This document shows, in pieces, positions 1-64,000 of a stretch of DNA of 64,000 nt. The notes under the pieces are model-generated. The model worked only from the letters and a program-made list of their open reading frames with translations, did no database searches and was not told the DNA's origin. The translations under genes and the position numbers were made by a program. Each line of letters begins with the position of its first letter. Within the stretch, counting starts at the first letter, position 1. Source of the stretch: Patescibacteria group bacterium (GTDB taxonomy: Bacteria; Patescibacteriota; Minisyncoccia; Minisyncoccales; UBA10102); NCBI GenBank assembly GCA_024239055.1, contig JANBVJ010000001.1, forward strand, positions 1,277 through 65,276, read 5' to 3'.

Positions 1-182
1 ACAACGACGAAGGAGCTACAGCTGAAGATGATATAGAGGGAGACATTACAGCTAATATTGTAACTGTATCTACAGTAGATACCTCTACAATAGGAAGCTA
101 CACTGTAACCTATAATGTTAGTGATGCGGCTGGGAACGCAGCTATAGAGGTAACTAGAGTGATAAATGTTGTTGACTTATAG
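1..182 (+). CDS. 3' end of a CDS entering from upstream; C-terminal bacterial Ig-like (DUF5011/HYR-type) surface-protein domain
   Basis: Frame 3 is open from the window edge to TAG at 180-182. The tail ...[33 protein letters not shown] has the GxYxVTYxxxDxxGN signature of DUF5011-type Ig-like domains. Confidence 0.5.
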
Positions 183-274
183 AAATTATTAAATCCGGAT
201 AATAAAGATGTACAAACAAGATTGAACAAGTTAATTAAGTAAGGTAAAATAATAAGCATAATAAATACATACAT

Positions 275-2653
275 ATGAAGATTTCACTTCAATCTGTAAC
301 GTCTGAAGGTGCATTGGATCGTCTTTCAAAGGTAGCATTATCCATTCTTGCGTTCTTAATTCCTCTTTGGGTCCTGCCCTTTACCCAGAACATGATAGCG
401 TATCAAAAGCAGACTCTTTTAGTAGTATTTGTTGTTTTGGCCTTAATTGCATGGTTGGCGAAAGCCATGAATCAAGGAGAGTTTAGTATACGTTTAAGTT
501 GGCTGCACATACCAGTTGGTATATTGGTGGGAATAGTAGGTCTTTCTGCTATATTCTCACGTTGGTCTTATGCAAGCTTCTGGGGATTTCCTCTAGATGT
601 TTCAGAATCCTTTATAACAGTTCTAGCTTTTGGTATTTTATATATTTTAATTTCCAATACCATTGAGGATGCCAAGCACTTAGTAAAGTTTTTCTTTCTT
701 TTTGTACTTTCAGGAGTATTGGCAGGGATTGTGGCACTTTTACAGTTAAAAGGAATCTTTCTTCCATTTGGTTTTGCCCAATCAGCAGCTTTCAATACTA
801 TAGGCTCACCCAATAGTATTGCTATTATAGCTTCTATTCTTCTCCCACTAGCACTTGTACTCGCATTTGTCTCTCGTTTACTGCAGAGATGGTTTCTCTG
901 GACAATTGTTCTTGCTCTTTTTGTTGTAATAGCCTTTATTAATTTCTCTACAGCTTGGATTACATTAATGGCGGGACTTCTGGTGCTTTTGGCATTTGGA
1001 ATGTTGAATATGCGAAAGAAGGCAGAGTTTGGCTGGATTTCCTTCCCCATGGCATTTATTGTTCTTGCGTTATTCTTTCTTGTCTTTCGAATTTCCATAC
1101 CAGGAGCTCCAACAGTGCCCATTGAGGTCTCTCCTTCACAAGGTGGGGAGTTTGAGATTGTCAGGGAGGTTATTTCCAGGAGTCCCATTCTTGGATCGGG
1201 TCCCGGAACATTTGTCTTAGATTATTCTTCTTACCATTCACCTCTTTTGAACCAGACGATATTTTGGGGAACTAGATTTGGTTCTGGAGCTTCAGAAGTT
1301 CTTGATTGGACGGCAACTAAAGGAATACTAGGACTTTTATCATTACTTTCTCTAATGGGTATGGGTTTATATCTTTCCATACGTCATCTCCTGCGCTTTG
1401 GGGTAGAAGAGGATAAAAAAGAATCTTCACCAGAACAACACTTTTCTTGGATGGTAGGACTTGGACTGCTGGCTTCCTTCTCAGCTCTTGTTATATCTCA
1501 ATTTTTGTATCCTTCTAACTTTGTAATATGGTTTCTCTTCTGGGCTTTGCTTGGAGGGTTGGTTGTGGTTACCTCAAAGACCACAAAGAAGTTTTCAGTA
1601 GCTCCTCCTTCTCTGCTCGCCCCAGCACTATCCTTTGTATTCTTGCTGGTTCTCATCTTTGGACTTGGCCTATTCTTTATCGGAGGTCAAAAGTATGCAG
1701 CTGAAGTGCAGTACCTCAAAGGCGTTAGAGCTTCTTCTCAGGGAGACTTAGACGGTGCTATTGCAAAAGCTGTTTCTGCAGTACAGCTCAACAGTTCCAT
1801 TGATATTTACTGGAGAGACTTATCTCAGTTATATCTAGCTCGTGTGAATGAAATTAGCACAAGAGAGGGATTGAGTGATGAAGAAAAGCAGCAGCTTCAG
1901 ATTACAGCTGCTTCAAACTCAATAGCTTCCGCTCAAAGAGCCGTACAGGTGGCTCCAGAAAACGTAGCTAACTGGAATGTTCAGGGATTCATCTACCGAA
2001 ACTTCATTGGTTTAGAGGGAGCTGAATCCTTTGCTATAGCTTCTTATGAAAAAGTAGGGGAGCTTGAACCCGCTTCTCCATTCAGCTATACCGAGCTTGG
2101 ACGCGTATATGTTCTTCAGGCCCAACGCTTGGCTAATCAATCAGAGTTTGCAGATCAGAAAGAGGAAGCTCTGGATAAGGCATTGGAGAATTTGCAAAAA
2201 GCAATTGACTTGAAGGCAGACTACTCAGCTGCGTACTTTCTTATTGCCGCGGTTTACGAACAGAGAGGGGAGTCGGCTGAAGCCATTGCAAAACTTGAGG
2301 AAGCACGTGGTATTTCGCCAAATGACCTAGAGCTCGCCTTCCAGTTGGCTGTTATGTATAGACAAAGAAATCAGCTTACAAAGGCGCAGGAAGAACTGGA
2401 GCGCGCAAAACGTATCAATCCAAATCACTCAAACACCAGATATCTCTTGGGACTTGTGTATGATGACAAAGGTGAGACAGCAAAGGCAGTTACTGAGTTT
2501 GAGGCTGTATCTCAACTAAACCCGGGTAACGCGCAGTTAGAGCAGATACTATCCAACTTGAGGGCAGGGAACAGCGCTCTTGAGGGTATTAGTACGGTCC
2601 AGGCTCCTATTGAAGAGACTCCACCTGAAATTGAGGAGATTGAAGAGGAGTAA
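275..2653 (+). CDS. Polytopic membrane protein, O-antigen ligase (Wzy_C)-like, with C-terminal TPR repeats
   Basis: 792-aa ORF. The N-terminal ~470 aa are many hydrophobic helices with a SPILGSGPGTF loop typical of O-antigen-ligase-like proteins. The C-terminal ~300 aa are TPR-like repeats (e.g. AYFLIAAVYEQRGESAEAIAKLEEA, RYLLGLVYDDKGETAKAVTEFEAV). Confidence 0.7.
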   Translation: MKISLQSVTSEGALDRLSKVALSILAFLIPLWVLPFTQNMIAYQKQTLLVVFVVLALIAWLAKAMNQGEFSIRLSWLHIPVGILVGIVGLSAIFSRWSYASFWGFPLDVSESFITVLAFGILYILISNTIEDAKHLVKFFFLFVLSGVLAGIVALLQLKGIFLPFGFAQSAAFNTIGSPNSIAIIASILLPLALVLAFVSRLLQRWFLWTIVLALFVVIAFINFSTAWITLMAGLLVLLAFGMLNMRKKAEFGWISFPMAFIVLALFFLVFRISIPGAPTVPIEVSPSQGGEFEIVREVISRSPILGSGPGTFVLDYSSYHSPLLNQTIFWGTRFGSGASEVLDWTATKGILGLLSLLSLMGMGLYLSIRHLLRFGVEEDKKESSPEQHFSWMVGLGLLASFSALVISQFLYPSNFVIWFLFWALLGGLVVVTSKTTKKFSVAPPSLLAPALSFVFLLVLIFGLGLFFIGGQKYAAEVQYLKGVRASSQGDLDGAIAKAVSAVQLNSSIDIYWRDLSQLYLARVNEISTREGLSDEEKQQLQITAASNSIASAQRAVQVAPENVANWNVQGFIYRNFIGLEGAESFAIASYEKVGELEPASPFSYTELGRVYVLQAQRLANQSEFADQKEEALDKALENLQKAIDLKADYSAAYFLIAAVYEQRGESAEAIAKLEEARGISPNDLELAFQLAVMYRQRNQLTKAQEELERAKRINPNHSNTRYLLGLVYDDKGETAKAVTEFEAVSQLNPGNAQLEQILSNLRAGNSALEGISTVQAPIEETPPEIEEIEEE

Positions 2654-2822
2654 TTGCTTGACACTATTTCTTAGATAATGTAGGATATACGTTAGTTTGT
2701 ATATATACCTTTTTCAGTAAGCTATTATATTTTGCTTACCTCTGATCATCCCAACAATTAATATTTTCATTATGCAGGACCCTCCTGCTTTGTAAGGGTA
2801 TTTTTCGTTTGCAAATCACTAA

Positions 2823-5800
2823 ATGCCTTCTTCTCCTCATATAATTAAGCATTTTGGGCACTCTAAAGTTTCTTTAGAACTGCCTTACCTGTTATCTCTC
2901 CAGCATAGCTCTTGGAAGAGGTTTTTGGAACAAGATTTAAAAGATCTTCTTTCTGAGGTGTCTCCCATAACTGATTATACAAAAAAAGAGTTTGAGTTGT
3001 GGTTTGACTCCTATTCCATGGGAGAGCCAAACTACTTAAACGAGTTTGAGGCAAAGAATAACTTAGATTCATATGAGGCGCCCCTGCGCGTGCAGGTGCG
3101 TCTTATTAATTTGGTGACAAAAGAAATAAAGACGCAAGAGGTCTTTTTGACAGATTTTCCTTTAATGACAGAGAGAGGTACATTTATTGTAAATGGAGTG
3201 GAGCGTGTTGCAATTTCGCAACTCATTCGATCTCCCGGTGTATTCTTTACCTCTCAGATAAATGGAGGGAAGCAGTTGTTTGGTGCCAAAGTAATTCCAA
3301 ACAGAGGCGCATGGCTTGAACTTGAGACTGAATCTTCAGGTTCCATAGCAGTTCGTATTGATAGAAAGAGAAAGGCGCCAGCTACCATATTACTTAAAGC
3401 ATTTGGAGTGGAATCGGTCGAGAAGATGGCAAAGCTCTTTTCTGACGTAGATACAGGTGAGATTAAATATATTGAGGAAACATTAAAGAAAGACGGAACA
3501 AAGAACCAGCAGGAGGCTTTAGTTGAGATTTATAGAAGGCTGCGTCCTGGTGACTATGGAACTCCAGATACCGCAAAAGAGCTTATTGAGAATATGTTCT
3601 TTAACTTTGAGAGGTATGACCTTTCGCGAGTAGGTAGATGGAAGACATGGCAGCGCCTCCCGGCCCTGCGGCCAAAGAAGGAAAAGACAATTACGGTGCA
3701 GGATAGAGTTTTGACTCTAGAAGACGTTGTCGAGACCATTCGCGAGATAATTCGCTTGAATAATACTCCAGGGGCGGTGCCAGACCAAATAGACCATCTT
3801 GGAAACAGAAGGGTGAGAACCTTTACTGAATTTTTGCAGAACCGCATGCGTGTCGGCTTTATGCGAATGGAACGTATTATAAAAGACAGAATGTCCACGC
3901 TAGACCCCGGAACCATAACGCCTTCTCAACTTGTTAACCCAAGACCTGTAATGGCAATGGTAAAGGAGTTCTTCACCTCTTCTCAGATTACCCAGTTTAT
4001 GGATAATGAAAATCCTTTGGCAGAACTTGAGCACAAGCGCAGAGTTTCGGCTACGGGACCGGGAGGACTGACAAGAGAACGCGCGGGATTTGAGGTACGA
4101 GACGTACAACCCTCCCACTACGGAAGAATCTGTCCTATTCAGACACCAGAAGGACCAAATATTGGATTAGTAGGTCATCTGGCCTCATACGCAAGAGTGA
4201 ATGACTATGGGTTTATTGAGACTCCATACTTTAAGGTGGAGAAGGGAAAGGTTACAAGACAGCTTCGCTATCTTACCGCTTACGAAGAGGAACAGTATGT
4301 TATAGCGCATGCTGGAGTTGAGGTTGATTCGTCTTCCCGCATTGTACCCAGCCGTGTTGAGTCACGGGTAAAGGGAGAACCAGAGTTAGCCGACAGGAAT
4401 CAGGTGGACTTTATTGATGTGTCTTCTATTCAGTCAATCTCTATGGCTACGGCTTTAATTCCATTTTTGAGAAATGACGACGCAAACAGAGCCTTGATGG
4501 GATCAAACATGCAGCGTCAGGCAGTTCCTCTTTTAAGACCTCAGGCTCCGCTTGTTGGTACGGGATTGGAAGAGCAGGTTGCAAGGGATTCGGGTCTTGC
4601 AATTGTTGCTTCGCAAGATGGTGAGATTGTGGAGGTTGACGCAGACCATATTGTTTTAAAACCAAAGGGAGCTAAAAAGAATATTACTTATAATCTTCGG
4701 GTGTTTTCCAGAACTAACCAGTACACTGCCTTTCATCAGAGGTCAATTGTAGAAAAGGGTGAAAAGGTAAAGAAGGGAGATATATTAGCTGACGGAGGCG
4801 CCATTGACCGTGGTCGTCTTGCCTTGGGAACAAATCTTTTAGTTGCTTTCATGTCTTGGCGCGGAGGAAACTTTGAAGATGCCATTATTTTATCGGAACG
4901 CTTAGTGAAAAATGATGTTTATACCTCAGTTCACTTAGAAGACTTTACGTGTGACGTAAGAGAAACAAAGCTCGGTCCTGAGGTTACCACTCCTGATATT
5001 CCAAACGTTGGTGAGGAGAAATTAAGAGATTTGGATGAGGAAGGAATTGTGCGTGTTGGTGCTGAACTCGGACCAAATGATATTCTTGTGGGGAAAATAT
5101 CTCCTAAGGGTGAGGCAGACCTTACTCCAGAGGAACGTTTACTAAGAGCCATCTTTGGCGAGAAGGCAAGGGATGTGAAAGATACGTCTTTGCAGATGCC
5201 TCATGGAAAGCGCGGGCGTGTAGTAAAAGTAAAGGTATTTTCAAGAGAGGAGGGGCATAAGTTGGACCCCGGTGTCATAAAGAGAATCCACATTGAGGTG
5301 GCGCAGTTAAGAAAAGCGCAGCCCGGAGACAAGTTAGCTGGAAGACACGGAAACAAAGGAGTGGTTTCTATGGTTTTGCCAGAAGAGGAGATGCCGTTTT
5401 TGGAGGATGGAACCCCAGTAGATATTGTTTTAAATCCTATGGGAGTTGCTTCCCGTATGAATATTGGACAGATTTTAGAGACACATTTGGGTTGGGCGGC
5501 AAAAGAGCTTGGATATCTGGCTGCCACACCAGGACTTACCGGAGCTATGGAAGAGGATATTAAGGTAGAACTCAAAAAAGCAGGACTTCCAGAAGACGGA
5601 AAGATTACTTTATATGATGGCCGTGACGGAAAGGCATTTCCTGAGAAGATTACCGTGGGCTACATATATATGATGAAGTTAATTCATATGGTGGAGGATA
5701 AGATACACATGCGCTCCATTGGCCCTTATTCTTTGATTACACAACAGCCATTAGGTGGAAAGGCTCAGTTTGGAGGACAGCGCTTTGGTGAGATGGAAGT

Positions 5801-6056
5801 ATGGGCTTTAGAAGGATATGGAGCGGCCTTTACCCTGCAAGAGATGCTTACTATTAAGTCAGATGATGTACCAGGAAGGGCTTCTACCTATGAATCAATC
5901 TTAAAAGGGAAGCCAATACAGACTCCGAATCTTCCGGCATCCTTTAATTTGTTATTGAATGAGCTACGCTCACTTTCGCTAGATGTTGAGATAAAGGAGC
6001 GTGCAGGGGCTCGAGTAAGAAGAGAACGAGAAGAAAAAGAAGCTGACAAAAAATAA
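2823..6056 (+). CDS. rpoB: DNA-directed RNA polymerase subunit beta
   Basis: 1077-aa ORF with canonical RpoB blocks ([70 protein letters not shown]). Confidence 0.97.
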
Positions 6057-9000
6057 TGAAAGTTGTAGATTTAGAAGCCATACGAATAAAGATTGCTTCC
6101 CCAGATGTTATTCTGAGTTGGTCTCATGGGGAGGTTGTGAAACCCGAAACCATTAATTACCGTACTCAGAAGGCTGAGAAGGATGGGTTATTTGACGAGC
6201 GTATTTTTGGTCCAGAAAAGGACTTTGAGTGCTATTGCGGCAAGTACCGGAGAATACGCTACAAGGGTGTTATTTGTGACAAGTGTGGAGTGGAGGTTAC
6301 CAAGTCCTCTGTGAGGCGTGAGCGTATGGCGCACATTAAGCTGGCTGTTCCATGTTCCCACATCTGGTTTTTGAGAGGAGTGCCAAGTCGTATTGGTATG
6401 ATTTTGAATGTGCCGTCCCAGGCCTTGGAACGCGTAATTTATTTTGCAGCCTATATTGTCACTAGTGTGGACGAAAAGGCAAAAGCAAAGGCATTAGAAG
6501 AGATTGAAAAAGAGCAAAAGACCAAGTCCCGCGGCAAGGATGATGAAACCAAAAAGACCCTAAAAGAAGCTACTTCACGGGCAAAGGATGAGCTTAAATC
6601 TTTAGAGTTTAAACGCATATTATCTGAAGTTGAGTATCAGCAGTTGGCAATGAAGTATCCTGAGGTATTTGAGGCTGGAACAGGGGGTGAAATACTTCGT
6701 GGGTTGGCTGAACAGGTAGATATGAAAAAAGAGATACAAACAGCAAAAACAGATCTTTCAAATGCAACCCCACAGAACAGAAAGAAGGCCGCAGCCCGTC
6801 TTCGTCTCTTTCAAGGTATGCACGAGGCAGGATTGCGTCCTGAGTGGATGTTTCTTACTGTTTTACCTATACTCCCGCCAGACTTGAGACCTATGGTGCA
6901 GTTGGACGGCGGCAGATATGCTTCTTCTGACTTAAATGATTTGTATCGGCGTGTCATTAACAGGAATAACAGATTAAAGTACCTGCTTGATATTTCAGCT
7001 CCAGACGTCATCGTGAGAAATGAAAAGCGAATGCTCCAGGAGTCGGTAGACGCTTTAATTGACAACACCATGAGAAAGGGAACCATGACCCAAGCTACAA
7101 CAGGTGGAAGACGTCTCTTAAAGTCATTAGCTGATATGTTAAAGGGAAAGCAGGGAAGATTCCGTCAAAATCTTCTTGGAAAGCGAGTGGATTACTCAGG
7201 AAGGTCTGTTATTGTAGTTGGGCCTCAGTTAAAGCTTGATCAGTGCGGACTTCCAAAGAGAATGGCTTTGGAGCTATTTAAACCATTTGTCATTCAAAAA
7301 GTATTAGAAAAGGAATTCGCATATAATGTTCGGGGCGCCACCCGCTTAATTGACCAGGAGACAGATGAAATCTGGGAGATTTTAGAAGAGGTGGTGCAGG
7401 ATAAGCTCGTATTATTGAATAGAGCTCCTACGCTTCACCGTCTTGGAATTCAGGCTTTCTTTCCTTTATTGATTGAAGGGGAGGCAATACAGTTGCATCC
7501 ATTGGTTTGCCTTGCGTTTAACGCTGACTTTGATGGTGACCAGATGGCAGTTCATGTTCCTTTGTCAAAAGAGGCGCAAACTGAAGCAAAAGAGTTAATG
7601 CTTTCTTCCGTAAATCTATTAAAACCAGCTACAGGAACTCCTGTTGTGCCACCAAGACAAGATATGGTACTCGGATGTTACTATCTTACGGGATTGGATG
7701 CTCCTGATAAGAAAAAGAAAAAGGCCTTTAGTTCTGCCGCAGAAGCCATTATGGCAGAAGAACACGGAGTTGTTGGTTTAAGACAGTTCGTCTTAGTGCG
7801 CCATGGAGATAAATTGATAGAGACAACAGTCGGACGCATTATCTTTAACGAATCTTTGCCAGAGGATATCGCCTTTATTAATGAGCAGATGTCAGCTAAA
7901 TCTCTGGAACAGCTGACCGCCGACATGATTATTCGCTATTCTAACGCAGAGGTGCAGGAGACCTTAGATAAGATTAAGACTTTGGGCTTTGAGTATTCTA
8001 CGAAGTCGGGAGTTTCCTGGGGTATGGATGATCTTGTTGTGCCTAGTCAAAAGCCACAGATTATGGAAGACGCAGAAAAAGAGATTCAGACCGTAGATAT
8101 GCACTTTAAAAGAGGTCTGCTTTCAAAAGAAGAACATTCAGCCCGTGTTATTGAGATATGGCAGCGTGTTAAGTCAGAGATTGAAAAATTAGTCCCAGAA
8201 GCCCTTCCTAAAGGAGGTTCGGTTTTCTCTATTATTGATTCTGGAGCCCGTGGTTCCTGGTCCCAACCAGTACAGATGGCAGGGATGAAGGGTCTGGTGA
8301 TTAACCCTGCTGGTCGCATTATGGAACTTCCCGTTAAGTCTTCGTTTAAGGAGGGATTTGACGTGCTGGAGTACTTTATCTCAACTCACGGAGCCAGAAA
8401 AGGAACGGCTGATACCGCACTGAGAACATCCACAGCAGGATATTTAACAAGACGTTTGGTAGATGTTTCCCATGATGTTCTTATTACAGAGAAGGATTGC
8501 AAGGAGACAAAAGGGTTTATTATAACGAAGGATGATGCTGCAGATCTTGGTCAATCCCTATCTTTGAAGATTGCAGGACGCGTGGTAAGGGAAGCTGTTG
8601 GAAAGCACGTGAAAAAGGGTGAGGTGATTGACTGGGATACGGCAAAGGAGATTTCAGACGACGAAAAAATAACAGAGGTGCATATTCGTTCCCCTCTTGC
8701 CTGCAAATCCTTTCGAGGGTTATGTCAGAGGTGCTATGGTTGGGATTTGGGTATGAATGATATGGTAGAACTTGGATCTGCAGTTGGAATTGTGGCAGCT
8801 CAATCCATTGGAGAGCCCGGTACACAGCTCACAATGAGAACCTTCCATACTGGAGGAGTTGCTGGAGGTGGAGACATTACTCAGGGTCTTCCGCGTGTTG
8901 AGGAGATTTTTGAAGGACGTGTTCCAGGGGGTAAGGCCGTTATGGCAGAGGTGGATGGCGTTGTTATAGATATAACTCCAGATAATACAATTGCAATACA

Positions 9001-9574
9001 GCCAAAAGGAAAAACAAGCAAAAAAGACATTATTGAGTATGTCATTCCAGTATCTCGTTCCCTGTGGGTGAAAAAGGGCAGCAGCATTCAGAAAGGCCAG
9101 CAGCTGTGTGAGGGAAACATGGATCTTAAGGAACTCTTTGAGGCTACGGGAGCTGAAACAACCCAGCAGTATATTGTCAGGGAGATTCAGAGAATCTATA
9201 CTTCCCAAGGAGCCTCCATTCATGACAAACATATTGAGGTTATTACCCGTCAGATGTTCTCTAGAGTGAAAATTATAGATCAGGGAGACAGCAGATTTTC
9301 AGAGAGTGAGGTTGCTGAGCTCTCCACGCTTCTAGAAGAAAATGATAGATTAAAAAAGGCAAAGAAAAAGCCAGCAACTTTTGCGCAAACTCTCCTTGGT
9401 GTTTCACGGGTAGCTTTAACAACAGACTCTTTCCTTTCGGCGGCTTCCTTCCAGGAGACCTCTCGTGTTCTTATCCGAGCTGCACTTGAAGGCAGGGAAG
9501 ATAGACTGCGGGGGTTAAAGGAAAATGTTATTATTGGCAAGCTAATTCCAGCGGGAACCGGCTTTCAGAAATAG
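6056..9574 (+). CDS. rpoC: DNA-directed RNA polymerase subunit beta'
   Basis: 1172-aa ORF with the zinc motif CYCGKYRRIRYKGVICDKCGVEV and the catalytic NADFDGDQMAVH. Its start overlaps the rpoB stop (TAATG), suggesting translational coupling. Confidence 0.97.
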   Translation: MKVVDLEAIRIKIASPDVILSWSHGEVVKPETINYRTQKAEKDGLFDERIFGPEKDFECYCGKYRRIRYKGVICDKCGVEVTKSSVRRERMAHIKLAVPCSHIWFLRGVPSRIGMILNVPSQALERVIYFAAYIVTSVDEKAKAKALEEIEKEQKTKSRGKDDETKKTLKEATSRAKDELKSLEFKRILSEVEYQQLAMKYPEVFEAGTGGEILRGLAEQVDMKKEIQTAKTDLSNATPQNRKKAAARLRLFQGMHEAGLRPEWMFLTVLPILPPDLRPMVQLDGGRYASSDLNDLYRRVINRNNRLKYLLDISAPDVIVRNEKRMLQESVDALIDNTMRKGTMTQATTGGRRLLKSLADMLKGKQGRFRQNLLGKRVDYSGRSVIVVGPQLKLDQCGLPKRMALELFKPFVIQKVLEKEFAYNVRGATRLIDQETDEIWEILEEVVQDKLVLLNRAPTLHRLGIQAFFPLLIEGEAIQLHPLVCLAFNADFDGDQMAVHVPLSKEAQTEAKELMLSSVNLLKPATGTPVVPPRQDMVLGCYYLTGLDAPDKKKKKAFSSAAEAIMAEEHGVVGLRQFVLVRHGDKLIETTVGRIIFNESLPEDIAFINEQMSAKSLEQLTADMIIRYSNAEVQETLDKIKTLGFEYSTKSGVSWGMDDLVVPSQKPQIMEDAEKEIQTVDMHFKRGLLSKEEHSARVIEIWQRVKSEIEKLVPEALPKGGSVFSIIDSGARGSWSQPVQMAGMKGLVINPAGRIMELPVKSSFKEGFDVLEYFISTHGARKGTADTALRTSTAGYLTRRLVDVSHDVLITEKDCKETKGFIITKDDAADLGQSLSLKIAGRVVREAVGKHVKKGEVIDWDTAKEISDDEKITEVHIRSPLACKSFRGLCQRCYGWDLGMNDMVELGSAVGIVAAQSIGEPGTQLTMRTFHTGGVAGGGDITQGLPRVEEIFEGRVPGGKAVMAEVDGVVIDITPDNTIAIQPKGKTSKKDIIEYVIPVSRSLWVKKGSSIQKGQQLCEGNMDLKELFEATGAETTQQYIVREIQRIYTSQGASIHDKHIEVITRQMFSRVKIIDQGDSRFSESEVAELSTLLEENDRLKKAKKKPATFAQTLLGVSRVALTTDSFLSAASFQETSRVLIRAALEGREDRLRGLKENVIIGKLIPAGTGFQK

Positions 9575-9598
9575 ACATCATCGTGTTATACTAAAGTC

Positions 9599-11773
9599 GT
9601 GGCACGACGTAAATCTATAATAAAACCAGTGTCTAGAACCCAAAAAAAGGGAAGGTTTTCTATCCCAGAGAACGCAAAACGCTGGATTTGGGGTGTGGTG
9701 ATGCTAACTATAGCTGTCATCTTTCTTTTTGCCTTTATTGATAAAGGAGGAAGTGCAGGAGCCGTATTTTTTGATATAAGCCGTGCTTTGGCAGGAAAGA
9801 TTGTATATATCTTTCCACTCTTTGCTCTTTTAACCGGGCTTGTTCTTTTTTCTATGGAGCGATATGGAAAGCTTCTGCCATTCTTAGCTTTATTTTTGTT
9901 TTTGCTAGGCAGTACGGGCATGGCAGCAGTATTTGCAAGGAATGCTGAGGTAGATATTCTTTTGTACGGTGGATGGATTGGATATTTGGTTTCCTGGCCT
10001 CTATTTTCTGCTTTCGGATTCTGGGTGGGAATAATTATTACCTTTGCTATTATGGCGGTAGGAGCTGTTTTATTCTGGCAGGTTCTTCCTCATCCAAGAG
10101 AACGCGATGCTTTTTCCAACACTGCTGCAGACAAGGTAAAAAAGATATTTGAACCAAAGTTTGAGGTAAGGGATGTAGAGGAAACAACGGTTTCTGAACC
10201 TATTTCTGTAGAGACAGATACCAAAGAAGGTAAAAAAGAACTAGAATCTGTTCCAATTCCACTAGCTTTACTAAGTACGTATAAAACTCCGAGTATAGAA
10301 CTATTGGGAGGAGATGGTTCAGTCCCTAACGCAGGAGATATTAAGATGTACTCTTCTGTTATTAAAAAGACGCTGCAGAACTTTGATATCCCAGTGGAAA
10401 TATCTGAGGTAAATATTGGACCTGCCGTTACGCAGTATGCTTTTAAACCAGCGGAAGGTATTAAGTTATCCCGTATCATAGCTTTACAGAATGATCTTGC
10501 TCTTTCTCTAGCTGCCCATCCCATTCGTATTGAAGCGCCCATACCGGGAAGATCTCTGGTTGGCATTGAGATTCCAAACAAGGTAAGGGCTACTGTAAGC
10601 CTGAGAAGTTTACTTGAAAATCCTGAGTTTAACTCTGGATCTTCTGTTCTTCCTATAGCTTTGGGTAAGGATGTTTCTGGGCGTCCAATTTTTGCTGATT
10701 TGGCCCGTATGCCCCATATGCTGGTTGCTGGAGCCACAGGGTCTGGAAAGACCATTGCCTTAAATAATATTATTCTAAGTCTAATATACCGTCACGGCCC
10801 GGATTCCTTAAGATTGGTCTTAGTAGATCCAAAGCGCGTAGAGTTTCCTGTGTATAATGACCTTCCGCATCTTTTAACTCCTGTTATCTTAGATACCGAG
10901 CATACCGTGAATATATTGAAGTGGATGATAAAGGAGATGGAAAGGAGATTTAAGCTGTTTTCTGAGGTTCGGGCAAGGGACATTGCTTCTTATCGTGCCA
11001 TGTACACAGAAGAGCTGAAAAAGCATGAAGGCACAAAAGAAGAGGTTGAGATGGAGCAGATACCCTATTTAGTCATTGTTATTGATGAGTTGGCTGACTT
11101 AATGGCATCTCGAGGAAAGGAAATTGAAGCCTTGATTGTGAGATTGGCCCAGATGGCAAGAGCCGTTGGTATACATTTGGTTCTTGCAACTCAGCGTCCA
11201 TCTGTTGAGGTTATTACAGGATTAATTAAAGCCAATATTACGGCTCGCGCGGCTTTTCAGGTAGCTTCTCAGGTTGATTCAAGAACTATTTTGGATATGG
11301 CCGGAGCCGAGAAACTTCTTGGAAGGGGAGATATGTTATTTATATCAACTGAGTATTCAAAGCCAAGACGTATTCAGGGTACCTTTGTTTCAGATAAGGA
11401 TGTAAAGAAGGTAGTAAACTGGATTGCAAAGGAAAATGGTACTGCAGAGGGTCAGCTTGAAGATGATGATCTTTCTTCTTCGGCTGCTGAGTCCCTGGAG
11501 ATGCCATCTGGAATTGCTTCAGAAACCGGAGATGATGATCCTATATATGAAGAGGCGCGTCGTCTGGTGGTGGAGACGAGAAAAGCATCAGCTTCATTTC
11601 TTCAGCGTAGATTAAAACTCGGATATGCAAGAGCCGCTCGTCTACTTGATATAATGGAAGATAGGGGTGTTGTTGGTCCAGCTGACGGGGCGAAACCAAG
11701 GGAGATATATGTTGCAGCTCCAGAACCTGGTTCACAAAAGAGTGATTGGGGGAGTCCTAAACTTGGGGAATAA
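9599..11773 (+). CDS. ftsK: DNA translocase FtsK/SpoIIIE
   Basis: 724-aa ORF with N-terminal TM helices, Walker A GATGSGKT, Walker B VIVIDELADLM, and a C-terminal winged-helix gamma domain (ASASFLQRRLKLGYARAARLLDIMEDRGVVGP). The start codon is GTG. Confidence 0.9.
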   Translation: MARRKSIIKPVSRTQKKGRFSIPENAKRWIWGVVMLTIAVIFLFAFIDKGGSAGAVFFDISRALAGKIVYIFPLFALLTGLVLFSMERYGKLLPFLALFLFLLGSTGMAAVFARNAEVDILLYGGWIGYLVSWPLFSAFGFWVGIIITFAIMAVGAVLFWQVLPHPRERDAFSNTAADKVKKIFEPKFEVRDVEETTVSEPISVETDTKEGKKELESVPIPLALLSTYKTPSIELLGGDGSVPNAGDIKMYSSVIKKTLQNFDIPVEISEVNIGPAVTQYAFKPAEGIKLSRIIALQNDLALSLAAHPIRIEAPIPGRSLVGIEIPNKVRATVSLRSLLENPEFNSGSSVLPIALGKDVSGRPIFADLARMPHMLVAGATGSGKTIALNNIILSLIYRHGPDSLRLVLVDPKRVEFPVYNDLPHLLTPVILDTEHTVNILKWMIKEMERRFKLFSEVRARDIASYRAMYTEELKKHEGTKEEVEMEQIPYLVIVIDELADLMASRGKEIEALIVRLAQMARAVGIHLVLATQRPSVEVITGLIKANITARAAFQVASQVDSRTILDMAGAEKLLGRGDMLFISTEYSKPRRIQGTFVSDKDVKKVVNWIAKENGTAEGQLEDDDLSSSAAESLEMPSGIASETGDDDPIYEEARRLVVETRKASASFLQRRLKLGYARAARLLDIMEDRGVVGPADGAKPREIYVAAPEPGSQKSDWGSPKLGE

Positions 11774-11799
11774 GAGTATATTGATTATAATAAAGGTAT

Positions 11800-12813
11800 A
11801 TGCCTCGCAAAAAGATAGAAAAAAATAAAAACGAAAGAGTAGATCTGCAGGAAGCATTAGAAGAGATTAAGCAGAGATTTGGAGAGGGAGTGATTATGAA
11901 GCTCTCAGACGTTGGAGCGGTTGACGTGGATGTGATATCCACGGGTTCTCCTTCTATGGATTTAGCTTTGGGCGTGGGAGGAGTTCCCAGAGGCAGAGTA
12001 ATTGAGATTTATGGGATTGAGAGTTCAGGGAAGACCACATTAGCCCTCCATATTTTAGCTGAAGCCCAGAAAAAAGGAGGAATAGTGGCCTTTATTGATG
12101 CTGAACACGCTCTTGACCCTGATTATGCAAAGCGTCTTGGAGTAAAGGTAAATGATATATTAATCTCCCAACCAGATTCAGGAGAGCAGGCTCTGCAGAT
12201 TGTAGAGACACTTGTAAGGTCAGGCGAGGTGGATGTCATTGTTATTGATTCGGTAGCTGCCCTAACCCCAAAGAATGAGATTGCAGGAGAGATGGGAGAG
12301 TTTCAGATTGGTCTGCAGGCAAGATTAATGTCTTCTGCCTTAAGAAAGCTTTCTGCTATTGTAGCAAAGAGCGGAACTACCGTTATCTTTTTAAACCAGA
12401 TACGAATGAAGATTGGGGTAATATTTGGTAATCCTGAGACTACACCAGGTGGTCTGGCTCTCAAATTCTACTCTTCTGTTAGAATTGAGTTAAGAAGAGC
12501 AGCTCAAATAAAGTATGGGGATGAGATAATTGGTTCTGGAATTCGGGCAAAGGTAGTAAAGAATAAGGTGGCGGCTCCCTTCCGGACAGCTGAGTTCAAT
12601 ATCTACTACAACGAGGGTATTTCATACGAAGCTGATCTTTTAAACGCAGCGGAAAAAGAAGGAATAGTTACGAAAGCCGGTTCTTGGTTTCAGTATAATA
12701 AAAAACGACTCGGTCAGGGTCTTGAGAGTGCCAGGACATATTTAAAAGAGAATCCAGATATTGCCAAAGAAATCCGAGCTGAATTATTTGGAGGTAGCAG
12801 AAAGGAGTCCTAG
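11800..12813 (+). CDS. recA: Recombinase RecA
   Basis: 337-aa ORF with [12 protein letters not shown] (Walker A), [10 protein letters not shown] and [10 protein letters not shown] motifs. Confidence 0.97.
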
Positions 12814-12981
12814 AGTACGGGATCGCTTAATAGCTCTAGTCACTTTTCTTTGATGGGATGCACAAAGTCCTGTCTTTTTTTTAGGACGTATTTTGCCAAG
12901 GCCCGAGATAAATCTATTTAGGGTGTAGGTATCTTTAAAGTCTACCTCCTTTATATTTCGTTTACAGAGATAACAGTCCAT
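12784..12981 (-). CDS. rpsR: 30S ribosomal protein S18
   Basis: 65-aa ORF with [14 protein letters not shown]...[40 protein letters not shown], in the conserved rpsF-ssb-rpsR order. Its 3' end overlaps recA convergently by 30 bp. Confidence 0.9.
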
Positions 12982-12983
12982 GA

Positions 12984-13430
12984 TTAGAATGGCACGTCTT
13001 TTGCGTCTATATCTTCTTGTTCGTCAATAATAGGTATTTCTTCCTTTGGTTTTTCCTCCGAGGGTTTTTCCTCTGATGTGGAGGGTTGATCTTCCTGTGT
13101 CGCTCCTCTTGGTCCGAGCTGAAGGGATTCTGCAATAATCTCAGTCCTATATTTTTTAACGCCTGTACTATCCTCCCAAGATCTGGTTTCCAAACGTCCC
13201 TCAATAAACACCAAACTTCCCTTTTTGAGGTATTGTCCTGCAATTTCGCCTAACCTTCTCCACGCTACAATGCCGTGGAATTCGGTTTTCTGCTGGCGCT
13301 GTCCCTCCGGGTCATTCCAGATGCGGTTTGTTGCCATGCGAAAAGATGTCACGGTTTGCCCTGATGGAGTGGTTCTCATCTCAGGATCCGCCACCACATT
13401 TCCCACTAGCATTACTTTGTTTACATTCAT
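12984..13430 (-). CDS. ssb: Single-stranded DNA-binding protein
   Basis: 148-aa ORF with an OB-fold N-terminus (NKVMLVGNVVADPEMRTTPSGQTVTSFRMATNR...FHGIVAWRRLGE) and an acidic tail ending DIDAKDVPF. Confidence 0.92.
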   Translation of the reverse strand: MNVNKVMLVGNVVADPEMRTTPSGQTVTSFRMATNRIWNDPEGQRQQKTEFHGIVAWRRLGEIAGQYLKKGSLVFIEGRLETRSWEDSTGVKKYRTEIIAESLQLGPRGATQEDQPSTSEEKPSEEKPKEEIPIIDEQEDIDAKDVPF

Positions 13431-13849
13431 TAAGTTGTAGCTTCTTTAAATATTTCTTTTAACTTTTCGTCAATCTCCTTGGCATCTGCTTTTACATTGG
13501 TTCCATCTGTTTTTGGCCTGAGTTGAGGGGTCTTTTGTGTTATTTCAGATACCTTAGTAATTTTGTTGAGTAACATATATCTAAGAATAGAGGTGTTTCC
13601 CTTGAGTTTTACTTCCAGTTCTTTTAGTTTTTCTGGATTAAAAGTGAAGGTAAGAGTAGTAATATTGCTCTCATTCTGCTTTTTTATTGGGTATGCGAGT
13701 TTGGTTCTCTTTCCAATATTTTGATTGCTCAAAAGTCCTCCCTGTTCCTGTAAAGAGGAGACGAGTGTGCCAATCAAGTCATTCATCTCTTCCTCGCCTA
13801 AAAGGGGAGAGAGAATAAGGGTCAGTTCATAGTTCTTCATGAAATTCAT
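13430..13849 (-). CDS. rpsF: 30S ribosomal protein S6
   Basis: The S6-like N-terminus is MKNYELTLILSP. The ORF is open to 13879, but I prefer the ATG at 13849 (AGGA upstream) or 13840. It lies in the operon with ssb and rpsR. Confidence 0.85.
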   Translation of the reverse strand: MNFMKNYELTLILSPLLGEEEMNDLIGTLVSSLQEQGGLLSNQNIGKRTKLAYPIKKQNESNITTLTFTFNPEKLKELEVKLKGNTSILRYMLLNKITKVSEITQKTPQLRPKTDGTNVKADAKEIDEKLKEIFKEATT

Positions 13850-13913
13850 TATACCCGTTTTCCTTTTTGAGTCAAGCAATCTTGATATTTCTTCTTAAAA
13901 GAGTATATAATTT

Positions 13914-15407
13914 ATGATTATGGCAACAATTGAAAAATCCGTATTTCGTGAGTATGATATTCGAGGAATTGCAGGGAAAGAGTTTACAGCAGAGGAGATT
14001 GCAAAGTATGAAAAGTGGTATGGCCCTTTTCCTGGAATTACACTTACACCAGAAGCCGTCTTGGAGATTGGAAAGGCATATGGGACCATTATTCTTCGCA
14101 GTGGCGGCACAAAGGTTTTGGTAGGATATGAGGTAAGACCCTATGCAAAAGAGCTGAAACAAGCTTTTATTGAAGGAATACGCTCTACTGGATGTAGTGT
14201 GGTTGATGCTGATATTTCATTAACCCCAATCATTTACTTTGCCACAGCCTTCCTTGAGTTTGATGGAGGGGTAAATATTACAGGAAGCCACAATGTTTAC
14301 TTTTACAATGGCTTTAAGCTGATGAAGAAAGGAGTCTGGCCTCTGTTTGGACAAGAGCTTCAGGGGATGCGTAAGATGATAGAGGCAGAGGACTATGAAA
14401 AGGGTGCGGAAGGAGGATATGAGACCCTTGATGTATTTGTGGCCTACAAAAAGTACTTCCTTTCCAACACTACACTTGCACGTAAACTGAAGATTGTTAT
14501 TGATACTGGAAATGGGTCAGCTGGAATATTTACTCCAGATCTCTTTCGTGACCTTGGATGCGAAGTAATAGAGCTGTATACCAAACCCGATGCAACATTT
14601 CCCAATCATGATCCGGATCCTGAGGGTCCCCAGAATATGAGGGACCTAGGAAAGAAGGTTGTAGAGGAGAAGGCAGATTTAGGTATTGCCTTTGACGCTG
14701 ACGGAGACCGGGTTGGATTCGTTGACGAGCAGGGCAGGTTTATCTCAGCTGATCTTCCACTACTGCTCTTTGCGAAAGACGCCCTCTCAAGAAACCCTGG
14801 CAAGAAGATTCTTTATGATACAAAGTGCTCACAGCTCTTAGAGGAACTTATTCCAGAGTATGGTGGTATTCCTATGATGCATAGGACGGGTCACGCACCT
14901 ATTAAAGAAACACTCCGGAAAGACACTAATATTATCTTTGGGGGAGAGGTATCAGGGCACTTCTTCTTTGTAGAAAACTATTTTAAGATTGATGACGGCG
15001 TCTTTGCCGCAGGAAAGATGCTGGAGTTGTTTTCCAAGCAAAAGGAAGCATTCTCTTCGTTATTTGAGAACTTTCCCAAGCGCATCAGGACTCCTGAAAT
15101 TAAGCTTCCGTGTGATGATGAAGAAAAGTTTGCTGTTATAGAGCAGATAACAAAAAGCTTGAAAAAGCAGTTTAATGCAGTATTGATTGATGGAATACGT
15201 ATTCAAGTGACTGAGAAAGGATGGGGCATTGTAAGGGCATCCAATACCTCACCTTATATTACAGTTCGAGTAGAGGGGGCTTCAAAGGAGGAGGTTTTAC
15301 GCATTAAAAATATTCTTGCCGATGAGCTGGAGAAGTTTCCTGAAGTGAAAGATAAATTAAACCGTTCTGAGGTTGCGGTCCTTGAAGGGAAACTTGGTTG
15401 GGTTTAG
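13914..15407 (+). CDS. Phosphomannomutase/phosphoglucomutase family protein
   Basis: 497-aa ORF with the active-site loop ITGSHN, the metal loop FDADGDR and the sugar loop GGEVSGH characteristic of alpha-D-phosphohexomutases. Confidence 0.85.
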   Translation: MIMATIEKSVFREYDIRGIAGKEFTAEEIAKYEKWYGPFPGITLTPEAVLEIGKAYGTIILRSGGTKVLVGYEVRPYAKELKQAFIEGIRSTGCSVVDADISLTPIIYFATAFLEFDGGVNITGSHNVYFYNGFKLMKKGVWPLFGQELQGMRKMIEAEDYEKGAEGGYETLDVFVAYKKYFLSNTTLARKLKIVIDTGNGSAGIFTPDLFRDLGCEVIELYTKPDATFPNHDPDPEGPQNMRDLGKKVVEEKADLGIAFDADGDRVGFVDEQGRFISADLPLLLFAKDALSRNPGKKILYDTKCSQLLEELIPEYGGIPMMHRTGHAPIKETLRKDTNIIFGGEVSGHFFFVENYFKIDDGVFAAGKMLELFSKQKEAFSSLFENFPKRIRTPEIKLPCDDEEKFAVIEQITKSLKKQFNAVLIDGIRIQVTEKGWGIVRASNTSPYITVRVEGASKEEVLRIKNILADELEKFPEVKDKLNRSEVAVLEGKLGWV

Positions 15408-15410
15408 CGT

Positions 15411-16055
15411 ATGATTAAGGCATTTATCTTTGATTCAGATGGAGTGTTGGTTGATACAGAGACGGTCAACGAACAGGCCTATTTCGAGGTTGTCCAAAAA
15501 GCTGGTATCACACCACTAACCTCAGAAGAGTATAAAGAGTATTCAGGTTTAACAGGAAGAGAGTTTTTACAGAGGGTTCTGGAAAAGAGAGGAGTAGATA
15601 AAGACCCGGCATCTTTAGCCAAAGAAAAGACTAGGAGAGCTATAGAACTACTTAGCCAGAAGGATATTCCAGTGTTTGAAGGAGTGAGAGAACTATTAAG
15701 CGCACTAAAGGATAGGGGTTTGAAAATTGGAGTTGCTACTTCCGCATCTAAAGAAAGAGCTCAGATGATTTTTTCAGAGACAGGTCTTGGTAAAGCAGTA
15801 GATGTGATTGTTACTGGAGGAGATATTCGTCACGGTAAACCAAATCCCGAGATATTTCTCCTTGCAGCTGAGAGATTACAGATTCAGCCAGAAGAGGTGA
15901 TTGTGATAGAGGATGCTACAGCCGGTGTGGAGGCTGCAAAGACTGCTGGTATGTTTTGCATTGGGAAAGATAACCACGTGGGGCAGGACTTAACAAAAGC
16001 AGACCTTATTGTGGAAAGTTTAACAGAGCTTGATCTTGATCAGCTATTATCTTGA
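15411..16055 (+). CDS. HAD-superfamily hydrolase (beta-phosphoglucomutase-like subfamily IA)
   Basis: 214-aa ORF with HAD motif I FDSDGVLVDTE, motif II ATSA, and motifs III/IV K...EDATAGVEAAKTAGM. Confidence 0.8.
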   Translation: MIKAFIFDSDGVLVDTETVNEQAYFEVVQKAGITPLTSEEYKEYSGLTGREFLQRVLEKRGVDKDPASLAKEKTRRAIELLSQKDIPVFEGVRELLSALKDRGLKIGVATSASKERAQMIFSETGLGKAVDVIVTGGDIRHGKPNPEIFLLAAERLQIQPEEVIVIEDATAGVEAAKTAGMFCIGKDNHVGQDLTKADLIVESLTELDLDQLLS

Positions 16056-17030
16056 GAGAAGCCCAACCTTGCTTCTGACATCCTGCATGGTGGTTGAGGC
16101 AATAGCTTCAGCTTTTTGAGCACCCTTTTTTAAAGTTTCTTCAATATATACCTCTCTTTTCTCCAGGTCTTTTTTCTTTTCGTAAAATGGAGCTAATTTC
16201 TTGACCAAGAGTTCAGCTAAAGATTTCTTGAAAGCAGCGTACCCTTTTCCCTTGAACTTCTTCTCCAGCTGAGCTATTGTCTCCCCCGAGAATTCTGAGT
16301 ATATAGTTAGCAGATTTGATATTCCTGGTTTTCTTGCTGAATTATAAGTGATGGCACTCCCTGTGTCGGTGACAGCCGCATTAATTTTGGCTTTTATATC
16401 TTTTGGTTCGTCAAAAAGGGAGATAGAAGATGCTGTATCATCTGTTTTTGACATCTTTGCCTTTGGATTGGTTAGAGACATAATTCTTGCCCCTTCTTTT
16501 GGAACAATCTCTTTTGGAATAACAAAGGTCTCTCCGTACTTTAAGTTAAACTTGCGAGCCAACTTTCTTGTTAGCTCAAGATGCTGAGTCTGGTCTTCTC
16601 CTACTGGGACTGCTTGCGTCTGATACAGCAGGATGTCTGCGGCCATTAAGGTAGGGTAGGTTAATAGGCCTGCGTTCACATTACTCTTTTGTTTCTGGGA
16701 TTTATCTTTGAATTGGGTCATGCGCTCCAGTTCAGCTATGGGAGTTAAGGTATTCAGTATCCAGGCAAGTTCCGTGTGTTCTGATACGTCAGACTGCACA
16801 AAGAGCACACACTTTTCAGGATCAATACCAACTGATAGGAGTTCCGTAGTTTTTTCAAGAATAGATTTCTTAAACTCTTTTGGATCTTGAGGAGCAGTAA
16901 GAGCGTGCAAATCCACAATAGGAAAGAAACACTCGTTTTTCTCCTGTAGCTCAATCCATTGCCGAACTGCCCCTAGATAGTTTCCTATATGCAGAGACCC
17001 TGTTGGCTGAATACCAGAAAGAATTCTCAT
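16047..17030 (-). CDS. trpS: Tryptophan--tRNA ligase
   Basis: 327-aa ORF with the class I HIGH-type motif GSLHIGNYLG and KMSKT. Confidence 0.95.
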   Translation of the reverse strand: MRILSGIQPTGSLHIGNYLGAVRQWIELQEKNECFFPIVDLHALTAPQDPKEFKKSILEKTTELLSVGIDPEKCVLFVQSDVSEHTELAWILNTLTPIAELERMTQFKDKSQKQKSNVNAGLLTYPTLMAADILLYQTQAVPVGEDQTQHLELTRKLARKFNLKYGETFVIPKEIVPKEGARIMSLTNPKAKMSKTDDTASSISLFDEPKDIKAKINAAVTDTGSAITYNSARKPGISNLLTIYSEFSGETIAQLEKKFKGKGYAAFKKSLAELLVKKLAPFYEKKKDLEKREVYIEETLKKGAQKAEAIASTTMQDVRSKVGLLSR

Positions 17031-17032
17031 AA

Positions 17033-18715
17033 TTACACTTCAATTATAACAGGTAGTACCATTGGTTTTCTCTCTGTCTTTTCAAACAGATAGTCGCTAA
17101 CATTCTTTTTCATATCTTCTCTTACATTTACCCAGTTTACAGCTCTATTGGAAGAAGACGATTTATTTATTGATTGAATGACGCGCTTTCTAACCTCTCT
17201 GAGTAAGGTCTTTGATTCTTTTAGATAGATAAATCCTCTTGAGATTATGTCAGGGGATCCTTTTACTCGTCCTGTTTTGCGATCCACAACAGCAATTACC
17301 ACAAACATACCTTCTGCAGAGAGATTCTGTCGGTCGCGTAGTACTACCTCTCCAATATCTCCTACTCCAAGGCCGTCTACTAAGACAACAGGCACGGAGG
17401 TCGTCTTTTTATCTATAGAGATGCCCTGCTTGGTTACATTCACAATCTGACCATTCTCTATTGTAGCTATATTCTTTACTGGAATACCAGTCTGCTCAGC
17501 CAACTTTGAATGAGTGTACAGCATAGAGAATTGTCCATGAATCGGAATAAAGCATTGCGGCTTTATGAGCTTAATAATTTTTCTTAATTCTTCCTGTCCT
17601 GCGTGGCCAGAAGCGTGAATGTCCATCATCTTGTAATGAAAGACTTCAGCGCCCTGTCGGTACAATTTGTCTTTTACAAACTGAACAGAGCGTTCGTTTC
17701 CGGGAATAACAGAAGAGGAGAAGATAAGAGTGTCTCCTTTCTGAATCTTAATATTAGGATGTTCTCCGTTTGCAATGCGCATCATGACTGCCCTTTCTTC
17801 TCCCTGAGCTCCCGTACCCATGATGGTAATTTTTGAGTCGGGACGTTTCATAATATCCTTTGTCTTTAAAAGGGTTCCCTTTTTTATCTTCATGTACCCA
17901 ATCTTTTGAGTGATCTCAACATTTGTCTTCATAGAGTATCCTTCCAGAGCCACGTTTCTCCCATATTTTTCAGATAGGGTAATAATCTGTTGGACACGGT
18001 TGATTAGAGAAGCAAAGGTAGCTGAGATGATTCTTCCTTTGGCTTCTTTGAATATCTTGTCTAAGTTTCCCATAATTACTCTCTCAGATAAAGAGTGGTC
18101 TGGTTGTTCGGCATTCGTGGAGTCTGACATTAACAGTAGGATTTTCTCCTTCCCTATTTGTTCTAAAAGCTTGTAGTCAGTAGGGGTTTCGTTTACCGGA
18201 TCGTCATCAAACTTGAAGTCTGATGTATGCAAAATGTTTCCTACGGGAGTTCGGATTAAAAGACCGTAGTTGTCTGGAATATTGTGGTTCTGCTGGAAGG
18301 TTTCAATCTTAAAGGGTCCTAATGTGAACTTTTGCCGGTTTCTGATGGTAATGATATTCAGTTTGGGCTGTCCCTTAAAGTCGTCCTGACGTTTTAAGAT
18401 AATGGCTCTTCCTAAGGCTCCCGTATAAATAGGAGGATTTCCTATATTAGGTACGATGTATGGAATTGCTCCTATGTGGTCATAATGCCCATGGGTGATT
18501 ACGATACCTACTATATCCTTTTCTCTTCCCTTGAGAGGGGAAATATTGGGAATTGTGTGGTCAATGCCCGGTAAATCCTCTCCTGGCATACCAAAACCCA
18601 CGTCAATTATGAGTATTTTTCTTTTGTACTCCAAAAGCATCATGTTTCGACCAACCTCACCTAATCCTCCCAAAGGGGTTATCTGTACTCGTTCTTGTGT
18701 TTGTGATTCTGTCAT
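17033..18715 (-). CDS. rnj: Ribonuclease J (metallo-beta-lactamase/beta-CASP)
   Basis: 560-aa ORF with the HGHYDH metal motif and a beta-CASP region. Length and architecture are typical of RNase J. Confidence 0.9.
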   Translation of the reverse strand: MTESQTQERVQITPLGGLGEVGRNMMLLEYKRKILIIDVGFGMPGEDLPGIDHTIPNISPLKGREKDIVGIVITHGHYDHIGAIPYIVPNIGNPPIYTGALGRAIILKRQDDFKGQPKLNIITIRNRQKFTLGPFKIETFQQNHNIPDNYGLLIRTPVGNILHTSDFKFDDDPVNETPTDYKLLEQIGKEKILLLMSDSTNAEQPDHSLSERVIMGNLDKIFKEAKGRIISATFASLINRVQQIITLSEKYGRNVALEGYSMKTNVEITQKIGYMKIKKGTLLKTKDIMKRPDSKITIMGTGAQGEERAVMMRIANGEHPNIKIQKGDTLIFSSSVIPGNERSVQFVKDKLYRQGAEVFHYKMMDIHASGHAGQEELRKIIKLIKPQCFIPIHGQFSMLYTHSKLAEQTGIPVKNIATIENGQIVNVTKQGISIDKKTTSVPVVLVDGLGVGDIGEVVLRDRQNLSAEGMFVVIAVVDRKTGRVKGSPDIISRGFIYLKESKTLLREVRKRVIQSINKSSSSNRAVNWVNVREDMKKNVSDYLFEKTERKPMVLPVIIEV

Positions 18716-18737
18716 ATTAGTTAGTTATTTTTTAGTG

Positions 18738-18821
18738 TGCCCAGAGTGGGATTTGAACCCACACGCCATTGCTGACATAGGCTTCTGAAGCCTACGCGTC
18801 TACCAGTTCCGCCACCTGGGC
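18738..18821 (-). tRNA. tRNA-Leu (anticodon CAG), long variable arm, no encoded CCA
   Basis: The reverse complement reads GCCCAGGTGGCGGAACTGGTAGACGCGTAGGCTTCAGAAGCCTATGTCAGCAATGGCGTGTGGGTTCAAATCCCACTCTGGGCA. The acceptor stem is GCCCAGG/TCTGGGC, the anticodon loop is TTCAGAA, and the T-arm is GTGGGTTCAAATCCCAC. Confidence 0.9.
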
Positions 18822-20809
18822 TATTTGAATGTGCGTTTTGTCTTTATATACCAGTTTGCAATATTAGAAAAGCGTTTTGATGGGTCAGCAATCACTGAAT
18901 CGTCTTTAAGGGTTCCGTGAATATTGGAGTTTGTAATATACAAGAAAGGCTCGTCATACAAAAATATTGCGGGCGTGTCTTTTAAAACTATTGCTTGAAG
19001 TTCATTATATAACCCTATTCTTTCCTCTTCATCCATCTCTCTTCGTATTTGTTCCAATAGACGATCTGCTTGTTTGTTATCGTAGACCGAGAGATTCAGT
19101 CCGGGATCTTTTACCTGAGAGGAGTGCCAGAATGGAAATGGGTCTGGAATTATACTTAAGATTTCTCCGAACAAGAGTACCTGATAATTTCTTGGTTTTA
19201 TTATGTCCCGTTCAAGTTCTGAAACAGAGAAGGATGTAATTTTTACATCAACTCCAAATGAGCTCCACTGCTCTTTTATCTTTTCTGCAATCTCTAGCAT
19301 TATAGTTTGATTTAATGTGACTAATTCTATTGCTAGGGATATTTGTTCTGAGGGCTGATTAAAACAGAGTTCGTCTAATTTAGCTCTCGTAGATGGTCCT
19401 ACGGTACCCGTGCCTTTGGTAAGTCCTGTTGGTTGCAGTACATCTTCTGCATACTTTTCCTGAAAGGAAATTACTGCGGCTTGCGTAGAAGGGCCAAATA
19501 CTCCGTTTACGGTTCCCAGTGGGTACACCTCTGGATCTTTAGCTAGACACTCTTGCAGACTTCTGACCTGGGCTCCTTGACTACCTCTTTGGAGGTTTGA
19601 GGTAATGGAACCTGAGGTCTCTTGAAAGGTTTTTACAAATACTCCTTCTTCTTTGGTATATCCATTATCTTCAATTAAAGCTGTAGCTTTAGTTATATCC
19701 TGGGATTCTGTTGGAATCTCTGCTGTGTTAAACGCGTGAGAGGGAAGTGGGGAGTTTACAATAATTCCATACTCTCCAAATACCTCCTTTACAATACGTT
19801 CTTTGTCTAGGGATAAGGCAAGGGCATCCCTAATACTTTGTTTTTCCACGATATCCGCTTCTACATTAAAGAATAAGGCAAAGTATCTTGGAAGGGCAAG
19901 TTCGTGTACTATTCCTGTTCTTATACGGGCAAGTAAAGTAGTTGAGGAAAGTGTCAGGTTGTGCACCTGGCCTTTTTGAGCAGCCTCAATGAGCTTTTCC
20001 TCTGTTTCGTAAAATCTTAAAACAATGGATTGAATATATGGTATCTGTTCGTAATAGTTTAGATTGGGCCTTAATCGGAGTTCTATTATATTTCCTTCAG
20101 AACTTCGTTTGCTGCTTGCTATCTTGTAAGGGCCGGTTCCAATAGGTTGTAGGTTATATAAGGAAAGAGCCGCTTTTTCAGGGCTTATATTTTCCCATAT
20201 GTGGGCAGGAAGAATAGGGAGGGTTAGGCGTTCAATAAAAGGAGCATATGGTTCTCTGAGTTCAAATCTTACTCTTAACTCTGAAACTTTTAAAACCTCC
20301 ACCCCCACCCAGTTGGCTCTTACGGGCGACTTGTAGGCAGAGTCTTTTAGTGCCTGTACCGTGAATACAATGTCATCTGATGTGAATGGTTTTTCATCGT
20401 GCCAGAAAACATTTTCCTTAAGGTTTACAATAATGGTCTTTCCTCCATTTTCAACAGTTACGTTCTTTGCCAAGTCGTTGACCACTTCTCCATCCTCACC
20501 GTATTTCATAATTCCTGAGAATATAAGTTGCACTAAGTCACGGTCTACATCCTGGGTGCTTCCATACAATGGATTAATAAAGCGGGGAGAGCCTACAATA
20601 CCCTCAACCATTTCACCTCCTCTTTTAGGAACTATTTCTGTCTGTTCTACATACACTGATCTGGTTAAGGTTATAAAGGAGACAACAAACAAAACAAGCA
20701 GAATACCCAGAAGCATTCTTTCGTTACTTGAGAGAAGTTTTCCAATATGTCTCCATTGGGAGAATGTTGGCATCTTGGCACTAGAAAAAGAATTAAGTAT
20801 GCGTGGCAC
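18821..20809 (-). CDS. ABC-type solute-binding protein family 5 (peptide/nickel type) with an inserted peptidoglycan-binding domain
   Basis: 662-aa ORF with an N-terminal TM/signal anchor and SBP_bac_5-like blocks. An internal PG_binding_1-like segment reads LQRGSQGAQVRSLQECLAKDPEVYPLGTVNGVFGPSTQAAVISFQEKY. Confidence 0.7.
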   Translation of the reverse strand: MPRILNSFSSAKMPTFSQWRHIGKLLSSNERMLLGILLVLFVVSFITLTRSVYVEQTEIVPKRGGEMVEGIVGSPRFINPLYGSTQDVDRDLVQLIFSGIMKYGEDGEVVNDLAKNVTVENGGKTIIVNLKENVFWHDEKPFTSDDIVFTVQALKDSAYKSPVRANWVGVEVLKVSELRVRFELREPYAPFIERLTLPILPAHIWENISPEKAALSLYNLQPIGTGPYKIASSKRSSEGNIIELRLRPNLNYYEQIPYIQSIVLRFYETEEKLIEAAQKGQVHNLTLSSTTLLARIRTGIVHELALPRYFALFFNVEADIVEKQSIRDALALSLDKERIVKEVFGEYGIIVNSPLPSHAFNTAEIPTESQDITKATALIEDNGYTKEEGVFVKTFQETSGSITSNLQRGSQGAQVRSLQECLAKDPEVYPLGTVNGVFGPSTQAAVISFQEKYAEDVLQPTGLTKGTGTVGPSTRAKLDELCFNQPSEQISLAIELVTLNQTIMLEIAEKIKEQWSSFGVDVKITSFSVSELERDIIKPRNYQVLLFGEILSIIPDPFPFWHSSQVKDPGLNLSVYDNKQADRLLEQIRREMDEEERIGLYNELQAIVLKDTPAIFLYDEPFLYITNSNIHGTLKDDSVIADPSKRFSNIANWYIKTKRTFK

Positions 20810-20824
20810 GTTTTTTAATACGCT

Positions 20825-21043
20825 CTAGATTACGAGATCTACAAGAGCGAGTATGATAAAAGCAGCGGTTAACACTATGGTAGCCCAGTAAAGTTTTTGC
20901 TGCAGTCCACGGCGAGTTGCATAGGCTCCTCCTCCATCTCCTCCCCCAAAGGCTGCACCAAGGGCTGTTCCTCTCTGCTGGAGCAGAATAAAGACAATAA
21001 TGGTTACTGCGACTACTATTTCAGCTATTGTTAGTATTGGCAT
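20825..21043 (-). CDS. secG: Preprotein translocase subunit SecG
   Basis: 72-aa two-TM protein with a glycine-rich central loop (LLQQRGTALGAAFGGGDGGGAYATRRG), as in SecG. Confidence 0.75.
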   Translation of the reverse strand: MPILTIAEIVVAVTIIVFILLQQRGTALGAAFGGGDGGGAYATRRGLQQKLYWATIVLTAAFIILALVDLVI

Positions 21044-21044
21044 G

Positions 21045-21401
21045 TTAAGTAATTCGTCCTTTTGATGTTATTGCAAGTACAACACTCATTCCCCATACGA
21101 CCAATGTGGTCCACAATAGAGGCATAAGTCCTGTTATAATGAGTTCTACAAAGACAATATCTACCACCCAGACCATTAGAATGTTAATAACTAATCCAAA
21201 GAGTCCGAGTGTCAGGAGTCTGATTGGAAGGGTAATCATCTTTAAAATAGGTTTAATTACCGCGTTAATCAGTCCCAGCAGAATTCCTGCATATACCAAG
21301 GTTAGCATTGTCCCTTCAAGCTCTACGAGAGGGATATAGCGCACGGCAATCCATAGGCCGCCGATTCCAGCTACCACCTGCAAGAGAATGTTCAAAAGCA
21401 T
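21045..21401 (-). CDS. Four-TM membrane protein of the phage-holin-4 / DUF360 family
   Basis: 118-aa ORF. The pattern ...GLINAVIKPILKMITLPIRLLTLGLFGLVINILMVW... matches the PF04020-type family. Confidence 0.65.
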   Translation of the reverse strand: MLLNILLQVVAGIGGLWIAVRYIPLVELEGTMLTLVYAGILLGLINAVIKPILKMITLPIRLLTLGLFGLVINILMVWVVDIVFVELIITGLMPLLWTTLVVWGMSVVLAITSKGRIT

Positions 21402-21415
21402 ATGATTATGTTATC

Positions 21416-22690
21416 TTATCTGTGTTTTGAAAGCAAGTCAACCCTGTGAAGCTTTCTATGATAAGTAATGGCAAAACGGTGTGCTTCGTCCCGAATATGC
21501 AAAATAAGATTAGATATTCCACTACTTAAGTCTTTTAATAAAGTTGCTTCTCTTTTTTGAGGAAAGAATAACTCGTTATTTTTTTTAGCAATGGCTCCTA
21601 CTTTTATTCTTTTCTGCTGTTCTTTTGTCATTGATTTTAAGGTAGAAGACAGCTGTCCCTTTCCACCGTCAATAATCATGAGTTCAGGATACTTCCATTC
21701 TTTGTGCTTTAGTCGTCTTAAGATAAGTTCTTCCATCATAGCAAAGTCATTTGGAGTGCCTGTTATGTGTATCTTAAACTTTCTATACTCCGACTTTGCT
21801 GGTTTTCCGTTCTCAAAGACAACCATGGAACCAGTAGCTTCTTTACCCTGAATATTGGAAATATCGTATGCCTCTACTCTGCGTATGTTCTTTCGTGTGT
21901 TTAAGAGTTTTTGAAGATTTTTATTTGTTTTATCCCAGTCTATTGGAGTTCTTTGATAGTAAGGAGTAAGAATTCTTGAGTGCGCAATTATTGCTTCTAA
22001 ATCCTCAATTTGATCTCTTAATCTGCCTGCCTTTTCATATTCATGGGCCTTTGAAGATTCTTTCATTTCTTTACGAAGAGATCTTATGACTGAGGTTCTT
22101 TTTCCTTTGAGTACTGCGGTGAGGTTTTTGATGTCTTTTTTGTATATGGTAATTTCTGGTTTGTTTCCAGGGCAGAGATTAAGATGGCAGTACTGACAGG
22201 GGCGTACAGTGTGTGTCTTAGTTGTTAGATAGGGGAATGCCTTTCGTAGGTTTCTTAGTGTTCTTTTTAAAGGCTTTCCTTCCACAAAGGGGCCAATATA
22301 TGTTATTTTCTTATCTTTTGGTTGGTGGGTAATAAATACCCTTGGAAGAGTTTCTTTTGTTATTGCAACAAAAAAGTAGTTCTTGTCATCTTTCCACATG
22401 ACATTATACTTTGGAGTACGTTTCTTAATGAGTTGAGATTCCAAAAGCAGAGCCTCAATCTCAGAGTCGGTTTCTATATATCCAACTTTCTTTATCTGCT
22501 CCATAAACAAGTTATCCCTGTATGAGGGTTGTTTGAAGTGATTTTGAATACGTGCTTTAAGGCGTGCTGCCTTACCTATATATATAACCTCTTTTGCACC
22601 TTTAAATGCATATACTCCAGGAGTATTGGGAATTGATACAATATTATCTATTTTTATGTATTTAAAACTACCCATATAGTCATTATTCAT
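21416..22690 (-). CDS. uvrC: Excinuclease ABC subunit C, short form (no C-terminal HhH2 domain)
   Basis: 424-aa ORF with a GIY-YIG N-terminus (PGVYAFKGAKEVIYIGKA...), a UVR motif (HEYEKAGRLRDQIEDLEAI) and the RNase-H-like endonuclease region (VEAYDISNIQGKEATGSMVVFENG...IIDGGKGQL). It ends about 150-180 aa before typical UvrC proteins do. Confidence 0.85.
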   Translation of the reverse strand: MNNDYMGSFKYIKIDNIVSIPNTPGVYAFKGAKEVIYIGKAARLKARIQNHFKQPSYRDNLFMEQIKKVGYIETDSEIEALLLESQLIKKRTPKYNVMWKDDKNYFFVAITKETLPRVFITHQPKDKKITYIGPFVEGKPLKRTLRNLRKAFPYLTTKTHTVRPCQYCHLNLCPGNKPEITIYKKDIKNLTAVLKGKRTSVIRSLRKEMKESSKAHEYEKAGRLRDQIEDLEAIIAHSRILTPYYQRTPIDWDKTNKNLQKLLNTRKNIRRVEAYDISNIQGKEATGSMVVFENGKPAKSEYRKFKIHITGTPNDFAMMEELILRRLKHKEWKYPELMIIDGGKGQLSSTLKSMTKEQQKRIKVGAIAKKNNELFFPQKREATLLKDLSSGISNLILHIRDEAHRFAITYHRKLHRVDLLSKHR

Positions 22691-22700
22691 TGTTTTTAGA

Positions 22701-22755
22701 TAAAAAAGAAGACCGTCTAGTCTGTTTTCGCTTGCGCGATTGCAGACTAGACGGC
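22701..22755 (-). terminator. Intrinsic terminator on the minus strand (13-bp stem plus T-run), probably the 3' end of the RNase P RNA transcript
   Basis: On the minus strand GCCGTCTAGTCTG ... CAGACTAGACGGTC is followed by TTCTTTTTTA. Confidence 0.6.
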
Positions 22756-23037
22756 AGTAGCATTCCTGTCAGGGAGTATGATTCTCCCCTTTTTGGACAT
22801 TTATGCCTTTGTTGTGGGCCAGTCATTAGTTGGCCATTTTCCGAAACACAGAAAGGTTTCTAATGATAGATACCTTCCCAGTAATGTCGTTGTCGAGAGA
22901 TACATTCATATATCTATTCAGTGAGACCTGTGGCGTTCTCTCGTTCTACCACAGGCCAAAACTAGGGGCTTTCCTTTTCACGTTCACCTCTCCTCTTAGG
23001 TGCTTACGAGTGTCGGTTTAATGACTCCGACTCTCGT
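22703..23037 (-). ncRNA. rnpB: RNase P RNA (reduced bacterial type); ends approximate
   Basis: The minus strand carries a CR-I-like GAAAAGGAAAGCCCC (plus 22965-22977) and AGAACGCCACAGG. A CR-IV/V-like block AATGACTGGCCCACAACAAAGGCATAA (plus 22801-22827) parallels E. coli AATGACTGTCCACGACAGAACCCGGCTTA. There is no credible ORF. It has its own TTGACA-N17-TATAAA promoter and a downstream terminator. I could not identify P1/P2 pairing by eye. Confidence 0.55.
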
Positions 23038-23043
23038 TTATAC

Positions 23044-23072
23044 TTTATATATCTGTGGAAAGAAAATGTCAA
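23044..23072 (-). promoter_or_regulatory. Sigma-70-type promoter of the RNase P RNA gene
   Basis: The minus strand reads TTGACA (23072-23067), a 17-nt spacer, then TATAAA (23049-23044). Confidence 0.6.
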
Positions 23073-23101
23073 TGCTTATTATACACACAAAGAGTCAGTC
23101 C

Positions 23102-23130
23102 TTGATTTCTCTTTATTCTTCGTGTATACT
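23102..23130 (+). promoter_or_regulatory. uvrA promoter
   Basis: TTGATT (23102-23107), 17 nt, TATACT (23125-23130). This places the transcription start downstream of the GTG at 23122 and supports the ATG at 23146 as the uvrA start. Confidence 0.55.
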
Positions 23131-23145
23131 AATCCGCATTGCCTT

Positions 23146-25935
23146 ATGAAAAATACTATTCGCATCAGAGGAGCTAAGGTCCACAACTTAAAGAATGTGA
23201 GTGTGGACATTCCCAAAGATAAACTTGTTGTCATTACCGGACTTTCTGGTTCGGGTAAATCCTCTCTTGCGTTTGATACTCTGTATGCTGAAGGTCAGAG
23301 AAGATATGTGGAGAGTTTGTCAGCATATGCCCGTCAGTTTCTGGGTATTATGGACAAACCCGATGTTGAAAGTATTGAAGGTATCTCACCTGCCATTGCA
23401 ATAGACCAGAGAAAAGGGTCACATAATCCTCGTTCCACAGTTGGAACTATTACGGAGATATATGATTATCTCCGGCTTTTGTTTGCAAGAATTGGCATAC
23501 CGCATTGTCCTGAGTGCGGAAATCCTGTAAGCCGCCAGTCAGTTACGCAGATTGCAGACCAGATATTAAAGCAACCAGTAAATTCTGAAATTGGTATTCT
23601 TGGTCCATTAGTCAGGCACAGAAAGGGTGAACATAGGGGAGTCTTGGAAGAGGTTGAGCGTGGAGGTTTTGTACGGGTCAGGATAGATGGCATTGTGTGT
23701 CGTCTGGAAGAGGCACTACAACTGGAGTTAGATAGACAGAAGTATCATTCCATTGAGGTTGTGGTAGACAGGTTAGTTATTGAAAAGGAACTTGATCGTC
23801 CTCGTCTAGTTGATTCTTTAGAAACTGCTCTGCGGCTTGGGAAAGGGCTTGTTATGGTGCAAATTCAAGACCCAAAGAAGAAAAAGCCGGAGGTTTTAAT
23901 ATTTTCTGAGAGATTTGCCTGTGAAGACTGTGGGGTTAACCTTCCTGAGATTGAGCCACGTATCTTTTCTTTTAACTCTCCCTTTGGAGCATGTACTTCA
24001 TGTCAGGGATTGGGAGAGAAGTTGGAGGTCTCACCCGAGCTTGTTATTCCAAATCCTAGTCTATCTGTTGCGGAAGGCGCTATTTTCCCTTGGGCTCGTG
24101 CTTCCCATAAGGTTGGAAGACAAGGATTCTTTTGGTGGAAGTTGGAAGAACTGTCTAAGGTAGCAGGATTTTCTCTTCAAAAACCCTTCAAGGCGCTTTC
24201 CAAAAAGACGCAGCAGCTGATATTGAACGGAGATGGAGACTTTGAGGGTGTAATTCCGTGGTTGGAGAGAAGATATCATGAGACTGACTCTGAACACGCA
24301 AGAGAAGAGATAGAGCAGTATATGATAGAAAGGGTGTGTGAGAAGTGTGAAGGTAGGCGTCTAAAGCCAGAAGTCCTTTCAGTTACAATAGCTGGAAGTT
24401 CTATTAACGACATTGTAACAATGCCAGTTGAGAACTCGCGTGACTTTTTTAAGAGTCTAAAGAATATATTAAAAGAAGGGGAAAAGAAGATAGCTCTCCC
24501 AATAGGAAAGGAAATTGAGAGCAGATTGCAGTTCTTAATGGATGTTGGATTGGATTATCTGACTCTATCAAGAAAGGCAGGAACGCTTTCAGGAGGTGAG
24601 GAGCAGAGAATACGTCTAGCTACCCAGATAGGCTCAAAACTCACTGGAGTACTATATATACTAGACGAACCCTCCATAGGCCTTCATTCAAGAGACCAGG
24701 ATAGATTGATTACTACTCTCAAGCAGCTTCGAGACCTGGGAAACAGCGTTGTTGTTGTAGAACACGATCCCGCAACCATTATGTCAGCTGACTGGATTAT
24801 TGATGTAGGTCCTGGGGCTGGAAAACACGGAGGGGAGATAATCTTTAAGGGAACCCCAAAGCAGATTCTAAAGTCCTCAACTCTTACGGGCCAGTATCTT
24901 TCTGGGAAAAAGAAGATAGATATTAAACAGCGCGCGCAAGGTAACGGAAAGTATCTTGTAGTAAAGGGAGCGAAAGAGCACAACTTAAAAGATATTGATG
25001 TAAAGATTCCTTTGGGTAAGTTTGTTTGTATTACCGGGGTTTCGGGTTCTGGAAAGTCTTCTTTTGTGAATGATATTCTAGCCCGTTCTCTGTTAAGAAA
25101 GTTTTACCGGGCAAAGGATGAGCCAGGGGAGCATAAAGAAATTACCGGAACTGAGCACTTAAACAAAGTGGTCTTGGTGGATCAGTCGCCTATTGGCAGG
25201 ACTCCAAGGTCTAATCCCGCAACCTATACTACAGCTTTTTCTGTTATTCGAGAGTTATTTTCCAGGACCAAGGAGTCAAAGATTAGAGGATATACTCCCG
25301 GGCGTTTCTCTTTTAACGTTAAGGGTGGAAGGTGTGAGGCATGTGAAGGACAGGGATTAAAGAAGATTGAGATGTATTTTCTCCCAGATGTGTATGTGGA
25401 GTGTGAGGAGTGTGGAGGAAAGAGATATAACAAGGAGGTTCTGGAGATTGAGTATCGTGGGAAGAATATTGCAGATGTGCTTTCTATGACCGTGGAAGAG
25501 GGTATGGAATTTTTCAAACATATTCCTTCGGTCTTCGCAAAGTTGAAGACCTTGCATGAGGTGGGTTTGGGATATATTGAGTTGGGGCAGCCAGCTCCGT
25601 CTTTGTCTGGAGGTGAGGCTCAGCGTGTGAAGTTAGCTACAGAATTAGCCAAGAAAGCTACAGGAACTACATTATATATATTGGATGAACCTACAACCGG
25701 ACTGCACTATGACGATGTTGGGAAACTCCTCAGTGTTTTAGGTGAGCTTGTTGCAAAGGGGAATACCGTAATTGTTATTGAGCACCAGTTAGATGTAATA
25801 AAGTCAGCTGACTGGGTTATTGATATGGGTCCAGAAGGCGGGGAACAGGGAGGATACATTGTGGCTGAAGGTACTCCAAAGGAGATAGCAAAGATAAAGA
25901 AATCTTATACTGGACAGTATCTTAAAGCTGTTTGA
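23146..25935 (+). CDS. uvrA: Excinuclease ABC subunit A
   Basis: Starts [17 protein letters not shown]. It has two ABC ATPase modules ([23 protein letters not shown]), LSGGE signatures and zinc-finger cysteines. The track ORF begins at GTG 23122, which lies inside the promoter. Confidence 0.95.
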
Positions 25936-26025
25936 GGATTGACAGGGGTACTGTTTTGTGGTATTTAATTCTTAGTTTATATGGCAGCTAACTTTTCTAC
26001 GGAAATATAGCAAAGGATCGTAGTA

Positions 26026-26223
26026 ATGGATGATAAGTTTGTTGATCTTGTGCAAGCCGCAGCGGAAGCTCGGGGCGAATCACCGGTTCCCAGGAAGTGC
26101 ATCGTTGATGCCCTTGATATAATTGAGCGCAAAGAAGCAGACGTGGAGCGTTATCCAGGAGGAGTTCCTTCTCTGATGGATGTTTTCACTCTTGCGACTC
26201 AGCTGCATCAGGAGAGCGCCTAA
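26026..26223 (+). CDS. Small acidic hypothetical protein (65 aa)
   Basis: A stand-alone unit with promoter TTGACA-N17-TATTTA just after uvrA, AAAGGA before the ATG, and hairpin plus T-run after the stop. I recognise no family. Confidence 0.45.
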   Translation: MDDKFVDLVQAAAEARGESPVPRKCIVDALDIIERKEADVERYPGGVPSLMDVFTLATQLHQESA

Positions 26224-26244
26224 GAATCATAGATCGCGCAAAAC

Positions 26245-26275
26245 AAGGCCGTCACATAGTGGTGGCCTTTTTTTA
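26245..26275 (+). terminator. Intrinsic terminator
   Basis: AAGGCC ... GGCCTT stem followed by TTTTTT. Confidence 0.6.
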
Positions 26276-26287
26276 CTTCTATATGTC

Positions 26288-26315
26288 TTGACATTTCTTT
26301 TGATTCCTATAAGAT
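26288..26315 (+). promoter_or_regulatory. groES-groEL promoter
   Basis: TTGACA (26288-26293), 16-nt spacer, TAAGAT (26310-26315), immediately upstream of the CIRCE operator. Confidence 0.6.
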
Positions 26316-26321
26316 AGGAAA

Positions 26322-26348
26322 TTAGCAGTCGAAACGCTTAAGTGCTAA
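26322..26348 (+). promoter_or_regulatory. CIRCE operator (HrcA-binding inverted repeat)
   Basis: TTAGCAGTC-N9-AAGTGCTAA compared with the consensus TTAGCACTC-N9-GAGTGCTAA. It lies between the promoter and groES. Confidence 0.85.
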
Positions 26349-26364
26349 AAACTAATATAATTTA

Positions 26365-28294
<1,930 letters not shown>

Positions 28295-28302
28295 ACACTA
28301 CA

Positions 28303-28326
28303 AAGCCCCTGAAAGGGGGTTTTTGG
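28303..28326 (+). terminator. Intrinsic terminator after groEL
   Basis: CCCCT GAAA GGGGG hairpin followed by TTTTT. Confidence 0.6.
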
Positions 28327-28327
28327 C

Positions 28328-28356
28328 TTGACATTTATTCTAAATTCTGGTATGTT
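28328..28356 (+). promoter_or_regulatory. Promoter of the small ORF downstream of groEL
   Basis: TTGACA, 17 nt, TGG-TATGTT (extended -10). Confidence 0.55.
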
Positions 28357-28402
28357 TTCCACCAGTAGTAGAGATGTACGATGTCCTTGGGAGGTATTGG
28401 TA

Positions 28403-28606
28403 ATGAAAATTGAAATCCTATTTGCTGAAGATGTTTCTTCTGAGCGAGCTAAGGAGTCCTTAGGAAAACTCAATCTACCCAGTGAATTCATTGAGCTTCC
28501 CCCATTCGGTGACCTCGCCTTTTTTTCTGTCGAGGTGCCCGACTCTGACGTTGAATCCTGGAAGGAGAAGATCAAAAAAGCTCCTTTGGTAGTCGGCGTA
28601 CGGTAG
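28403..28606 (+). CDS. Small hypothetical protein (67 aa)
   Basis: The start MKIEILFAEDV is preceded by GGAGGTATTGGTA. The track ORF start at 28328 coincides with the -35 box, so I shortened it. I recognise no family. Confidence 0.45.
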   Translation: MKIEILFAEDVSSERAKESLGKLNLPSEFIELPPFGDLAFFSVEVPDSDVESWKEKIKKAPLVVGVR

Positions 28607-28634
28607 TAACACTAGGCGTACGGTAGTAACGCTA
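28595..28634 (+). repeat. 20-bp tandem duplication (GGCGTACGGTAGTAAC-AC/GC-TA x2) spanning the stop codon of the small ORF
   Basis: Direct reading: 28595-28614 and 28615-28634 differ at one base. Confidence 0.8.
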
Positions 28635-28675
28635 AAAATCCTGTTGGTTCGTTTACGGCAGGATTTTTCTTTTTG
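28635..28675 (+). terminator. Intrinsic terminator
   Basis: AAAATCCTG ... CAGGATTTT stem followed by TCTTTTT. Confidence 0.65.
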
Positions 28676-28742
28676 TCTGTTATTGCAAGAGCTGTATTTC
28701 TCTTATATAATAGAGGTATTATGAATACTTTATATTATATAC

Positions 28743-29276
28743 ATGAAGTATTGTCCTACATGTAATATTAGTTTGGAGAAGTCATTTGTTGCCGGAGTTG
28801 AGGTGGATAACTGTCCAAGATGCTACGGTCTTTTTTTTGAGGAGTATGAGTTGGCTCAAGCAAAGGATGCAAGAGACAGAGATTTAAGATGGTTGGATAT
28901 TGAACTTTGGCGAGACCCAGAGCATTTTCATGTTGCGTCGGGTAAAAAGATGTGTCCTGCAGACCGTATGCCAATGTATGAGGTACGATATGGAGATTCT
29001 TCTATTCGCGTGGATGTATGCAATGTGTGCAGGGGAGTATGGCTTGACCGTGGAGAATTTAAGGATATAATTGGGTATCTGAGGAAAGAGGCGAACGAGA
29101 AGGTATTGCACCATTATTTGCATACTGTTTCAGAGGAGTTATGGGAGGTGTTTTCAGGTCCTGAGATACTCAGAGAAGAGTTATTAGATTTTATTGCCGT
29201 TGTAAAGCTTATGCAGTATAAGTTTGCCGCACAGCATCCAGCATTAACCCAGCTCATTGTTTCTTTGCCAAAATAA
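28743..29276 (+). CDS. Protein with two zf-TFIIB-type zinc ribbons
   Basis: 177-aa ORF with CPTCNISL...VDNCPRCYGLFFEEYEL and CPADRMPM...VDVCNVCRGVWLDRGEF, the PF13453-type pattern CPxC...CxxCxGxWxDxxE. Confidence 0.65.
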   Translation: MKYCPTCNISLEKSFVAGVEVDNCPRCYGLFFEEYELAQAKDARDRDLRWLDIELWRDPEHFHVASGKKMCPADRMPMYEVRYGDSSIRVDVCNVCRGVWLDRGEFKDIIGYLRKEANEKVLHHYLHTVSEELWEVFSGPEILREELLDFIAVVKLMQYKFAAQHPALTQLIVSLPK

Positions 29277-29281
29277 GTTCA

Positions 29282-29365
29282 GGAGGAGTCGGATAGCGGT
29301 TTATTCCACACGCTTGGAAAGCGTGCAAGCGTAAGCTTACGTGGGTTCGAATCCCACCTCCTCCG
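29282..29365 (+). tRNA. tRNA-Ser (anticodon GGA), long variable arm, no encoded CCA
   Basis: GGAGGAGTCGGATAGCGGTTTATTCCACACGCTTGGAAAGCGTGCAAGCGTAAGCTTACGTGGGTTCGAATCCCACCTCCTCCG. The acceptor stem is GGAGGAG/CTCCTCC, the anticodon loop is TTGGAAA, and the T-arm is GTGGGTTCGAATCCCAC. Confidence 0.9.
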
Positions 29366-29378
29366 CTGATATAGTTAT

Positions 29379-30335
29379 ATGAAGATTGATTCTATTTCTC
29401 GAAAACAGAGTTTTATTGGTATAATTATTGTTTTAGTTATAGTCGGTTTAGTTTATGGTTTGTATTTTTATTCCCAGAGAAATCCATTTGAAGCAGTTAA
29501 AGAACCTATCCTAAACGAAAATAGTATTTCTTCTGCACCTCAGGTTTATATTTCTTCTAATGTATTACAACAAGGGGATACTCTTTTAATTAACATTGAG
29601 GGTGATGATTTGGAGTCTGAAATTAGTGGAAAATTTGGATCAACAAAAATAGATTTTTTTAAACTCGATAATTATGAAGGTTTAGTTGGTATTACGGGGA
29701 TTGATGTAAAAAAAGAATCTGGGAAATATAATTTAGTTATTGATTTTTCCGGCAGGAATAAGTTTGAAAAAGAGATAGAAATAATTGAATATGAATTTCC
29801 TATTACAGAGCTTTTAATCACTGAAGAACTTAAGGAAAAGGGTTACACTCCTTTGAGAATTGTAGAAAATATCATAACTCATGAGAATGTAATCTTAAAA
29901 GAAATCATTAGCATTCATACACCAGAGGCATATTTTAATACGGTTTTTATTAATCCACTTGGGGAAATTGATATAGTAGGGGCTTTTGGAAATATTAGAA
30001 CAAGCGGAAATATAACGGCACAACATTTAGGAGTAGATCTTGATGCTTTAGTTGGCACACCGGTCTATGCTGTTAATGCCGGTGTGGTTAGATTTTCCCA
30101 AAATTTAAATACTTACGGTAAAACCTTAATAATTGACCATGGTCTTGGAATTCACTCTCTTTATTTACATTTGAATGAATTCAAAGTCTCAAATGGAGCA
30201 AAAGTTAAACAGGGAGATATTATAGGTCTTTCGGGAAATACCGGGTATTCAATAGCGCCACATCTTCACTTTTCAATAAAAGTTAATGGTTCGAACGTAA
30301 ACCCACTGAAATTTATTGAAACAATGAAAAAATAA
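29379..30335 (+). CDS. M23 family metallopeptidase (LytM-like), membrane anchored
   Basis: 318-aa ORF with an N-terminal TM helix and M23 motifs HLGVDLDA, IIDHGLGIHSLYLHL and GNTGYSIAPHLHFSIKVNG. Confidence 0.85.
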   Translation: MKIDSISRKQSFIGIIIVLVIVGLVYGLYFYSQRNPFEAVKEPILNENSISSAPQVYISSNVLQQGDTLLINIEGDDLESEISGKFGSTKIDFFKLDNYEGLVGITGIDVKKESGKYNLVIDFSGRNKFEKEIEIIEYEFPITELLITEELKEKGYTPLRIVENIITHENVILKEIISIHTPEAYFNTVFINPLGEIDIVGAFGNIRTSGNITAQHLGVDLDALVGTPVYAVNAGVVRFSQNLNTYGKTLIIDHGLGIHSLYLHLNEFKVSNGAKVKQGDIIGLSGNTGYSIAPHLHFSIKVNGSNVNPLKFIETMKK

Positions 30336-30375
30336 AAGAATTGTCAATTAAGCAGTTCTTTGGTAAAGTTGAATT

Positions 30376-30807
30376 ATGAAAGTCTTATTTATTCTTTTCG
30401 TTTTTCTTTTTGTTATTGTTATCGCTGGAGTATTTTTATTTAAAGGAGATAAGGATATTGTTGAGGAATCTCCTTCTGATTTGATTGTGCCAACAGGAAT
30501 AGAAAATACAGTAACGTATGGTGATGATGGATATATTCCAGCTTCCCTTACGATTTCCATAGGAGATACAGTTATATTTCAGAACATGAGTTTAAGGTCT
30601 ACGTGGCCAGCTTCCAATGCTCATCCAACCCATACTCTATATCCTGGTTCAGGTATTCAAAAGTGCGGTGGAGGAGAGGCAATCTTTGATGCTTGTGGTG
30701 TGGTTCCTATTGGACAGGAATGGAAGTTTATTTTTACAGAACAGGGAACTTGGCGATATCATGATCATATGCGACCAAGTATGCAGGGTATTATCATTGT
30801 TGAGTAA
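30376..30807 (+). CDS. Membrane-anchored cupredoxin-like domain protein
   Basis: 143-aa ORF with an N-terminal TM helix. The C-terminal beta-sandwich-like region (SLTISIGDTVIFQNMS...HP...WRYHDHMRPSMQGIIIV) resembles plastocyanin/EfeO-type cupredoxins. The ligand set is uncertain. Confidence 0.5.
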   Translation: MKVLFILFVFLFVIVIAGVFLFKGDKDIVEESPSDLIVPTGIENTVTYGDDGYIPASLTISIGDTVIFQNMSLRSTWPASNAHPTHTLYPGSGIQKCGGGEAIFDACGVVPIGQEWKFIFTEQGTWRYHDHMRPSMQGIIIVE

Positions 30808-30809
30808 TT

Positions 30810-32570
30810 ATGAACTCTTCTGCTGTTGAAGACATAAAAAATAAGTTGGACATTACAGAAGTAGTGGGTTCTTACCTTACGCTTCAGAAGGTTGGAGTAA
30901 ACTTCCGTGCCAACTGTCCTTTTCATTCAGAGAAGTCGCCCTCCTTCTTTGTTTCGCCTACCCGTCAGATGTGGCATTGTTTTGGAGGATGTCAGACTGG
31001 AGGGGATATCTTTAAGTTCATTATGGATATTGAGGGTATTGAGTTTAAGGAAGCCCTAGAGATATTAGCTCAAAGAGCCGGAGTTGAGCTTCCAAAGTGG
31101 AGTCCTCAGGATGCCAAGTTAGTTTCTGAGAAAAAGCGCCTGTATGATATACAAGAACTCACAACCCAGTTTTTTGAGAAACAGCTAGAATCAACAACGG
31201 GAAAGAAGGTAAAAGCATACTTAAGGGAGCGGGGGTTATCAGAAGAAAGCATTACAACATGGAGAATAGGGTATGCTCCTGAAGGGAGGCGTGTACTTTC
31301 TGACTTTCTTGTAAAGAACGGATATACGCAAAACGAGATTGAAAAAGCAGGGCTTTCGGTACGTACTGAAAGAGGAAACTCCGATAGATTCTGGGGACGT
31401 ATTATGTTTCCAATTGCTGACCTTAATTCTCGTGTCATTGGTTTTGGAGGAAGATTGTTTGGAGAGGGAGATAAGGTTGCAAAGTATATAAATACATCTT
31501 CCACTCCTTTGTACGACAAGAGTAAGGTGGTATATGGTTTAGACAAAGCCAAGGTTGATATTAGAAAGAAGGACTTCTGTATTTTAGTTGAGGGGTATAC
31601 CGATGTTATTTTAATGGCGCAGGCCGGGCATACTAATATTGTCGCTTCATCAGGCACAGCTCTTACATCTTCCCAGCTCAGGATTCTCAAGCGTTATACA
31701 TCAGAGTTAATTACTGCATTTGACATGGATGTTGCGGGAGACAAGGCAACAAAACGAGGTGTTGAGTTAGCGGTGCAGGAGGGATTTGATGTCAAGGTTA
31801 TTGTGATGCCTCATGGCAAGGATCCAGCTGATATGTCTACTAAAGAATCTGATAAAGAAGAGATGAATAAACTGATAAAGGAAGCGGGTTCTGTGATGGA
31901 CTTTTATTTAGCTTCAGCCTTAAAGTCATTTGATAAAACAACTTCGGATGGAAAGAGAAAGATTGGAAATGAAATCCTACCTATTCTTAGAAAGATACCA
32001 AGTAAAATTGAGCAGGCGCATTGGGTTAAACAATTGGCAGAAGAACTTGATGTTACAGAACAGATTATTGTAGAGGAATTGAATCGTGTTGCCAAACCAT
32101 CTGTTTTAAAACAGACAGATACTAAAAGCGCACCAGAGCGTCCTCAAAAATCAAGGCAAGAGCTTTTAGAAGAGCAGGTATTGGTACTCTTATTTCAGAG
32201 TCCGTCTATGTTGGGAGATATTACAGCAGAATACATTGAGTATTTCTCAGACCCATTTGTAGAGATGATTGAGAACTTAAGAAAGATTCCTTCCCTTGAG
32301 TTAGCGGAACTGAAGGATGTAGTGAATGCAGAGGCCTTTGAACAGTTAAAGCTTTTTTCTTTGAGAGCCGAGGTAGAAGAACGGGGGGATGAGGAGGAGG
32401 AACGGGAGTTTGCCGCATGTCTTCGTGAGATGAAGTTCTTGCATATTAAGGCAAAATTAGATAATCTTGCAAAGGAGATAAAAAAAGCAGAAGAGGCAAG
32501 AGATACTCTTCGTCTAAATACATTAATGCAGGAGTTTTATAAGATGTCCCAAGATCTTCATACGACGTAA
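30810..32570 (+). CDS. dnaG: DNA primase
   Basis: 586-aa ORF with the zinc ribbon [25 protein letters not shown] and the TOPRIM region [10 protein letters not shown]...[11 protein letters not shown]. Confidence 0.93.
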   Translation: [586 protein letters not shown]

Positions 32571-32573
32571 TTT

Positions 32574-33875
32574 ATGGCAAAGAAAGTAATAACAAAAAAG
32601 AAGCCTATTAAAAAAAAGACCGTTAAAAAGCCGGTCAAGAAACAGGCTGCAAAGAAAGCTGTAAAGAAGGTAGTTAAGAAAGCTGTAAAGAAGATAATTA
32701 AGAAAGCCCCAAAGAAAGCTGTAAAGAAGGCAGTTAAAAAAGCTTCAAAGAAGGCTCCAATACAAAGAAGGCAGCGTGGTCTTGTAGTTGCCAAGACTAA
32801 GAGCAGGAAAAAGGTGGTACGAGAAGAGGATATTCAAGAGCTCATGGAGAAAGGAAGACTTAGGGGATTTGTGACGTATTCTGAGATACTACAGCAGTTT
32901 CCTGAAATTGAAAAAGATATTGAGGGTTTGGAGAATCTATATGAGACATTTGAGAAAAATGGCATGGCAGTGCAGGAAGTTAGGGAATATTTAGAGATTG
33001 AAAAACCACAAGAAGAATTGGATCGTGAAGCAGTAGACAAGAAGGCTCCTTTGGATCCCGTACAGATGTATTTAAAAGAGATTGGGCAGGTAGCTTTTCT
33101 TACGGCGGAGCAGGAAAAGAGTTTGTCTAAGAAAATTGAGAAAGGAGATGATGAGGCAAGAAAGCATTTGGCTCGGGCTAACCTGCGACTCGTTGTTTCT
33201 ATTGCAAAAAGATATGTTGGAAGGTCTCCTAATCTTACATTATTAGACTTGATTCAGGAGGGAAACCTAGGATTATTCCGGGCAGTAGAAAAGTTTGACT
33301 GGCGGAGAGGTTATAAGTTCTCAACATATGCCACATGGTGGATTAGACAAGCTGTTACCAGAGCTCTTGCGGATCAGGCAAGAACTATTCGTATTCCTGT
33401 TCACATGATTGAGACAATTTCAAAGTATACTCAAGTAAGAAGACGTCTTCTGCAGGATTTGGGAAGAGAACCGTTGGCTGAGGAGATTGCAGCTGAAATG
33501 GGTCTTGAGGTAGACAGGGTTAGGCATATTCAGAAAATCTCACAAGAAACTGTTTCCTTAGAAACACCAGTGGGAGAGGACAGGGAGGATAGTGTTTTAG
33601 CTGAGTTTGTAGAGGATGAGAAGGTTCCGCCTCCTTCAGTGGATGCAGCCAGAACTTTGCTGCGTGAGAGATTAAAAGAGATTTTAAAGGATCTTACTCC
33701 AAGGGAGCAGAAGATATTGGCAATGAGATTTGGTTTGGATGATGGTATTACCCATACCTTAGAGGAGGTAGGTGTACAGTTTGGAGTAACGCGTGAGAGA
33801 ATTCGTCAGATTGAAGCTAAATCTTTAGAGAGAATACGGGAACATAGGAACCTAAAGAAGTTGCACGGATACTAA
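32574..33875 (+). CDS. rpoD: RNA polymerase sigma-70 factor with a lysine-rich N-terminal tail
   Basis: 433-aa ORF with region 2 ([37 protein letters not shown]), region 3 and region 4 ([23 protein letters not shown]). The first ~65 aa are AKKAVKK-type repeats. Confidence 0.93.
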
Positions 33876-33915
33876 GTAACTTTACATTCCTAGTTCGATA
33901 TGAGATACTAATCTC

Positions 33916-34605
33916 ATGGGATATGCTGGGAAATTAGAGCTACAAGATAAGGCGCGGCGTTTAAGAGAGGCTGGTTTTTCTATTCAAACTATTGAGAATA
34001 AACTTAGAGTTTCTCGTTCTTCAGCTAGTATTTGGGTTCGAGATGTTCCATTAACAAAAAAGCAGATTGAGAGACTCTATTTGAATAAGAAAACGGGAGG
34101 TTTAAAAGGAAGTTTCATAGCATCAGAAAATAAGAAAAGAGCAACTAAGGAATCAATCAGAAAGTTTACTGAGAAAGGAATAAAGGATGTTGGAAAACTT
34201 TTAAAGCGTGACAGATTTATAGCTGGTATTGCTTTATATTTTGCTGAAGGAACTAAAAGTGGTCGTAGTAATGTATCTTTTAGTAATTCAGATCCTCAGT
34301 CCGTTGTTTTTATGATGAGCTGGTTGAGAGAATTTTGTAATGTTCAAGAAAGCAAGTTTCGTTGTAGTATATATCTTCATGATAATTTGAATGAAAATAA
34401 AGCAAAGAGATTTTGGGCAAAAATTACTCATATACCCCTTGCACAATTTCGAAAAACGTATATTGTAGAAAACAGGAAAAATAGGTTACGAAGAACAAAA
34501 CATGAATATGGAGTATGTCGAATAACAGTAAGTAATACTATCCTACATAGGCGAATAATGGGATGGATAGCAGGGCTATTCCAAAATATAGATATTCCGC
34601 GGTAG
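33916..34605 (+). CDS. Hypothetical protein with an N-terminal HTH and a LAGLIDADG-like motif (possible free-standing homing-endonuclease-like or regulatory protein)
   Basis: 229-aa AT-rich ORF. The HTH-like segment is ARRLREAGFSIQTIENKLRVSRSSASIWV. The segment FIAGIALYFAEGTKSGRSNVSFSNSD resembles the LAGLIDADG helix plus acidic residue plus beta-strand. Its last 10 nt overlap tRNA-Asn. The function call is tentative. Confidence 0.45.
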   Translation: MGYAGKLELQDKARRLREAGFSIQTIENKLRVSRSSASIWVRDVPLTKKQIERLYLNKKTGGLKGSFIASENKKRATKESIRKFTEKGIKDVGKLLKRDRFIAGIALYFAEGTKSGRSNVSFSNSDPQSVVFMMSWLREFCNVQESKFRCSIYLHDNLNENKAKRFWAKITHIPLAQFRKTYIVENRKNRLRRTKHEYGVCRITVSNTILHRRIMGWIAGLFQNIDIPR

Positions 34606-34667
34606 CTCAACGGTAGAGCAGAGGATTGTTAATCCTTTGGTTGCAGGTTCGAATCCTGCCCGCGGAG
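34596..34667 (+). tRNA. tRNA-Asn (anticodon GTT), no encoded CCA
   Basis: TCCGCGGTAGCTCAACGGTAGAGCAGAGGATTGTTAATCCTTTGGTTGCAGGTTCGAATCCTGCCCGCGGAG. The acceptor stem is TCCGCGG/CCGCGGA, the anticodon loop is TTGTTAA, and the T-arm is GCAGGTTCGAATCCTGC. Confidence 0.92.
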
Positions 34668-34707
34668 CAAACCTTGACAGGGAGTTGAAAAGTAGTACTT
34701 TGAGTTA

Positions 34708-34826
34708 AAGGGTAGGATGAGTTAAAATCTCGCTGTTTACGGGAAGTGTCAAAAATACGCTCCCCATCATGAGGACTAGCGGGGGTAAAACGAACCTCGA
34801 CACTTCTCATCCTACCTTTTTTCTTT
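34708..34826 (+). ncRNA. Orphan structured small-RNA candidate (~120 nt), family unknown
   Basis: TTGACA at 34674-34679, then a 16-nt spacer and TACTTT. The transcript would begin near GGGTAGGATGAG. The closing stem GGGTAGGATGA/TCATCCTACC stacks on GAAGTGTC/GACACTTC and is followed by TTTTTTCTTTTT. There is no plausible ORF on this strand. Confidence 0.4.
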
Positions 34827-34942
34827 TTATACGAAGTTTAGCTCTCCCGTTTCTCTCTTAATACTAACCCAATCTAGAGTTCTAAACTTGTTCAGTAGGG
34901 GGAGCAAAATATTGACAGTACCATAGAAATATGGTATTGTTT
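34817..34942 (+). repeat. Promoter-module repeat, copy 1 (subfamily A)
   Basis: T-run, CT-rich tract ...CTCTCCCGTTTCTCTCTTAATACTAACCCAATCTAGAGTTCTAAACTTGTTCAGTAGGGGGAGCAAAATA, then TTGACA (34912-34917), a 17-nt spacer GTACCATAGAAATATGG, and TATTGT (34935-34940). Confidence 0.85.
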
Positions 34943-34987
34943 TTGTAAGATCTTTACAACTAGATTCATATGTGAAAGGAGTCTTTG

Positions 34988-35755
34988 ATGGCTTTGAAAC
35001 GAATTAAACAGATAAATACAGAGTCAGTTACTAGACTTCATGCTAGAGTCTGGGGAGACTTTTCCAAGATTGATGGTGAGGTTCATTATATCTATGGCGA
35101 TGTCTCTTGTATAACTGGCCATGTCTCTAATCCAAGAGATGATACCTTTGGTCTCTTTGGTGATGTTTCTAATCTCAGTGGCGATGTCTCTAATATAAGA
35201 GGAAAGATCTCTTATAATCTCAGTGGTGATCTCTCTGGTCTAAGTGGCGATGTTTCTAAACTTAGTGGCGATGTCTCTGAGATAACTGGCGATATTGGTC
35301 TTGAAGGTGATGTCTCTGGTCTAAGTGGCGATGTTTCTAAACTTAGTGGCGATGTCTCTGAGATAACTGGCGATATTTCTGGTCTCAGTGGTTATGTTAA
35401 TAATTTCACAATCTGGAATAATAACCTTGATATAACTGGTGATGTCTCTGAGATAACTGGCGATATTTCTGGTCTCAGTGGCGATGTCTCTGGTCTCAGT
35501 GGCGATGTCTCTCGTATCAAAGGTGATGTCTCTGGTATCAGTGGCGATGTCTCTCGTATCATTGGAAATGTCTCTGCTATCAGTGGCGATGTCTCTCGTA
35601 TCATTGGAAATGTCTCTGCTATCAGTGGTGATGTTTCTAAACTTAGTGGCGATGTCTCTGGTCTCACCGGTGATGTCTCTGAATTAAGTGGTGATGCCAC
35701 TAACATTGTTGGAGACGTGACTGACTTGAAAGGTTCTATTGAGGACCTTACATAA
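34988..35755 (+). CDS. Protein built almost entirely of 7-residue repeats (consensus GDVSxLS)
   Basis: ATG at 34988 preceded by AAGGAG; the track starts 3 nt earlier at TTG. About 30 consecutive heptads read (S/T)GDVSx(L/I). There is no signal peptide. I recognise no family. Confidence 0.7.
   Translation: MALKRIKQINTESVTRLHARVWGDFSKIDGEVHYIYGDVSCITGHVSNPRDDTFGLFGDVSNLSGDVSNIRGKISYNLSGDLSGLSGDVSKLSGDVSEITGDIGLEGDVSGLSGDVSKLSGDVSEITGDISGLSGYVNNFTIWNNNLDITGDVSEITGDISGLSGDVSGLSGDVSRIKGDVSGISGDVSRIIGNVSAISGDVSRIIGNVSAISGDVSKLSGDVSGLTGDVSELSGDATNIVGDVTDLKGSIEDLT
35090..35700 (+). repeat. 21-bp-period coding tandem repeats with longer exact internal duplications
   Basis: Exact 64-bp copies lie at 35233-35296 and 35314-35377. 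Exact 41-bp copies lie at 35351-35391 and 35441-35481. A perfect 42-bp tandem duplication spans 35539-35580 and 35581-35622. Confidence 0.9.
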
Positions 35756-35803
35756 GAGAAAGTTCCTTCATAAAACAAAGAACTCAAGGTAATCTTAATT
35801 ACC

Positions 35804-35842
35804 AACCGCTTTAACCTTTTGGAGGATGAGCGGTTTTCTTTT
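35804..35842 (+). terminator. Intrinsic terminator of cassette 1
   Basis: AACCGCT ... AGCGGTT stem followed by TTTCTTTT, running into repeat copy 2. Confidence 0.55.
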
Positions 35843-35956
35843 ATATAAAGTTTAATTCTTTCATCTCTCTCTTAATATTTATCCAATCAAGAGTTCTGAA
35901 CTTGTCCAGTTGGGGGAGCCAATTATTGACAGTATCATTAAAGCATGGTACTGTTA
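35834..35956 (+). repeat. Promoter-module repeat, copy 2 (subfamily B)
   Basis: TTTTCTTTTATATAAAG...TTATCCAATCAAGAGTTCTGAACTTGTCCAGTTGGGGGAGCCAATTA, then TTGACA (35926-35931), a 17-nt spacer GTATCATTAAAGCATGG, and TACTGT (35949-35954). Confidence 0.85.
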
Positions 35957-36102
35957 GTAAGTTCAATTTAAGAAACCGCTTATACGGTTTATCGAGGAGA
36001 CTAAATTATTTTACTATTTATAGTTCCATTGTTTAGGAATGTATGTGATCTCCTTAATATTGTTTGAGGAGTTTTTTATTGGGCTAAATTTACAAATTAT
36101 AA

Positions 36103-37896
36103 ATGGAAATACGAAACATAGCTATTATTGCTCATGTTGATCATGGCAAGACTGCGCTTACCGATGCTATCTTAAAGCAGACAGGAGCTTCAGATGGTGA
36201 AGTAAGTATGGATTCAGACACACTCGAGAAGGAGCGTGGTATTACGATATATTCAAAAAATGCTTCTGTAATATATAACAATACGAAGATTAATATTGTA
36301 GATACTCCTGGGCATGCAGACTTTGGTTCTGAAGTAGAGCGCATACTGCGTTCTATTGATTCTGTACTATTAGTTGTGGATGCTGCTGAGGGACCAATGC
36401 CACAAACACGTTTTGTACTTAAAAAGTCTTTGGAGCTTGGATTAAAGCCCATATTAGTAATTAATAAGATTGATAAACCAACTGCAGATATAGATTGCGT
36501 ACATAATGATGTATTTGAGTTGTTCTCAGAGCTTGGTGCAACAGAAGAGCAATTAGATTTTCCTGTAATATATGGAGTTGCGAGAGATGGAATAATGAAG
36601 AGTGACATGAATGACGAAGGAAAAGATATAACCCCAGTATTAGATATGATATTAAAGCATGTGCCAGTTGCATCAAAAGATATGGATAAACCATTTCGTG
36701 CACAACCATTTAACTTAGCGTATGATAATTTCTTGGGAAGATTGGCTATTGTCCGTGTATATAGTGGAAGTGTTACAGTTGGAGATACCATCTTTGTAAG
36801 AAAGCCAAGTGGAGAGACTACGAGCCATAAAGTAATAAAGTTATTTACCTTTGAAGGAATTGAAAGAAAGGATGTAGATATAGTAGAGGCTGGAGATACT
36901 GCTATTATTGCAGGACTTCCTGATGTATATATTGGAGATACTCTAGGAAAGTCTGAGGATACAGAATTACTTGAAGGTATTTCAGTAGATGAGCCTACTA
37001 TTGAACTTACATTTTTAGTGAATGATTCTCCTTTTACTGGAAGAGAAGGAAAGTTTGTTACAAGTCGTCAGATACGAGAGCGTCTAGAAAAGGAATTAGA
37101 AGTAAACGTAGGATTGAAGATTGATTTTGATTCAGAGTCTGCAGAAAAGTTTGTTGTATATGGAAGAGGAGAACTTCATGTTGCTATTTTAATTGAGAAT
37201 ATGCGAAGAGAAGGATATGAACTTCAGGTTTCACAACCCCAAGTTATTATTAAAGAAATTAATGGAGTAAAGTCAGAACCATTTGAAGAGGTAATAGTAG
37301 ATATTCCAGAAGAGTTTCAGGGAACAGTTATTGAGAAATTATCTACTCGTGGAGCGAAAATGATGGATATGGAATTAAAAGATGGACGTGCCTTTATTCA
37401 GTTTGAAGGACCAAGTCGTGGTTTATTTGGATATAGAAATCAGTTTGTTGTAGATACAAAGGGAACTGGAATTTTAGCAACTCGTGTAATTGAGTATCGC
37501 GCGCATGTAGGAGAGATACCACATAAAAAAGCGGGATCTATGATCTCTGGAGTTACTGGCAAGACTTTAGGTTTTTCATTAGATAATCTTCAGACTAGAG
37601 GAACTTTATACATTAAAGAAAATACTGAGGTGTATGAGGGTATGGTTATTGGAAACACATCTAAAGGAGAACAGATGACTGTAAATCCTACAAAAGGAAA
37701 ACAGCTTACAAATATGCGCTCTTCATCTTCAGATGAAGCAATTAATCTTATAAATCCTCAGTTCATTACAATTGAGACTGGTCTTGAGATAATGGATAGA
37801 GATGAATATTTAGAAATTACACCAAAGAACGTAAGATTGCGGAAGAAGTATCTTACAGAAAATGATAGAACAAAAGCAAAGCGTGAAAATAAATAA
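36103..37896 (+). CDS. typA: Translational GTPase TypA/BipA
   Basis: 597-aa ORF with NIAIIAHVDHGKTAL (G1), DTPGHADF (G3) and NKID (G4), with EF-G-like domains. Length is typical of BipA. Confidence 0.93.
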   Translation: MEIRNIAIIAHVDHGKTALTDAILKQTGASDGEVSMDSDTLEKERGITIYSKNASVIYNNTKINIVDTPGHADFGSEVERILRSIDSVLLVVDAAEGPMPQTRFVLKKSLELGLKPILVINKIDKPTADIDCVHNDVFELFSELGATEEQLDFPVIYGVARDGIMKSDMNDEGKDITPVLDMILKHVPVASKDMDKPFRAQPFNLAYDNFLGRLAIVRVYSGSVTVGDTIFVRKPSGETTSHKVIKLFTFEGIERKDVDIVEAGDTAIIAGLPDVYIGDTLGKSEDTELLEGISVDEPTIELTFLVNDSPFTGREGKFVTSRQIRERLEKELEVNVGLKIDFDSESAEKFVVYGRGELHVAILIENMRREGYELQVSQPQVIIKEINGVKSEPFEEVIVDIPEEFQGTVIEKLSTRGAKMMDMELKDGRAFIQFEGPSRGLFGYRNQFVVDTKGTGILATRVIEYRAHVGEIPHKKAGSMISGVTGKTLGFSLDNLQTRGTLYIKENTEVYEGMVIGNTSKGEQMTVNPTKGKQLTNMRSSSSDEAINLINPQFITIETGLEIMDRDEYLEITPKNVRLRKKYLTENDRTKAKRENK

Positions 37897-37897
37897 T

Positions 37898-39112
37898 ATG
37901 TATAATAAAAGAAAATCATCAAGAAACACAAGAGTTGGTCATTCCGCATCCAATAGATTTCGTAGTGGACCCTTAAGGTTTTCTGCAAGAAGAGGTAGAA
38001 CTAAAGCTCCAAAGTTAGATATATCTTCTTTGATTAATAAGGCAGCAGAAGCTACTGCGCCAGATAAGATATTTATTCCAGAAAATTCATTTGCAGACTT
38101 TAATTTAAACTTTAAGTTATTTAAATCCATTGAGAATAATGGATATATTCATCCAACTCCTATTCAAGATAAAATTATTTCTTTGGTCTTGGAAGGAAAA
38201 GATGTAATTGGTTTAGCTAACACAGGAACTGGAAAGACAGCAGCTTTTCTTATTCCTATTATTGAAAAGATTTTAAAAAATCCAAAAGAGCAAGTTCTTA
38301 TTGTAACTCCAACTCGTGAATTGGCTCTGCAGATAGAACAAGAGCTTTATGGTCTTGCCAAGAATATGAGAATATTCTCAGCAACGTGTATTGGCGGGGA
38401 ATATATAGGAATACAGTTAAGAAAGTTACGTCGTCCTAATCACTTTATTATAGGAACTCCTGGACGTCTTATTGATTTAGTTAAAAGGGGGAATCTAAGA
38501 CTGGATGGAGTGCATACAGTAGTGTTAGATGAAGCCGATAGAATGCTTGATATGGGATTTATTAATGACATTAAATTAATAATGGCTTCTGTTCCAGAAA
38601 AAAGACAGACATTATGTTTCTCAGCAACAATGTCAAAAAAGATTGAACTCCTTACTTCAGACTTCTTAAAGAATCCAAGAACAGTTTCTGTAAAGATTAC
38701 GGAGACTCCAAATACTATCGAGCAAGATATTATTAAAGTTCGTAGCTCAAATAAAATGGATGTTTTATATAATTTACTTAAAAAGAATGAATTTAAGAAA
38801 GTTTTAGTATTTGGACGAACAAAACGTGGAGTAGAGAACTTATCACGCGCACTAACAAAACGCGGAATGAAAGTAGAGTCTATTCATTCAGACAAATCAC
38901 AAACTCAGAGAAAGAGAGCTTTAGAAAATTTTAAGACTAATCGTGTGCAGACTTTAGTGGCTACTGATGTTGCTGCTCGAGGAATACATATTAATGATGT
39001 AACACACGTTATTAACTATGAGGTTCCAGAAACCTATGATGATTATGTACATAGAATAGGAAGAACCGGACGAGGAACTCAAAGAGGAAAGGCTTTAACC
39101 TTTGTTGATTAA
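37898..39112 (+). CDS. DEAD-box ATP-dependent RNA helicase
   Basis: The start MYNKRKSS lies at ATG 37898, just after the typA stop; the track ORF starts at 37862, inside typA. Motifs are ANTGTGKTAAF, PTRELA, DEAD (VLDEADRMLDMGF), SAT and HRIGRTGRG. Confidence 0.92.
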   Translation: MYNKRKSSRNTRVGHSASNRFRSGPLRFSARRGRTKAPKLDISSLINKAAEATAPDKIFIPENSFADFNLNFKLFKSIENNGYIHPTPIQDKIISLVLEGKDVIGLANTGTGKTAAFLIPIIEKILKNPKEQVLIVTPTRELALQIEQELYGLAKNMRIFSATCIGGEYIGIQLRKLRRPNHFIIGTPGRLIDLVKRGNLRLDGVHTVVLDEADRMLDMGFINDIKLIMASVPEKRQTLCFSATMSKKIELLTSDFLKNPRTVSVKITETPNTIEQDIIKVRSSNKMDVLYNLLKKNEFKKVLVFGRTKRGVENLSRALTKRGMKVESIHSDKSQTQRKRALENFKTNRVQTLVATDVAARGIHINDVTHVINYEVPETYDDYVHRIGRTGRGTQRGKALTFVD

Positions 39113-39145
39113 AATTGTAGTATTTTAATTTATACACCACTTAAC

Positions 39146-39268
39146 TTTTTTATATAAAAGAAAATATTTCTCTTATTTCTTCTTTAATTCTTATCCAATC
39201 CAGAGTTCTGAACTTGTCCAGTAGAGCGAGCCAATTATTGACAGTATCACAGAGATGTGGTACTTTTG
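39146..39268 (+). repeat. Promoter-module repeat, copy 3 (subfamily B)
   Basis: TTTTTTATATAAAAG...TTCTTATCCAATCCAGAGTTCTGAACTTGTCCAGTAGAGCGAGCCAATTA, then TTGACA (39238-39243), a 17-nt spacer GTATCACAGAGATGTGG, and TACTTT (39261-39266). Confidence 0.85.
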
Positions 39269-39299
39269 CTTTACAAATGATGCAAGGGAGGAGGATTTA

Positions 39300-39857
39300 A
39301 TGCGAGAGATCATAGTGACAGTAGGCCCTCAGGCGTCTGGAAAATCGAGCTTCTGTGAGAGAGTAGTTACACTCGATCCGTTAATTATGTTGGTAAGTCG
39401 AGATACCATACTTACTGAACTCTTCGGAGGAACCTTACTTAGTTCATATACGGATGCACACATGTACGCCCTTGAACAAATGTGGGAAGTTGTTGAAGAG
39501 CAGCTTAAATCTTCTTCTTTGAAGATGATACTCGATACCTGGAATGGATCTTCAGATGAACGGCATCAAATCATTCGCAAGCTCCGATATCTCGGCGCTG
39601 ATCGGATTACTGCTTGGTATTTCGTAACGCCGATAGAGTCGGTTGAAGCATGGTTTTGGCAGAAACCAGGCATTGCGAAAATTGGGGAGATGAGAACACG
39701 AAAAGATGAAGGGTTGGTGTTCTACTTGGAAGATGCCCCTCGACGAGATTATGAGATCTTTCATCGGCTGGCATCGGGAATTACCTCTGAGGGTTTCGAT
39801 GCAATGGTAAAGATCAATCCTCTCGTCATGAGGCCAGAACAGGTAGCTGAGTTTTAG
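39300..39857 (+). CDS. P-loop kinase of the AAA_33 / polynucleotide-kinase-like type
   Basis: The start MREIIVTVGPQASGKSSF is preceded by GGGAGGAGG. The track start at 39255 lies inside the promoter. It has Walker A GPQASGKS followed by SRD and ILDTWN segments in the order seen in PNK-like kinases. The family call is tentative. Confidence 0.6.
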   Translation: MREIIVTVGPQASGKSSFCERVVTLDPLIMLVSRDTILTELFGGTLLSSYTDAHMYALEQMWEVVEEQLKSSSLKMILDTWNGSSDERHQIIRKLRYLGADRITAWYFVTPIESVEAWFWQKPGIAKIGEMRTRKDEGLVFYLEDAPRRDYEIFHRLASGITSEGFDAMVKINPLVMRPEQVAEF

Positions 39858-39926
39858 AAGTAGGATCTCAATAGTTAGTCAAAAAGTGAGGGAAGGCATA
39901 TTGTAAGATTTGTTAGTACCTCGCTC

Positions 39927-40059
39927 TTTTTTTATATAAAACTCAATTCTTTCATTTCTTTCTTTAATTCCCTAATATATCTCCAATCTTCCAGAATTAT
40001 AATAAGGTTTGGACTGGGGAGCCAACTATTGACAATACCATAGAAATATGGTATCCTTT
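39927..40059 (+). repeat. Promoter-module repeat, copy 4 (divergent, with insertion)
   Basis: TTTTTTTATATAAAACTCAATTCTTTCATTTCTTTCTTTAATTCC...GGGGAGCCAACTA, then TTGACA (40029-40034), a 17-nt spacer ATACCATAGAAATATGG, and TATCCT (40052-40057). Confidence 0.8.
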
Positions 40060-40125
40060 TATTAGTAACAGTGAATCTTGTAATACACGCTATTTACAAT
40101 TAATTCAGGGAGAGGAATAAGGACC

Positions 40126-40311
40126 ATGATGTTTTTCGCAGCAGTATTTTTGTTGATAAACGCTGCTCTCTGTGGCGCAGTTATCGGCTCAAGCTGGGGT
40201 GGTAAAGCGAGTATTCTGGCTTTCATAGGATACCTGATTATAGAGTCAGCGATTCTCTATTTTCTTCTTAGAAAACCAAACTACTCAAAGTCCTCAACTG
40301 GCAGACTATAA
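40126..40311 (+). CDS. Small two-TM membrane peptide (61 aa)
   Basis: GGGAGAGG lies upstream of ATGATG. There are two hydrophobic helices (FFAAVFLLINAALCGAVIG; ILAFIGYLIIESAILYFLL). A hairpin CTGGC/GCCAG plus T-run overlaps the stop. Confidence 0.5.
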   Translation: MMFFAAVFLLINAALCGAVIGSSWGGKASILAFIGYLIIESAILYFLLRKPNYSKSSTGRL

Positions 40312-40318
40312 ACGCCAG

Positions 40319-40441
40319 TTTTCTTTTACACAAAACTTATCTCTCCCATTTCTTTCTTAATTCTTATCCAATCCAGGGTTCTAAACTTGTTCAGTAGGAG
40401 GAGCCAAGTATTGACAATATCATAGAAATATGGTATTGTTT
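40319..40441 (+). repeat. Promoter-module repeat, copy 5 (subfamily A)
   Basis: ...ATCTCTCCCATTTCTTTCTTAATTCTTATCCAATCCAGGGTTCTAAACTTGTTCAGTAGGAGGAGCCAAGTA, then TTGACA (40411-40416), a 17-nt spacer ATATCATAGAAATATGG, and TATTGT (40434-40439). Confidence 0.85.
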
Positions 40442-40478
40442 ATTTAGTAAAGTAGCGCCTATGATCTAGGAGAGATAA

Positions 40479-40676
40479 ATGATAGTCGTACACACAGAAA
40501 AAGGCGTTCTTCAAATTATTCAAGTGGATGATACCACGGTGCAGGTATTTCTTTCTGGTACCGAAGATCTTCTCGTCGAATGTGAAGAGATTCACATTAC
40601 GAGTAAGGAAATTACTGGTGTCGGCAATCTTGGATCGATCTGGAGAGCACAGTTAGTAGAGGCGGTGGATGGATAA
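40479..40676 (+). CDS. Small hypothetical protein (65 aa)
   Basis: TAGGAGAG lies 5 nt before the ATG. The protein is acidic and beta-rich. I recognise no family. Confidence 0.45.
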   Translation: MIVVHTEKGVLQIIQVDDTTVQVFLSGTEDLLVECEEIHITSKEITGVGNLGSIWRAQLVEAVDG

Positions 40677-40752
40677 ATCTATCGCTTTTATTTTTTAGTA
40701 AACATGTTCTAATATCGTGTACTAAAGGAAATAAATAGTGTAGAATCATATT

Positions 40753-40872
40753 ATGTCAAAACGAAGTACAGGACTACAAAAGAAACAGAAGTCTCGCTCA
40801 AAAAAGACTAAAAAACGTCTTGAGATTAAGCGTAAGATGTTAGAGGCAAGAGCTGCTAAAAAGAGCAAGTAG
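40753..40872 (+). CDS. Possible very basic 39-aa protein (below the ORF-track cutoff)
   Basis: My own translation is MSKRSTGLQKKQKSRSKKTKKRLEIKRKMLEARAAKKSK. TAGAAT lies 6 nt upstream of the ATG and there is no SD, so it is possibly leaderless. The evidence is weak. Confidence 0.3.
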   Translation: MSKRSTGLQKKQKSRSKKTKKRLEIKRKMLEARAAKKSK

Positions 40873-41035
40873 ATTAAAATAAAGTAATCTCAAGCTTTTT
40901 TTGTATATACTATTGACAAAGTATTTTTAAAGTGCTAGTATACTACTTGTTGAATAAGGGCTGTACGAGGAACTAAGTCGGGTTTCATACACAGTATTTT
41001 CTGTTTAACATGTAATTCATTTAGTTTCTTTTACA

Positions 41036-41269
41036 ATGGCACAAGGAACAATTGCTCGACTCACTGACCGTGGTTTTGGCTTCATTACACCTGAGGACGG
41101 AGAGAAAGATCTTTTCTTTCACTCTAACGAACTTCAGGGTGTTGAATTCAATGACTTGAAGGAAGGTGACAAGGTAACGTATGAACTTGGCGAGAGCCCT
41201 AAGGGCCCTAACGCCACAAGCGTTGCTAGAGCTGATGCTGACGCTGCACCTGCAGCTGACGCCGAATAA
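41036..41269 (+). CDS. cspA: Cold-shock domain protein (CspA family) with a short acidic Ala/Asp tail
   Basis: 77-aa ORF with RNP1 RGFGFI and an RNP2-like LFFHS. The 5' UTR is long, from TTGACA-N17-TAGTAT at about 40914. Confidence 0.93.
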   Translation: MAQGTIARLTDRGFGFITPEDGEKDLFFHSNELQGVEFNDLKEGDKVTYELGESPKGPNATSVARADADAAPAADAE

Positions 41270-41276
41270 CAAAACA

Positions 41277-41305
41277 AGAGCGCCCCTTTGCGGGGGCGCT
41301 TTTGC
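41277..41305 (+). terminator. Intrinsic terminator after cspA
   Basis: AGCGCCCC TTTGC GGGGGCGCT followed by TTTGCTT. Confidence 0.7.
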
Positions 41306-41366
41306 TTGGTTGTATTTTTTCAATATATAGCGTATAAGGATAATATAATAAAGTAACTAAATATTT

Positions 41367-42215
41367 ATGCAGGAATTTATGAATAACGCTAATCAATCGG
41401 GGGGAGAGGGAATTAGAGCCAGACAGCCAGGCGGGTTAAGCGCCAAGAGAGGATTTTCTATTGGATTAATTACTTTTCTTTTTATTATCATGGTGCTGAA
41501 TTTTCCTTTCGGCACAGTGGGAGCGGGTGAAAGGGGAGTGCAGTTACGATTTGGGGCAGTTACCGGAAAAGTCTTTAACGAAGGATTATATTTCCGTATT
41601 CCATTTGTTGAGCGTGTTCAAAAGATGGATGTAAAGATACAAAAGGATGAGGTTGCAGCTAGTGCCGCCTCAAAGGATTTGCAGATTGTAACTTCAAGAA
41701 TTGCCTTAAACTATCATCTTGATCCTGATGCCGTAAATAAAATCTGGCAGGAAGTTGGAAGAGATTATAATACCCGTATTATTGCGCCTTCCATTCAGGA
41801 AGCGGTAAAGGCGGAATCTGCTAAGTTCACCGCAGAGGAATTGATTACAAAGAGAGAAGATGTAAAGGAGAAGATAAAAGCAAATCTTGCAGTAAGATTG
41901 CTGGAGCGTTCAATTATAGTGGATGAGTTTAATATTATTGACTTTGAGTTTTCTGCAGCATTTAACACTGCGATTGAGGCTAAGGTTACGGCGGAACAAC
42001 TAAAGCTTAAGGCAGATAGAGATTTGGAAAGAATAAAAATTGAGGCTGAACAAAAGATAGCTGATGCTAGAGGGAAAGCTGAGGCAATAAGGATTGAAGC
42101 TGTGGCCTTGAGACAGAATGCTCAGGTGGTAGAACTTAGATGGATAGAAAAATGGGATGGAAAAGTTCCGCTATATTGGGGAGAGGCAAGTCCGTTTATA
42201 GGAATAAACAGGTAG
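41367..42215 (+). CDS. SPFH/band-7 (prohibitin/HflC-like) membrane protein
   Basis: 282-aa ORF with an N-terminal TM helix, an SPFH core (GERGVQLRFGAVTGKVFNEGLYFRIPFVERVQKMDV) and a coiled-coil C-terminal part. Confidence 0.85.
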   Translation: MQEFMNNANQSGGEGIRARQPGGLSAKRGFSIGLITFLFIIMVLNFPFGTVGAGERGVQLRFGAVTGKVFNEGLYFRIPFVERVQKMDVKIQKDEVAASAASKDLQIVTSRIALNYHLDPDAVNKIWQEVGRDYNTRIIAPSIQEAVKAESAKFTAEELITKREDVKEKIKANLAVRLLERSIIVDEFNIIDFEFSAAFNTAIEAKVTAEQLKLKADRDLERIKIEAEQKIADARGKAEAIRIEAVALRQNAQVVELRWIEKWDGKVPLYWGEASPFIGINR

Positions 42216-42226
42216 TTTCTTATTAT

Positions 42227-42268
42227 TAAAAAAAAGGAGACAACGTTTTTGTTGTCTACTTTCTTTTT
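42227..42268. terminator. Bidirectional intrinsic terminator
   Basis: The GGAGACAAC ... GTTGTCT(CC) stem is flanked by AAAAAAAA on the left and TTTCTTTTT on the right. It can therefore terminate the SPFH mRNA (+) and the minus-strand RNA. Confidence 0.65.
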
Positions 42269-42438
42269 GCAGCTGGAGAGAGTATGCCGAGGTTTTCGTA
42301 GATAGGACGACGGCTCTACGAAACAAAAGGAATGCGGGTGGGACGTATCCCTTATACATACTCCCTCCAGCCCTGAGGAGGAGGATTGTCTAAATCAAGA
42401 ATACGATCCCAATTCTTGAACTAGACATTTTTAGAACC
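42227..42438 (-). ncRNA. Orphan structured RNA candidate (~210 nt), family unknown
   Basis: A consensus minus-strand promoter precedes it and the transcript ends at the bidirectional terminator. It contains the hairpin GTCTAGTTCAAGAAT/ATTCTTGATTTAGAC, a single-stranded CCUCCUCCU tract, and a 15-bp closing stem (42272-42286 with 42357-42371). That stem contains a G-U pair only when read on the minus strand. Inner hairpins include GGGA-UACG-UCCC. The only ORF here (62 aa, 42171-42359) overlaps the SPFH gene and looks spurious. Confidence 0.45.
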
Positions 42439-42444
42439 ATATTA

Positions 42445-42473
42445 ATTATATTTATTTATTTATATATTGTCAA
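42445..42473 (-). promoter_or_regulatory. Consensus promoter for the 42.2-42.4 kb minus-strand RNA
   Basis: The minus strand reads TTGACA (42473-42468), a 17-nt spacer, then TATAAT (42450-42445). Confidence 0.6.
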
Positions 42474-42511
42474 TAAATTGTATTAATATTATTTTTTGAT
42501 AAAATGAAAAT

Positions 42512-43033
42512 ATGAAACAATTACTTATTGCAGGAATCATAATTGGATTCATTCTTGCTATCGGTTACTTTTTTGATATTCCAAAAGAGAAGAGTATTAC
42601 AAACTTTGAGGAGTGTGCTGCAAAGTATGCGGTTATGGAGAGTTATCCCAGGCAGTGCATGATTCCAGGTGGTGCCTCATTTGTTGAGGATATAGGAAAT
42701 GAGATTGAGAAGATAGATATTATAAGAATAAATACACCAAGACCCAATCAAATAATTGAGAGCCCTTTTCAGATTACAGGAGAGGCACGGGGTAATTGGT
42801 TTTTTGAGGGAGACTTTCCAATTAGATTACTTAATGAAAATCGAGAAGAGATAGCTATTGCAATTGCGAAGGCAGAGAGTGATTGGATGGTTGAGGATTT
42901 TGTTGCATTTACCGCTACCTTGGAGTTTTCTTCAGATAGCAATAAGCGAGGAACACTTGTTTTAGAGAAGGACAATCCATCTGGTATGCCTGAGAATGAC
43001 GATGCTCTATTTGTACCTGTAAAATTTAAATAG
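42512..43033 (+). CDS. Membrane-anchored Gmad2 Ig-like domain protein
   Basis: 173-aa ORF with an N-terminal TM helix. The segment PNQIIESPFQITGEARGNWFFEGDFPIRLLNENREEIA...FTATLEF matches the Gmad2 (PF10648-type) pattern. Confidence 0.6.
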   Translation: MKQLLIAGIIIGFILAIGYFFDIPKEKSITNFEECAAKYAVMESYPRQCMIPGGASFVEDIGNEIEKIDIIRINTPRPNQIIESPFQITGEARGNWFFEGDFPIRLLNENREEIAIAIAKAESDWMVEDFVAFTATLEFSSDSNKRGTLVLEKDNPSGMPENDDALFVPVKFK

Positions 43034-43034
43034 C

Positions 43035-43670
43035 ATGAAAAAGATTAATCTTATTTTATTAGCGATAATTATTCTATCTTTTGCAGTTGGTATATATGCA
43101 TATCCTCAGATGCCCGATCAAGTGGCTTCACACTGGAACGCCCAAGGAGAAGTTGATGGGTATATGTCAAAGTTCTGGGGTGTATTTTTGATGCCCATTA
43201 TTTCAATAGGTCTGTTCTTTTTGTTTTTCTTTATTCCAAAGATTGATCCTTTAAAAGCCAATATCGCAAAGTTCAGAAAGTACTTTGATGCCTTTATTGT
43301 TTTAATATTTCTCTTTCTCTTTTATGTCTTCCTACTTACTATTCTTTGGAACATGGGTATGAGGTTTGATATGACTCTTTCAATAATACCGGCTTTGGCC
43401 GTCTTGTTTTACTTTATTGGAGTTCTTATTGAGAACACAAAACGCAACTGGTTTATTGGTATTCGCACACCATGGACTCTTAGTAGTGACACAGTATGGG
43501 AGAAGACACATCAAGTCGGAGGGAAGCTTTTTCGGGTTGTGGGAGTATTAACTCTAATCGGAGTTTTCTTTTCAGACTATATAGTATACTTCGTGGTTGT
43601 CCCAGCAGTTTCAGTTGCCATCTTTGCCTTTGCCTATTCTTATTTCCTCTATCAAAAAGAGATAAAATAA
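43035..43670 (+). CDS. SdpI/YhfL family membrane protein (DUF1648 N-terminus)
   Basis: 211-aa polytopic ORF. VASHWNAQGEVDGYMSKFWG is typical of DUF1648 and is followed by an SdpI-like region (RNWFIGIRTPWTLSSDTVWEKTH). Confidence 0.7.
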   Translation: MKKINLILLAIIILSFAVGIYAYPQMPDQVASHWNAQGEVDGYMSKFWGVFLMPIISIGLFFLFFFIPKIDPLKANIAKFRKYFDAFIVLIFLFLFYVFLLTILWNMGMRFDMTLSIIPALAVLFYFIGVLIENTKRNWFIGIRTPWTLSSDTVWEKTHQVGGKLFRVVGVLTLIGVFFSDYIVYFVVVPAVSVAIFAFAYSYFLYQKEIK

Positions 43671-43697
43671 AAACACCCATCTTCTAAGATGTTTTAG

Positions 43698-44516
43698 TTA
43701 TTTGTCGAACTCTGAAAAGTCTGGATTTACAAGACGATTCTTTTCGTTAATCTGGTTAATGCGTTCTACGTCTTCTAAGCTGAGATTCCACTCAAGAGAC
43801 TTAAAGTTGCCTTCAATATGTTCTGGGTTGCTTGACTTTGGAATGGTTACAATGCCTTTTTGCATCTCCCAGTTTAATATTATTTGAGCCGCACTCTTTT
43901 CATATTGTTTAGTGAGCTCTTGTATAATCGGATGTTGAAGATCTTCACCTCTGCCAATGGGGGAGTAGGCGGTTAGAATAATATTGTTTTGATTACAAAA
44001 CTCTAAAAGCTCTTTTTGGTTCAGGGTTGGGTGAAACTCCACCTGGTTTATAGAAAACTGAATGCCTGTATCCATAGCTTCCTTTAGATGATTAATGGTG
44101 AAGTTTGATACTCCAATTGCTTTTGTAAGTCCTTGTTCTTTTAGTTCATTCATTGCTTGCAGCGTTTCAGCAATAGGAACCTCAGAATCGGGCCAGTGAA
44201 TAAGATAGAGATCAAGGTAATCAAGCTGTAACTCATTTAATGCCGTCTTTAGGGCTTCTGGCACATCTTCCTTTCTTAGGTTGTCTCGCCATAACTTTGA
44301 GGTTACAAAGATATCTTTTCTATCAACTCCGCTTTCTTTAATGGCTTGACCCACTTCTTTATGGTTTCCGTAGGCTGCTGCCGTATCAATATGTCTGTAT
44401 CCAACCTCAATGGCCTTTTTTGTGGATTTAAGACACTCATTTCCAGTAAGTTCCCAGGTTCCAAAGCCTAGAATAGGAATTGGAGCTCCTGTGTTTAGAT
44501 TAAGTATTTTTTTCAT
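43698..44516 (-). CDS. Aldo/keto reductase
   Basis: 272-aa ORF with GFGTW, YRHIDTAAAYGN, LDYLDLYLIHWP and IPKSSNPEHI motifs, as in the AKR family (2,5-diketo-D-gluconate-reductase-like). Confidence 0.9.
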   Translation of the reverse strand: MKKILNLNTGAPIPILGFGTWELTGNECLKSTKKAIEVGYRHIDTAAAYGNHKEVGQAIKESGVDRKDIFVTSKLWRDNLRKEDVPEALKTALNELQLDYLDLYLIHWPDSEVPIAETLQAMNELKEQGLTKAIGVSNFTINHLKEAMDTGIQFSINQVEFHPTLNQKELLEFCNQNNIILTAYSPIGRGEDLQHPIIQELTKQYEKSAAQIILNWEMQKGIVTIPKSSNPEHIEGNFKSLEWNLSLEDVERINQINEKNRLVNPDFSEFDK

Positions 44517-44621
44517 ACCAGTATTCTATCATTTCTGCATACTTTAACAAAATATAATTAATTTTATTAAGGTTGTTAATAAATAGCGCCACTTTTTTAA
44601 AATAAGGAGTATAATAAAGAT

Positions 44622-44744
44622 ATGGCAAAGGTCAAAAGAAAAACTGTATATCGAAGCTCGGTTACCGGCAGATTTGTCAGTAAAGCTGATGCTAAACGTC
44701 GTCCGAGTAAAACAGAGAAGGAGCGGGTTCGTGTAAAGAACTAG
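44622..44744 (+). CDS. Possible 40-aa basic protein (below the ORF-track cutoff)
   Basis: My own translation is MAKVKRKTVYRSSVTGRFVSKADAKRRPSKTEKERVRVKN. AAGGAG lies 12 nt upstream. The YRSxxTGRFV core resembles a small conserved hypothetical family that I cannot name with certainty. Confidence 0.35.
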   Translation: MAKVKRKTVYRSSVTGRFVSKADAKRRPSKTEKERVRVKN

Positions 44745-44779
44745 GTCGATTTTCTTGTTTAAGTAAATAATACACAAAT

Positions 44780-45274
44780 ATGAGAAGTATTTTAGAAAAG
44801 ACTGTGTGGTCCTTATTGCGTATTGGTATGGGTTGGATCTTTTTCTGGGCATTTATTGATAAACTCTGGGGATTGGGATTCACAACAAAACCAGAAAGCG
44901 CATGGCTTGAGGGTGGCTCTCCTACACTTGGATTTCTTAACTTTGCAACAAAAGGCCCTTTTGCAGATGTTTTTCAGGGATTAGCCGGTAGTTCTATTGT
45001 TGACTGGGTGTTTATGGCAGGACTCTTATTCGTTGGAGTTGCTCTTATCCTTGGTATTGCAATGAAGTTGGCAGCCTACTCTGGAGCTTTAATGATGATA
45101 TTGATGTATGTAGCTGGTTTTATTCCTCCAGAACATAACCCAATTTTAGATGACCACATCATCTACGCCTTTTTACTACTTGGATTGTATTTCTCAGGTT
45201 CTGGCCGTTGGCTAGGATTTGGTTCTTTATGGTCCCGTACTTTTATTGCAAGGAAAATACCTATTCTTAGATAG
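44780..45274 (+). CDS. DoxX family membrane protein
   Basis: 164-aa four-TM ORF with the LLRIGMGWIFFWAFIDKL start typical of DoxX/DoxD-like proteins. Confidence 0.7.
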   Translation: MRSILEKTVWSLLRIGMGWIFFWAFIDKLWGLGFTTKPESAWLEGGSPTLGFLNFATKGPFADVFQGLAGSSIVDWVFMAGLLFVGVALILGIAMKLAAYSGALMMILMYVAGFIPPEHNPILDDHIIYAFLLLGLYFSGSGRWLGFGSLWSRTFIARKIPILR

Positions 45275-45280
45275 AAGTTT

Positions 45281-45451
45281 ATGGTTCGAGAAGTACAGAA
45301 AGATAATGTAGTACGCTTTCAATGTGAGGAATGTGGACTTTTATATGTAGAAAAGGATATTGCTGAGAAGTGTCAGACATGGTGTGCAGAACATAAGAGC
45401 TGCAACCTTGAGATTACAAAATATGCAATTGAAGATTCTTCTAATGCTTGA
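45281..45451 (+). CDS. Small Cys-rich protein (56 aa, below the ORF-track cutoff)
   Basis: My own translation is MVREVQKDNVVRFQCEECGLLYVEKDIAEKCQTWCAEHKSCNLEITKYAIEDSSNA, with a CxxC...CxxxC...C pattern. It starts 7 nt after the DoxX stop. Confidence 0.45.
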   Translation: MVREVQKDNVVRFQCEECGLLYVEKDIAEKCQTWCAEHKSCNLEITKYAIEDSSNA

Positions 45452-45548
45452 CAAAGAATCTTGCAGATGAGATTATCAGTATCGTGTACTCTAGTCGAGG
45501 TACTTTTCATGTCGCAAGAGCAGCGAGGCATGAATACTTGAACTAAAA

Positions 45549-45854
45549 ATGGCAGAAGAAAATAATGGGGGATCGTCTTTTGACCGTCCCACGGTAAAGG
45601 GAAACTGGACATGCGCTGAGTGCTCTGGTCAAATCACAGAATTAAGATTTGAACCCAGGGAGGGAAGTGATGTCTATTGTCTTGAGTGTTTTCGCAGTAG
45701 AAATCCACGCAGCAATTCTTCATTTGAACGGAAAATGATAAAGGGAGATTGGAGTTGTGTTGATTGTTCAACTTCAATAACAGAACTTCCTTTTCAACCG
45801 CGAGAGGGAAGTGAGCTCAGATGCCGAGAGTGTTACGCAAAGAACAAGTCCTAA
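45549..45854 (+). CDS. Protein with two CxxC-x17/18-CxxC zinc-ribbon repeats
   Basis: 101-aa ORF with the internal duplication GNWTCAECSGQITELRFEPREGSDVYCLECF / GDWSCVDCSTSITELPFQPREGSELRCRECY. This is the pattern of the CxxC-x17-CxxC domain family. Confidence 0.65.
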   Translation: MAEENNGGSSFDRPTVKGNWTCAECSGQITELRFEPREGSDVYCLECFRSRNPRSNSSFERKMIKGDWSCVDCSTSITELPFQPREGSELRCRECYAKNKS

Positions 45855-45864
45855 TAAAAGACAC

Positions 45865-45895
45865 AGCCCGCCAGTATAGGCGGGTTTTGTTTTGG
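45865..45895 (+). terminator. Intrinsic terminator after the CxxC protein gene
   Basis: CCCGCC AGTATA GGCGGG followed by TTTTGTTTT. Confidence 0.7.
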
Positions 45896-46093
45896 AAAAG
45901 AAAAGCGGGAGGGAAGACAAAAACATGCACGGATTGTCGTTGTCTTCCCTCCCTGATCCGCAGCTGAACACTTATGAGTTCCAATTCCACATTCCTGCCC
46001 TGGCTGGCCGGCTGGTGGGCATGCCTCTGCCCTAGCCGGCTTGTGGGCACGACACACGGAATTTTGGGAAGTCCTTTGCATTCAAGCGGATTT
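45895..46093 (-). ncRNA. GC-rich orphan structured RNA candidate (~200 nt), family unknown
   Basis: The minus-strand promoter is TTGACA-N17-TATAAA. The transcript folds by eye into a long imperfect rod: UCCGC/GCGGA, UUGAA/UUCAG, GACUUCC/GGAACUC, AAUUCC/GGAAUU, UGCCC/GGGCA, GCCGGC/GCCGGC and an apical GGGCA-GAGGCA-UGCCC. It ends in a 13-bp hairpin (45907-45919 with 45941-45953) plus a U-run. It is locally much more GC-rich than its flanks. The ORFs here are short, overlapping and compositionally odd. Confidence 0.45.
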
Positions 46094-46099
46094 AACTTC

Positions 46100-46128
46100 T
46101 TTATATCTTTTGTGAGATATTTTGTCAA
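46100..46128 (-). promoter_or_regulatory. Promoter for the 45.9-46.1 kb minus-strand RNA
   Basis: The minus strand reads TTGACA (46128-46123), a 17-nt spacer, then TATAAA (46105-46100). Confidence 0.6.
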
Positions 46129-46150
46129 TGATTTAAATATTAGGTATAGT
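46122..46150 (+). promoter_or_regulatory. uppP promoter, sharing its -35 with the divergent RNA promoter
   Basis: TTGTCA (46122-46127), 17 nt, TATAGT (46145-46150). The ATG lies at 46160. Confidence 0.55.
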
Positions 46151-46159
46151 GATAGATAT

Positions 46160-46954
46160 ATGATGTTAGAACAGTTTGTCTTGGGTATTGTTCAGGGAAT
46201 TACTGAATGGCTCCCTATTAGTTCAGAAGGTATGGTGGTATTAACAAAGACCACCTTCTTTTCTGATGCGAGTGGTTTGGGAGTTATAATACAACATGCA
46301 ATATTCTTGCATCTTGGGACTTTTTTTGCAGCCTTAGTATATTTAAGAAAGGATGTTTTGTTTCTTCTTTCCTCAACATTTCAGTTTCAGAAGGCAGAGG
46401 AGGAGACAAAGAGCATGATACGGTTCTTACTTATTACTACTGTTGTAACTGGCATTGTTGGCTTTGGATTATTCCAATTGATTTCTGAGATTGATGATGT
46501 AGCTGTCATTACCGGAAAGTCTATTGCGATGCTCATAGGTGTTTTGCTGTTGGTGACGGGATTCATGCAAGTGTGGCTGCACAAGAGCGGTCAGAGAAAA
46601 GGGGATATAAATAACTTGGAATCTTTTGTATTTGGAGCGGTACAGGGTTTATCTGCTCTACCAGGACTATCTCGCTCAGCTCTTACTGTTTCTGCTTTTC
46701 TATTGCGTGGTTTTGACAAGACGTATGCCCTGCGGACAAGCTTTTTAATGTCTCTACCTGTTTTACTGGGAGGGAATGTTATTTTAGCACTTGGTGATTT
46801 TGTCTGGGATTCTACTATGATAATTGGTCTTCTTGCCTCGTTTGTAGCTGGTCTTCTTTCTATGCATTTCTTACTTAAGGTAGCAGTGAAGATGAACTTT
46901 GGATATTTTGTACTGGCCTTTGGAATTCTTACCCTTGCCTTTGCTTTGATATAA
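46160..46954 (+). CDS. uppP: Undecaprenyl-diphosphatase (BacA/UppP)
   Basis: The start is MMLEQFVLGIVQGITEWLPISSEG, the canonical UppP N-terminus. The track ORF begins at 45974, and that extension runs through the GC-rich RNA locus and the promoter. Confidence 0.9.
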   Translation: MMLEQFVLGIVQGITEWLPISSEGMVVLTKTTFFSDASGLGVIIQHAIFLHLGTFFAALVYLRKDVLFLLSSTFQFQKAEEETKSMIRFLLITTVVTGIVGFGLFQLISEIDDVAVITGKSIAMLIGVLLLVTGFMQVWLHKSGQRKGDINNLESFVFGAVQGLSALPGLSRSALTVSAFLLRGFDKTYALRTSFLMSLPVLLGGNVILALGDFVWDSTMIIGLLASFVAGLLSMHFLLKVAVKMNFGYFVLAFGILTLAFALI

Positions 46955-46971
46955 TATGATATACTAATGAT

Positions 46972-47337
46972 ATGAAAAATTTAATTGTAGGACTTGTTAT
47001 TGTAGGAGTTATTGGAGGAATTGGCTTTTTAATATATCAGAATAATTCACTTCCCGGAGAGCACGATGAACTGGCTCAGTGTTTGAGTGATAATGGAGTA
47101 AAGATGTTTGGAGCATACTGGTGTCCTGCCTGTAAACAGCAGATAAGAGAATTTTCAAAGAGTTTTAAGTATGTGGATTATGTAGAATGTTCTTTGCCGA
47201 ACCGCGGAGGGCAGACTGCAAATTGTGAAGAACAAGAGATTACTTCTTATCCTACATGGGAGTTTTCAGATGGAGAAAGAGTATTAGGAGTACTTTCTTT
47301 AGGCAAGTTGGCTGAGAAAGCAGGGTGTAAGTTCTAA
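46972..47337 (+). CDS. Membrane-anchored thioredoxin-fold protein (VKOR-associated Trx-like type)
   Basis: 121-aa ORF with an N-terminal TM helix, the FGAYWCPACKQQ redox motif, and later YVEC...C...ITSYPTW, as in the Trx-like domains fused to bacterial VKOR. Confidence 0.7.
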   Translation: MKNLIVGLVIVGVIGGIGFLIYQNNSLPGEHDELAQCLSDNGVKMFGAYWCPACKQQIREFSKSFKYVDYVECSLPNRGGQTANCEEQEITSYPTWEFSDGERVLGVLSLGKLAEKAGCKF

Positions 47338-47341
47338 TCTT

Positions 47342-48154
47342 ATGTATCTTTTATTTGATATTGGGGGGACTAAGACTCGCATTGCACTTTCCAAAGACGG
47401 CAAGAAGTTTGAAGAGCCTGTAATTTTTAAAACCCCTCAGAAGTTTAAACAGGGGATTTCTGTTTTTCAAAAGACTGCAAAAGAACTGACAAAAGGAGAG
47501 AAGATTGTAAAAGCTGCCGGTGCTATTTCAGGTCCTCTTAATAAGGAGCATTCAATGGTAATAAATGCTTCTAATCTGAAAGATTGGAATAATAAACCAT
47601 TGCAAAAGGAGTTGGAGAAGATTTTATCTACTCCTGTGGTTATTGAGAATGATGCCTCACTAGTTGGATTGGGAGAGGCGGTATACGGAGCAGGAAAGGG
47701 ATATGATATTGTAGCCTATATTACAGTAAGTACCGGAGTTGGAGGTGCACGTATTGTGAATAAAAAAATAGATGCCTCTTCTATGGGTTTTGAGCCAGGG
47801 CATCAGATTATTAATATTGGGGAAGAGGGATTTAAGGATTTAGAATCATATATTTCGGGAGCTGATATAAAGGCAAAATATGGAATGGAGCCTTATGAGA
47901 TTGAAAACGAAGCCGTGTTTGAGGAGTTAGCTGAGGTTTTGGCCTATGGTTTGAATAATACTATTGTGCACTGGTCTCCAGATATTGTGGTACTTGGAGG
48001 TCCAATGATTACGGGTGATCCTGCTATTCCTTTTAAGAGTATTCAAAAGCACGTATCTAATATTCTTAAGATATTTCCTACGCCTCCTGTGATAAAGAAG
48101 GCTGAGCTTGATAGTACAGGTGGATTATATGGAGCTCTTGTACTTTTGAAATGA
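47342..48154 (+). CDS. ROK family sugar kinase
   Basis: 270-aa ORF with the LFDIGGTKTRIAL ATP-binding N-terminus and ENDASLVGLGE. It lacks the zinc CxCGxxGC motif of classical ROK kinases. Confidence 0.75.
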   Translation: MYLLFDIGGTKTRIALSKDGKKFEEPVIFKTPQKFKQGISVFQKTAKELTKGEKIVKAAGAISGPLNKEHSMVINASNLKDWNNKPLQKELEKILSTPVVIENDASLVGLGEAVYGAGKGYDIVAYITVSTGVGGARIVNKKIDASSMGFEPGHQIINIGEEGFKDLESYISGADIKAKYGMEPYEIENEAVFEELAEVLAYGLNNTIVHWSPDIVVLGGPMITGDPAIPFKSIQKHVSNILKIFPTPPVIKKAELDSTGGLYGALVLLK

Positions 48155-48187
48155 GAAAAGAGGCGTTGTTGTAAAACGAACGCCTCT

Positions 48188-48361
48188 TTAGGATGTTTTT
48201 ACTGGTGCTTTGGATTTTGCAACTATTTTTTCAAACATCTCTTTTGAGGGATATTTGTTAAAACCGCACTGTAGACATTGAAGCAAGAACATTCTGTATT
48301 CGTCATCATCCGCATGTATGTCACCAGTATTACATCTGGGACATGATTTAAAATAGATCAT
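48188..48361 (-). CDS. Small zinc-ribbon protein (57 aa, below the ORF-track cutoff)
   Basis: My own translation is MIYFKSCPRCNTGDIHADDDEYRMFLLQCLQCGFNKYPSKEMFEKIVAKSKAPVKTS, with CPRC...CLQC. A strong GGGAGGTG lies 4 nt before the ATG. Its 3' end reaches a bidirectional hairpin shared with the ROK gene. Confidence 0.55.
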   Translation of the reverse strand: MIYFKSCPRCNTGDIHADDDEYRMFLLQCLQCGFNKYPSKEMFEKIVAKSKAPVKTS

Positions 48362-48401
48362 TGTTCACCTCCCAGTGTTGACTGTATTCTATTTATGATA
48401 T

Positions 48402-49064
48402 CTATTTGATTTTGTCAATCTTATATTTATTAGAAAGGTCTTGTAGGGTGATACTGTCTGAGAGCAGATATTCTCCAACGCGTGTTCTTGTTAGCTCTTT
48501 AAGATAGGCGCCCGTTCCTAGCTTTTTTCCAATATCTTGAGCTAGTACTCTTATATATGTTCCAGCAGAACATGTGATTCTGAGTTTAATAAAAGGAGGT
48601 TGAAACTCAACAATTGTGATATCTGATATTACTATATCACGGGGGGAGAGCGTGAATTCCTCTCCTCTTCTTTTTCGCTTGTATGCAGGAGTTCCTTTTA
48701 CCTTAATAGCTGAGTAGAGAGGAGGAGTCTGCTGTATTGTTCCTGTAAATTCTTTGAGTACTTGTAAAAGTTCTTCTTTTGTAATGTCCCTTAATTTTCC
48801 TGTATCTGTTATCTTTCCTTCTGGGTCTCCTGTATCACTCTCTTTGCCTAACTCTATTGTTGCCTCATATTCTTTCTCGCTATCTTGTGATAGCGCACCC
48901 AAAAGCTTTGTTGTTTCTCTTGTGACTCCAACAACAAGTACGCCAGTTGCAAAGGGATCCAGTGTTCCTGCGTGGCCTACTCGTTTCTCACCTGTGATTC
49001 TCCTTACCTCATCCACCACGTCGTGAGAGGTTATTCCTTTTGGTTTGTTTATATTCAATAACAT
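48402..49064 (-). CDS. truB: tRNA pseudouridine(55) synthase
   Basis: The start is MLLNINKPKGITSHDVV, with the catalytic HAGTLDPFATGVL. The track ORF extends 96 codons further upstream (to 49352), antisense to the neighbouring gene. Confidence 0.9.
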   Translation of the reverse strand: MLLNINKPKGITSHDVVDEVRRITGEKRVGHAGTLDPFATGVLVVGVTRETTKLLGALSQDSEKEYEATIELGKESDTGDPEGKITDTGKLRDITKEELLQVLKEFTGTIQQTPPLYSAIKVKGTPAYKRKRRGEEFTLSPRDIVISDITIVEFQPPFIKLRITCSAGTYIRVLAQDIGKKLGTGAYLKELTRTRVGEYLLSDSITLQDLSNKYKIDKIK

Positions 49065-49119
49065 GACTGCATTGTACTCCTTATGGCATGAATGCAGTAG
49101 TTCAGCTACAATAAGATAT

Positions 49120-50742
49120 ATGGAATTATCTTCCCAACTTATTAAAGGAGAGGTAAAAGATGACAGCGAAACTTTAGAGAAATATAGTCGTGACGCAAGT
49201 TTGTTTAAAATTAGACCACGCGTAGTTACGTTTCCAGAGGACACAGAGGACATTGAGCGCCTTGTTTCTTTTGTTAAAGGACACGAGGGGATGTCTTTGA
49301 CTGTGAGAGCTGGTGGAAGCGGCATGACAGGTGGTTCTTTATCTGAGTCCATTATTGTTGATGTTAATCGTCACTTAAACAAGCTCCGTGAGATTGGAGA
49401 CGGATATGCTAGTGTACAACCTGGCATGTGGTACCGAGACTTTGAAAGGGAAGTGGCAAAACGTGATTTGCTCTTGCCTTCTTTTCCCGCCTCAAAAGAG
49501 ATTTGCACGGTTGGGGGCATGGTTGCAAACAATTCTGGAGGAGAGAGAAGCTTAGTCTTTGGCAAGACCGAAAAGTACATTGAAGAATTAAAAGTGGTAT
49601 TAGATGACGGACACGAGTATACATTTGGTCCCTTAAACAAGAAAGAGTTAACAGATAAGTTGGAGCTTCAGACGAGAGAGGGAGAGGTATACCGAGGGAT
49701 ATATAAGATTGTTGAGGAGAACTATGATATTTTACAGGAGGCTAAACCTAAGGTTTCCAAAAACTCAGCAGGATATTATTTGTGGAATGTATGGAATAGA
49801 ACAACATTTGACTTAACTCAGTTGTTTGTAGGTTCTCAAGGAACCTTGGGTATAATAACAGATATTCGTTTTCGTCTTATTCGTCCAAAGAAACACGAGC
49901 GTCTTTTAATCATATTCTTGCGGGATATAAAGCCCTTGGCTCAGATTGTCAGGGAGGTTTTGCGATTTAAGCCCGAAACCTTTGAATCATATGACAAGAG
50001 TACTATGATGATGGCTTTGCGCTATCTCCCTGATTTTATAAAGTTATTAAAGGCAAATATTATAGCTTTGGCATGGCAGTTTCTGCCTGAGATTAAAATG
50101 TTTGTTACTGGGGGTATGCCAAGTATGATTCTTTTAGCTGAGTTTACTGGAGATTCAGAAGAAGAAGCAACTTTGAAGGCAGAGCAGGCACAGACGGCTC
50201 TAAAGAAGTTTTCTATAAAGACAAGGGTGGCCGCATCCGACAAGGAAGAACACAAGTACGTGACTATTCGGCGTGAGAGTTATAATCTTCTGCGAAACCA
50301 CATTTCAGACAAGAGAACTGCTCCCTTTATTGACGACATAGTGGTAAAACCAGATGCTCTGCCTGAATTTCTTCCACGTTTGTATGATATCTTAGATGAT
50401 TATAAAAAATATATGATAGTGACGGTTGCAGGACACGTTGGAGACGGCAACTTTCATATCATTCCATTGATGGATTTAAGAAAGGAAGAATCCAGAAGGA
50501 TTATCCCAGAGCTTATTGAAAAGGTGAACCGCTTAGTACTTGAGTTTAAGGGTTCGCTGACGGGTGAGCATAATGATGGCTTAATACGCACCCCTTATTT
50601 AAAAGACATGTATGGAAACAGGGTGTATCAACTGTTTGAGGAGACAAAGCGTGTCTTTGATCCAAGTAATATGTTTAATCCTGGAAAGAAGGTTGGAGGG
50701 TCTATTGATTACGCAATGGAGCACATTGCTAAAACCAATTAA
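49120..50742 (+). CDS. FAD-binding oxidoreductase (GlcD / D-lactate dehydrogenase-like, FAD_binding_4)
   Basis: The start is MELSSQLIKGEV...YSRDASLF. The FAD-binding part reads VRAGGSGMTGGS...TVGGMVANNSGG, and the C-terminal part GHVGDGNFH...SLTGEHNDG. The start could be earlier (49045 or 49063). Confidence 0.85.
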   Translation: MELSSQLIKGEVKDDSETLEKYSRDASLFKIRPRVVTFPEDTEDIERLVSFVKGHEGMSLTVRAGGSGMTGGSLSESIIVDVNRHLNKLREIGDGYASVQPGMWYRDFEREVAKRDLLLPSFPASKEICTVGGMVANNSGGERSLVFGKTEKYIEELKVVLDDGHEYTFGPLNKKELTDKLELQTREGEVYRGIYKIVEENYDILQEAKPKVSKNSAGYYLWNVWNRTTFDLTQLFVGSQGTLGIITDIRFRLIRPKKHERLLIIFLRDIKPLAQIVREVLRFKPETFESYDKSTMMMALRYLPDFIKLLKANIIALAWQFLPEIKMFVTGGMPSMILLAEFTGDSEEEATLKAEQAQTALKKFSIKTRVAASDKEEHKYVTIRRESYNLLRNHISDKRTAPFIDDIVVKPDALPEFLPRLYDILDDYKKYMIVTVAGHVGDGNFHIIPLMDLRKEESRRIIPELIEKVNRLVLEFKGSLTGEHNDGLIRTPYLKDMYGNRVYQLFEETKRVFDPSNMFNPGKKVGGSIDYAMEHIAKTN

Positions 50743-50753
50743 GTTTTCCACAA

Positions 50754-50782
50754 TTGACAAGAAACAAAGTCTCCATAATAAT
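50754..50782 (+). promoter_or_regulatory. Promoter of the riboswitch-controlled operon
   Basis: TTGACA (50754-50759), 17 nt, AATAAT (50777-50782). Confidence 0.55.
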
Positions 50783-50785
50783 GGT

Positions 50786-50930
50786 TACACAAGGTCTTTA
50801 AAACTATTGTTGTTCTGGGGAAGGAGATGTGAGTTCTCCACTACCCCGTAACGGTGATGATGCTTTTGGCATCTTAGTCCGGATACCAGGCAACAGATTA
50901 AAAACATTTAAGTAACAATCCTTCGAGGGA
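50786..50930 (+). promoter_or_regulatory. Cobalamin riboswitch (ends approximate)
   Basis: The conserved core is CTGGGGAAGGAGATGTGAGTTCTCCACTACCCCGTAACGGTGA (50815-50857), matching the GGGAA...GUGA..CC...CCCCGxAACxGU pattern. A B12-box-like AGTCCGGATACCAGGC lies at 50876-50891. The 5' TGTTG and 3' CAACA can pair as P1. It ends at the GGGAGGGG RBS of the next gene. Confidence 0.75.
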
Positions 50931-50936
50931 GGGGAT

Positions 50937-51422
50937 ATGTGGCTTTCTGCAATTCTGCGGTATTTTGGCAGAAGTGCGGCAACCCTCTCAATTCCCTTGG
51001 GAGTTTTTCTTTATATGATTATACGTATTTTTGGTTTAGTTTTACTAGTTCTTTTTGCAGGGGCTGTACTTTTGATTTCTGGGCAGATTGGTCAAACTGA
51101 TAGGACATTGGAGAATGTCCTAGGGACAGACATTGCAGTGATCCTTGAGACAGAAGAAACAAGATATGAGGTTACCATACCTCAAGGGAGCTCGGTGTTT
51201 GATGTGATGCAGACGGCACAAGACCAGGGTTTTACGTTTGCAGGGAGAGAGTTTTCAGGTCTTGGGTTTTTTGTAGAGGAGATAGAAGGTAAGCGTCAGA
51301 ATCCAAAAGAGCGAATGTATTGGATTTACTATGTGAATGGCAAGAAGGCTCAAGTCGGAGTTTCCTTATATATTATTGAAGATAATAACGTAATTACATT
51401 TAAGTATGAAGAAATGGAATAA
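50937..51422 (+). CDS. Membrane-anchored DUF4430 (transcobalamin-like C-terminal domain) protein
   Basis: 161-aa ORF with an N-terminal TM segment. The DUF4430 signature reads SVFDVMQTA...GFFVEEIEGKRQNPKERMYWIYYVNGKKAQVGVSLYIIEDNNVITFKY. Confidence 0.75.
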   Translation: MWLSAILRYFGRSAATLSIPLGVFLYMIIRIFGLVLLVLFAGAVLLISGQIGQTDRTLENVLGTDIAVILETEETRYEVTIPQGSSVFDVMQTAQDQGFTFAGREFSGLGFFVEEIEGKRQNPKERMYWIYYVNGKKAQVGVSLYIIEDNNVITFKYEEME

Positions 51423-53400
51423 TGGTGTGAAGATAGGGGGGTTAATTATTATTGGGCTTTTGTTCTGGGGGACGGCTCACGCAGATGTTACATTCTCAAT
51501 AAGGTATGAGGATAATTTGTTCATTGATGCGGTCACGGTTGCATTGCCAGTAGGGGATACTGTATTTTCAGCAGTAGACAGCAGTACTGGTGATCCTGTT
51601 GACGTTACTATATCAGCAGACACTGTCTTGGGAGTATTGAGTGCGATTGACGATACAGATGATGGATTTTCTATATCAATTCCTCTTATCTACTATTCAT
51701 CATTTGATTCTCTCTTTGTGGAGTGTATTGAGGTTGATGGGGTTAATGCCTGCAATAACTGGCTGTATGTAGTAAATGGAGTAGCTCCTGATGTAGGAAT
51801 GGATAAAACAACTCTTGCGGATGGAGATGTCATATTTGTCTATTTTGGCCCTTCTCGTAGAGTAGTTCTTTCCCGGTCAACCGTAATCGTAGGAGGGTCG
51901 TTTGAGGCAACAGCTCAAGATTACCAATATGAGGATAACACATGGGATTCTTTGGCGGGTGTTACTATTGGCGTGACGCAGCCAGATCCGGATAATCCAT
52001 GGTCTCCAATTGAGATTGTGCTTCAGGCTGTGGATGAAGAAGGAGTAGCTACCTTTAAGATTTCAAATGCAGGATCATATAACGTAGGAATTCGAGATGA
52101 GTGGGGAGGTTATTTCCCAACAGTTTCACTTACGATTCAGGCACAAGGTGGAGGGGTTGCGCCTTCGCATAATACATTGAATGTAGAAAAAGCAATTGAT
52201 TTTCTCTCTCTGTATCAACAAGAGAATGGCTCTATGAATGATTCTGCACTCTTGAGCGACTGGACAGCTCTGGCATTTGGGGCGTACGAGGGTGTAAATT
52301 TCAGCAGGGAGGAGTTAAAGAACTATCTTCTTTCTGATCCAAGTCCGGGAAGCAGGATCACTGATTACGAAAGGAGGGCTATGGCTTTACTAGCACTTGA
52401 TATTAATCCGTATTCTGGAACTGATACCAATTATATTGCAAAGATACTTGATTCCTTTGACGGAGAACAGTTTGGAAATCCTGAGTTTGTGAACGATGAT
52501 ATCTTTGCCCTCTTTGTTTTACTGCGGTCTGGGTATACAGATACAGATCCAGTTATTCAGAGTACTGTTTCCTCAATAGTTGCCTCACAATGGCAAGACG
52601 GTTCATGGGATAGCGTGGACATGACGGCAGCCGCAGTTCAGGCATTATCTCTTACTCCTTTAAATGAAGGTGTTTCATTTGCGTTGTATCAGGCCAAGAA
52701 TTACTTAAAGCAGGCGCAGGAGGAAACTGGAGGGTTTGGAAACGTCTATTCTACTTCTTGGGTGCTGCAAGCGCTGCACGTGCTTGAACAGGATGAGATC
52801 TGGTGGCAGAAGGGCAACCATACGCCTGGAGATTATCTGTATTCAATGCAGGCAGAAGACGGAGGGATGAATGAATTGGATACTCTTAGTAATCGCATCT
52901 GGGCTACAGCGTATGCTGTTCCCGCATCCATGGAAAAGACATGGGGAGATATACTCTTTAGCTTTGGAAAGCCCGTGAACACAGAAGAGGTATTGGTATT
53001 GTCTGAAGAAATAGAGGAGCCTTCTATGTCATTTGACGAAAAGCAGGTTATTCTTTTGGGGATTAAGTCAGAGTTAGACGTGATTTCCCAAAAGGTTGCT
53101 GTTTTGGAGCAAGAGGTTCAGCTTTTATTGGATGCTTATTCACCTAGATACTTAGCTGAGGTAGAAGAGGTAGTTATTGCTCAAGAACCCAAAGAAGAGG
53201 AAGAAATACTTTTGGCTGGAGTTACTATACTGCCAGAATCCGATATCTTTACAGCTTCTGCTGTTCAAAGTACTAGAGGCTTGTTATTATCTCAGATTTT
53301 CATTTGGGGTATTCGTATAGTACTGGTAGCGTTCTTTTTATACCTGGTCTTTTTGTTGGGCAGGGCGGTTGCTGCAAGGCGTAGTCTGCTGCAACAATAG
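51406..53400 (+). CDS. Secreted, C-terminally anchored protein: DUF4430 domain, Ig-like domain and prenyltransferase/terpene-cyclase-like alpha/alpha toroid
   Basis: 664-aa ORF with a signal peptide (LLFWGTAHADV) and a DUF4430 domain (...CNNWLYVVNGVAPDVGMDKTTLADGDVIFVYF). QW-like repeats (QQENGSM, SQWQDGSWD, QEETGGFG, MQAEDGGM) are typical of the alpha/alpha toroid. It also has a coiled-coil segment and a terminal TM helix. Confidence 0.7.
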   Translation: MKKWNNGVKIGGLIIIGLLFWGTAHADVTFSIRYEDNLFIDAVTVALPVGDTVFSAVDSSTGDPVDVTISADTVLGVLSAIDDTDDGFSISIPLIYYSSFDSLFVECIEVDGVNACNNWLYVVNGVAPDVGMDKTTLADGDVIFVYFGPSRRVVLSRSTVIVGGSFEATAQDYQYEDNTWDSLAGVTIGVTQPDPDNPWSPIEIVLQAVDEEGVATFKISNAGSYNVGIRDEWGGYFPTVSLTIQAQGGGVAPSHNTLNVEKAIDFLSLYQQENGSMNDSALLSDWTALAFGAYEGVNFSREELKNYLLSDPSPGSRITDYERRAMALLALDINPYSGTDTNYIAKILDSFDGEQFGNPEFVNDDIFALFVLLRSGYTDTDPVIQSTVSSIVASQWQDGSWDSVDMTAAAVQALSLTPLNEGVSFALYQAKNYLKQAQEETGGFGNVYSTSWVLQALHVLEQDEIWWQKGNHTPGDYLYSMQAEDGGMNELDTLSNRIWATAYAVPASMEKTWGDILFSFGKPVNTEEVLVLSEEIEEPSMSFDEKQVILLGIKSELDVISQKVAVLEQEVQLLLDAYSPRYLAEVEEVVIAQEPKEEEEILLAGVTILPESDIFTASAVQSTRGLLLSQIFIWGIRIVLVAFFLYLVFLLGRAVAARRSLLQQ

Positions 53401-53421
53401 TTTTCGTGGTATACTAAAGTT

Positions 53422-53874
53422 ATGATTTATCTTGGAGCTGCCCATGCAGGGTTCTCTTTAAAAGAAGAGATACAGAAGCATTTGGAGAGTTTAGGAATGG
53501 AAGTGGAGAATATGGGAGTCGCTTCCTTCAATAAGGATGATGATTATCCTGATATTGTTTTTTCAGTGGCGAAAAAGGTTGCAGAGTCGCCAGAGGAGAA
53601 TAAAGGGATTGTCCTAGGACGTTCAGGGCAGGGTGAAGCTATTGCGGCAAATAAAGTTAAAGGAGTAAGAGCTGTGGTGTACTACGGAGGGGATATGGAG
53701 ATTGTGGAGTTGAGCCGTGAGCACAATAATGCAAATGTGCTTTCAATTGGAGCTGGCTTTGTAAGTGTTGAGGAGGCAAAGGAGGCGGTTACCTTATGGC
53801 TTGAGACGGCATTTGGTGGTAATAGACACGAGAGGAGAGTGAAGAAGATTTCAGATTTTGAGCAGTCTCAATGA
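53422..53874 (+). CDS. rpiB: Ribose-5-phosphate isomerase B (RpiB/LacA/LacB family)
   Basis: 150-aa ORF with GAAHAGFSLKEEI..., G(R)SGQGEAIAANK and NNANVLSIGA blocks. Confidence 0.88.
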   Translation: MIYLGAAHAGFSLKEEIQKHLESLGMEVENMGVASFNKDDDYPDIVFSVAKKVAESPEENKGIVLGRSGQGEAIAANKVKGVRAVVYYGGDMEIVELSREHNNANVLSIGAGFVSVEEAKEAVTLWLETAFGGNRHERRVKKISDFEQSQ

Positions 53875-54494
53875 AAACAATTCTTCCTGGCATCTTAACT
53901 GCCGATATTGAAGAGGCAAAAAAACATATGGAGTCTGTAGGCAATCTTACAGATTATTTTCATGTTGATATTGCAGACGGCAAGTTCGTGAATAATACTA
54001 CTTTTGCGGTTGGAGAGCTGGCCGGTTTAGGGAAGTTTGAGATTCATTTATTAGCTGAGAATCCTGAAGAGTACTTTGAAGACTGCAAAGCCGCGCAAGC
54101 ACAGCGTGTTATCTTTCATATAGAGAGTACGGAGAATGTGAGGAGAGTTCTGGAAGCTGCCGAAGAATATCCTTTTGAGATTGGCATTGCCATAAATCCC
54201 GATACCGAAGTTTCATCCATTGTGCCTTTCAAGGAAGATATTGACAGCGTTATGGTTATGTTAGTATACCCCGGCTTTCAGGGTCAGGCGTTTATAGAAG
54301 AGGCGTTAACTAAAGTTCAGCAGATAAAGGAACTGGCTTCAGGCATGACAGTTGGCGTGGATGGAGGGGTAAATGAAGACACATTGCCAGCTGTTATTAA
54401 GTCAGGGGCTGACTATGCAATAGTAGGGAGCGGAGTTTTTGCACAAAAGAACCCTGGGGCCGCTTTAACGAAATTCAAGGCAATGATACACTAG
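53871..54494 (+). CDS. rpe: Ribulose-phosphate 3-epimerase
   Basis: 207-aa TIM-barrel ORF with HVDIADGKFV, HLL, PGFQGQAF and VDGGV motifs. Its start overlaps the rpiB stop. Confidence 0.82.
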   Translation: MKTILPGILTADIEEAKKHMESVGNLTDYFHVDIADGKFVNNTTFAVGELAGLGKFEIHLLAENPEEYFEDCKAAQAQRVIFHIESTENVRRVLEAAEEYPFEIGIAINPDTEVSSIVPFKEDIDSVMVMLVYPGFQGQAFIEEALTKVQQIKELASGMTVGVDGGVNEDTLPAVIKSGADYAIVGSGVFAQKNPGAALTKFKAMIH

Positions 54495-54500
54495 TTAAAT

Positions 54501-55316
54501 ATGACAATTCTTGAACTTGAAAAGAAAGCAAATACAATACGCCAGCAAGTTATTATAATGCTTCAGAAAGCAGGGTCTGGACATTCAGCGGGTCCCCTTG
54601 GTATGGCAGATGTATTTGCTGCTCTGTATTTTTCTATATTAAAACATAATCCAAAGAAACCTGAGTGGGCAGAGCGCGACAGACTGATTCTCTCGAACGG
54701 ACATATTTGTCCTGTGAGATATGCTGCAATGGCGGAAGCGGGTTACTTTCCTAAAAAAGAGCTTGCAACTCTGCGTCAGTTTGGCTCGCGACTGCAAGGA
54801 CACCCAGAGCGTTTAAAACTTCCTGGAATTGAAACTACATCAGGTCCCTTGGGTTCTGGACTTTCGCAAGCCGCCGGGATGGCTTTGGTTGGAAAGATGG
54901 ATAAGAAGTCTTGGCGTGTATATTGCGTAATGTCGGATGGCGAGCAGAATGCAGGGCAGACATGGGAGGCAGTTTTGTTTGCTGCCAAAAACAAGTTAGA
55001 TAACCTTGTTGCTATTATTGATAGAAACAATATTCAGATTGACGGCTATACTGAAGACGTGATGCCTCTAAATCCCTTAGGAGAGAAGTACGAGGCCTTT
55101 AACTGGAATGTACTTGAGATTGACGGACACAATATAGAGGAGATTATTGACGCGTGCAGTCATGCGAAAGCCGTACAGAAACAACCTACCCTTATTATTG
55201 CCAATACCATTGCAGGTAAGGGAGTGAGCTTTATGGAGAATAAGTATGAGTGGCATGGAAAGCCGCCTAATAAAGAGGAGGCAAAACAAGCTTTGAAAGA
55301 ATTAAAAGCACAATGA
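54501..55316 (+). CDS. tkt: Transketolase, N-terminal (TPP-binding) subunit
   Basis: 271-aa ORF with GSGHSAGPLGMAD, LSNGH, GPLGSGLSQAAGMA and SDGEQNAGQTWEA. This is the split-gene form. Confidence 0.92.
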   Translation: MTILELEKKANTIRQQVIIMLQKAGSGHSAGPLGMADVFAALYFSILKHNPKKPEWAERDRLILSNGHICPVRYAAMAEAGYFPKKELATLRQFGSRLQGHPERLKLPGIETTSGPLGSGLSQAAGMALVGKMDKKSWRVYCVMSDGEQNAGQTWEAVLFAAKNKLDNLVAIIDRNNIQIDGYTEDVMPLNPLGEKYEAFNWNVLEIDGHNIEEIIDACSHAKAVQKQPTLIIANTIAGKGVSFMENKYEWHGKPPNKEEAKQALKELKAQ

Positions 55317-56281
55317 GAAAAGAAGCGTACTTACATTCAAAGGTGTTGAGTAAACCAGAAATGGTACCCACAAGAAACGGGTATGGAGAAGGTTTGCTTG
55401 AGGCAGGGAAGAAAGATAAGGACGTTGTTGTTCTTTGTGCTGACTTATCTGAGTCAACTCGTTCTAACTATTTTCAAGAGAAGTTTCCAGAGAGGTTTGT
55501 CGAGGTTGGAGTGGCAGAACAGAATATGGCTTCTCTGGCTTCGGGTATGGCTTTGGCGGGAAAGACCGTGTTCATTTCTTCTTATGCTGTATTCTCACCG
55601 GGGAGGAATAACGAGCAGATACGAACAACTATTGCCATAAATGATGTGAATGTAAAGATTGTAGGAGCACATGCAGGGGTCTCAGTAGGTCCTGATGGAG
55701 CCACACATCAGGCTTTAGAAGATATAGCTTTAATGCGTGTGATGCCTAACATGAAGGTTTTGTATCCATGTGACGCAGAGGAGGCGAGAAAGACGACGGT
55801 AGCAGCCGCCTCAATAAAGGGACCTGTATATATTCGCCTGGCACGAGCAGAAACTCCTGTTATTACAACAAAAAAGACTCCGTTTCGCATTGGGCGGGCT
55901 GAGGTGTTTGCCGAAGGCAAAGATGTGACCATTATAGCTTCAGGCCCTTTGGTCTATGAGGCCTTGAAAGCGGCTAATGGCATGAGTAATTCTATTGAGG
56001 TTATTAATCTTCATACGATAAAGCCTTTGGATGAAAAGACTATATTAAGGTCAGTTAAGAAGACCGGGTGCGTGGTAACCATAGAGGAGCACCAGAAGGC
56101 GGGAGGTATGGGAAGTGCAGTGGCAGAGATGCTCGCGCAGAATTATCCTGTGGCTGTTGAGATGATTGGGGTTTCAGATAGATTCGGGGAGTCTGGAAAT
56201 CCAGAGGAGTTGTTGCAGGCATTTAAACTAACAGCTAAAGATATTACAAAGGCAGTGCAGAGAGTAATAAAAAGAAAATAG
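55313..56281 (+). CDS. tkt: Transketolase, C-terminal (pyrimidine-binding) subunit
   Basis: 322-aa ORF with FVEVGVAEQNM, GPDGATHQALEDIALMR and a C-terminal domain. It overlaps the N-subunit gene by 4 nt. Confidence 0.92.
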   Translation: MRKEAYLHSKVLSKPEMVPTRNGYGEGLLEAGKKDKDVVVLCADLSESTRSNYFQEKFPERFVEVGVAEQNMASLASGMALAGKTVFISSYAVFSPGRNNEQIRTTIAINDVNVKIVGAHAGVSVGPDGATHQALEDIALMRVMPNMKVLYPCDAEEARKTTVAAASIKGPVYIRLARAETPVITTKKTPFRIGRAEVFAEGKDVTIIASGPLVYEALKAANGMSNSIEVINLHTIKPLDEKTILRSVKKTGCVVTIEEHQKAGGMGSAVAEMLAQNYPVAVEMIGVSDRFGESGNPEELLQAFKLTAKDITKAVQRVIKRK

Positions 56282-56282
56282 T

Positions 56283-57260
56283 ATGAAGAAGTTTGATTTA
56301 ATCACAGTAGGGGACACAACCTTAGATGTATTCTTGGAGTTGGTGGAAGAGGTGAAGGTAATAAAAGATAAAACAACAGGACTGGATTATTTGGGCTTGG
56401 TGAACGCAGAAAAGATTCCTGTAAAGAAGCTGACCATAGTTCCCGCTGTAGGCAACTCAGCTAACGTTGCAATAGGGGCTGCACGTCTTGGATTAAAGTC
56501 AGCTATTTATACTATTTTAGGGGAAGATCAAACAGGGAGTGATTCGCTGGAGGTTTTAAAGAAGGAGGGCGTAGCTTTAGATTACATTACCATAGATAAA
56601 AAACAGGGGAGCAACTTCTCTGCAGTTTTAAATTACAAGGCAGAACGCACCATTCTTGTGTATCACGAAAAGAGAACATATAGTCTGCCAAAGCTCCCTC
56701 CAGCTTCTTTTATGTACTTTAGCTCTCTTGCAAAAGGACATGAGAAGCTGCACTCTCAGATTCCAAAGTATGTGAAAGCGAATAATGTAAAGCTTGGGTT
56801 TAATCCGGGTTCCTATCAACTCAGAGAGGGGTTAAAGAGAATGATTCCTATCTTAAAAGTTGCTGAGGTTTTATTTGTGAATAGGGCTGAAGCCCAGACG
56901 CTTGTAGGCAAAGAGCCTAATATTAAGAAATTATTAACAAAGCTGCATAAGCAGGGTCCAAAGATTGTAGTAATTACAGAGGGTCCAAAAGGTTCATATG
57001 CTTCTGATGGCGAACACGTATATTTTCTCGATATCTTTCCTGCTCCCTTGGTGGAAAGGACGGGAGCTGGAGATGCATTTTCTACTGGATTTATTTCAGC
57101 TTTAGCAAAAGGAGAAAGTGTTCCTGACGCTATGAGATGGGGGACTATTAGTTCAGCTTCCGTTATTCAGTACATTGGAGCTCGTGAGGGACTGCTTTCC
57201 AAAAAAGTAATGCAGGCAACAATTAAAAAGAGTCCTAAGTTTCAACCAAAGGAACTATGA
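56283..57260 (+). CDS. PfkB-family carbohydrate kinase (ribokinase-like)
   Basis: 325-aa ORF with GGSANVAIG-like VGNSANVAIGAA and the C-terminal TGAGDAFSTGFISAL motif. Confidence 0.85.
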   Translation: MKKFDLITVGDTTLDVFLELVEEVKVIKDKTTGLDYLGLVNAEKIPVKKLTIVPAVGNSANVAIGAARLGLKSAIYTILGEDQTGSDSLEVLKKEGVALDYITIDKKQGSNFSAVLNYKAERTILVYHEKRTYSLPKLPPASFMYFSSLAKGHEKLHSQIPKYVKANNVKLGFNPGSYQLREGLKRMIPILKVAEVLFVNRAEAQTLVGKEPNIKKLLTKLHKQGPKIVVITEGPKGSYASDGEHVYFLDIFPAPLVERTGAGDAFSTGFISALAKGESVPDAMRWGTISSASVIQYIGAREGLLSKKVMQATIKKSPKFQPKEL

Positions 57261-58213
57261 ATGTAATGGAGAAGGCCATACAGGACTTTCCCAAGCAGTT
57301 TGCGTGGGAGCCTGAGGTTATTAATTCAGATAAGTTGGGAAAATACTCAAGGTATGTTCTTGTTGGAATGGGAGGCTCTCGCCTATCAGGAGATTTATTA
57401 AATACCTCAAATCCAGAGATTGATTTATTAGTGCGCTCTGATTATGGACTTCCCTCATTTCTTGGTAAAGATACTCTTGTTATATGCAGTTCATATTCAG
57501 GTAATACAGAGGAAGTGTTATCAGTGTTTAAAGAGGCTCAAAAAAAGAGTATTCCAGTCGCAGTTCTTGCAAAGGGAGGTAAGCTTATTGAGTTAGCAAA
57601 AAAGGAAGACCTTCCATATATACAGTTTCCAGATACAGGTATTCAACCAAGGAGTGCTATAGGCTTTAGCTTCCGCGGATTAGTAAAGCTTATTGGAAGG
57701 GAAGATATATTAAAAGATACAGAAAGCTTAAAAGATGTTCTTTCTGTTGAGGATAATGGAAAAGATATAGCGGAAGTTTTACATAATAAGATTCCTGTTA
57801 TTTATTCCTCTTTTCGTAATCGTTCTCTGGGGTATATATTTAAGATTACATTAAATGAAACAGGAAAGATTCCTGCTTTTTATAATGTATTACCTGAAGC
57901 AAATCATAATGAGATGATCGGCTTTGATATTATAGATTCTACTAAGGAGTTATCTGAGAATCTTCACTTTGTGTTTTTAAAAGACGAGAAAGATAATAAA
58001 AGAATACAAAAGAGAATGGAGGTGCTGGAGCAGTTATATAAGGATAGGGGATTTGAAGTTGAGGTTGTTGCTTTTAAAGGGAAAAGTGTATTTGAGCGCA
58101 TGTTCTCCTCTATTCTACTTGCTGACTGGACTGCGTATCATATCTCAAAGCTCTACGGGACCCAACCCAATGAGGTTCCTATGGTGGAGGAGTTTAAAAA
58201 GCTCATTTTGTAA
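57257..58213 (+). CDS. Bifunctional phosphoglucose/phosphomannose isomerase (SIS domain)
   Basis: 318-aa ORF with the SIS motif VLVGMGGSRLSGD, SYSGNTEE and a C-terminal PGI/PMI-type region (NHNEMIGF). Confidence 0.8.
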   Translation: MNVMEKAIQDFPKQFAWEPEVINSDKLGKYSRYVLVGMGGSRLSGDLLNTSNPEIDLLVRSDYGLPSFLGKDTLVICSSYSGNTEEVLSVFKEAQKKSIPVAVLAKGGKLIELAKKEDLPYIQFPDTGIQPRSAIGFSFRGLVKLIGREDILKDTESLKDVLSVEDNGKDIAEVLHNKIPVIYSSFRNRSLGYIFKITLNETGKIPAFYNVLPEANHNEMIGFDIIDSTKELSENLHFVFLKDEKDNKRIQKRMEVLEQLYKDRGFEVEVVAFKGKSVFERMFSSILLADWTAYHISKLYGTQPNEVPMVEEFKKLIL

Positions 58214-58484
58214 GCGTAGGAGCGCCTATTCTGGAAGATTGCCTTGTGTATGCTCCAAGTTTTTCTTTTGAGCTAAAAAGTTGTGGTAGAAGAGGCATAG
58301 TTCGGGATGCCCCATAGGACATAGGAATCTGGGGTATTCTTTTAGCTACTTGGCAACTGAATAAGTGATACGTAAAACGAAACCTTCGTAAAGAAAGGGA
58401 GGAAAAAAATGAACAAGGAGACTGAGATGTCTTCGGTGCGGAACATGGTGGCACGGTAGAAAGAACTGTGCGCCATTCCGCTCC

Positions 58485-58513
58485 TTGACAAATTAAACAG
58501 ATTGTAGTATTAA
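58485..58513 (+). promoter_or_regulatory. Promoter upstream of the beta-helix protein gene
   Basis: TTGACA (58485-58490), 17 nt, TATTAA (58508-58513). Confidence 0.5.
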
Positions 58514-58671
58514 TGAGCCACACGGCTTATTTTGTTTAGCCGAGATCCTTGACAACTGAATAGGGAGTCAAGACAAAAAAGGAAAGTGTAATGCTTCCCA
58601 AAATACCTTTGTCCAGCCCTTTGGCTGGTAACGTAACAACAGTGGAAAAGAACCTAGAGAAAGGAACGAAC

Positions 58672-61600
58672 ATGATCAGAAAGAAGTTTGTCCGATACGC
58701 GGTTTTGTTTGCCATGCTGCTCTTGCTCCTCAGCGGAGGGAGAACGGTTCTGGCTGCCAGTATGACCGTCGACAACACCATCGCTTGCGATGATGTGGTC
58801 GGTTTACCGTACTGCACGATTCAGGCCGCGGTTGATGACGCAGCGCCCGACGACACGATTAACGTCGCCGCAGGGACTTACGTTGAAAACGTCATCGTTG
58901 ACCTGGCACTCACCTTGCAAGGGACGCCGGGCGCCACTATTGCACCGGCTACGGGTGTCGGAGTGGAAATCCAGGCTTCAAGCGTCACGGTTGATGGTTT
59001 CACCATCAACACTTGGGGCTTGAATGCTCATGGTGTCTGGATCAGCGTGAGTGCTACAAGCCTTACTTTGACCGGAAACGATATCGTGATAGACGGCTAC
59101 TCTACCGCTATCTACGCGGATGCAGGAGTTTCTCAGACTGTTAAGAGTTCTGGGTGGACTATCTCCGGCAATACTCTGAGCGCCGCCGTCGGGGTCAACC
59201 TTGAGCTCTACGATGTTGACGCGGTGACGGTGGATGACAATGTCTTCGGTATTACTGCGGGCAGTAACGTCATCGTCAGTAGCGAACTTTTTGACCTGAC
59301 CGGAATTGCCTTCACCAACAACGATGTCCAGGGTAACAACGGTGGGAGTATGGTGGCATTCGTCACTGACTTCCAGGGAATAGCTCTAGGAGGAATCGTA
59401 CGTAATGATGGTATTCTTACCGCCATGGACGACGTCACCGTCGCGGGCAATACGTTCGCTGGCTGGGATAGCCGCGCCCTGCGCTTCGGGGATTGGGGGA
59501 ATCCTGTAACGAACGTTGTGGTGAACTCCAATATCTTCAATATGAGTGTAGACTCAGAAGTTATTGGGGGAGCTGACGCAGGAAGTGCGACAGGAGCAGG
59601 AAACACATTCAACGTCCAGGTGCCAGCAGAAATACAGGACGCGATAGATTCAGCGTTCAGTGGAGATACGGTCAACGTGGCTCCAGGAACGTACGACGTA
59701 GGCTTGCAGATCATCAGCAACGACATCCAGATCGTTGGTGATGCGGGTAATAAACCGGTAATTCGTCCGATCGCGGATATTACCGGAACTGGAGCTGCTG
59801 AGGACGCTTGGTTCTTAGTTGAGCCGAATGTCACATTCAGCCTCGCTAGTGTTGTGCTGGACGGTGATGGGTTTTGGGTCTGGCAGGCCATCCGTTCGCA
59901 TGGTAACACTTCCATTAGTAACGTCGACTTCCGCAACATACGCGGGAGTGTAGACGGTTCACCCTACAAGGGTATCGCCGTATCTAGTTACGGCGGCATC
60001 GTTGCAGGAGGTGTTGGCAGTGATAGCCACGGTGGTGAGGGCGACTTGTCCAGCAACCTGTTGGTACTCAACAGCAGCTTTGTGCAAATCGGTCGCATCG
60101 GCGTGATAGTGAAGGGTACTGGATCGGCCGCCGAGATTATCGGCAACACCTACACGGGCAAAGGTGACGGGGACTTCCTCGACTATGCCTTTGAACTTGG
60201 TGGTGGCGGCCTTGCGGCCATCAGTGGAAACACCATTACCGGCAACCGCGGTGTGGCCCTAGTTGACGGCTCGACCTCGGCTGGCGTTCTGGCGACGACG
60301 TACTGGTGTCTAACGCTCCCAGACTGCGTTACCACCGCCTTAATCGAAGACAACTCCATCACCGGCAACACGGATGGCGTTCACATAGGTTATGCTCCGG
60401 GTCCCGCCGACACAAGTGTCGTCACGATCCACCGCAACAACCTTAGTGGCAACACCGCATTCGCCGTCATCAGCACGGACGCGGTTGTGAACTCCACCGA
60501 TAACTGGTGGGGTTCTGCGAACGGTCCGAGCCATGAGTCCAACACGTTCAACGTGGAGGCACAGGGCGACGCGGTCAGCGACAATGTTGACTTCGTGCCT
60601 TGGCTGGACGCTTTGGACGGCGCTCCATTCGCTCCCGTAGTAAACGACGAGAGCGAGTCCTACACCTCCATCTCGGCCGCCATCAACGGCACCGAGGCCG
60701 GAGGTACGGTTACTGCGTCGTCAGGAACGTACGTCGAATCCTTGGTCATCGCCAAGCCGCTCACGTTGCGTGGGCCGAATGCGAGCATCAGCCCGCATTC
60801 GGAATCGCGGGTCGCGGAAGCGATCATCACTGGAGTGTCACCGTTAGTCCAGTTGCCGTCTGAAGCGAATGTGAATCCGCTCATAATCGAAGGGTTCACA
60901 TTCCAAGACACGACTGGCTCCGGGGCCGTAATCTACGCGAACGGCGAAAGCGATGGTTGGGGCAACGTCACAATTCGTTCCAACCGTTTCATGGACAACT
61001 ACGGACCGGCCATCGGTGTCTGGACCTCGACCTTGAACGAGCCAATCAACCCAGCCAACTGGACAATCAGCGACAACCTCATCAATGGAGTGACGGGACC
61101 GAGCAGATCAGGTATATACCTGGCTCTGGCTAACCCTGAGGATGTAGCTACCGAGTTTAGTGGTTGGGAGATCAGCAACAACAGGATCAGGAACACCCAA
61201 TACGGCGGAATCATGGTCCATGGCGCGGTTGACATGCTCATCTCCGGAAACATCGTCGAGGACGTCCAGAAAACGGGCATCCAGTCATCGGGGATACAGG
61301 GGAACGTGACGATTACGGATAACCTGATTCTCAGAGCGATGTTGGCTAGTGAATCGGGTCCTATTAGGGCTGGTATCCGCCTCTACGGTACGGACCCCAC
61401 AGACGAGTATGGCGAGAGTCAGCTCATCGGTCCGGTATGGGTGACCGACAACGTCGTCGAGCAATCCTACATTGGGTTCGCAACCAAGAGCGGCCATGAC
61501 TACCCCAGCGAGTTGGTCCACGTCAACGGCAACAGCTTCGTGGGGAACATCGAAGCCGGCCTTCTCCACAACGGTAACGGTCTCTTCGACGCAAAAGGCA

Positions 61601-62352
61601 ACTGGTGGGGAACCGCCACGGGTCCGAGCGGTGAAGGGCCGGGACAAGGAGATGCCGTGGGACCAGGAATCAGCTTTGAACCCTGGCTCACCCGGCTTGG
61701 CTTCCAAGTGACTCTTAGTAATGAGAGCTACCTGGGATTCGGCTACCAGCTTAACGCCGGATGGGAAACCTTTTCCATCCCGGTGTGGGCGGAGAACGAA
61801 ACGTTCTTCGGAGCTTGGGAAGTCCTTTGGACGGACATGGAAGGGAACCCGGGTCCCGAAGAAGGCGGAATACCGGTACCCCGACTGAGCGGCCTTGTTA
61901 ACGAGGCCATAGTGGAAATCGCGTACCGCTTCAACGCGGCAACGCAGGAGTGGGAGCAAATCCTTGACGTAGACACCCTCTCACCCTTTGAAGCTGTGTA
62001 CGTGAAGTCACGAGTGGCGCACGCAGCGTCCCTCAACGTAACGCCGGACCTCACAAGTCCTCCCACCTACCAGTTGCAAGCCGGCTGGAACTTGGTGGGG
62101 ATGACGCTTGATCCTCTTGGGTCTGGCACCATGGCGGTTCCCGAAGCCTTCATCAGCGCGTACGACGCGCCCGGAGGTATAGGGTACCTGCAGGTCTTCA
62201 GTCCGGCAGTGAACCCGACCACGTTTGCGTGGGCACGGGACAGTGCACAAGACCCAATCCCTCAAGTGGAAATCGGGAGGGGCTACTGGGTCTTCATGGA
62301 AAACCCTGACACGATAGCAGGGTTCAGCTCAACTCCATTAACTCTGGAGTAG
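58672..62352 (+). CDS. Large secreted right-handed parallel beta-helix (NosD/CASH-type) repeat protein with three beta-helix modules
   Basis: The start MIRKKFVRYAVLFAMLLLLLSGGRTVLAA is a signal peptide; the track ORF begins 27 codons earlier. Three modules each open with I(Q/S)xAIxx...GDT(I/V)xVAxGTY. NWWG(S/T)AxGPS motifs recur. G+C is high and third-position G/C is frequent. Confidence 0.8.
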   Translation: MIRKKFVRYAVLFAMLLLLLSGGRTVLAASMTVDNTIACDDVVGLPYCTIQAAVDDAAPDDTINVAAGTYVENVIVDLALTLQGTPGATIAPATGVGVEIQASSVTVDGFTINTWGLNAHGVWISVSATSLTLTGNDIVIDGYSTAIYADAGVSQTVKSSGWTISGNTLSAAVGVNLELYDVDAVTVDDNVFGITAGSNVIVSSELFDLTGIAFTNNDVQGNNGGSMVAFVTDFQGIALGGIVRNDGILTAMDDVTVAGNTFAGWDSRALRFGDWGNPVTNVVVNSNIFNMSVDSEVIGGADAGSATGAGNTFNVQVPAEIQDAIDSAFSGDTVNVAPGTYDVGLQIISNDIQIVGDAGNKPVIRPIADITGTGAAEDAWFLVEPNVTFSLASVVLDGDGFWVWQAIRSHGNTSISNVDFRNIRGSVDGSPYKGIAVSSYGGIVAGGVGSDSHGGEGDLSSNLLVLNSSFVQIGRIGVIVKGTGSAAEIIGNTYTGKGDGDFLDYAFELGGGGLAAISGNTITGNRGVALVDGSTSAGVLATTYWCLTLPDCVTTALIEDNSITGNTDGVHIGYAPGPADTSVVTIHRNNLSGNTAFAVISTDAVVNSTDNWWGSANGPSHESNTFNVEAQGDAVSDNVDFVPWLDALDGAPFAPVVNDESESYTSISAAINGTEAGGTVTASSGTYVESLVIAKPLTLRGPNASISPHSESRVAEAIITGVSPLVQLPSEANVNPLIIEGFTFQDTTGSGAVIYANGESDGWGNVTIRSNRFMDNYGPAIGVWTSTLNEPINPANWTISDNLINGVTGPSRSGIYLALANPEDVATEFSGWEISNNRIRNTQYGGIMVHGAVDMLISGNIVEDVQKTGIQSSGIQGNVTITDNLILRAMLASESGPIRAGIRLYGTDPTDEYGESQLIGPVWVTDNVVEQSYIGFATKSGHDYPSELVHVNGNSFVGNIEAGLLHNGNGLFDAKGNWWGTATGPSGEGPGQGDAVGPGISFEPWLTRLGFQVTLSNESYLGFGYQLNAGWETFSIPVWAENETFFGAWEVLWTDMEGNPGPEEGGIPVPRLSGLVNEAIVEIAYRFNAATQEWEQILDVDTLSPFEAVYVKSRVAHAASLNVTPDLTSPPTYQLQAGWNLVGMTLDPLGSGTMAVPEAFISAYDAPGGIGYLQVFSPAVNPTTFAWARDSAQDPIPQVEIGRGYWVFMENPDTIAGFSSTPLTLE

Positions 62353-62375
62353 AAAGAGAAAGGAAATTCACAAGG

Positions 62376-62426
62376 GGCTGCGGTCGAATCGGTTTAACTA
62401 CCGACCGACTGCAGCCTCTTTTTTTT
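62376..62426 (+). terminator. Intrinsic terminator after the beta-helix gene
   Basis: GGCTGC-GGTCG ... CGACC-(GACT)-GCAGCC followed by TCTTTTTTTT. Confidence 0.7.
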
Positions 62427-62434
62427 GCTATTAC

Positions 62435-62463
62435 TTGACAAAATTGAGATATGGTTCTATAAT
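62435..62463 (+). promoter_or_regulatory. Consensus promoter of the last gene
   Basis: TTGACA (62435-62440), 17 nt, TATAAT (62458-62463). Confidence 0.6.
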
Positions 62464-62536
62464 GTCTATGTGTCCTTTGACAACCTAGACAAATCTAAGA
62501 ACCGACAACAATCCAATTCCTACAAAGGAGGAACCC

Positions 62537-64000
62537 ATGAGGATCGTGTCTTTAGCGTTCGTAGCCGTAGCCGTCATCTTCTCGATGATCGTGACTACTA
62601 ATGCGAACGCCTCAATACTGGGGCAAGAGGCTCCGCCTCTGCCCAACGCCTTCTACGGCGACGTGAGCATTGCGGGAAACCCCGCGCCCGCAGGAACGGA
62701 AATCTGCGGAATGATAGGGGGTACCAGTAAGGGGTGCATCGTTACGGACTCGCCTGGCTCCTATGGAGGAGCTTCTGGAGGGGAACCGAAGTTGGTCGTT
62801 CAGAGCGGCCAGGGCGATGTTGGAGCCACGATACGATTCTTCGTGACTCCTCCCGGTACTATCGGAGACTTTGCGGCAGAAGAAGTGGTTTACGACCCGG
62901 GGGAAGTGGATGAGCTCAACTTGACGCTCACGACGTTTCCTCTAGTGCCGACACCGACGCCGACGGCAACACCAACGCCGACGGCAACGCCGACGGTAAC
63001 GCCGACGCCGACACCAACGCCGACGGCAACACCAACGCCGACGCCGACACCAACGCCGACGGCAACGCCGACGGTAACGCCGACCCCAACATCGACGCCG
63101 AGCGCGACGGCAATACCGACACCGGTACCCATAAATCCACCAGGAGATCCGCCGGTATTCCCAACACCTGAACCAGGTGCTGGACCGCCGCCGGAACTAA
63201 TTACTCCTGTGGATGGGGGAGTGGCTGAATCAGAAGATGGCGATCTCTCAATTGAGATTTTGCCAAGTTCTGTGACAGATTGGCAGGGCCTAACGGTTGA
63301 AAAAGTGGATCTTGAGTCATTGCCACCTACAGACGGAACTTTCCGTTTTGGTAGCAAGGCATTTGAGATTTCATTTACAGACGCGGATGGAAATCCGATC
63401 GAACGTTTTCAACTGAACAGACCCGCGGTGATTACAGTCAGTTACACAGAAGCAGAAGCGCTGTATGTGTATGACTTGGCCATCTTCAGGTATGATAGCT
63501 TATCCAGCACATGGATTGAGCTCAATACCTCAGTTGACCCTGTCAATCGAATTCTGACAGCTAGAGTTTCGACCTTCAGTAAGTTCGTAATTGGCATTCC
63601 CGCTTTGGTGGGAGAGCCAGTTCCGACCGTAACTCCAGTTCCGCCGGTATTGCCAACAGCAACAACGGCGCCTGTCATTATTCCGATAGCAACTCCGGTT
63701 CCAACTGCAACTGTTCTGCCGCCAGTACCTGTGTCGCCAACAGCAACACCAGTACCTGGCGCTAGTCCGACAGCAGCTCCGGTTCCGACTGCAACACAAG
63801 TGACGCCAACTCAGGTACCGCCAACATCGGTACCAGAGGCGCCAACTCAGGTACCGCCAACATCGGTACCAGAGACGCCAACGGCAGTGGTTGTGGTAAC
63901 TCCAACATCATTGCCGCCAGCGACACCGAGTCCTACTCCAATTCCTGTTCCAGTGGAACCTGAAGAGGATGATGGATTCTCAGTTGTCACGGTAATAGCG
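62537..64000 (+). CDS. Secreted protein with Pro/Thr-rich linkers; 5' partial, open to the window end and absent from the ORF track
   Basis: AAAGGAGG lies before ATG 62537. I read 488 codons without a stop to position 64000. The signal peptide is MRIVSLAFVAVAVIFSMIVTTNANA. It is followed by an FYGDVSIAGNPAPAGTEI domain, a (TPTP/ATPT)n linker, a beta-sandwich-like domain and a second P/T/V-rich linker. Confidence 0.75.
   Translation, partial: MRIVSLAFVAVAVIFSMIVTTNANASILGQEAPPLPNAFYGDVSIAGNPAPAGTEICGMIGGTSKGCIVTDSPGSYGGASGGEPKLVVQSGQGDVGATIRFFVTPPGTIGDFAAEEVVYDPGEVDELNLTLTTFPLVPTPTPTATPTPTATPTVTPTPTPTPTATPTPTPTPTPTATPTVTPTPTSTPSATAIPTPVPINPPGDPPVFPTPEPGAGPPPELITPVDGGVAESEDGDLSIEILPSSVTDWQGLTVEKVDLESLPPTDGTFRFGSKAFEISFTDADGNPIERFQLNRPAVITVSYTEAEALYVYDLAIFRYDSLSSTWIELNTSVDPVNRILTARVSTFSKFVIGIPALVGEPVPTVTPVPPVLPTATTAPVIIPIATPVPTATVLPPVPVSPTATPVPGASPTAAPVPTATQVTPTQVPPTSVPEAPTQVPPTSVPETPTAVVVVTPTSLPPATPSPTPIPVPVEPEEDDGFSVVTVIA
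62947..63130 (+). repeat. Coding low-complexity tandem repeat (ACGCCGACGGCAACACCA-type units) encoding the PT linker
   Basis: Direct reading shows reiterated ACGCCGACG / GCAACACCAACGCCGACG units. The antisense frame gives the spurious GVGV ORF at 62890-63357. Confidence 0.85.

Follow-up and report, generated by a model that had tools for sequence, protein, structure and literature searches.

In an uncultured Patescibacteria (CPR) bacterium, a tRNA-Asn gene is followed by at least six small gene units in tandem. With a probability of about 0.6, we read this locus as an integron-like array of promoter-bearing mini-cassettes, located at the tRNA-Asn 3' end and exchanged by recombination at the heptamer GGAGCCA. 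It looks like a gene-swapping site of integron-like kind, not yet described for CPR. The window, i.e. the whole stretch of DNA analyzed, is 64,000 nt in length (GCA_024239055.1 JANBVJ010000001.1:1277-65276) and belongs to a 568-kb source contig; L-numbered names (L055, L059 and so on) denote loci of relatives and other CPR lineages used for comparison. An earlier note on this DNA had placed five copies of one promoter module, all in one orientation, behind the tRNA gene. Our repeat search (families D3-D5) recovered all five, at 34820-34947, 35834-35961, 39146-39273, 39990-40068 and 40319-40446, and none further in the 64 kb; each ~125-nt repeat heads a gene unit downstream of tRNA-Asn. The features of the array are listed below; RE stands for the right end that closes a cassette, LE for the promoter part that opens the next one, and the core is the heptamer between them.

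34596-34668, plus strand, tRNA-Asn(GTT), the anchor of the array (ARAGORN; Rfam tRNA, 74.3 bits)
34669-34907, plus strand, cassette E1: weak promoter, structured RNA and right end; core GGAGCAA at 34901-34907
34817-34940, plus strand, junction 1 (copy 1): B-type RE, core at 34901-34907, hairpin promoter at 34912-34940
34988-35755, plus strand, cargo of cassette E2: heptad-repeat protein with 21-nt period (Pfam LPP-like and coiled-coil matches; 21-nt repeat families)
35834-35954, plus strand, junction 2 (copy 2): B-type RE, core GGAGCCA at 35915-35921, hairpin promoter at 35926-35954
35955-39112, plus strand, cargo of cassette E3: typA leader, typA/bipA (36103-37896) and DEAD-box helicase (37898-39112) (Pfam)
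39146-39266, plus strand, junction 3 (copy 3): B-type RE, core CGAGCCA at 39227-39233, hairpin promoter at 39238-39266
39300-39857, plus strand, cargo of cassette E4: AAA_33 (PNK-like) kinase (Pfam; GC 0.45)
39927-40057, plus strand, junction 4 (copy 4): D-type RE, core GGAGCCA at 40018-40024, hairpin promoter at 40029-40057
40126-40311, plus strand, cargo of cassette E5: 61-aa predicted membrane peptide (ORF list)
40319-40439, plus strand, junction 5 (copy 5): B-type RE, core GGAGCCA at 40400-40406, hairpin promoter at 40411-40439
40479-40676, plus strand, cargo of cassette E6: 65-aa protein (ORF list)
40690-40735, plus strand, degenerate A-type junction AAACATGTTCTAATATCGTGTACTAAAGG, read against the A-type junctions of L059 and L054
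40753-40872, plus strand, gene of a 39-aa lysine-rich protein, whose homologue adjoins typA in L090

The cassettes are 0.24-3.3 kb in size and co-oriented, with one junction each, and every one of them has a consensus promoter and a terminator. The 3' end of the tRNA gene, GGAGCAA (34664-34670), sits where a junction core would be. Cassette E1 is bounded on both sides by the identical 8-nt sequence GGAGCAAA; its weak promoter (TTGACA at 34674-34679, 16-nt spacer, TACTTT at 34696-34701) precedes a structured RNA of about 110 nt with a T-run (34706-34818). This RNA had been called an sRNA-like unit; it folds at -39.5 kcal/mol (z = -4.8) and reached the gathering score of no Rfam family. In E2, the terminator lies near 35806-35833, after the heptad-repeat gene; a contig of another assembly terminates within this cargo. 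The Pfam search confirmed the cargo as previously read, namely the heptad-repeat protein, TypA/BipA, the DEAD-box helicase and the AAA_33 kinase; the 61-aa peptide of E5 and the 65-aa protein of E6 have no match in Pfam or PADLOC. Across the cassettes, the GC content of the cargo ranges from 0.33 to 0.45, that of E3 being 0.33-0.36 compared to about 0.41. The degenerate junction, which scores under the HMM threshold, is probably the distal end of the array. GroEL, DnaG, RpoD, Band_7, UvrA, UvrC and RNase J are among the Pfam-identified products of the flanking ORFs. Of the 46 window ORFs with 110 aa or more, about 30 were covered by the Pfam scan; Phage_integrase and other recombinase domains were absent from them, and the genes called downstream in L001 include no recombinase either.

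The ~125-nt repeat is a composite junction rather than a single promoter module: an RE that closes the cassette before it is joined to an LE that opens the cassette after it. The RE forms the left ~85 nt and terminates in GGAGCCA, which equals the tRNA-Asn 3' end plus CCA; its layout is TTTATATAAA, a CT-rich tract, CCAATC, GTTCTRAAC, GTYCAG and GGGGAGCCA. Its terminus appears to mimic the T-loop, the acceptor strand and the CCA of tRNA-Asn. The earlier note had taken the upstream part as conserved, which holds for four copies (pattern CCAATC.AGRGTTCTRAACTTGTYCAGT, 4 matches in the window versus 0.00 expected), whereas copy 4 is a variant. Over about 120 nt, the junctions are 70-84% identical. 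Copies 1 and 5 do resemble each other, though at 84% rather than the roughly 85-90% given before; copies 2 and 3, described as especially alike, match each other no better than they match copies 1 and 5 (67-78%). Nor does copy 4 merely carry an insertion: its RE is only 52-57% identical to those of the other copies, its promoter part is 79% identical to that of copy 5, and its left part belongs to a different junction type, D, with counterparts in the L007/L054 junction and in J8 of L059. The repeat splits at GGAGCCA into two parts with separate histories, and the types of RE and LE assort independently.

Beyond the heptamer, the resemblance of the junctions to tRNA is modest and weak. In copies 2 and 3, the 33 nt preceding the promoter can be aligned with the L055 tRNA-Asn from T-loop to CCA (z = 4.2-4.3; 4-6 of 2000 shuffles reach an equal score); against the tRNA-Asn of the window itself, the alignment does not reach significance, and the Rfam tRNA covariance model gave no match to the repeats even at E <= 10. 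The RE is CT-rich without a complementary arm. For eight RE copies, RNAalifold gave a consensus of -1.96 kcal/mol and no covarying pair. Because the RE motifs are kept across distant lineages without RNA structure, they argue for selection on a DNA site and not for decay.

The closest relative is L055, whose RpoD is 92% identical. In L055, tRNA-Asn is directly followed by GGAGCCAATTATTGACA, the typA leader and typA; E1 and E2 are absent, and its tRNA-Asn 3' end stands in the place of the RE of junction 2. Relative to this empty-site-like state, E1 and E2 are an insertion in the window, with a GGAGC(C/A)A core on either side. The typA unit, with its conserved leader, is far less diverged than the flanking genes: nucleotide identity is 94% for typA and 97% for the promoter and leader, compared to 80-81% for dnaG and rpoD, and identity at third codon positions is 87% compared to 61-63%. 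The block of high identity begins exactly at the core GGAGCCA (window 35915, L055 2699) and continues at 94-97% from there. To the left of typA, the tRNA of L055 and the RE of the heptad-repeat cassette in the window have only about 9-12 nt in common, which we infer to be too short a stretch for homologous exchange of the RecA type. Against this comparison stands a small chance of chimeric assembly at the tRNA, since L055 is a metagenome contig of 3.7 kb. In L090, a homologue of the 39-aa lysine-rich gene (89% nucleotide identity) lies immediately upstream of the typA promoter, indicating that the order of the units varies between genomes.

Similar junctions were found in other CPR lineages. 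The RE profile matched L052 (E = 1e-15), L056 (9e-9), L022 (4e-6) and L059 (2e-14 and 2e-9); a junction-core profile of the four RE types, run over 204 kb, matched arrays only and no locus of ordinary context. The L059 array has eight junctions, every one ending in GGAGCCA or GGAGCTA, and there the RE types A to D occur in combination with two LE types. The gene at the head of the array is tRNA-Asn in three lineages and tRNA-Gln in L035; an intact tRNA-Asn immediately followed by a cassette promoter is present in L054/L007, L049 and L055. L052 has a single cassette. Left of this cassette is a tRNA-Asn fragment that ends in GGAGCCA and matches an actual tRNA-Asn exactly over 16 nt; right of it, a B-type RE also terminates in GGAGCCA, and the flank beyond is unrelated. 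An RRM protein flanks this cassette. The last junction of L054 has RE and core but lacks the hairpin promoter. The RE on the right of the L052 cassette and this junction of L054 indicate that the RE belongs to the upstream gene. The description of one promoter module heading each unit is misleading: the left ~85 nt stands to the right of the L052 cassette and is absent to the left of the L055 typA cassette, and the gene downstream has its promoter in the right part alone. With the RE closing one cassette and the LE opening the next, the 120-bp module is the seam between the two. The E4 kinase has a homologue of 65% identity in the L059 array, where it is equipped with a hairpin promoter and an RE of its own and has different neighbours, which suggests that a cassette travels as a unit. 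Kinase homologues at a greater distance (56-63% identity) are found in ordinary contexts without junctions, which counts against the cassette-array reading. L022 contains a tandem duplicated cassette of 741 bp. No recombinase gene is present in the six cassettes of the window or in the cassettes of L052, L054, L022 and L059; in neighbouring islands, and only loosely adjacent, L056 has a large serine recombinase as well as a tyrosine integrase, and L052 possibly a recombinase, seen as a C-terminus of weak recombinase likeness.

As the earlier note had described, TTGACA, a 17-nt spacer and TGG-TAnnnT occur in 5/5 copies (5 matches in the window versus 0.09 expected), giving them the sequence features of sigma-70-type extended -10 promoters. 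Copies 1, 4 and 5 were listed by the promoter scan, with TG flagged before the second hexamer in each; copies 2 (TACTGT) and 3 (TACTTT) fall under its 9-of-12 score, and their TGG-TAnnnT was read directly in the sequence. The distance from the end of the -10 box to the start codon is 33-148 nt, with GGAG-type sites before the starts, except for typA, which has a long leader. One element had been overlooked: an inverted repeat with 10-11-bp arms and a 4-6-nt centre that starts where the -35 box ends, stops where the -10 box ends and folds at -8 to -14 kcal/mol in all copies. Among 14 promoters, 91% of cells pair, compensatory double changes occur at 4/11 pairs, and the covariation score is 0.242 compared to 0.162 for shuffles, with 0/500 shuffles reaching 0.242; this set was partly retrieved by a pattern that fixes some stem positions. 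At the inner stem pairs, G.U wobble is found in 7 cells and A.C in 1. GNRA tetraloops are present in 5 of the 14 loops, and T-rich sequence follows the hairpin. The kinase promoter of L059 has lost the TG of its extended -10 and keeps the stem pairing; L056 has a canonical TTGACA-N17-TATAAT at the same place without the hairpin. Conservation of the core promoter extends from Saccharibacteria to Paceibacterota. As far as it was run, the check on the spread of the module gave five copies in 64 kb and, with 185,579 genomes scanned, 1-2 matches to the strict hairpin-promoter pattern per genome in those CPR genomes matched at all.

Could the repeats instead reflect a regulon, with the module duplicated before co-expressed genes (such as typA, the DEAD-box helicase and the neighbouring csp as a cold or stress set) and the inverted repeat serving as operator of a dimeric repressor? 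The -35 box, spacing, TG extension and palindrome common to the five promoters, the conservation of the core promoter between Saccharibacteria and Paceibacterota, the location together of TypA, the DEAD-box helicase and the CSD protein, and the RRM protein beside the L052 cassette would all agree with it. We nevertheless consider it improbable. The ~85 nt before the core is part of the upstream unit and is also found without this promoter. Copies in one genome differ in their hairpin arms through compensatory changes, and most mismatches are of G.U type, which fits a hairpin better than one sequence-specific operator. Duplication accounts neither for the divergence step at the core nor for the fact that relatives have different cargo at this locus, and a regulon fails to explain junctions lacking this promoter, junctions with other promoters and presence/absence polymorphism. 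For the promoter part alone, the regulon and cassette readings can coexist. Of the two readings offered before, cassette capture beside a tRNA gene is the one favored by the comparative evidence, whereas a dedicated regulon leaves the junction variants and the polymorphism unexplained.

Equally doubtful, in our view, is exchange by homologous recombination alone, in which the junctions are portable homology blocks swapped by RecA after natural transformation without a dedicated recombinase, and the tRNA-like sequence is a relic of decayed classical elements. No recombinase was found among the scanned ORFs of the window, the junctions are 70-84% identical over about 120 nt, and the duplicated cassette of L022 could come from unequal crossing-over; tandem accretion with partial tRNAs and decayed remnants has been documented (bioRxiv 10.1101/2020.12.28.424599). 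However, the left side of typA is tRNA in L055 and RE in the window, with just the 9-12 nt in common; the RE types A to D are too diverged for efficient exchange though all have the same terminal heptamer; and the RE motifs are conserved across distant lineages without RNA structure. An element acting at the RNA level, either a transcribed tRNA-like punctuation (RNase P/RNase Z site) or a leader or attenuator with the 'promoter' coincidental, is very improbable. The T-rich sequence after the hairpin, the GNRA tetraloops and wobble-type mismatches, and the T-loop-like GTTCTRAA motif and CCA at the RE terminus are consistent with such an element, but a strong terminator precedes each RE, the RE has neither consensus structure nor covarying pairs, the tRNA covariance model finds nothing in it, TTGACA, the 17-nt spacing and TAnnnT are invariant, and L056 has its promoter at the same place but no hairpin. 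RNA-mediated copying is ruled out, since the unit moved between genomes includes the -35 box.

Each cassette consists of an LE (sigma-70-type promoter overlapping the hairpin), the cargo gene or genes, an intrinsic terminator and an RE. Under the cassette-array reading, cassettes would be gained, lost and swapped between genomes by site-specific recombination at the common GGAGCCA, possibly through a circular intermediate, with the tRNA 3' end acting as an attI/attB-like site, the RE-core-LE seam as an attC/attP-like site, and a putative recombinase supplied in trans. For the LE hairpin, the most likely role is that of a terminator or insulator at the RNA level, which would halt transcripts arriving from the tRNA or from the preceding cassette at the point where the promoter of the cassette itself is predicted to fire. 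No array-linked recombinase was found, neither a circular or excised cassette nor an empty site inside a single population was seen, and the tRNA resemblance is modest, three points that weigh against this reading. The typA-DEAD-box unit is housekeeping-like, an unusual cargo for a mobile cassette, and also counts against it. A broader proposal, which we make tentatively and consider clearly less probable than the array itself, is that CPR possess an integron-like exchange system of their own, undescribed so far. It would use minimal promoter-plus-terminator cassettes and an attachment site that mimics the tRNA 3' end (core GGAGCCA), a recombinase in trans would insert them serially behind tRNA-Asn or tRNA-Gln, the hairpin would be both a terminator of tRNA transcripts and part of the promoter, or else a single-stranded-DNA recombinase site, and typA and the DEAD-box helicase would circulate as cassettes. 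If this is true, even genes of housekeeping type circulate between lineages in this way.

In integrons, intI, which encodes a tyrosine recombinase, lies beside the array together with attI and a common Pc promoter, and the co-oriented cassettes are mostly promoterless; attC sites consist of imperfect inverted repeats (R''-L''...L'-R') with a GTTRRRY core and fold as hairpins. Like chromosomal integrons and CALINs, our array has small co-oriented, mostly orphan ORFs in a row, a fixed primary start site, ~120-bp repeats with a short common exchange core, and a cassette content that varies among relatives. Different from them, no intI was found among the scanned ORFs of the window, the primary site is a tRNA 3' end, the junctions have neither the imperfect dyad symmetry and fold of attC nor GTTRRRY at the boundary (the core is GGAGCCA), and each cassette has a promoter and a terminator instead of a common Pc. 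Xer/dif sites (pdif, IMEX) are 28 bp in length, with two 11-bp arms, exchange at the 6-bp centre and alternating orientation. The pdif modules of Acinetobacter plasmids and other Xer elements have short conserved sites and a host recombinase in trans, as proposed here, and the promoter hairpin (10-11-bp arms, 4-6-nt centre) is of dif-like geometry; however, the deduced exchange point, GGAGCCA, lies outside the palindrome, about 8 nt upstream, instead of in its centre, all sites have direct orientation, and their sequence is unlike dif, which speaks against the Xer/dif type. With IS200/IS605-type elements and their non-autonomous derivatives, the array has in common insertion 3' of a short specific sequence, a hairpin near the element end, a single orientation of the copies, and a wobble-tolerant hairpin as expected for a site read single-stranded; in contrast, no Y1 transposase or TnpB gene was seen, the right end has no hairpin, and the target heptamer is repeated at the right end of its units.

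The array most resembles tRNA-anchored tandem integration, as represented by tycheposons and by genomic islands at tRNA genes, though its own units are much smaller and lack an integrase; the earlier statement that no described element is organised in this way was too strong, tandem integration of this kind being known and the integron layout being similar. Tycheposons of Prochlorococcus insert at the 3' part of a specific tRNA and stack in tandem between partial tRNA copies, remodelling a variable region of a streamlined genome with cargo as plug-in units (bioRxiv 10.1101/2020.12.28.424599); in Klebsiella, tRNA-Asn genes are reported as integration hot spots (PMC4891358). Insertion at the tRNA 3' end, tandem stacking, a variable region and plug-in cargo are common to tycheposons and our array. 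Like other tRNA-targeting tandem elements, the array starts at an intact tRNA and has direct repeats of the tRNA 3' part between its elements, though the tRNA likeness beyond the heptamer is weak. In elements that target tRNA genes, each copy, or at least each active one, brings an integrase, in many cases with an excisionase or a replication module. Different from tycheposons, which encode a tyrosine or large serine recombinase of their own, in many cases alongside replication genes, and are several kb in size, the units of 0.24-3.3 kb have no recombinase of their own; each opens with its own promoter and ends in a conserved non-tRNA right end of ~50 nt and a tRNA-like tail that is 5 nt longer than the real tRNA 3' end.

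A repeat search of the window confirmed the number and the positions of five direct repeats of ∼125 nt (copies 1–5), which an earlier note had described downstream of tRNA-Asn. The five copies align at 67% mean column identity and share one invariant block, GAGC.AA.TATTGACA.TA.CA(N8)TGGTA. The promoter core claimed for all five held up; its pattern has five matches in the 64 kb, all of them at these copies, with 0.09 expected. The upstream CCAATC...CAGT part was matched in four copies (0.00 expected), but one copy was unmatched. The tRNA-Asn lies ahead of the array at 34596–34668, and Pfam recovered the cargo as described: a heptad-repeat protein, TypA/BipA, a DEAD-box helicase, an AAA_33 kinase and two small proteins, the latter two without any Pfam family match. 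The surroundings are of ordinary chromosome, encoding SSB, S6, RNase J, UvrA, UvrC, GroEL, DnaG and RpoD; Pfam scans of about 30 of the 46 window ORFs of at least 110 aa found no integrase or recombinase, and Rfam assigned no known RNA family to the module. By its RpoD homologues, the organism belongs to Paceibacterota/Parcubacteria.

Although the repeat is real, the view that it forms one conserved unit heading each gene had to be revised. Comparison with relatives was decisive; it indicates that the module is a seam, at which the right end (RE) of one cassette, ending in the core heptamer GGAGCCA or a variant, meets the left end (LE), or promoter part, of the next. At locus L055, from the closest relative (RpoD 92% identical), rpoD is followed by tRNA-Asn, whose 3′ end GGAGCCAATTATTGACA leads into a leader and typA matching the window from copy 2 onward; because the tRNA end abuts the typA leader there, GGAGCCAA, just upstream of the −35 box, is the tRNA-Asn acceptor 3′ strand plus CCA. 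Compared to L055, the window has two extra units inserted between two GGAGC(C/A)A heptamers. In one Paceibacterota MAG (L007, identical in sequence to L054), tRNA-Asn again lies after rpoD and is immediately followed by a promoter of the same kind, a 90-aa gene, a full module, a 186-aa zinc-ribbon gene and a last junction; this junction ends ...GGGGAGCCAAC, with unrelated sequence in place of the promoter. At L049, the tRNA-Asn end ...GACGGAGCCAA runs directly into CTATTGACAATACC.... L052 contains a single cassette, with a tRNA-Asn fragment (16 nt exact with a real tRNA-Asn, ending GAGGAGCCA) on the left, and one B-type RE ending GGGAGCCA, then unrelated flank, on the right. As this single cassette carries its RE on the right, the RE belongs to the upstream gene.

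The window and L055 also differ sharply in divergence along the locus. Nucleotide identity is 80–81% for dnaG and rpoD (61–63% at third codon positions), 94% for typA (87% at third codon positions) and 97% for the typA promoter and leader. Since typA is far less diverged than dnaG and rpoD, the typA unit is much younger than its surroundings in one of the two genomes. The high-similarity block starts exactly at the heptamer, and the left contexts of the unit, the tRNA in L055 and another cassette's RE in the window, have only ∼9–12 nt in common; the junction core is the left boundary of the typA unit. Among the window copies, the identities of RE (∼85 nt) and LE are decoupled: the RE of copy 4 is an outlier (52–57%), whereas its LE is 79% identical to that of copy 5. 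The RE type of copy 4 was found again in L007/L054; L059, an array from another genome, has it at its last junction. Unit order differs as well; in L090 (DEAD-box protein 78% identical) a gene for a 39-aa basic protein precedes typA–DEAD, whereas in the window it lies five units downstream.

The unit directly after tRNA-Asn combines a weak promoter with a stable RNA fold (−39.5 kcal/mol, z = −4.8):

Window 34706–34818: E1 RNA, closed by a 13-bp stem and a T-run; no plausible protein encoded

E1 matched no Rfam family, and no homologue was present in any locus retrieved. A weak YrlA-like match, scoring 26.8 bits where the gathering score is 69, lies partly over the tRNA and was discounted. E1 is flanked by the identical 8-mer GGAGCAAA; the remaining window cores are all GGAGCCA or CGAGCCA. 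Between rpoD and tRNA-Asn we observed a 229-aa orphan ORF (33916–34605, GC 0.34), which overlaps the tRNA start by 10 nt and has no Pfam or PHROG match. At this position L055 has no gene, and L007 and L058 have unrelated ones; variability thus extends to the upstream side of the tRNA.

No conserved RNA secondary structure was found in the RE; its motifs CCAAT, GTTCTRAAC, GTYC and GGGAGCCA are therefore signals at the DNA level. Alignment of the RE to the L055 tRNA-Asn, which has a CAAG/CTTG T-stem, is significant (z = 4.2–4.3); alignment to the window's own tRNA-Asn is not. A tRNA pseudogene in the module was rejected, as the real tRNA was the sole match both with ARAGORN and with the Rfam tRNA model, the latter even at E ≤ 10. 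We call the RE a mimic or derivative of a tRNA 3′ end, not a pseudogene.

The junction family occurs widely in CPR. An RE profile, with L052 in its seed alignment (E = 1e-15 for that locus), matched loci absent from the seed: L056 (E = 9e-9), L022 (two matches, E = 4e-6) and L059/L060 (several, down to 2e-14). L059, located via a kinase homologue 65% identical to that of the window, is an array of small co-oriented genes; many are orphans, and others encode products such as a methyltransferase, the kinase, a nucleoside deoxyribosyltransferase and a NUDIX protein. Its eight junctions fall into four RE types, A to D; each carries GTTCTAA or GTTTCGAA, a T-loop-like motif, and has GGAGCCA or GGAGCTA at its end. 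In most L059 cassettes the LE is of another kind, in which a TTTACT-N17-TGnTAnnnT promoter comes after a terminator-like hairpin; the kinase cassette retains a hairpin promoter and an RE. The four RE types align nearly gap-free, and the matches of a four-type profile are confined to these arrays in 204 kb of CPR sequence, with none at loci of ordinary gene contexts. The array at L035 begins at tRNA-Gln. In L022 (Nealsonbacteria, 1–1540), a 741-bp cassette of hairpin promoter, 85-aa zinc-ribbon protein gene and RE occurs twice in perfect tandem; three copies of a 55-nt repeat, A-type and junction-like, delimit it. The kinase was rejected as an array marker, its homologues at 56–63% identity occupying ordinary contexts.

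The promoter itself contains an inverted repeat, ACAATACCATA GAAA TATGGTATTGT, spanning the last three −35 bases to the end of the −10, and all copies fold with −8 to −14 kcal/mol. Across 14 promoters, taken from the window and six further CPR contigs and in part retrieved with a pattern that fixed parts of the stem but left the covarying positions free, pairing is kept in 91% of cells, and 4 of 11 hairpin pairs show compensatory double changes; none of the 500 shuffles reaches the observed covariation score. Among the inner stem pairs, changes on one side only are of G.U type in seven cells versus one A.C, and GNRA tetraloops make up 5 of the 14 loops. In the L059 kinase promoter, pairing is kept at the expense of the extended −10 TG. 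This pattern favours a + strand hairpin in single-stranded nucleic acid. Because an explicit terminator hairpin follows the core at the same distance in the alternative L059 LE, the window hairpin probably serves as terminator; it would stop incoming transcripts of the tRNA or upstream unit, and would be merged with the promoter in the window copies. Alternatively, it may act as an operator or recombinase-recognition element. A single-strand promoter of the plasmid leading-region type was rejected by reasoning, as the hairpin form pairs −35 with −10.

In the genome-contig scan for the hairpin promoter, only CPR matches share more than the pattern; most of the 44 matches are ordinary strong promoters (Firmicutes, Spirochaetes and others). 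In unrelated phyla, Eubacterium (L012, L016, L034, L039, L044) and Spirochaetes (L010, L017, L030, L042) loci also have TTGACAATACCA-N-TGGTAT promoters with palindromes of their own, such as ATACCACC-GCAA-GGTGGTAT; outside CPR, too, it may be a recurring arrangement that a hairpin or operator extends across the spacer from −35 to −10.

We also searched for a common function of the cargo. No window cargo protein has a PADLOC match, which speaks against defence; the only two matches, both weak (E = 8e-5 and 0.0045), are to the L054 186-aa zinc-ribbon protein. Phage function was likewise rejected, PHROGs giving only low-complexity fibre-like matches for the heptad protein and a weak polynucleotide-kinase match. 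The heptad-repeat gene (34988–35755) consists of at least 19 tandem copies of a 21-nt unit; L001, another assembly of the same sample, ends a 245-kb scaffold inside it, which indicates that the gene breaks assemblies. The typA leader (35955–36102, ∼150 nt) is 97% identical in L055 and recognisable in L090; as its terminator-like hairpin (36050–36071) and T-run end ∼30 nt ahead of the typA start codon, typA and the DEAD-box helicase may be under the control of an attenuator or a temperature-sensing leader here. Genes of cold-adaptation type cluster here, TypA/BipA and the DEAD-box helicase at 36103–39112 and a CspA-like protein at 41036–41269, and an RRM RNA-binding protein (L052 3479–3727) adjoins the L052 cassette; the selection acting on the locus may be hinted at by this clustering. 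Elsewhere in the window, the genes at 50937–53400 are preceded by a cobalamin riboswitch (50791–50908; Rfam RF00174), whose 44.1 bits exceed the gathering score. At 58591–64000, GC jumps from ∼0.41 to 0.53–0.58; the segment, which may be foreign, codes for a beta-helix (NosD-like) protein of 1253 aa.

Taken together, we consider the locus, with a probability of roughly 60%, an array anchored at a tRNA, made up of mini-cassettes that each bear a promoter and are exchanged through recombination at GGAGCCA. A putative enzyme would recombine cassettes at the heptamer. In L056, from a relative with RpoD 81% identical, a mobile island after rpoD (2612–9956) encodes a large serine recombinase, an MmeI-like restriction-modification enzyme, a tyrosine integrase, an HTH_17 protein and SpoVG. 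Next come tRNA-Ile and tRNA-Arg and, just after them, the RE copy; the recombinases of the island are candidate sources of an activity acting in trans. Homologous recombination between junction copies is the rival route of exchange. A co-regulated promoter family is compatible with the LE part, but it leaves the RE, the polymorphism and the divergence step unexplained. An RNA-level punctuation element has the least support, and RNA-mediated copying is excluded because the unit moved between genomes includes the −35 box.

CPR bacteria account for a very large share of bacterial diversity; their genomes are tiny, and few mobile elements have been recognised in them; to our knowledge, the route by which they acquire flexible genes is largely unknown. 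If the array reading is true, a site stacking ready-to-express mini-cassettes would be a compact means of gene gain, loss and exchange in CPR, and it would explain assembly breaks at such loci. The junction motif would help to locate the CPR flexible gene pool in metagenomes, and the emerging genetic systems of Saccharibacteria would gain a strong promoter of natural origin and, possibly, a site for insertions. It would also extend integron-like arrays to tRNA-end-derived sites and to cassettes independent of a shared promoter.

Searches of IMG/VR, PADLOC, PHROGs and the literature gave no prior description of such arrays in CPR and no functional theme for the cargo; a phage origin was rejected, the IMG/VR scans being empty or yielding only chance 17-mers without the core. 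Tandem integration anchored at tRNA genes with partial tRNA repeats is established, for example in the tycheposons of Prochlorococcus (bioRxiv 10.1101/2020.12.28.424599); unlike the window cassettes, tycheposons encode a recombinase of their own, and they are far larger. Integron arrays are similar in appearance, but their intI, attC structure and promoterless cassettes are absent from the window array. There is a fair, though less than even, chance that the arrays described here constitute a distinct cassette system of CPR bacteria.

Follow-up and report, generated by a model that had tools for sequence, protein, structure and literature searches.

Could a pair of overlapping genes behind a cobalamin riboswitch, encoding proteins that resemble animal transcobalamin, supply a Patescibacteria (CPR) cell with B12? 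Patescibacteria have tiny genomes and lack cofactor biosynthesis, and many seem to depend on an adenosylcobalamin (AdoCbl)-dependent ribonucleotide reductase (RNR) for their DNA precursors; because of this apparent need, the supply of B12 bears on their dependence on other cells. We analysed such a gene pair in a 64-kb window of one Patescibacteria genome (the window being the whole stretch of DNA under study), together with related loci from other members of the group. All coordinates are positions within this window and all of the features listed in Table 1 lie on the + strand.

The leader and its putative control of two genes

The first-pass annotation had read the leader, at about 50786-50930, as a cobalamin riboswitch, and Rfam agrees: model RF00174 (Cobalamin, clan CL00101) places the aptamer at 50791-50908 on the + strand, scoring 44.1 bits where the gathering threshold is 31.5, with model positions 1-189 fully matched (E = 8e-8, taking the whole window as the search space). 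Among 23 CPR sequences the core is conserved, and the helices carry compensatory changes, with double changes at 18 of the 25 predicted aptamer pairs. The promoter-like pair upstream fits 11 of 12 consensus positions and is the top site of the region, by consensus match only. An additional match, to SNORD96, overlaps the leader, but it fell below threshold and was dismissed as chance.

Table 1. The riboswitch-led gene pair and its parts, with positions in the window
Feature	Position	Strand	Basis or remark
Promoter-like -35/-10 pair, TTGACA-17-AATAAT	50754..50782	+	9 nt 5′ of aptamer; consensus match only
Cobalamin riboswitch aptamer, short form with small variable hairpin	50791..50908	+	Rfam RF00174
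Expression platform	50919..50936	+	UCCUUC (50919-50924) pairs with Shine-Dalgarno GAGGGG (50929-50934); start codon at 50937
Gene 1, small protein, 161 aa	50937..51422	+	N-terminal membrane anchor aa 28-46, short linker, DUF4430 / transcobalamin beta-like domain aa ~65-159
Gene 2, large protein, 664 aa	51406..53400	+	17-nt overlap with gene 1
Signal peptide, large protein aa 1-26 (...GTAHA/D)	51406..51483	+	Read from sequence
N-terminal DUF4430 (beta-grasp) domain, aa 27-147	51484..51846	+	PF14478, 27.1 bits; model secondary structure; paralogy with small protein
Ig-like beta-sandwich, aa ~151-245	51856..52140	+	All-beta in model, pLDDT > 90
Alpha/alpha toroid, QW-like repeats, aa ~260-516	52183..52953	+	Model fold; cyclase profile match; motif shared with transcobalamin
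Acidic helix-prone stalk, aa 520-625, 19 Glu	52963..53280	+	Composition; outside structure model
C-terminal transmembrane helix, aa ~633-651, then basic tail	53302..53358	+	Hydropathy 2.5 over 19 residues

Between the end of the aptamer and the ATG of gene 1 lie 28 nt, in which no terminator was found. In the minimum-free-energy fold of the gene 1 leader the Shine-Dalgarno sequence is sequestered by the UCCUUC element; a homologous hairpin (UCC-CGAGCA-GGA) is kept in most relatives, and in relatives the match to RF01482 covers the expression-platform hairpin. On this predicted folding the riboswitch would exert translational control of both genes, and the leader, a putative cobalamin binder, would repress their expression. 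Two terminator-like sites (50947-50960 and 50985-51003) were rejected as riboswitch terminators, as they lie inside coding sequence and are no commoner than in shuffled sequence.

Two envelope proteins with a transcobalamin-type beta domain

ENA also gives gene 1 a length of 161 aa, whereas NCBI starts it further downstream and arrives at 135 aa, and NCBIfam has no name for its product. As the first-pass annotation had proposed, both proteins carry a transcobalamin-type beta domain: Pfam DUF4430 (PF14478) scores 65.1 bits in the small protein and 27.1 bits in the large one, each above the cut-off of 23.8. Both are also predicted from hydropathy and sequence to be tethered to the envelope, as had been claimed, by a hydrophobic N-terminal helix (aa 28-46) in the small protein and by a signal peptide and C-terminal membrane anchor in the large one.

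The DUF4430 domain of the small protein is modelled with pLDDT > 90, and when it is used in a structure search each of the top 17 PDB matches is a beta domain of transcobalamin, haptocorrin or intrinsic factor (rmsd 1.4-2.8 A, 22-25% identity), one of them, 5no0, giving a TM of 0.83 and an rmsd of 1.6 A. Next in rank is a DUF4430 structure from a bacterium, 3u7z, and after it ubiquitin-like folds whose E-values are about 1000-fold weaker; the PDB matches also include 5np4, by its entry title the isolated human beta domain with cyanocobalamin. We conclude that the modelled fold of the small protein matches the transcobalamin-type beta domain specifically.

For the large protein, an AlphaFold model of aa 27-520 (mean pLDDT 95.4) contains a beta-grasp domain, a beta-sandwich and a 12-helix alpha/alpha toroid, upholding the earlier reading that this protein adds an Ig-like domain and a toroid; its pTM of 0.62 leaves uncertain the inter-domain geometry and with it the putative clamp of beta domain and toroid. 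At E 7e-6 the DUF4430 domain is a paralogue of the small protein, and its Cys107 and Cys116 are both present in 107/107 sequences. Homologues carry Ig-type Pfam matches (PF16403, PF17963) as well as an N-terminal hydrophobic segment (114 of 120) and, in 67 of the 120, a C-terminal hydrophobic segment similar to that of the large protein.

In the large protein, PF01122 (Cobalamin_bind) reaches 26.4 bits against a cut-off of 25, over just a 40-aa stretch, and SQHop_cyclase_C, at 17.5 bits, falls under its cut-off. Single-sequence searches put transcobalamin at the top of their ranking, yet non-significantly (E 0.3-1.3), and the short motif GGFGNVYST..LQAL is the sole sequence feature common to both. 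Foldseek ranked transcobalamin among many toroids, and the toroid-family profile matches squalene-hopene and drimenyl cyclases at E 4e-12, with no match to transcobalamin at E ≤ 1. By these comparisons the toroid is a generic QW-repeat barrel, with a profile nearer to the terpene cyclases, and is not specifically transcobalamin-like. The first-pass proposal that the large protein holds both halves of transcobalamin in permuted order stands for the beta domain, the toroid fold and the reversed order, but the profile and Foldseek results do not bear out a toroid of specifically transcobalamin type.

The cyclase match raises the alternative that the toroid is an enzyme (terpene cyclase or prenyltransferase-like, or corrinoid-modifying), for which the DUF4430 domains merely deliver or hold the substrate. 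The sVDxTAA stretch of the family aligns with the cyclase DVDDTA motif, the central Asp405 is invariant, and relatives bear NCBI names such as ‘terpene cyclase/mutase family’ and ‘prenyltransferase/squalene oxidase repeat-containing protein’. However, the cyclase DxDD motif is reduced to [S/G]-V-D-[M/L]-T, in which only the central Asp is conserved; an acid occupies the first position of the aligned site in 5/107 members and the fourth in 0/107. Scores with the NCBIfam cyclase models are low: 23.2 bits for TIGR01787 (cut-off 322.7) and 14.4 bits for TIGR01507 (cut-off 431.1). In addition, there is a single toroid in place of the two-domain body of cyclases, and it would be exported on a stalk, far from isoprenoid diphosphate substrates. 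A catalytically intact cyclase, the objection that the first-pass annotation had raised against itself, is therefore not what the toroid looks like, given its lack of DxDD and its scores far under the curated cut-offs, and we regard an enzymatic role as highly improbable. The invariant residues of the toroid are polar and aromatic and lie at helix starts (D285-W286, R323, N363-D364-D365, D405, W452 and R497/W499).

Conservation and gene partners among relatives

In CPR the module is widespread, its family comprising at least 1241 clusters at 50% identity, and it was confirmed in 360 species-level genomes. Eighty related loci were compared: a riboswitch lies 5′ of the module in 63 of them (62 by profile HMM and one by Rfam), and seven of nine sampled profile-HMM matches were confirmed with Rfam cobalamin-clan models; a detectable riboswitch is absent from about 13 of the 76 assessable loci. 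The small partner gene is found in at least 69 of the 80, and most loci repeat the arrangement in which the riboswitch is followed by the small and then the large gene. Because this order recurs, and because the aptamer helices vary in a compensatory way, the module is beyond chance. The riboswitch-controlled pair of transcobalamin-like surface proteins is thus shown to be a conserved CPR trait.

The partners of the module at these 80 loci, encoded on the same strand, include, at 27 loci, a class II (AdoCbl-dependent) RNR that has the B12-dependent insertion domain, at 15 a PduO adenosyltransferase and at 36 CbrT-like membrane proteins, the last in two homologous families of 25 and 11 loci that are related to each other with an hhalign probability of 91%. 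When profiles built from these 25 and 11 sequences were searched, the only solved-structure match of each family was CbrT (6FNP), the B12-specific ECF S component; these matches are weak (E 0.004 and 0.032), single-sequence PDB searches with both types gave no match, and NCBIfam has a name for neither family. At seven loci the S-like gene, the RNR gene, in some cases pduO, and the small and large genes form a single riboswitch-less run, an apparent operon. Genes for EcfA, EcfA′ or EcfT do not recur among the 80 loci.

The window itself differs. Neither it nor the 10 kb past its 3′ end encodes a BtuCDF, ECF, CbrT-like or TonB-type transporter; the window encodes no B12-dependent enzyme, RNR or PduO, and nothing B12-related was found in the 10-kb flank. 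The statement of the first-pass annotation that no transporter is adjacent thus holds for the window and its 3′ flank, but not for the relatives with a CbrT-like gene in the cluster. That the source organism depends on B12 is suggested by these relatives.

Because the clusters of relatives hold class II RNR, PduO and CbrT-like proteins, in addition to the riboswitch and the beta-domain fold, we consider B12 scavenging to be well supported; the corrinoid-scavenging role that had been predicted for the pair fits this context. The same partners bear on the nature of the ligand, which could instead be heme or another tetrapyrrole, as proposed for the homologous Lsa1839/Lsa1840 of Lactobacillus sakei. 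There, an ECF-like operon has been tied to heme uptake by docking and mutants (10.1101/864751), and a reviewer of Burroughs 2007 warned that ligands in the clade might be diverse (PMC1796856). Against this, the switch that controls the source genes and those of 63 of the 80 relatives is a cobalamin riboswitch, the recurrent partners are of the AdoCbl-dependent RNR, PduO and CbrT-like kinds, and no recurrent heme-related neighbour was found around the module in relatives; we hold a heme-type ligand to be very unlikely.

Alternatively, the proteins could bind corrinoids but chiefly keep them on the surface of the cell, sequestered or stored, whether as a reserve or as a weapon against competitors, and make no delivery to a dedicated transporter. 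This would account for the genes being uncoupled from transporter genes in this region of the source genome, where window and flank hold none, and it is in keeping with the 44/80 loci that have no CbrT-like gene within the available sequence of each; for Bacteroides BtuJ1, a function as a B12 reservoir on the surface has been put forward. However, repression by cobalamin is typical of genes for uptake, and uptake is also favoured by the 36 loci whose cluster includes a CbrT-like gene and by the seven with that gene, the RNR and the binders in one apparent operon. Storage and uptake are mutually compatible, and we judge storage as the main role to be distinctly unlikely.

A corrinoid-scavenging model and its known counterparts

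We think it likely that the module is a B12-repressed corrinoid-scavenging system of the Patescibacteria (CPR) cell. In this model corrinoid binding, joint action of beta domain and toroid, hand-over between the proteins, the choice of transporter and control at translation are all inferred. With ample cobalamin inside the cell, the vitamin would bind the leader RNA, the Shine-Dalgarno sequence would stay in its short hairpin and both proteins would go unmade; when cobalamin is scarce, both would be made and exported. The acidic stalk would then hold the large protein off the membrane, where its beta domain and toroid could jointly capture corrinoids from outside, with the small protein offering a second beta domain near the membrane. 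The captured corrinoid would then go to a transporter in the membrane, for which a CbrT-like S component is the likeliest candidate; the gene for it would lie elsewhere in the source genome, and in many relatives it belongs to the module's own cluster. Once imported, the corrinoid would be adenosylated by a PduO-type enzyme for the AdoCbl-dependent class II RNR. The genetic linkage of the pair to RNR, PduO and CbrT-like proteins thus offers a concrete and testable uptake pathway.

A more elaborate form of the scavenging model, which we think unlikely, has the module act as a self-sufficient, stalk-mounted ‘fishing rod’, taking B12 directly from the host surface or from the binding proteins of other organisms in episymbiosis and relaying it through the membrane-proximal small protein to a CbrT-like S component acting alone, with no energising ECF module. 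If this were true, the path for B12 uptake would be complete in itself and distinct from BtuBFCD, ECF-CbrT and BtuM. On the same unlikely reading, fused beta-toroid proteins of this lineage, being so widespread in CPR, could also have a bearing on the origin of animal transcobalamin.

The first-pass annotation had taken the pair for a system not yet described, a view that does not survive comparison with the literature. In a 2007 survey (Biol Direct 2:4, PMC1796856), Burroughs, Balaji, Iyer and Aravind had already reported transcobalamin-like SLBB proteins of bacteria and predicted a role for them in B12 scavenging; the set showed the toroid on either side of the SLBB domain, Ig fusions, and operons with a second paralogous SLBB protein. 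Most of these proteins came from low-GC Gram-positives, planctomycetes and some archaea, and they occur in hosts without B12 synthesis. Like the CPR pair, the Burroughs proteins are secreted or surface-anchored and combine beta-grasp and toroid, sometimes with Ig and often with a neighbouring paralogue, and corrinoid binding is predicted in both. In contrast, they usually lie in operons with CbiO/CbiQ-like transporter genes and use a Gram-positive wall anchor, whereas the pair reported here belongs to a Patescibacteria host, has a cobalamin riboswitch and membrane-helix anchors, and lacks an adjacent transporter gene. What is new is the CPR-wide, riboswitch-controlled instance; the protein class was already known, by prediction, in 2007. 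The small soluble domains of the CPR proteins would make a tractable set for a first biochemical test of that prediction of B12 binding by bacterial DUF4430/toroid proteins.

A precedent for the split is found in L. sakei lsa1836-1840 (10.1101/864751), where extracellular transcobalamin beta-like and alpha-like parts also occur side by side and tetrapyrrole scavenging for an ECF-type importer has been proposed. There, beta and alpha are separate proteins (Lsa1839/Lsa1840), ECF S, A and T genes share the operon and heme is the proposed ligand; the CPR pair instead has a large protein with both parts plus an extra beta-only protein, a cobalamin riboswitch and no adjacent ECF genes. The nrdJ-cbrS-cbrT-pduO cluster of L. 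delbrueckii ECF-CbrT (Santos et al. 2018, eLife; 6FNP) matches the clustering of CbrT-like, class II RNR and PduO genes in the relatives, although no CbrT-like gene lies in the window and the likeness of the relatives' proteins to CbrT is as weak as given above.

Bacteroides BtuG, BtuH and BtuJ1 are alike in function only: exposed on the surface, they bind B12 before it reaches a membrane transporter, as accessory proteins in a multi-protein extracellular relay, and they are enriched in B12 non-producers. They are outer-membrane lipoproteins feeding the TonB-dependent BtuB, with folds unrelated to those of the CPR pair (BtuG is a beta-propeller). We rejected BtuH as a DUF4430 protein, since the BtuH paper has no DUF4430 and gives its B12-binding domain ‘no known structural homologs’.

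Animal transcobalamin, intrinsic factor and haptocorrin (PF01122 plus DUF4430) share with the large protein the alpha6/alpha6 toroid, the beta-grasp domain and the toroid motif GxFGNVYST..LQ.L. The animal protein, however, is one soluble chain with alpha N-terminal and beta C-terminal, whereas the CPR protein runs beta, Ig, alpha and is anchored in the membrane.

Riboswitch leader and gene pair

In a covariance search the leader scores above the gathering score of the Rfam Cobalamin model (see table), which bears out the cobalamin riboswitch proposed in a first-pass annotation; the other features observed there (two overlapping genes, their domains and their anchors) were likewise confirmed in every particular. 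A promoter-like site lies shortly 5′ of the aptamer, and no terminator-like structure was found from the aptamer to the start codon at 50937. In the minimum-free-energy fold the Shine-Dalgarno sequence is paired with an upstream UCCUUC, and we suggest from the sequence that the riboswitch may repress translation.

Compensatory changes occur at 18 of the 25 predicted aptamer pairs. Most loci also conserve a hairpin, UCC-CGAGCA-GGA, 3′ of the aptamer and within the span of the RF01482 model; a second small hairpin is found in most relatives, with the start codon 50-80 nt beyond the first. The platform is compact in the window and in one relative (locus L007), the Shine-Dalgarno being the 3′ half of the hairpin itself. 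A match to SNORD96, a eukaryotic snoRNA family, overlaps the 3′ end of the riboswitch and the start of gene 1 (50883-50963); it is sub-threshold (26.2 bits, gathering score 43) and we regard it as chance.

Features of the riboswitch-controlled module and its surroundings, in window positions
Feature	Position	Details
Exported thioredoxin-like protein	46972-47337 (+)	CPAC motif; 3.6 kb upstream of the module
Promoter-like site	50754-50782	near consensus
Cobalamin riboswitch aptamer	50791-50908 (+)	44.1 bits; gathering score 31.5
UCCUUC	50919-50924	
Shine-Dalgarno GAGGGG	50929-50934	
Gene 1, small protein	50937-51422	161 aa; one N-terminal hydrophobic helix, aa 28-46; DUF4430, 65.1 bits
Gene 2, large protein	51406-53400	664 aa; 17-nt overlap with gene 1
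rpiB and the genes after it	53422-58213	rpiB, rpe, split transketolase, pfkB kinase, PGI
Beta-helix protein	58591-62352 (+)	1253 aa; right-handed beta-helix (Beta_helix/NosD) region

The start of gene 1 differs by source: NCBI gives a 135-aa protein from a later ATG (51015), and the 160/161-aa form is used by ENA and by three close homologues. The longer form starts 2 nt past a strong Shine-Dalgarno, GGGAGGGG, and is the one that the riboswitch platform would control. The large protein opens with a signal peptide and a DUF4430 domain (27.1 bits, cut-off 23.8); a beta-sandwich and an alpha/alpha toroid come next, and a stalk of about 105 residues, rich in Glu, leads to a C-terminal membrane helix and a basic tail. 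Sequence comparison shows the DUF4430 domains of the small and large proteins to be paralogues (E 7e-6).

Predicted folds of the two proteins

Among the predicted structures, the small protein gives a clearer fold answer than the toroid of the large one. Its DUF4430 domain was modelled at a pLDDT above 90, and its top 17 PDB matches are all beta domains of transcobalamin, haptocorrin or intrinsic factor (against the isolated human beta domain, TM-score 0.83, rmsd 1.6 Å, identity 22-25%). The next match is 3u7z, a bacterial DUF4430 structure, and ubiquitin-like folds then follow at about 1000-fold weaker E-values. As 5np4, among these matches, is the isolated human beta domain with cyanocobalamin bound, a lone beta domain is able to bind the vitamin.

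The large ectodomain (aa 27-520), modelled from an alignment of 107 homologues, reached a mean pLDDT of 95.4 but a pTM of 0.62, so that its domains are reliable and their relative arrangement is not. Foldseek against the PDB aligned the toroid, at times with the Ig-like domain, to alpha-2-macroglobulin/complement thioester domains, squalene-hopene cyclase, drimenyl diphosphate synthase and transcobalamin; the last (TM 0.42-0.50 normalised to transcobalamin, about 298 aligned columns) is thus one match among many. The beta domain of the small protein is specifically transcobalamin-like; the toroid, which the first-pass annotation took for one of two transcobalamin halves in the large protein, is not. 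The family profile matches squalene-hopene cyclase (E 4e-12) and other class II cyclases via QW-type repeats, and found no transcobalamin match at E ≤ 1. The window protein alone shares a short motif with transcobalamin (GGFGNVYSTSWVLQAL vs GxFGNVYSTPLALQxL), which accounts for a marginal PF01122 match and for top-ranked, non-significant PDB matches.

The catalytic stretch of the cyclases, DVDDTA, aligns with [S/G]-V-D-[M/L]-T-A in the family, where the central Asp, present in 107/107 sequences, is the sole conserved acid, and NCBIfam cyclase models score 14-23 bits on the toroid against cut-offs above 300. The toroid is thus not a catalytically intact cyclase, a possibility that the annotation had raised against its own reading, and we rejected a terpene cyclase identity for the large protein. 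That the toroid is enzymatic in some way seems highly improbable to us, as its motif is degenerate, its family scores are low and it would lie outside the cell. The toroid helices that follow the QW-type turns open with invariant polar or aromatic residues (D285-W286, R323, N363-D364-D365, D405, W452 and R497/W499), a pattern that may mark a conserved site for a ligand at one end of the barrel.

Gene partners in related bacteria and a proposed capture route

Hundreds of homologues of the large protein were found, all in CPR bacteria (Nomura-, Wildermuth-, Portnoy-, Lipton-, Magasanik- and Falkowbacteria, and Paceibacterota). Among 1.84 billion cluster representatives, at least 1241 clusters matched the family profile at E ≤ 1e-30, and 360 loci were confirmed, one genome per species; our locus counts rest on the best 80 of these 360, retrieved with flanks. 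A profile built from 23 aligned leaders located a single riboswitch, directly upstream and in the same orientation, in 62/80 loci, and Rfam supported 7 of 9 sampled matches (as RF01482, RF01689 or RF00174) and added one locus, making 63 of the 76 assessable loci (four of the 80 end too early upstream). The small DUF4430 gene is present in 64/80, directly 5′ of the large gene except in L024, where it is downstream; a diverged copy occupies the gap at five further loci. Many family members (P0011, P0134-P0140 and P0249 among others) are 800-1100 aa long, extend far beyond the window protein at the N terminus and align to the family profile in two distinct regions, which suggests a more elaborate capture head in some lineages. 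Four TPA MAG records (L036, L048, L062, L074) are titled ‘uncultured Gammaproteobacteria’ or ‘Candidatus Saccharibacteria’, probably wrongly, as their gene content and protein family look like Paceibacteria-type CPR.

Partner genes were identified by clustering all ORFs neighbouring the module (riboswitch, small gene and large gene) in the 80 loci. A ribonucleotide reductase (RNR) with an ATP cone and a ‘B12-dependent RNR insertion domain’ lies near the module in 27, its best NCBIfam match being adenosylcobalamin-dependent RTPR (285.6 bits, under the equivalog cut-off of 340), and a PduO-type cobalamin adenosyltransferase in 15. Six-helix membrane proteins of about 180 aa fall into two families, one encoded upstream of the RNR (25/80) and one, Pfam DUF6580, directly 3′ of the large gene (11/80); the families are never found together, are homologous (hhalign probability 91%, E 1e-6), and each, searched as a profile, matches a single PDB sequence, 6FNP chain A (E 0.004 and 0.032). 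The 6FNP entry is the L. delbrueckii (Lactobacillus delbrueckii) vitamin-B12 transporter ECF-CbrT (Santos et al. 2018, eLife), and the size of its ‘Membrane protein’ chain (182 aa) identifies that chain as the S component CbrT. The L. delbrueckii gene sits in an nrdJ-cbrS-cbrT-pduO cluster (Santos et al. 2018, eLife), the same partnership as that of the CPR module with RNR, CbrT-like and PduO genes.

Seven loci without a detectable riboswitch (L018, L019, L029, L056, L057, L068 and L077) carry one same-strand run, apparently a single operon, in the order S-like membrane protein, class II RNR, (PduO), small DUF4430 protein, large protein, often then ArsR; L019 has a 570-nt gap from the RNR to the small gene. 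By association, these neighbours together link the module strongly to the use and uptake of B12. The annotation's statement that no transporter is adjacent holds for the window: no BtuCDF, ECF or TonB-type transporter gene, and no RNR, PduO or CbrT-like gene, was found in its 64 kb or in the 10 kb past its 3′ end, but in relatives CbrT-like genes do cluster with the module.

We consider it likely that the module as a whole serves corrinoid scavenging, from a repressed capture pair through a CbrT-like transporter and PduO to class II RNR. When cobalamin is sufficient the Shine-Dalgarno would stay sequestered; when it is scarce both proteins would be synthesised. The large protein, raised off the membrane by its stalk, would capture corrinoids with its beta domain and toroid, perhaps as a clamp, and the small protein would hold another beta domain close to the membrane; the ligand could then be handed on to the CbrT-like transporter, adenosylated by PduO and used by class II RNR. 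Surface sequestration or storage, with uptake not coupled to it, is in our judgement unlikely. A ligand such as heme or another tetrapyrrole is less likely still: heme has been proposed for the Lactobacillus sakei proteins Lsa1839/1840, but the cobalamin riboswitch and the B12 partner genes argue against it here. The feature is real, well conserved and coherent, with a strong B12 gene context in relatives, and the B12-scavenging role first proposed seems largely right.

Known relatives and neighbouring genes

Burroughs, Balaji, Iyer and Aravind 2007 (PMC1796856) defined a transcobalamin-like clade of the SLBB beta-grasp superfamily, whose members are surface-anchored or secreted, with an alpha/alpha toroid fused to the SLBB domain on one side or the other (‘either N-terminal ... 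or C-terminal’) and immunoglobulin-fold domains as further fusions; the genes often have a second, paralogous SLBB gene beside them. They found such proteins where B12 synthesis is absent, judged B12 scavenging their likely role, and proposed that animal transcobalamin was acquired from such bacteria. In L. sakei, beta-like and alpha-like proteins are encoded separately in one operon beside ECF genes (10.1101/864751). The small/large split and permuted order, first thought undescribed, thus have precedents in that clade and in Lsa1839/1840. Judged by its sequences, the CPR pair belongs to this computationally predicted class of bacterial transcobalamin-like proteins; it lies outside the eukaryotic transcobalamin family proper because its domain order is reversed and its alpha-domain match marginal. 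Bacteroides BtuG, BtuH and BtuJ are analogues in function with folds unrelated to those of the CPR proteins.

No description of CPR hosts of transcobalamin-like SLBB proteins was found in the searchable literature. Added here are the CPR host clade, control by a cobalamin riboswitch, anchoring by membrane helices, with a long stalk, the CPR link to CbrT-like S components, class II RNR and PduO, and the separation from transporter genes in the region read. The module does not amount to a new type of system; it offers a clear, testable candidate route for B12 acquisition by CPR bacteria and a good system for a first biochemical test of bacterial transcobalamin-like proteins.

A regulator of the ArsR/SmtB family, about 109 aa long, is encoded directly 3′ of the large gene on the same strand in 12 loci (e.g. 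L021:11743-12072, L019:11729-12031); the SLBB-ArsR fusions noted as possible B12-responsive regulators (Burroughs 2007, PMC1796856) differ from this separately encoded CPR protein. Fifteen loci, mostly Nomurabacteria-type and without CbrT-like genes, have a same-strand MFS_1 transporter of about 384 aa 2-3 kb upstream (e.g. L015:6377-7537, L059:6271-7425). Besides the exported thioredoxin-like protein of the window, thioredoxin-like genes lie near the module in 23/80 loci and DsbB-like genes in 21/80 (e.g. L057:12065-12457, L043:13671-14222), and the large-protein DUF4430 domain has two invariant cysteines, C107 and C116; the module may be tied to the formation of disulfides outside the cytoplasm, or the genes may simply be syntenic.

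The gene content of the window is that of a housekeeping stretch of a small-genome bacterium (rpoB/C, ftsK, recA, ssb, groEL, uvrA/C, dnaG, sigma-70, RNase J), together with split transketolase, rpiB, rpe and a bacterial-type PGI. As rpiB begins 22 nt past the large-gene stop, with no terminator-like site between the two, transcription from the riboswitch promoter may extend through the pentose-phosphate genes. Past the window, DUF5671, DUF5667 and Kazal-domain proteins are encoded downstream of the beta-helix gene, and together these look like a cluster of large surface proteins.
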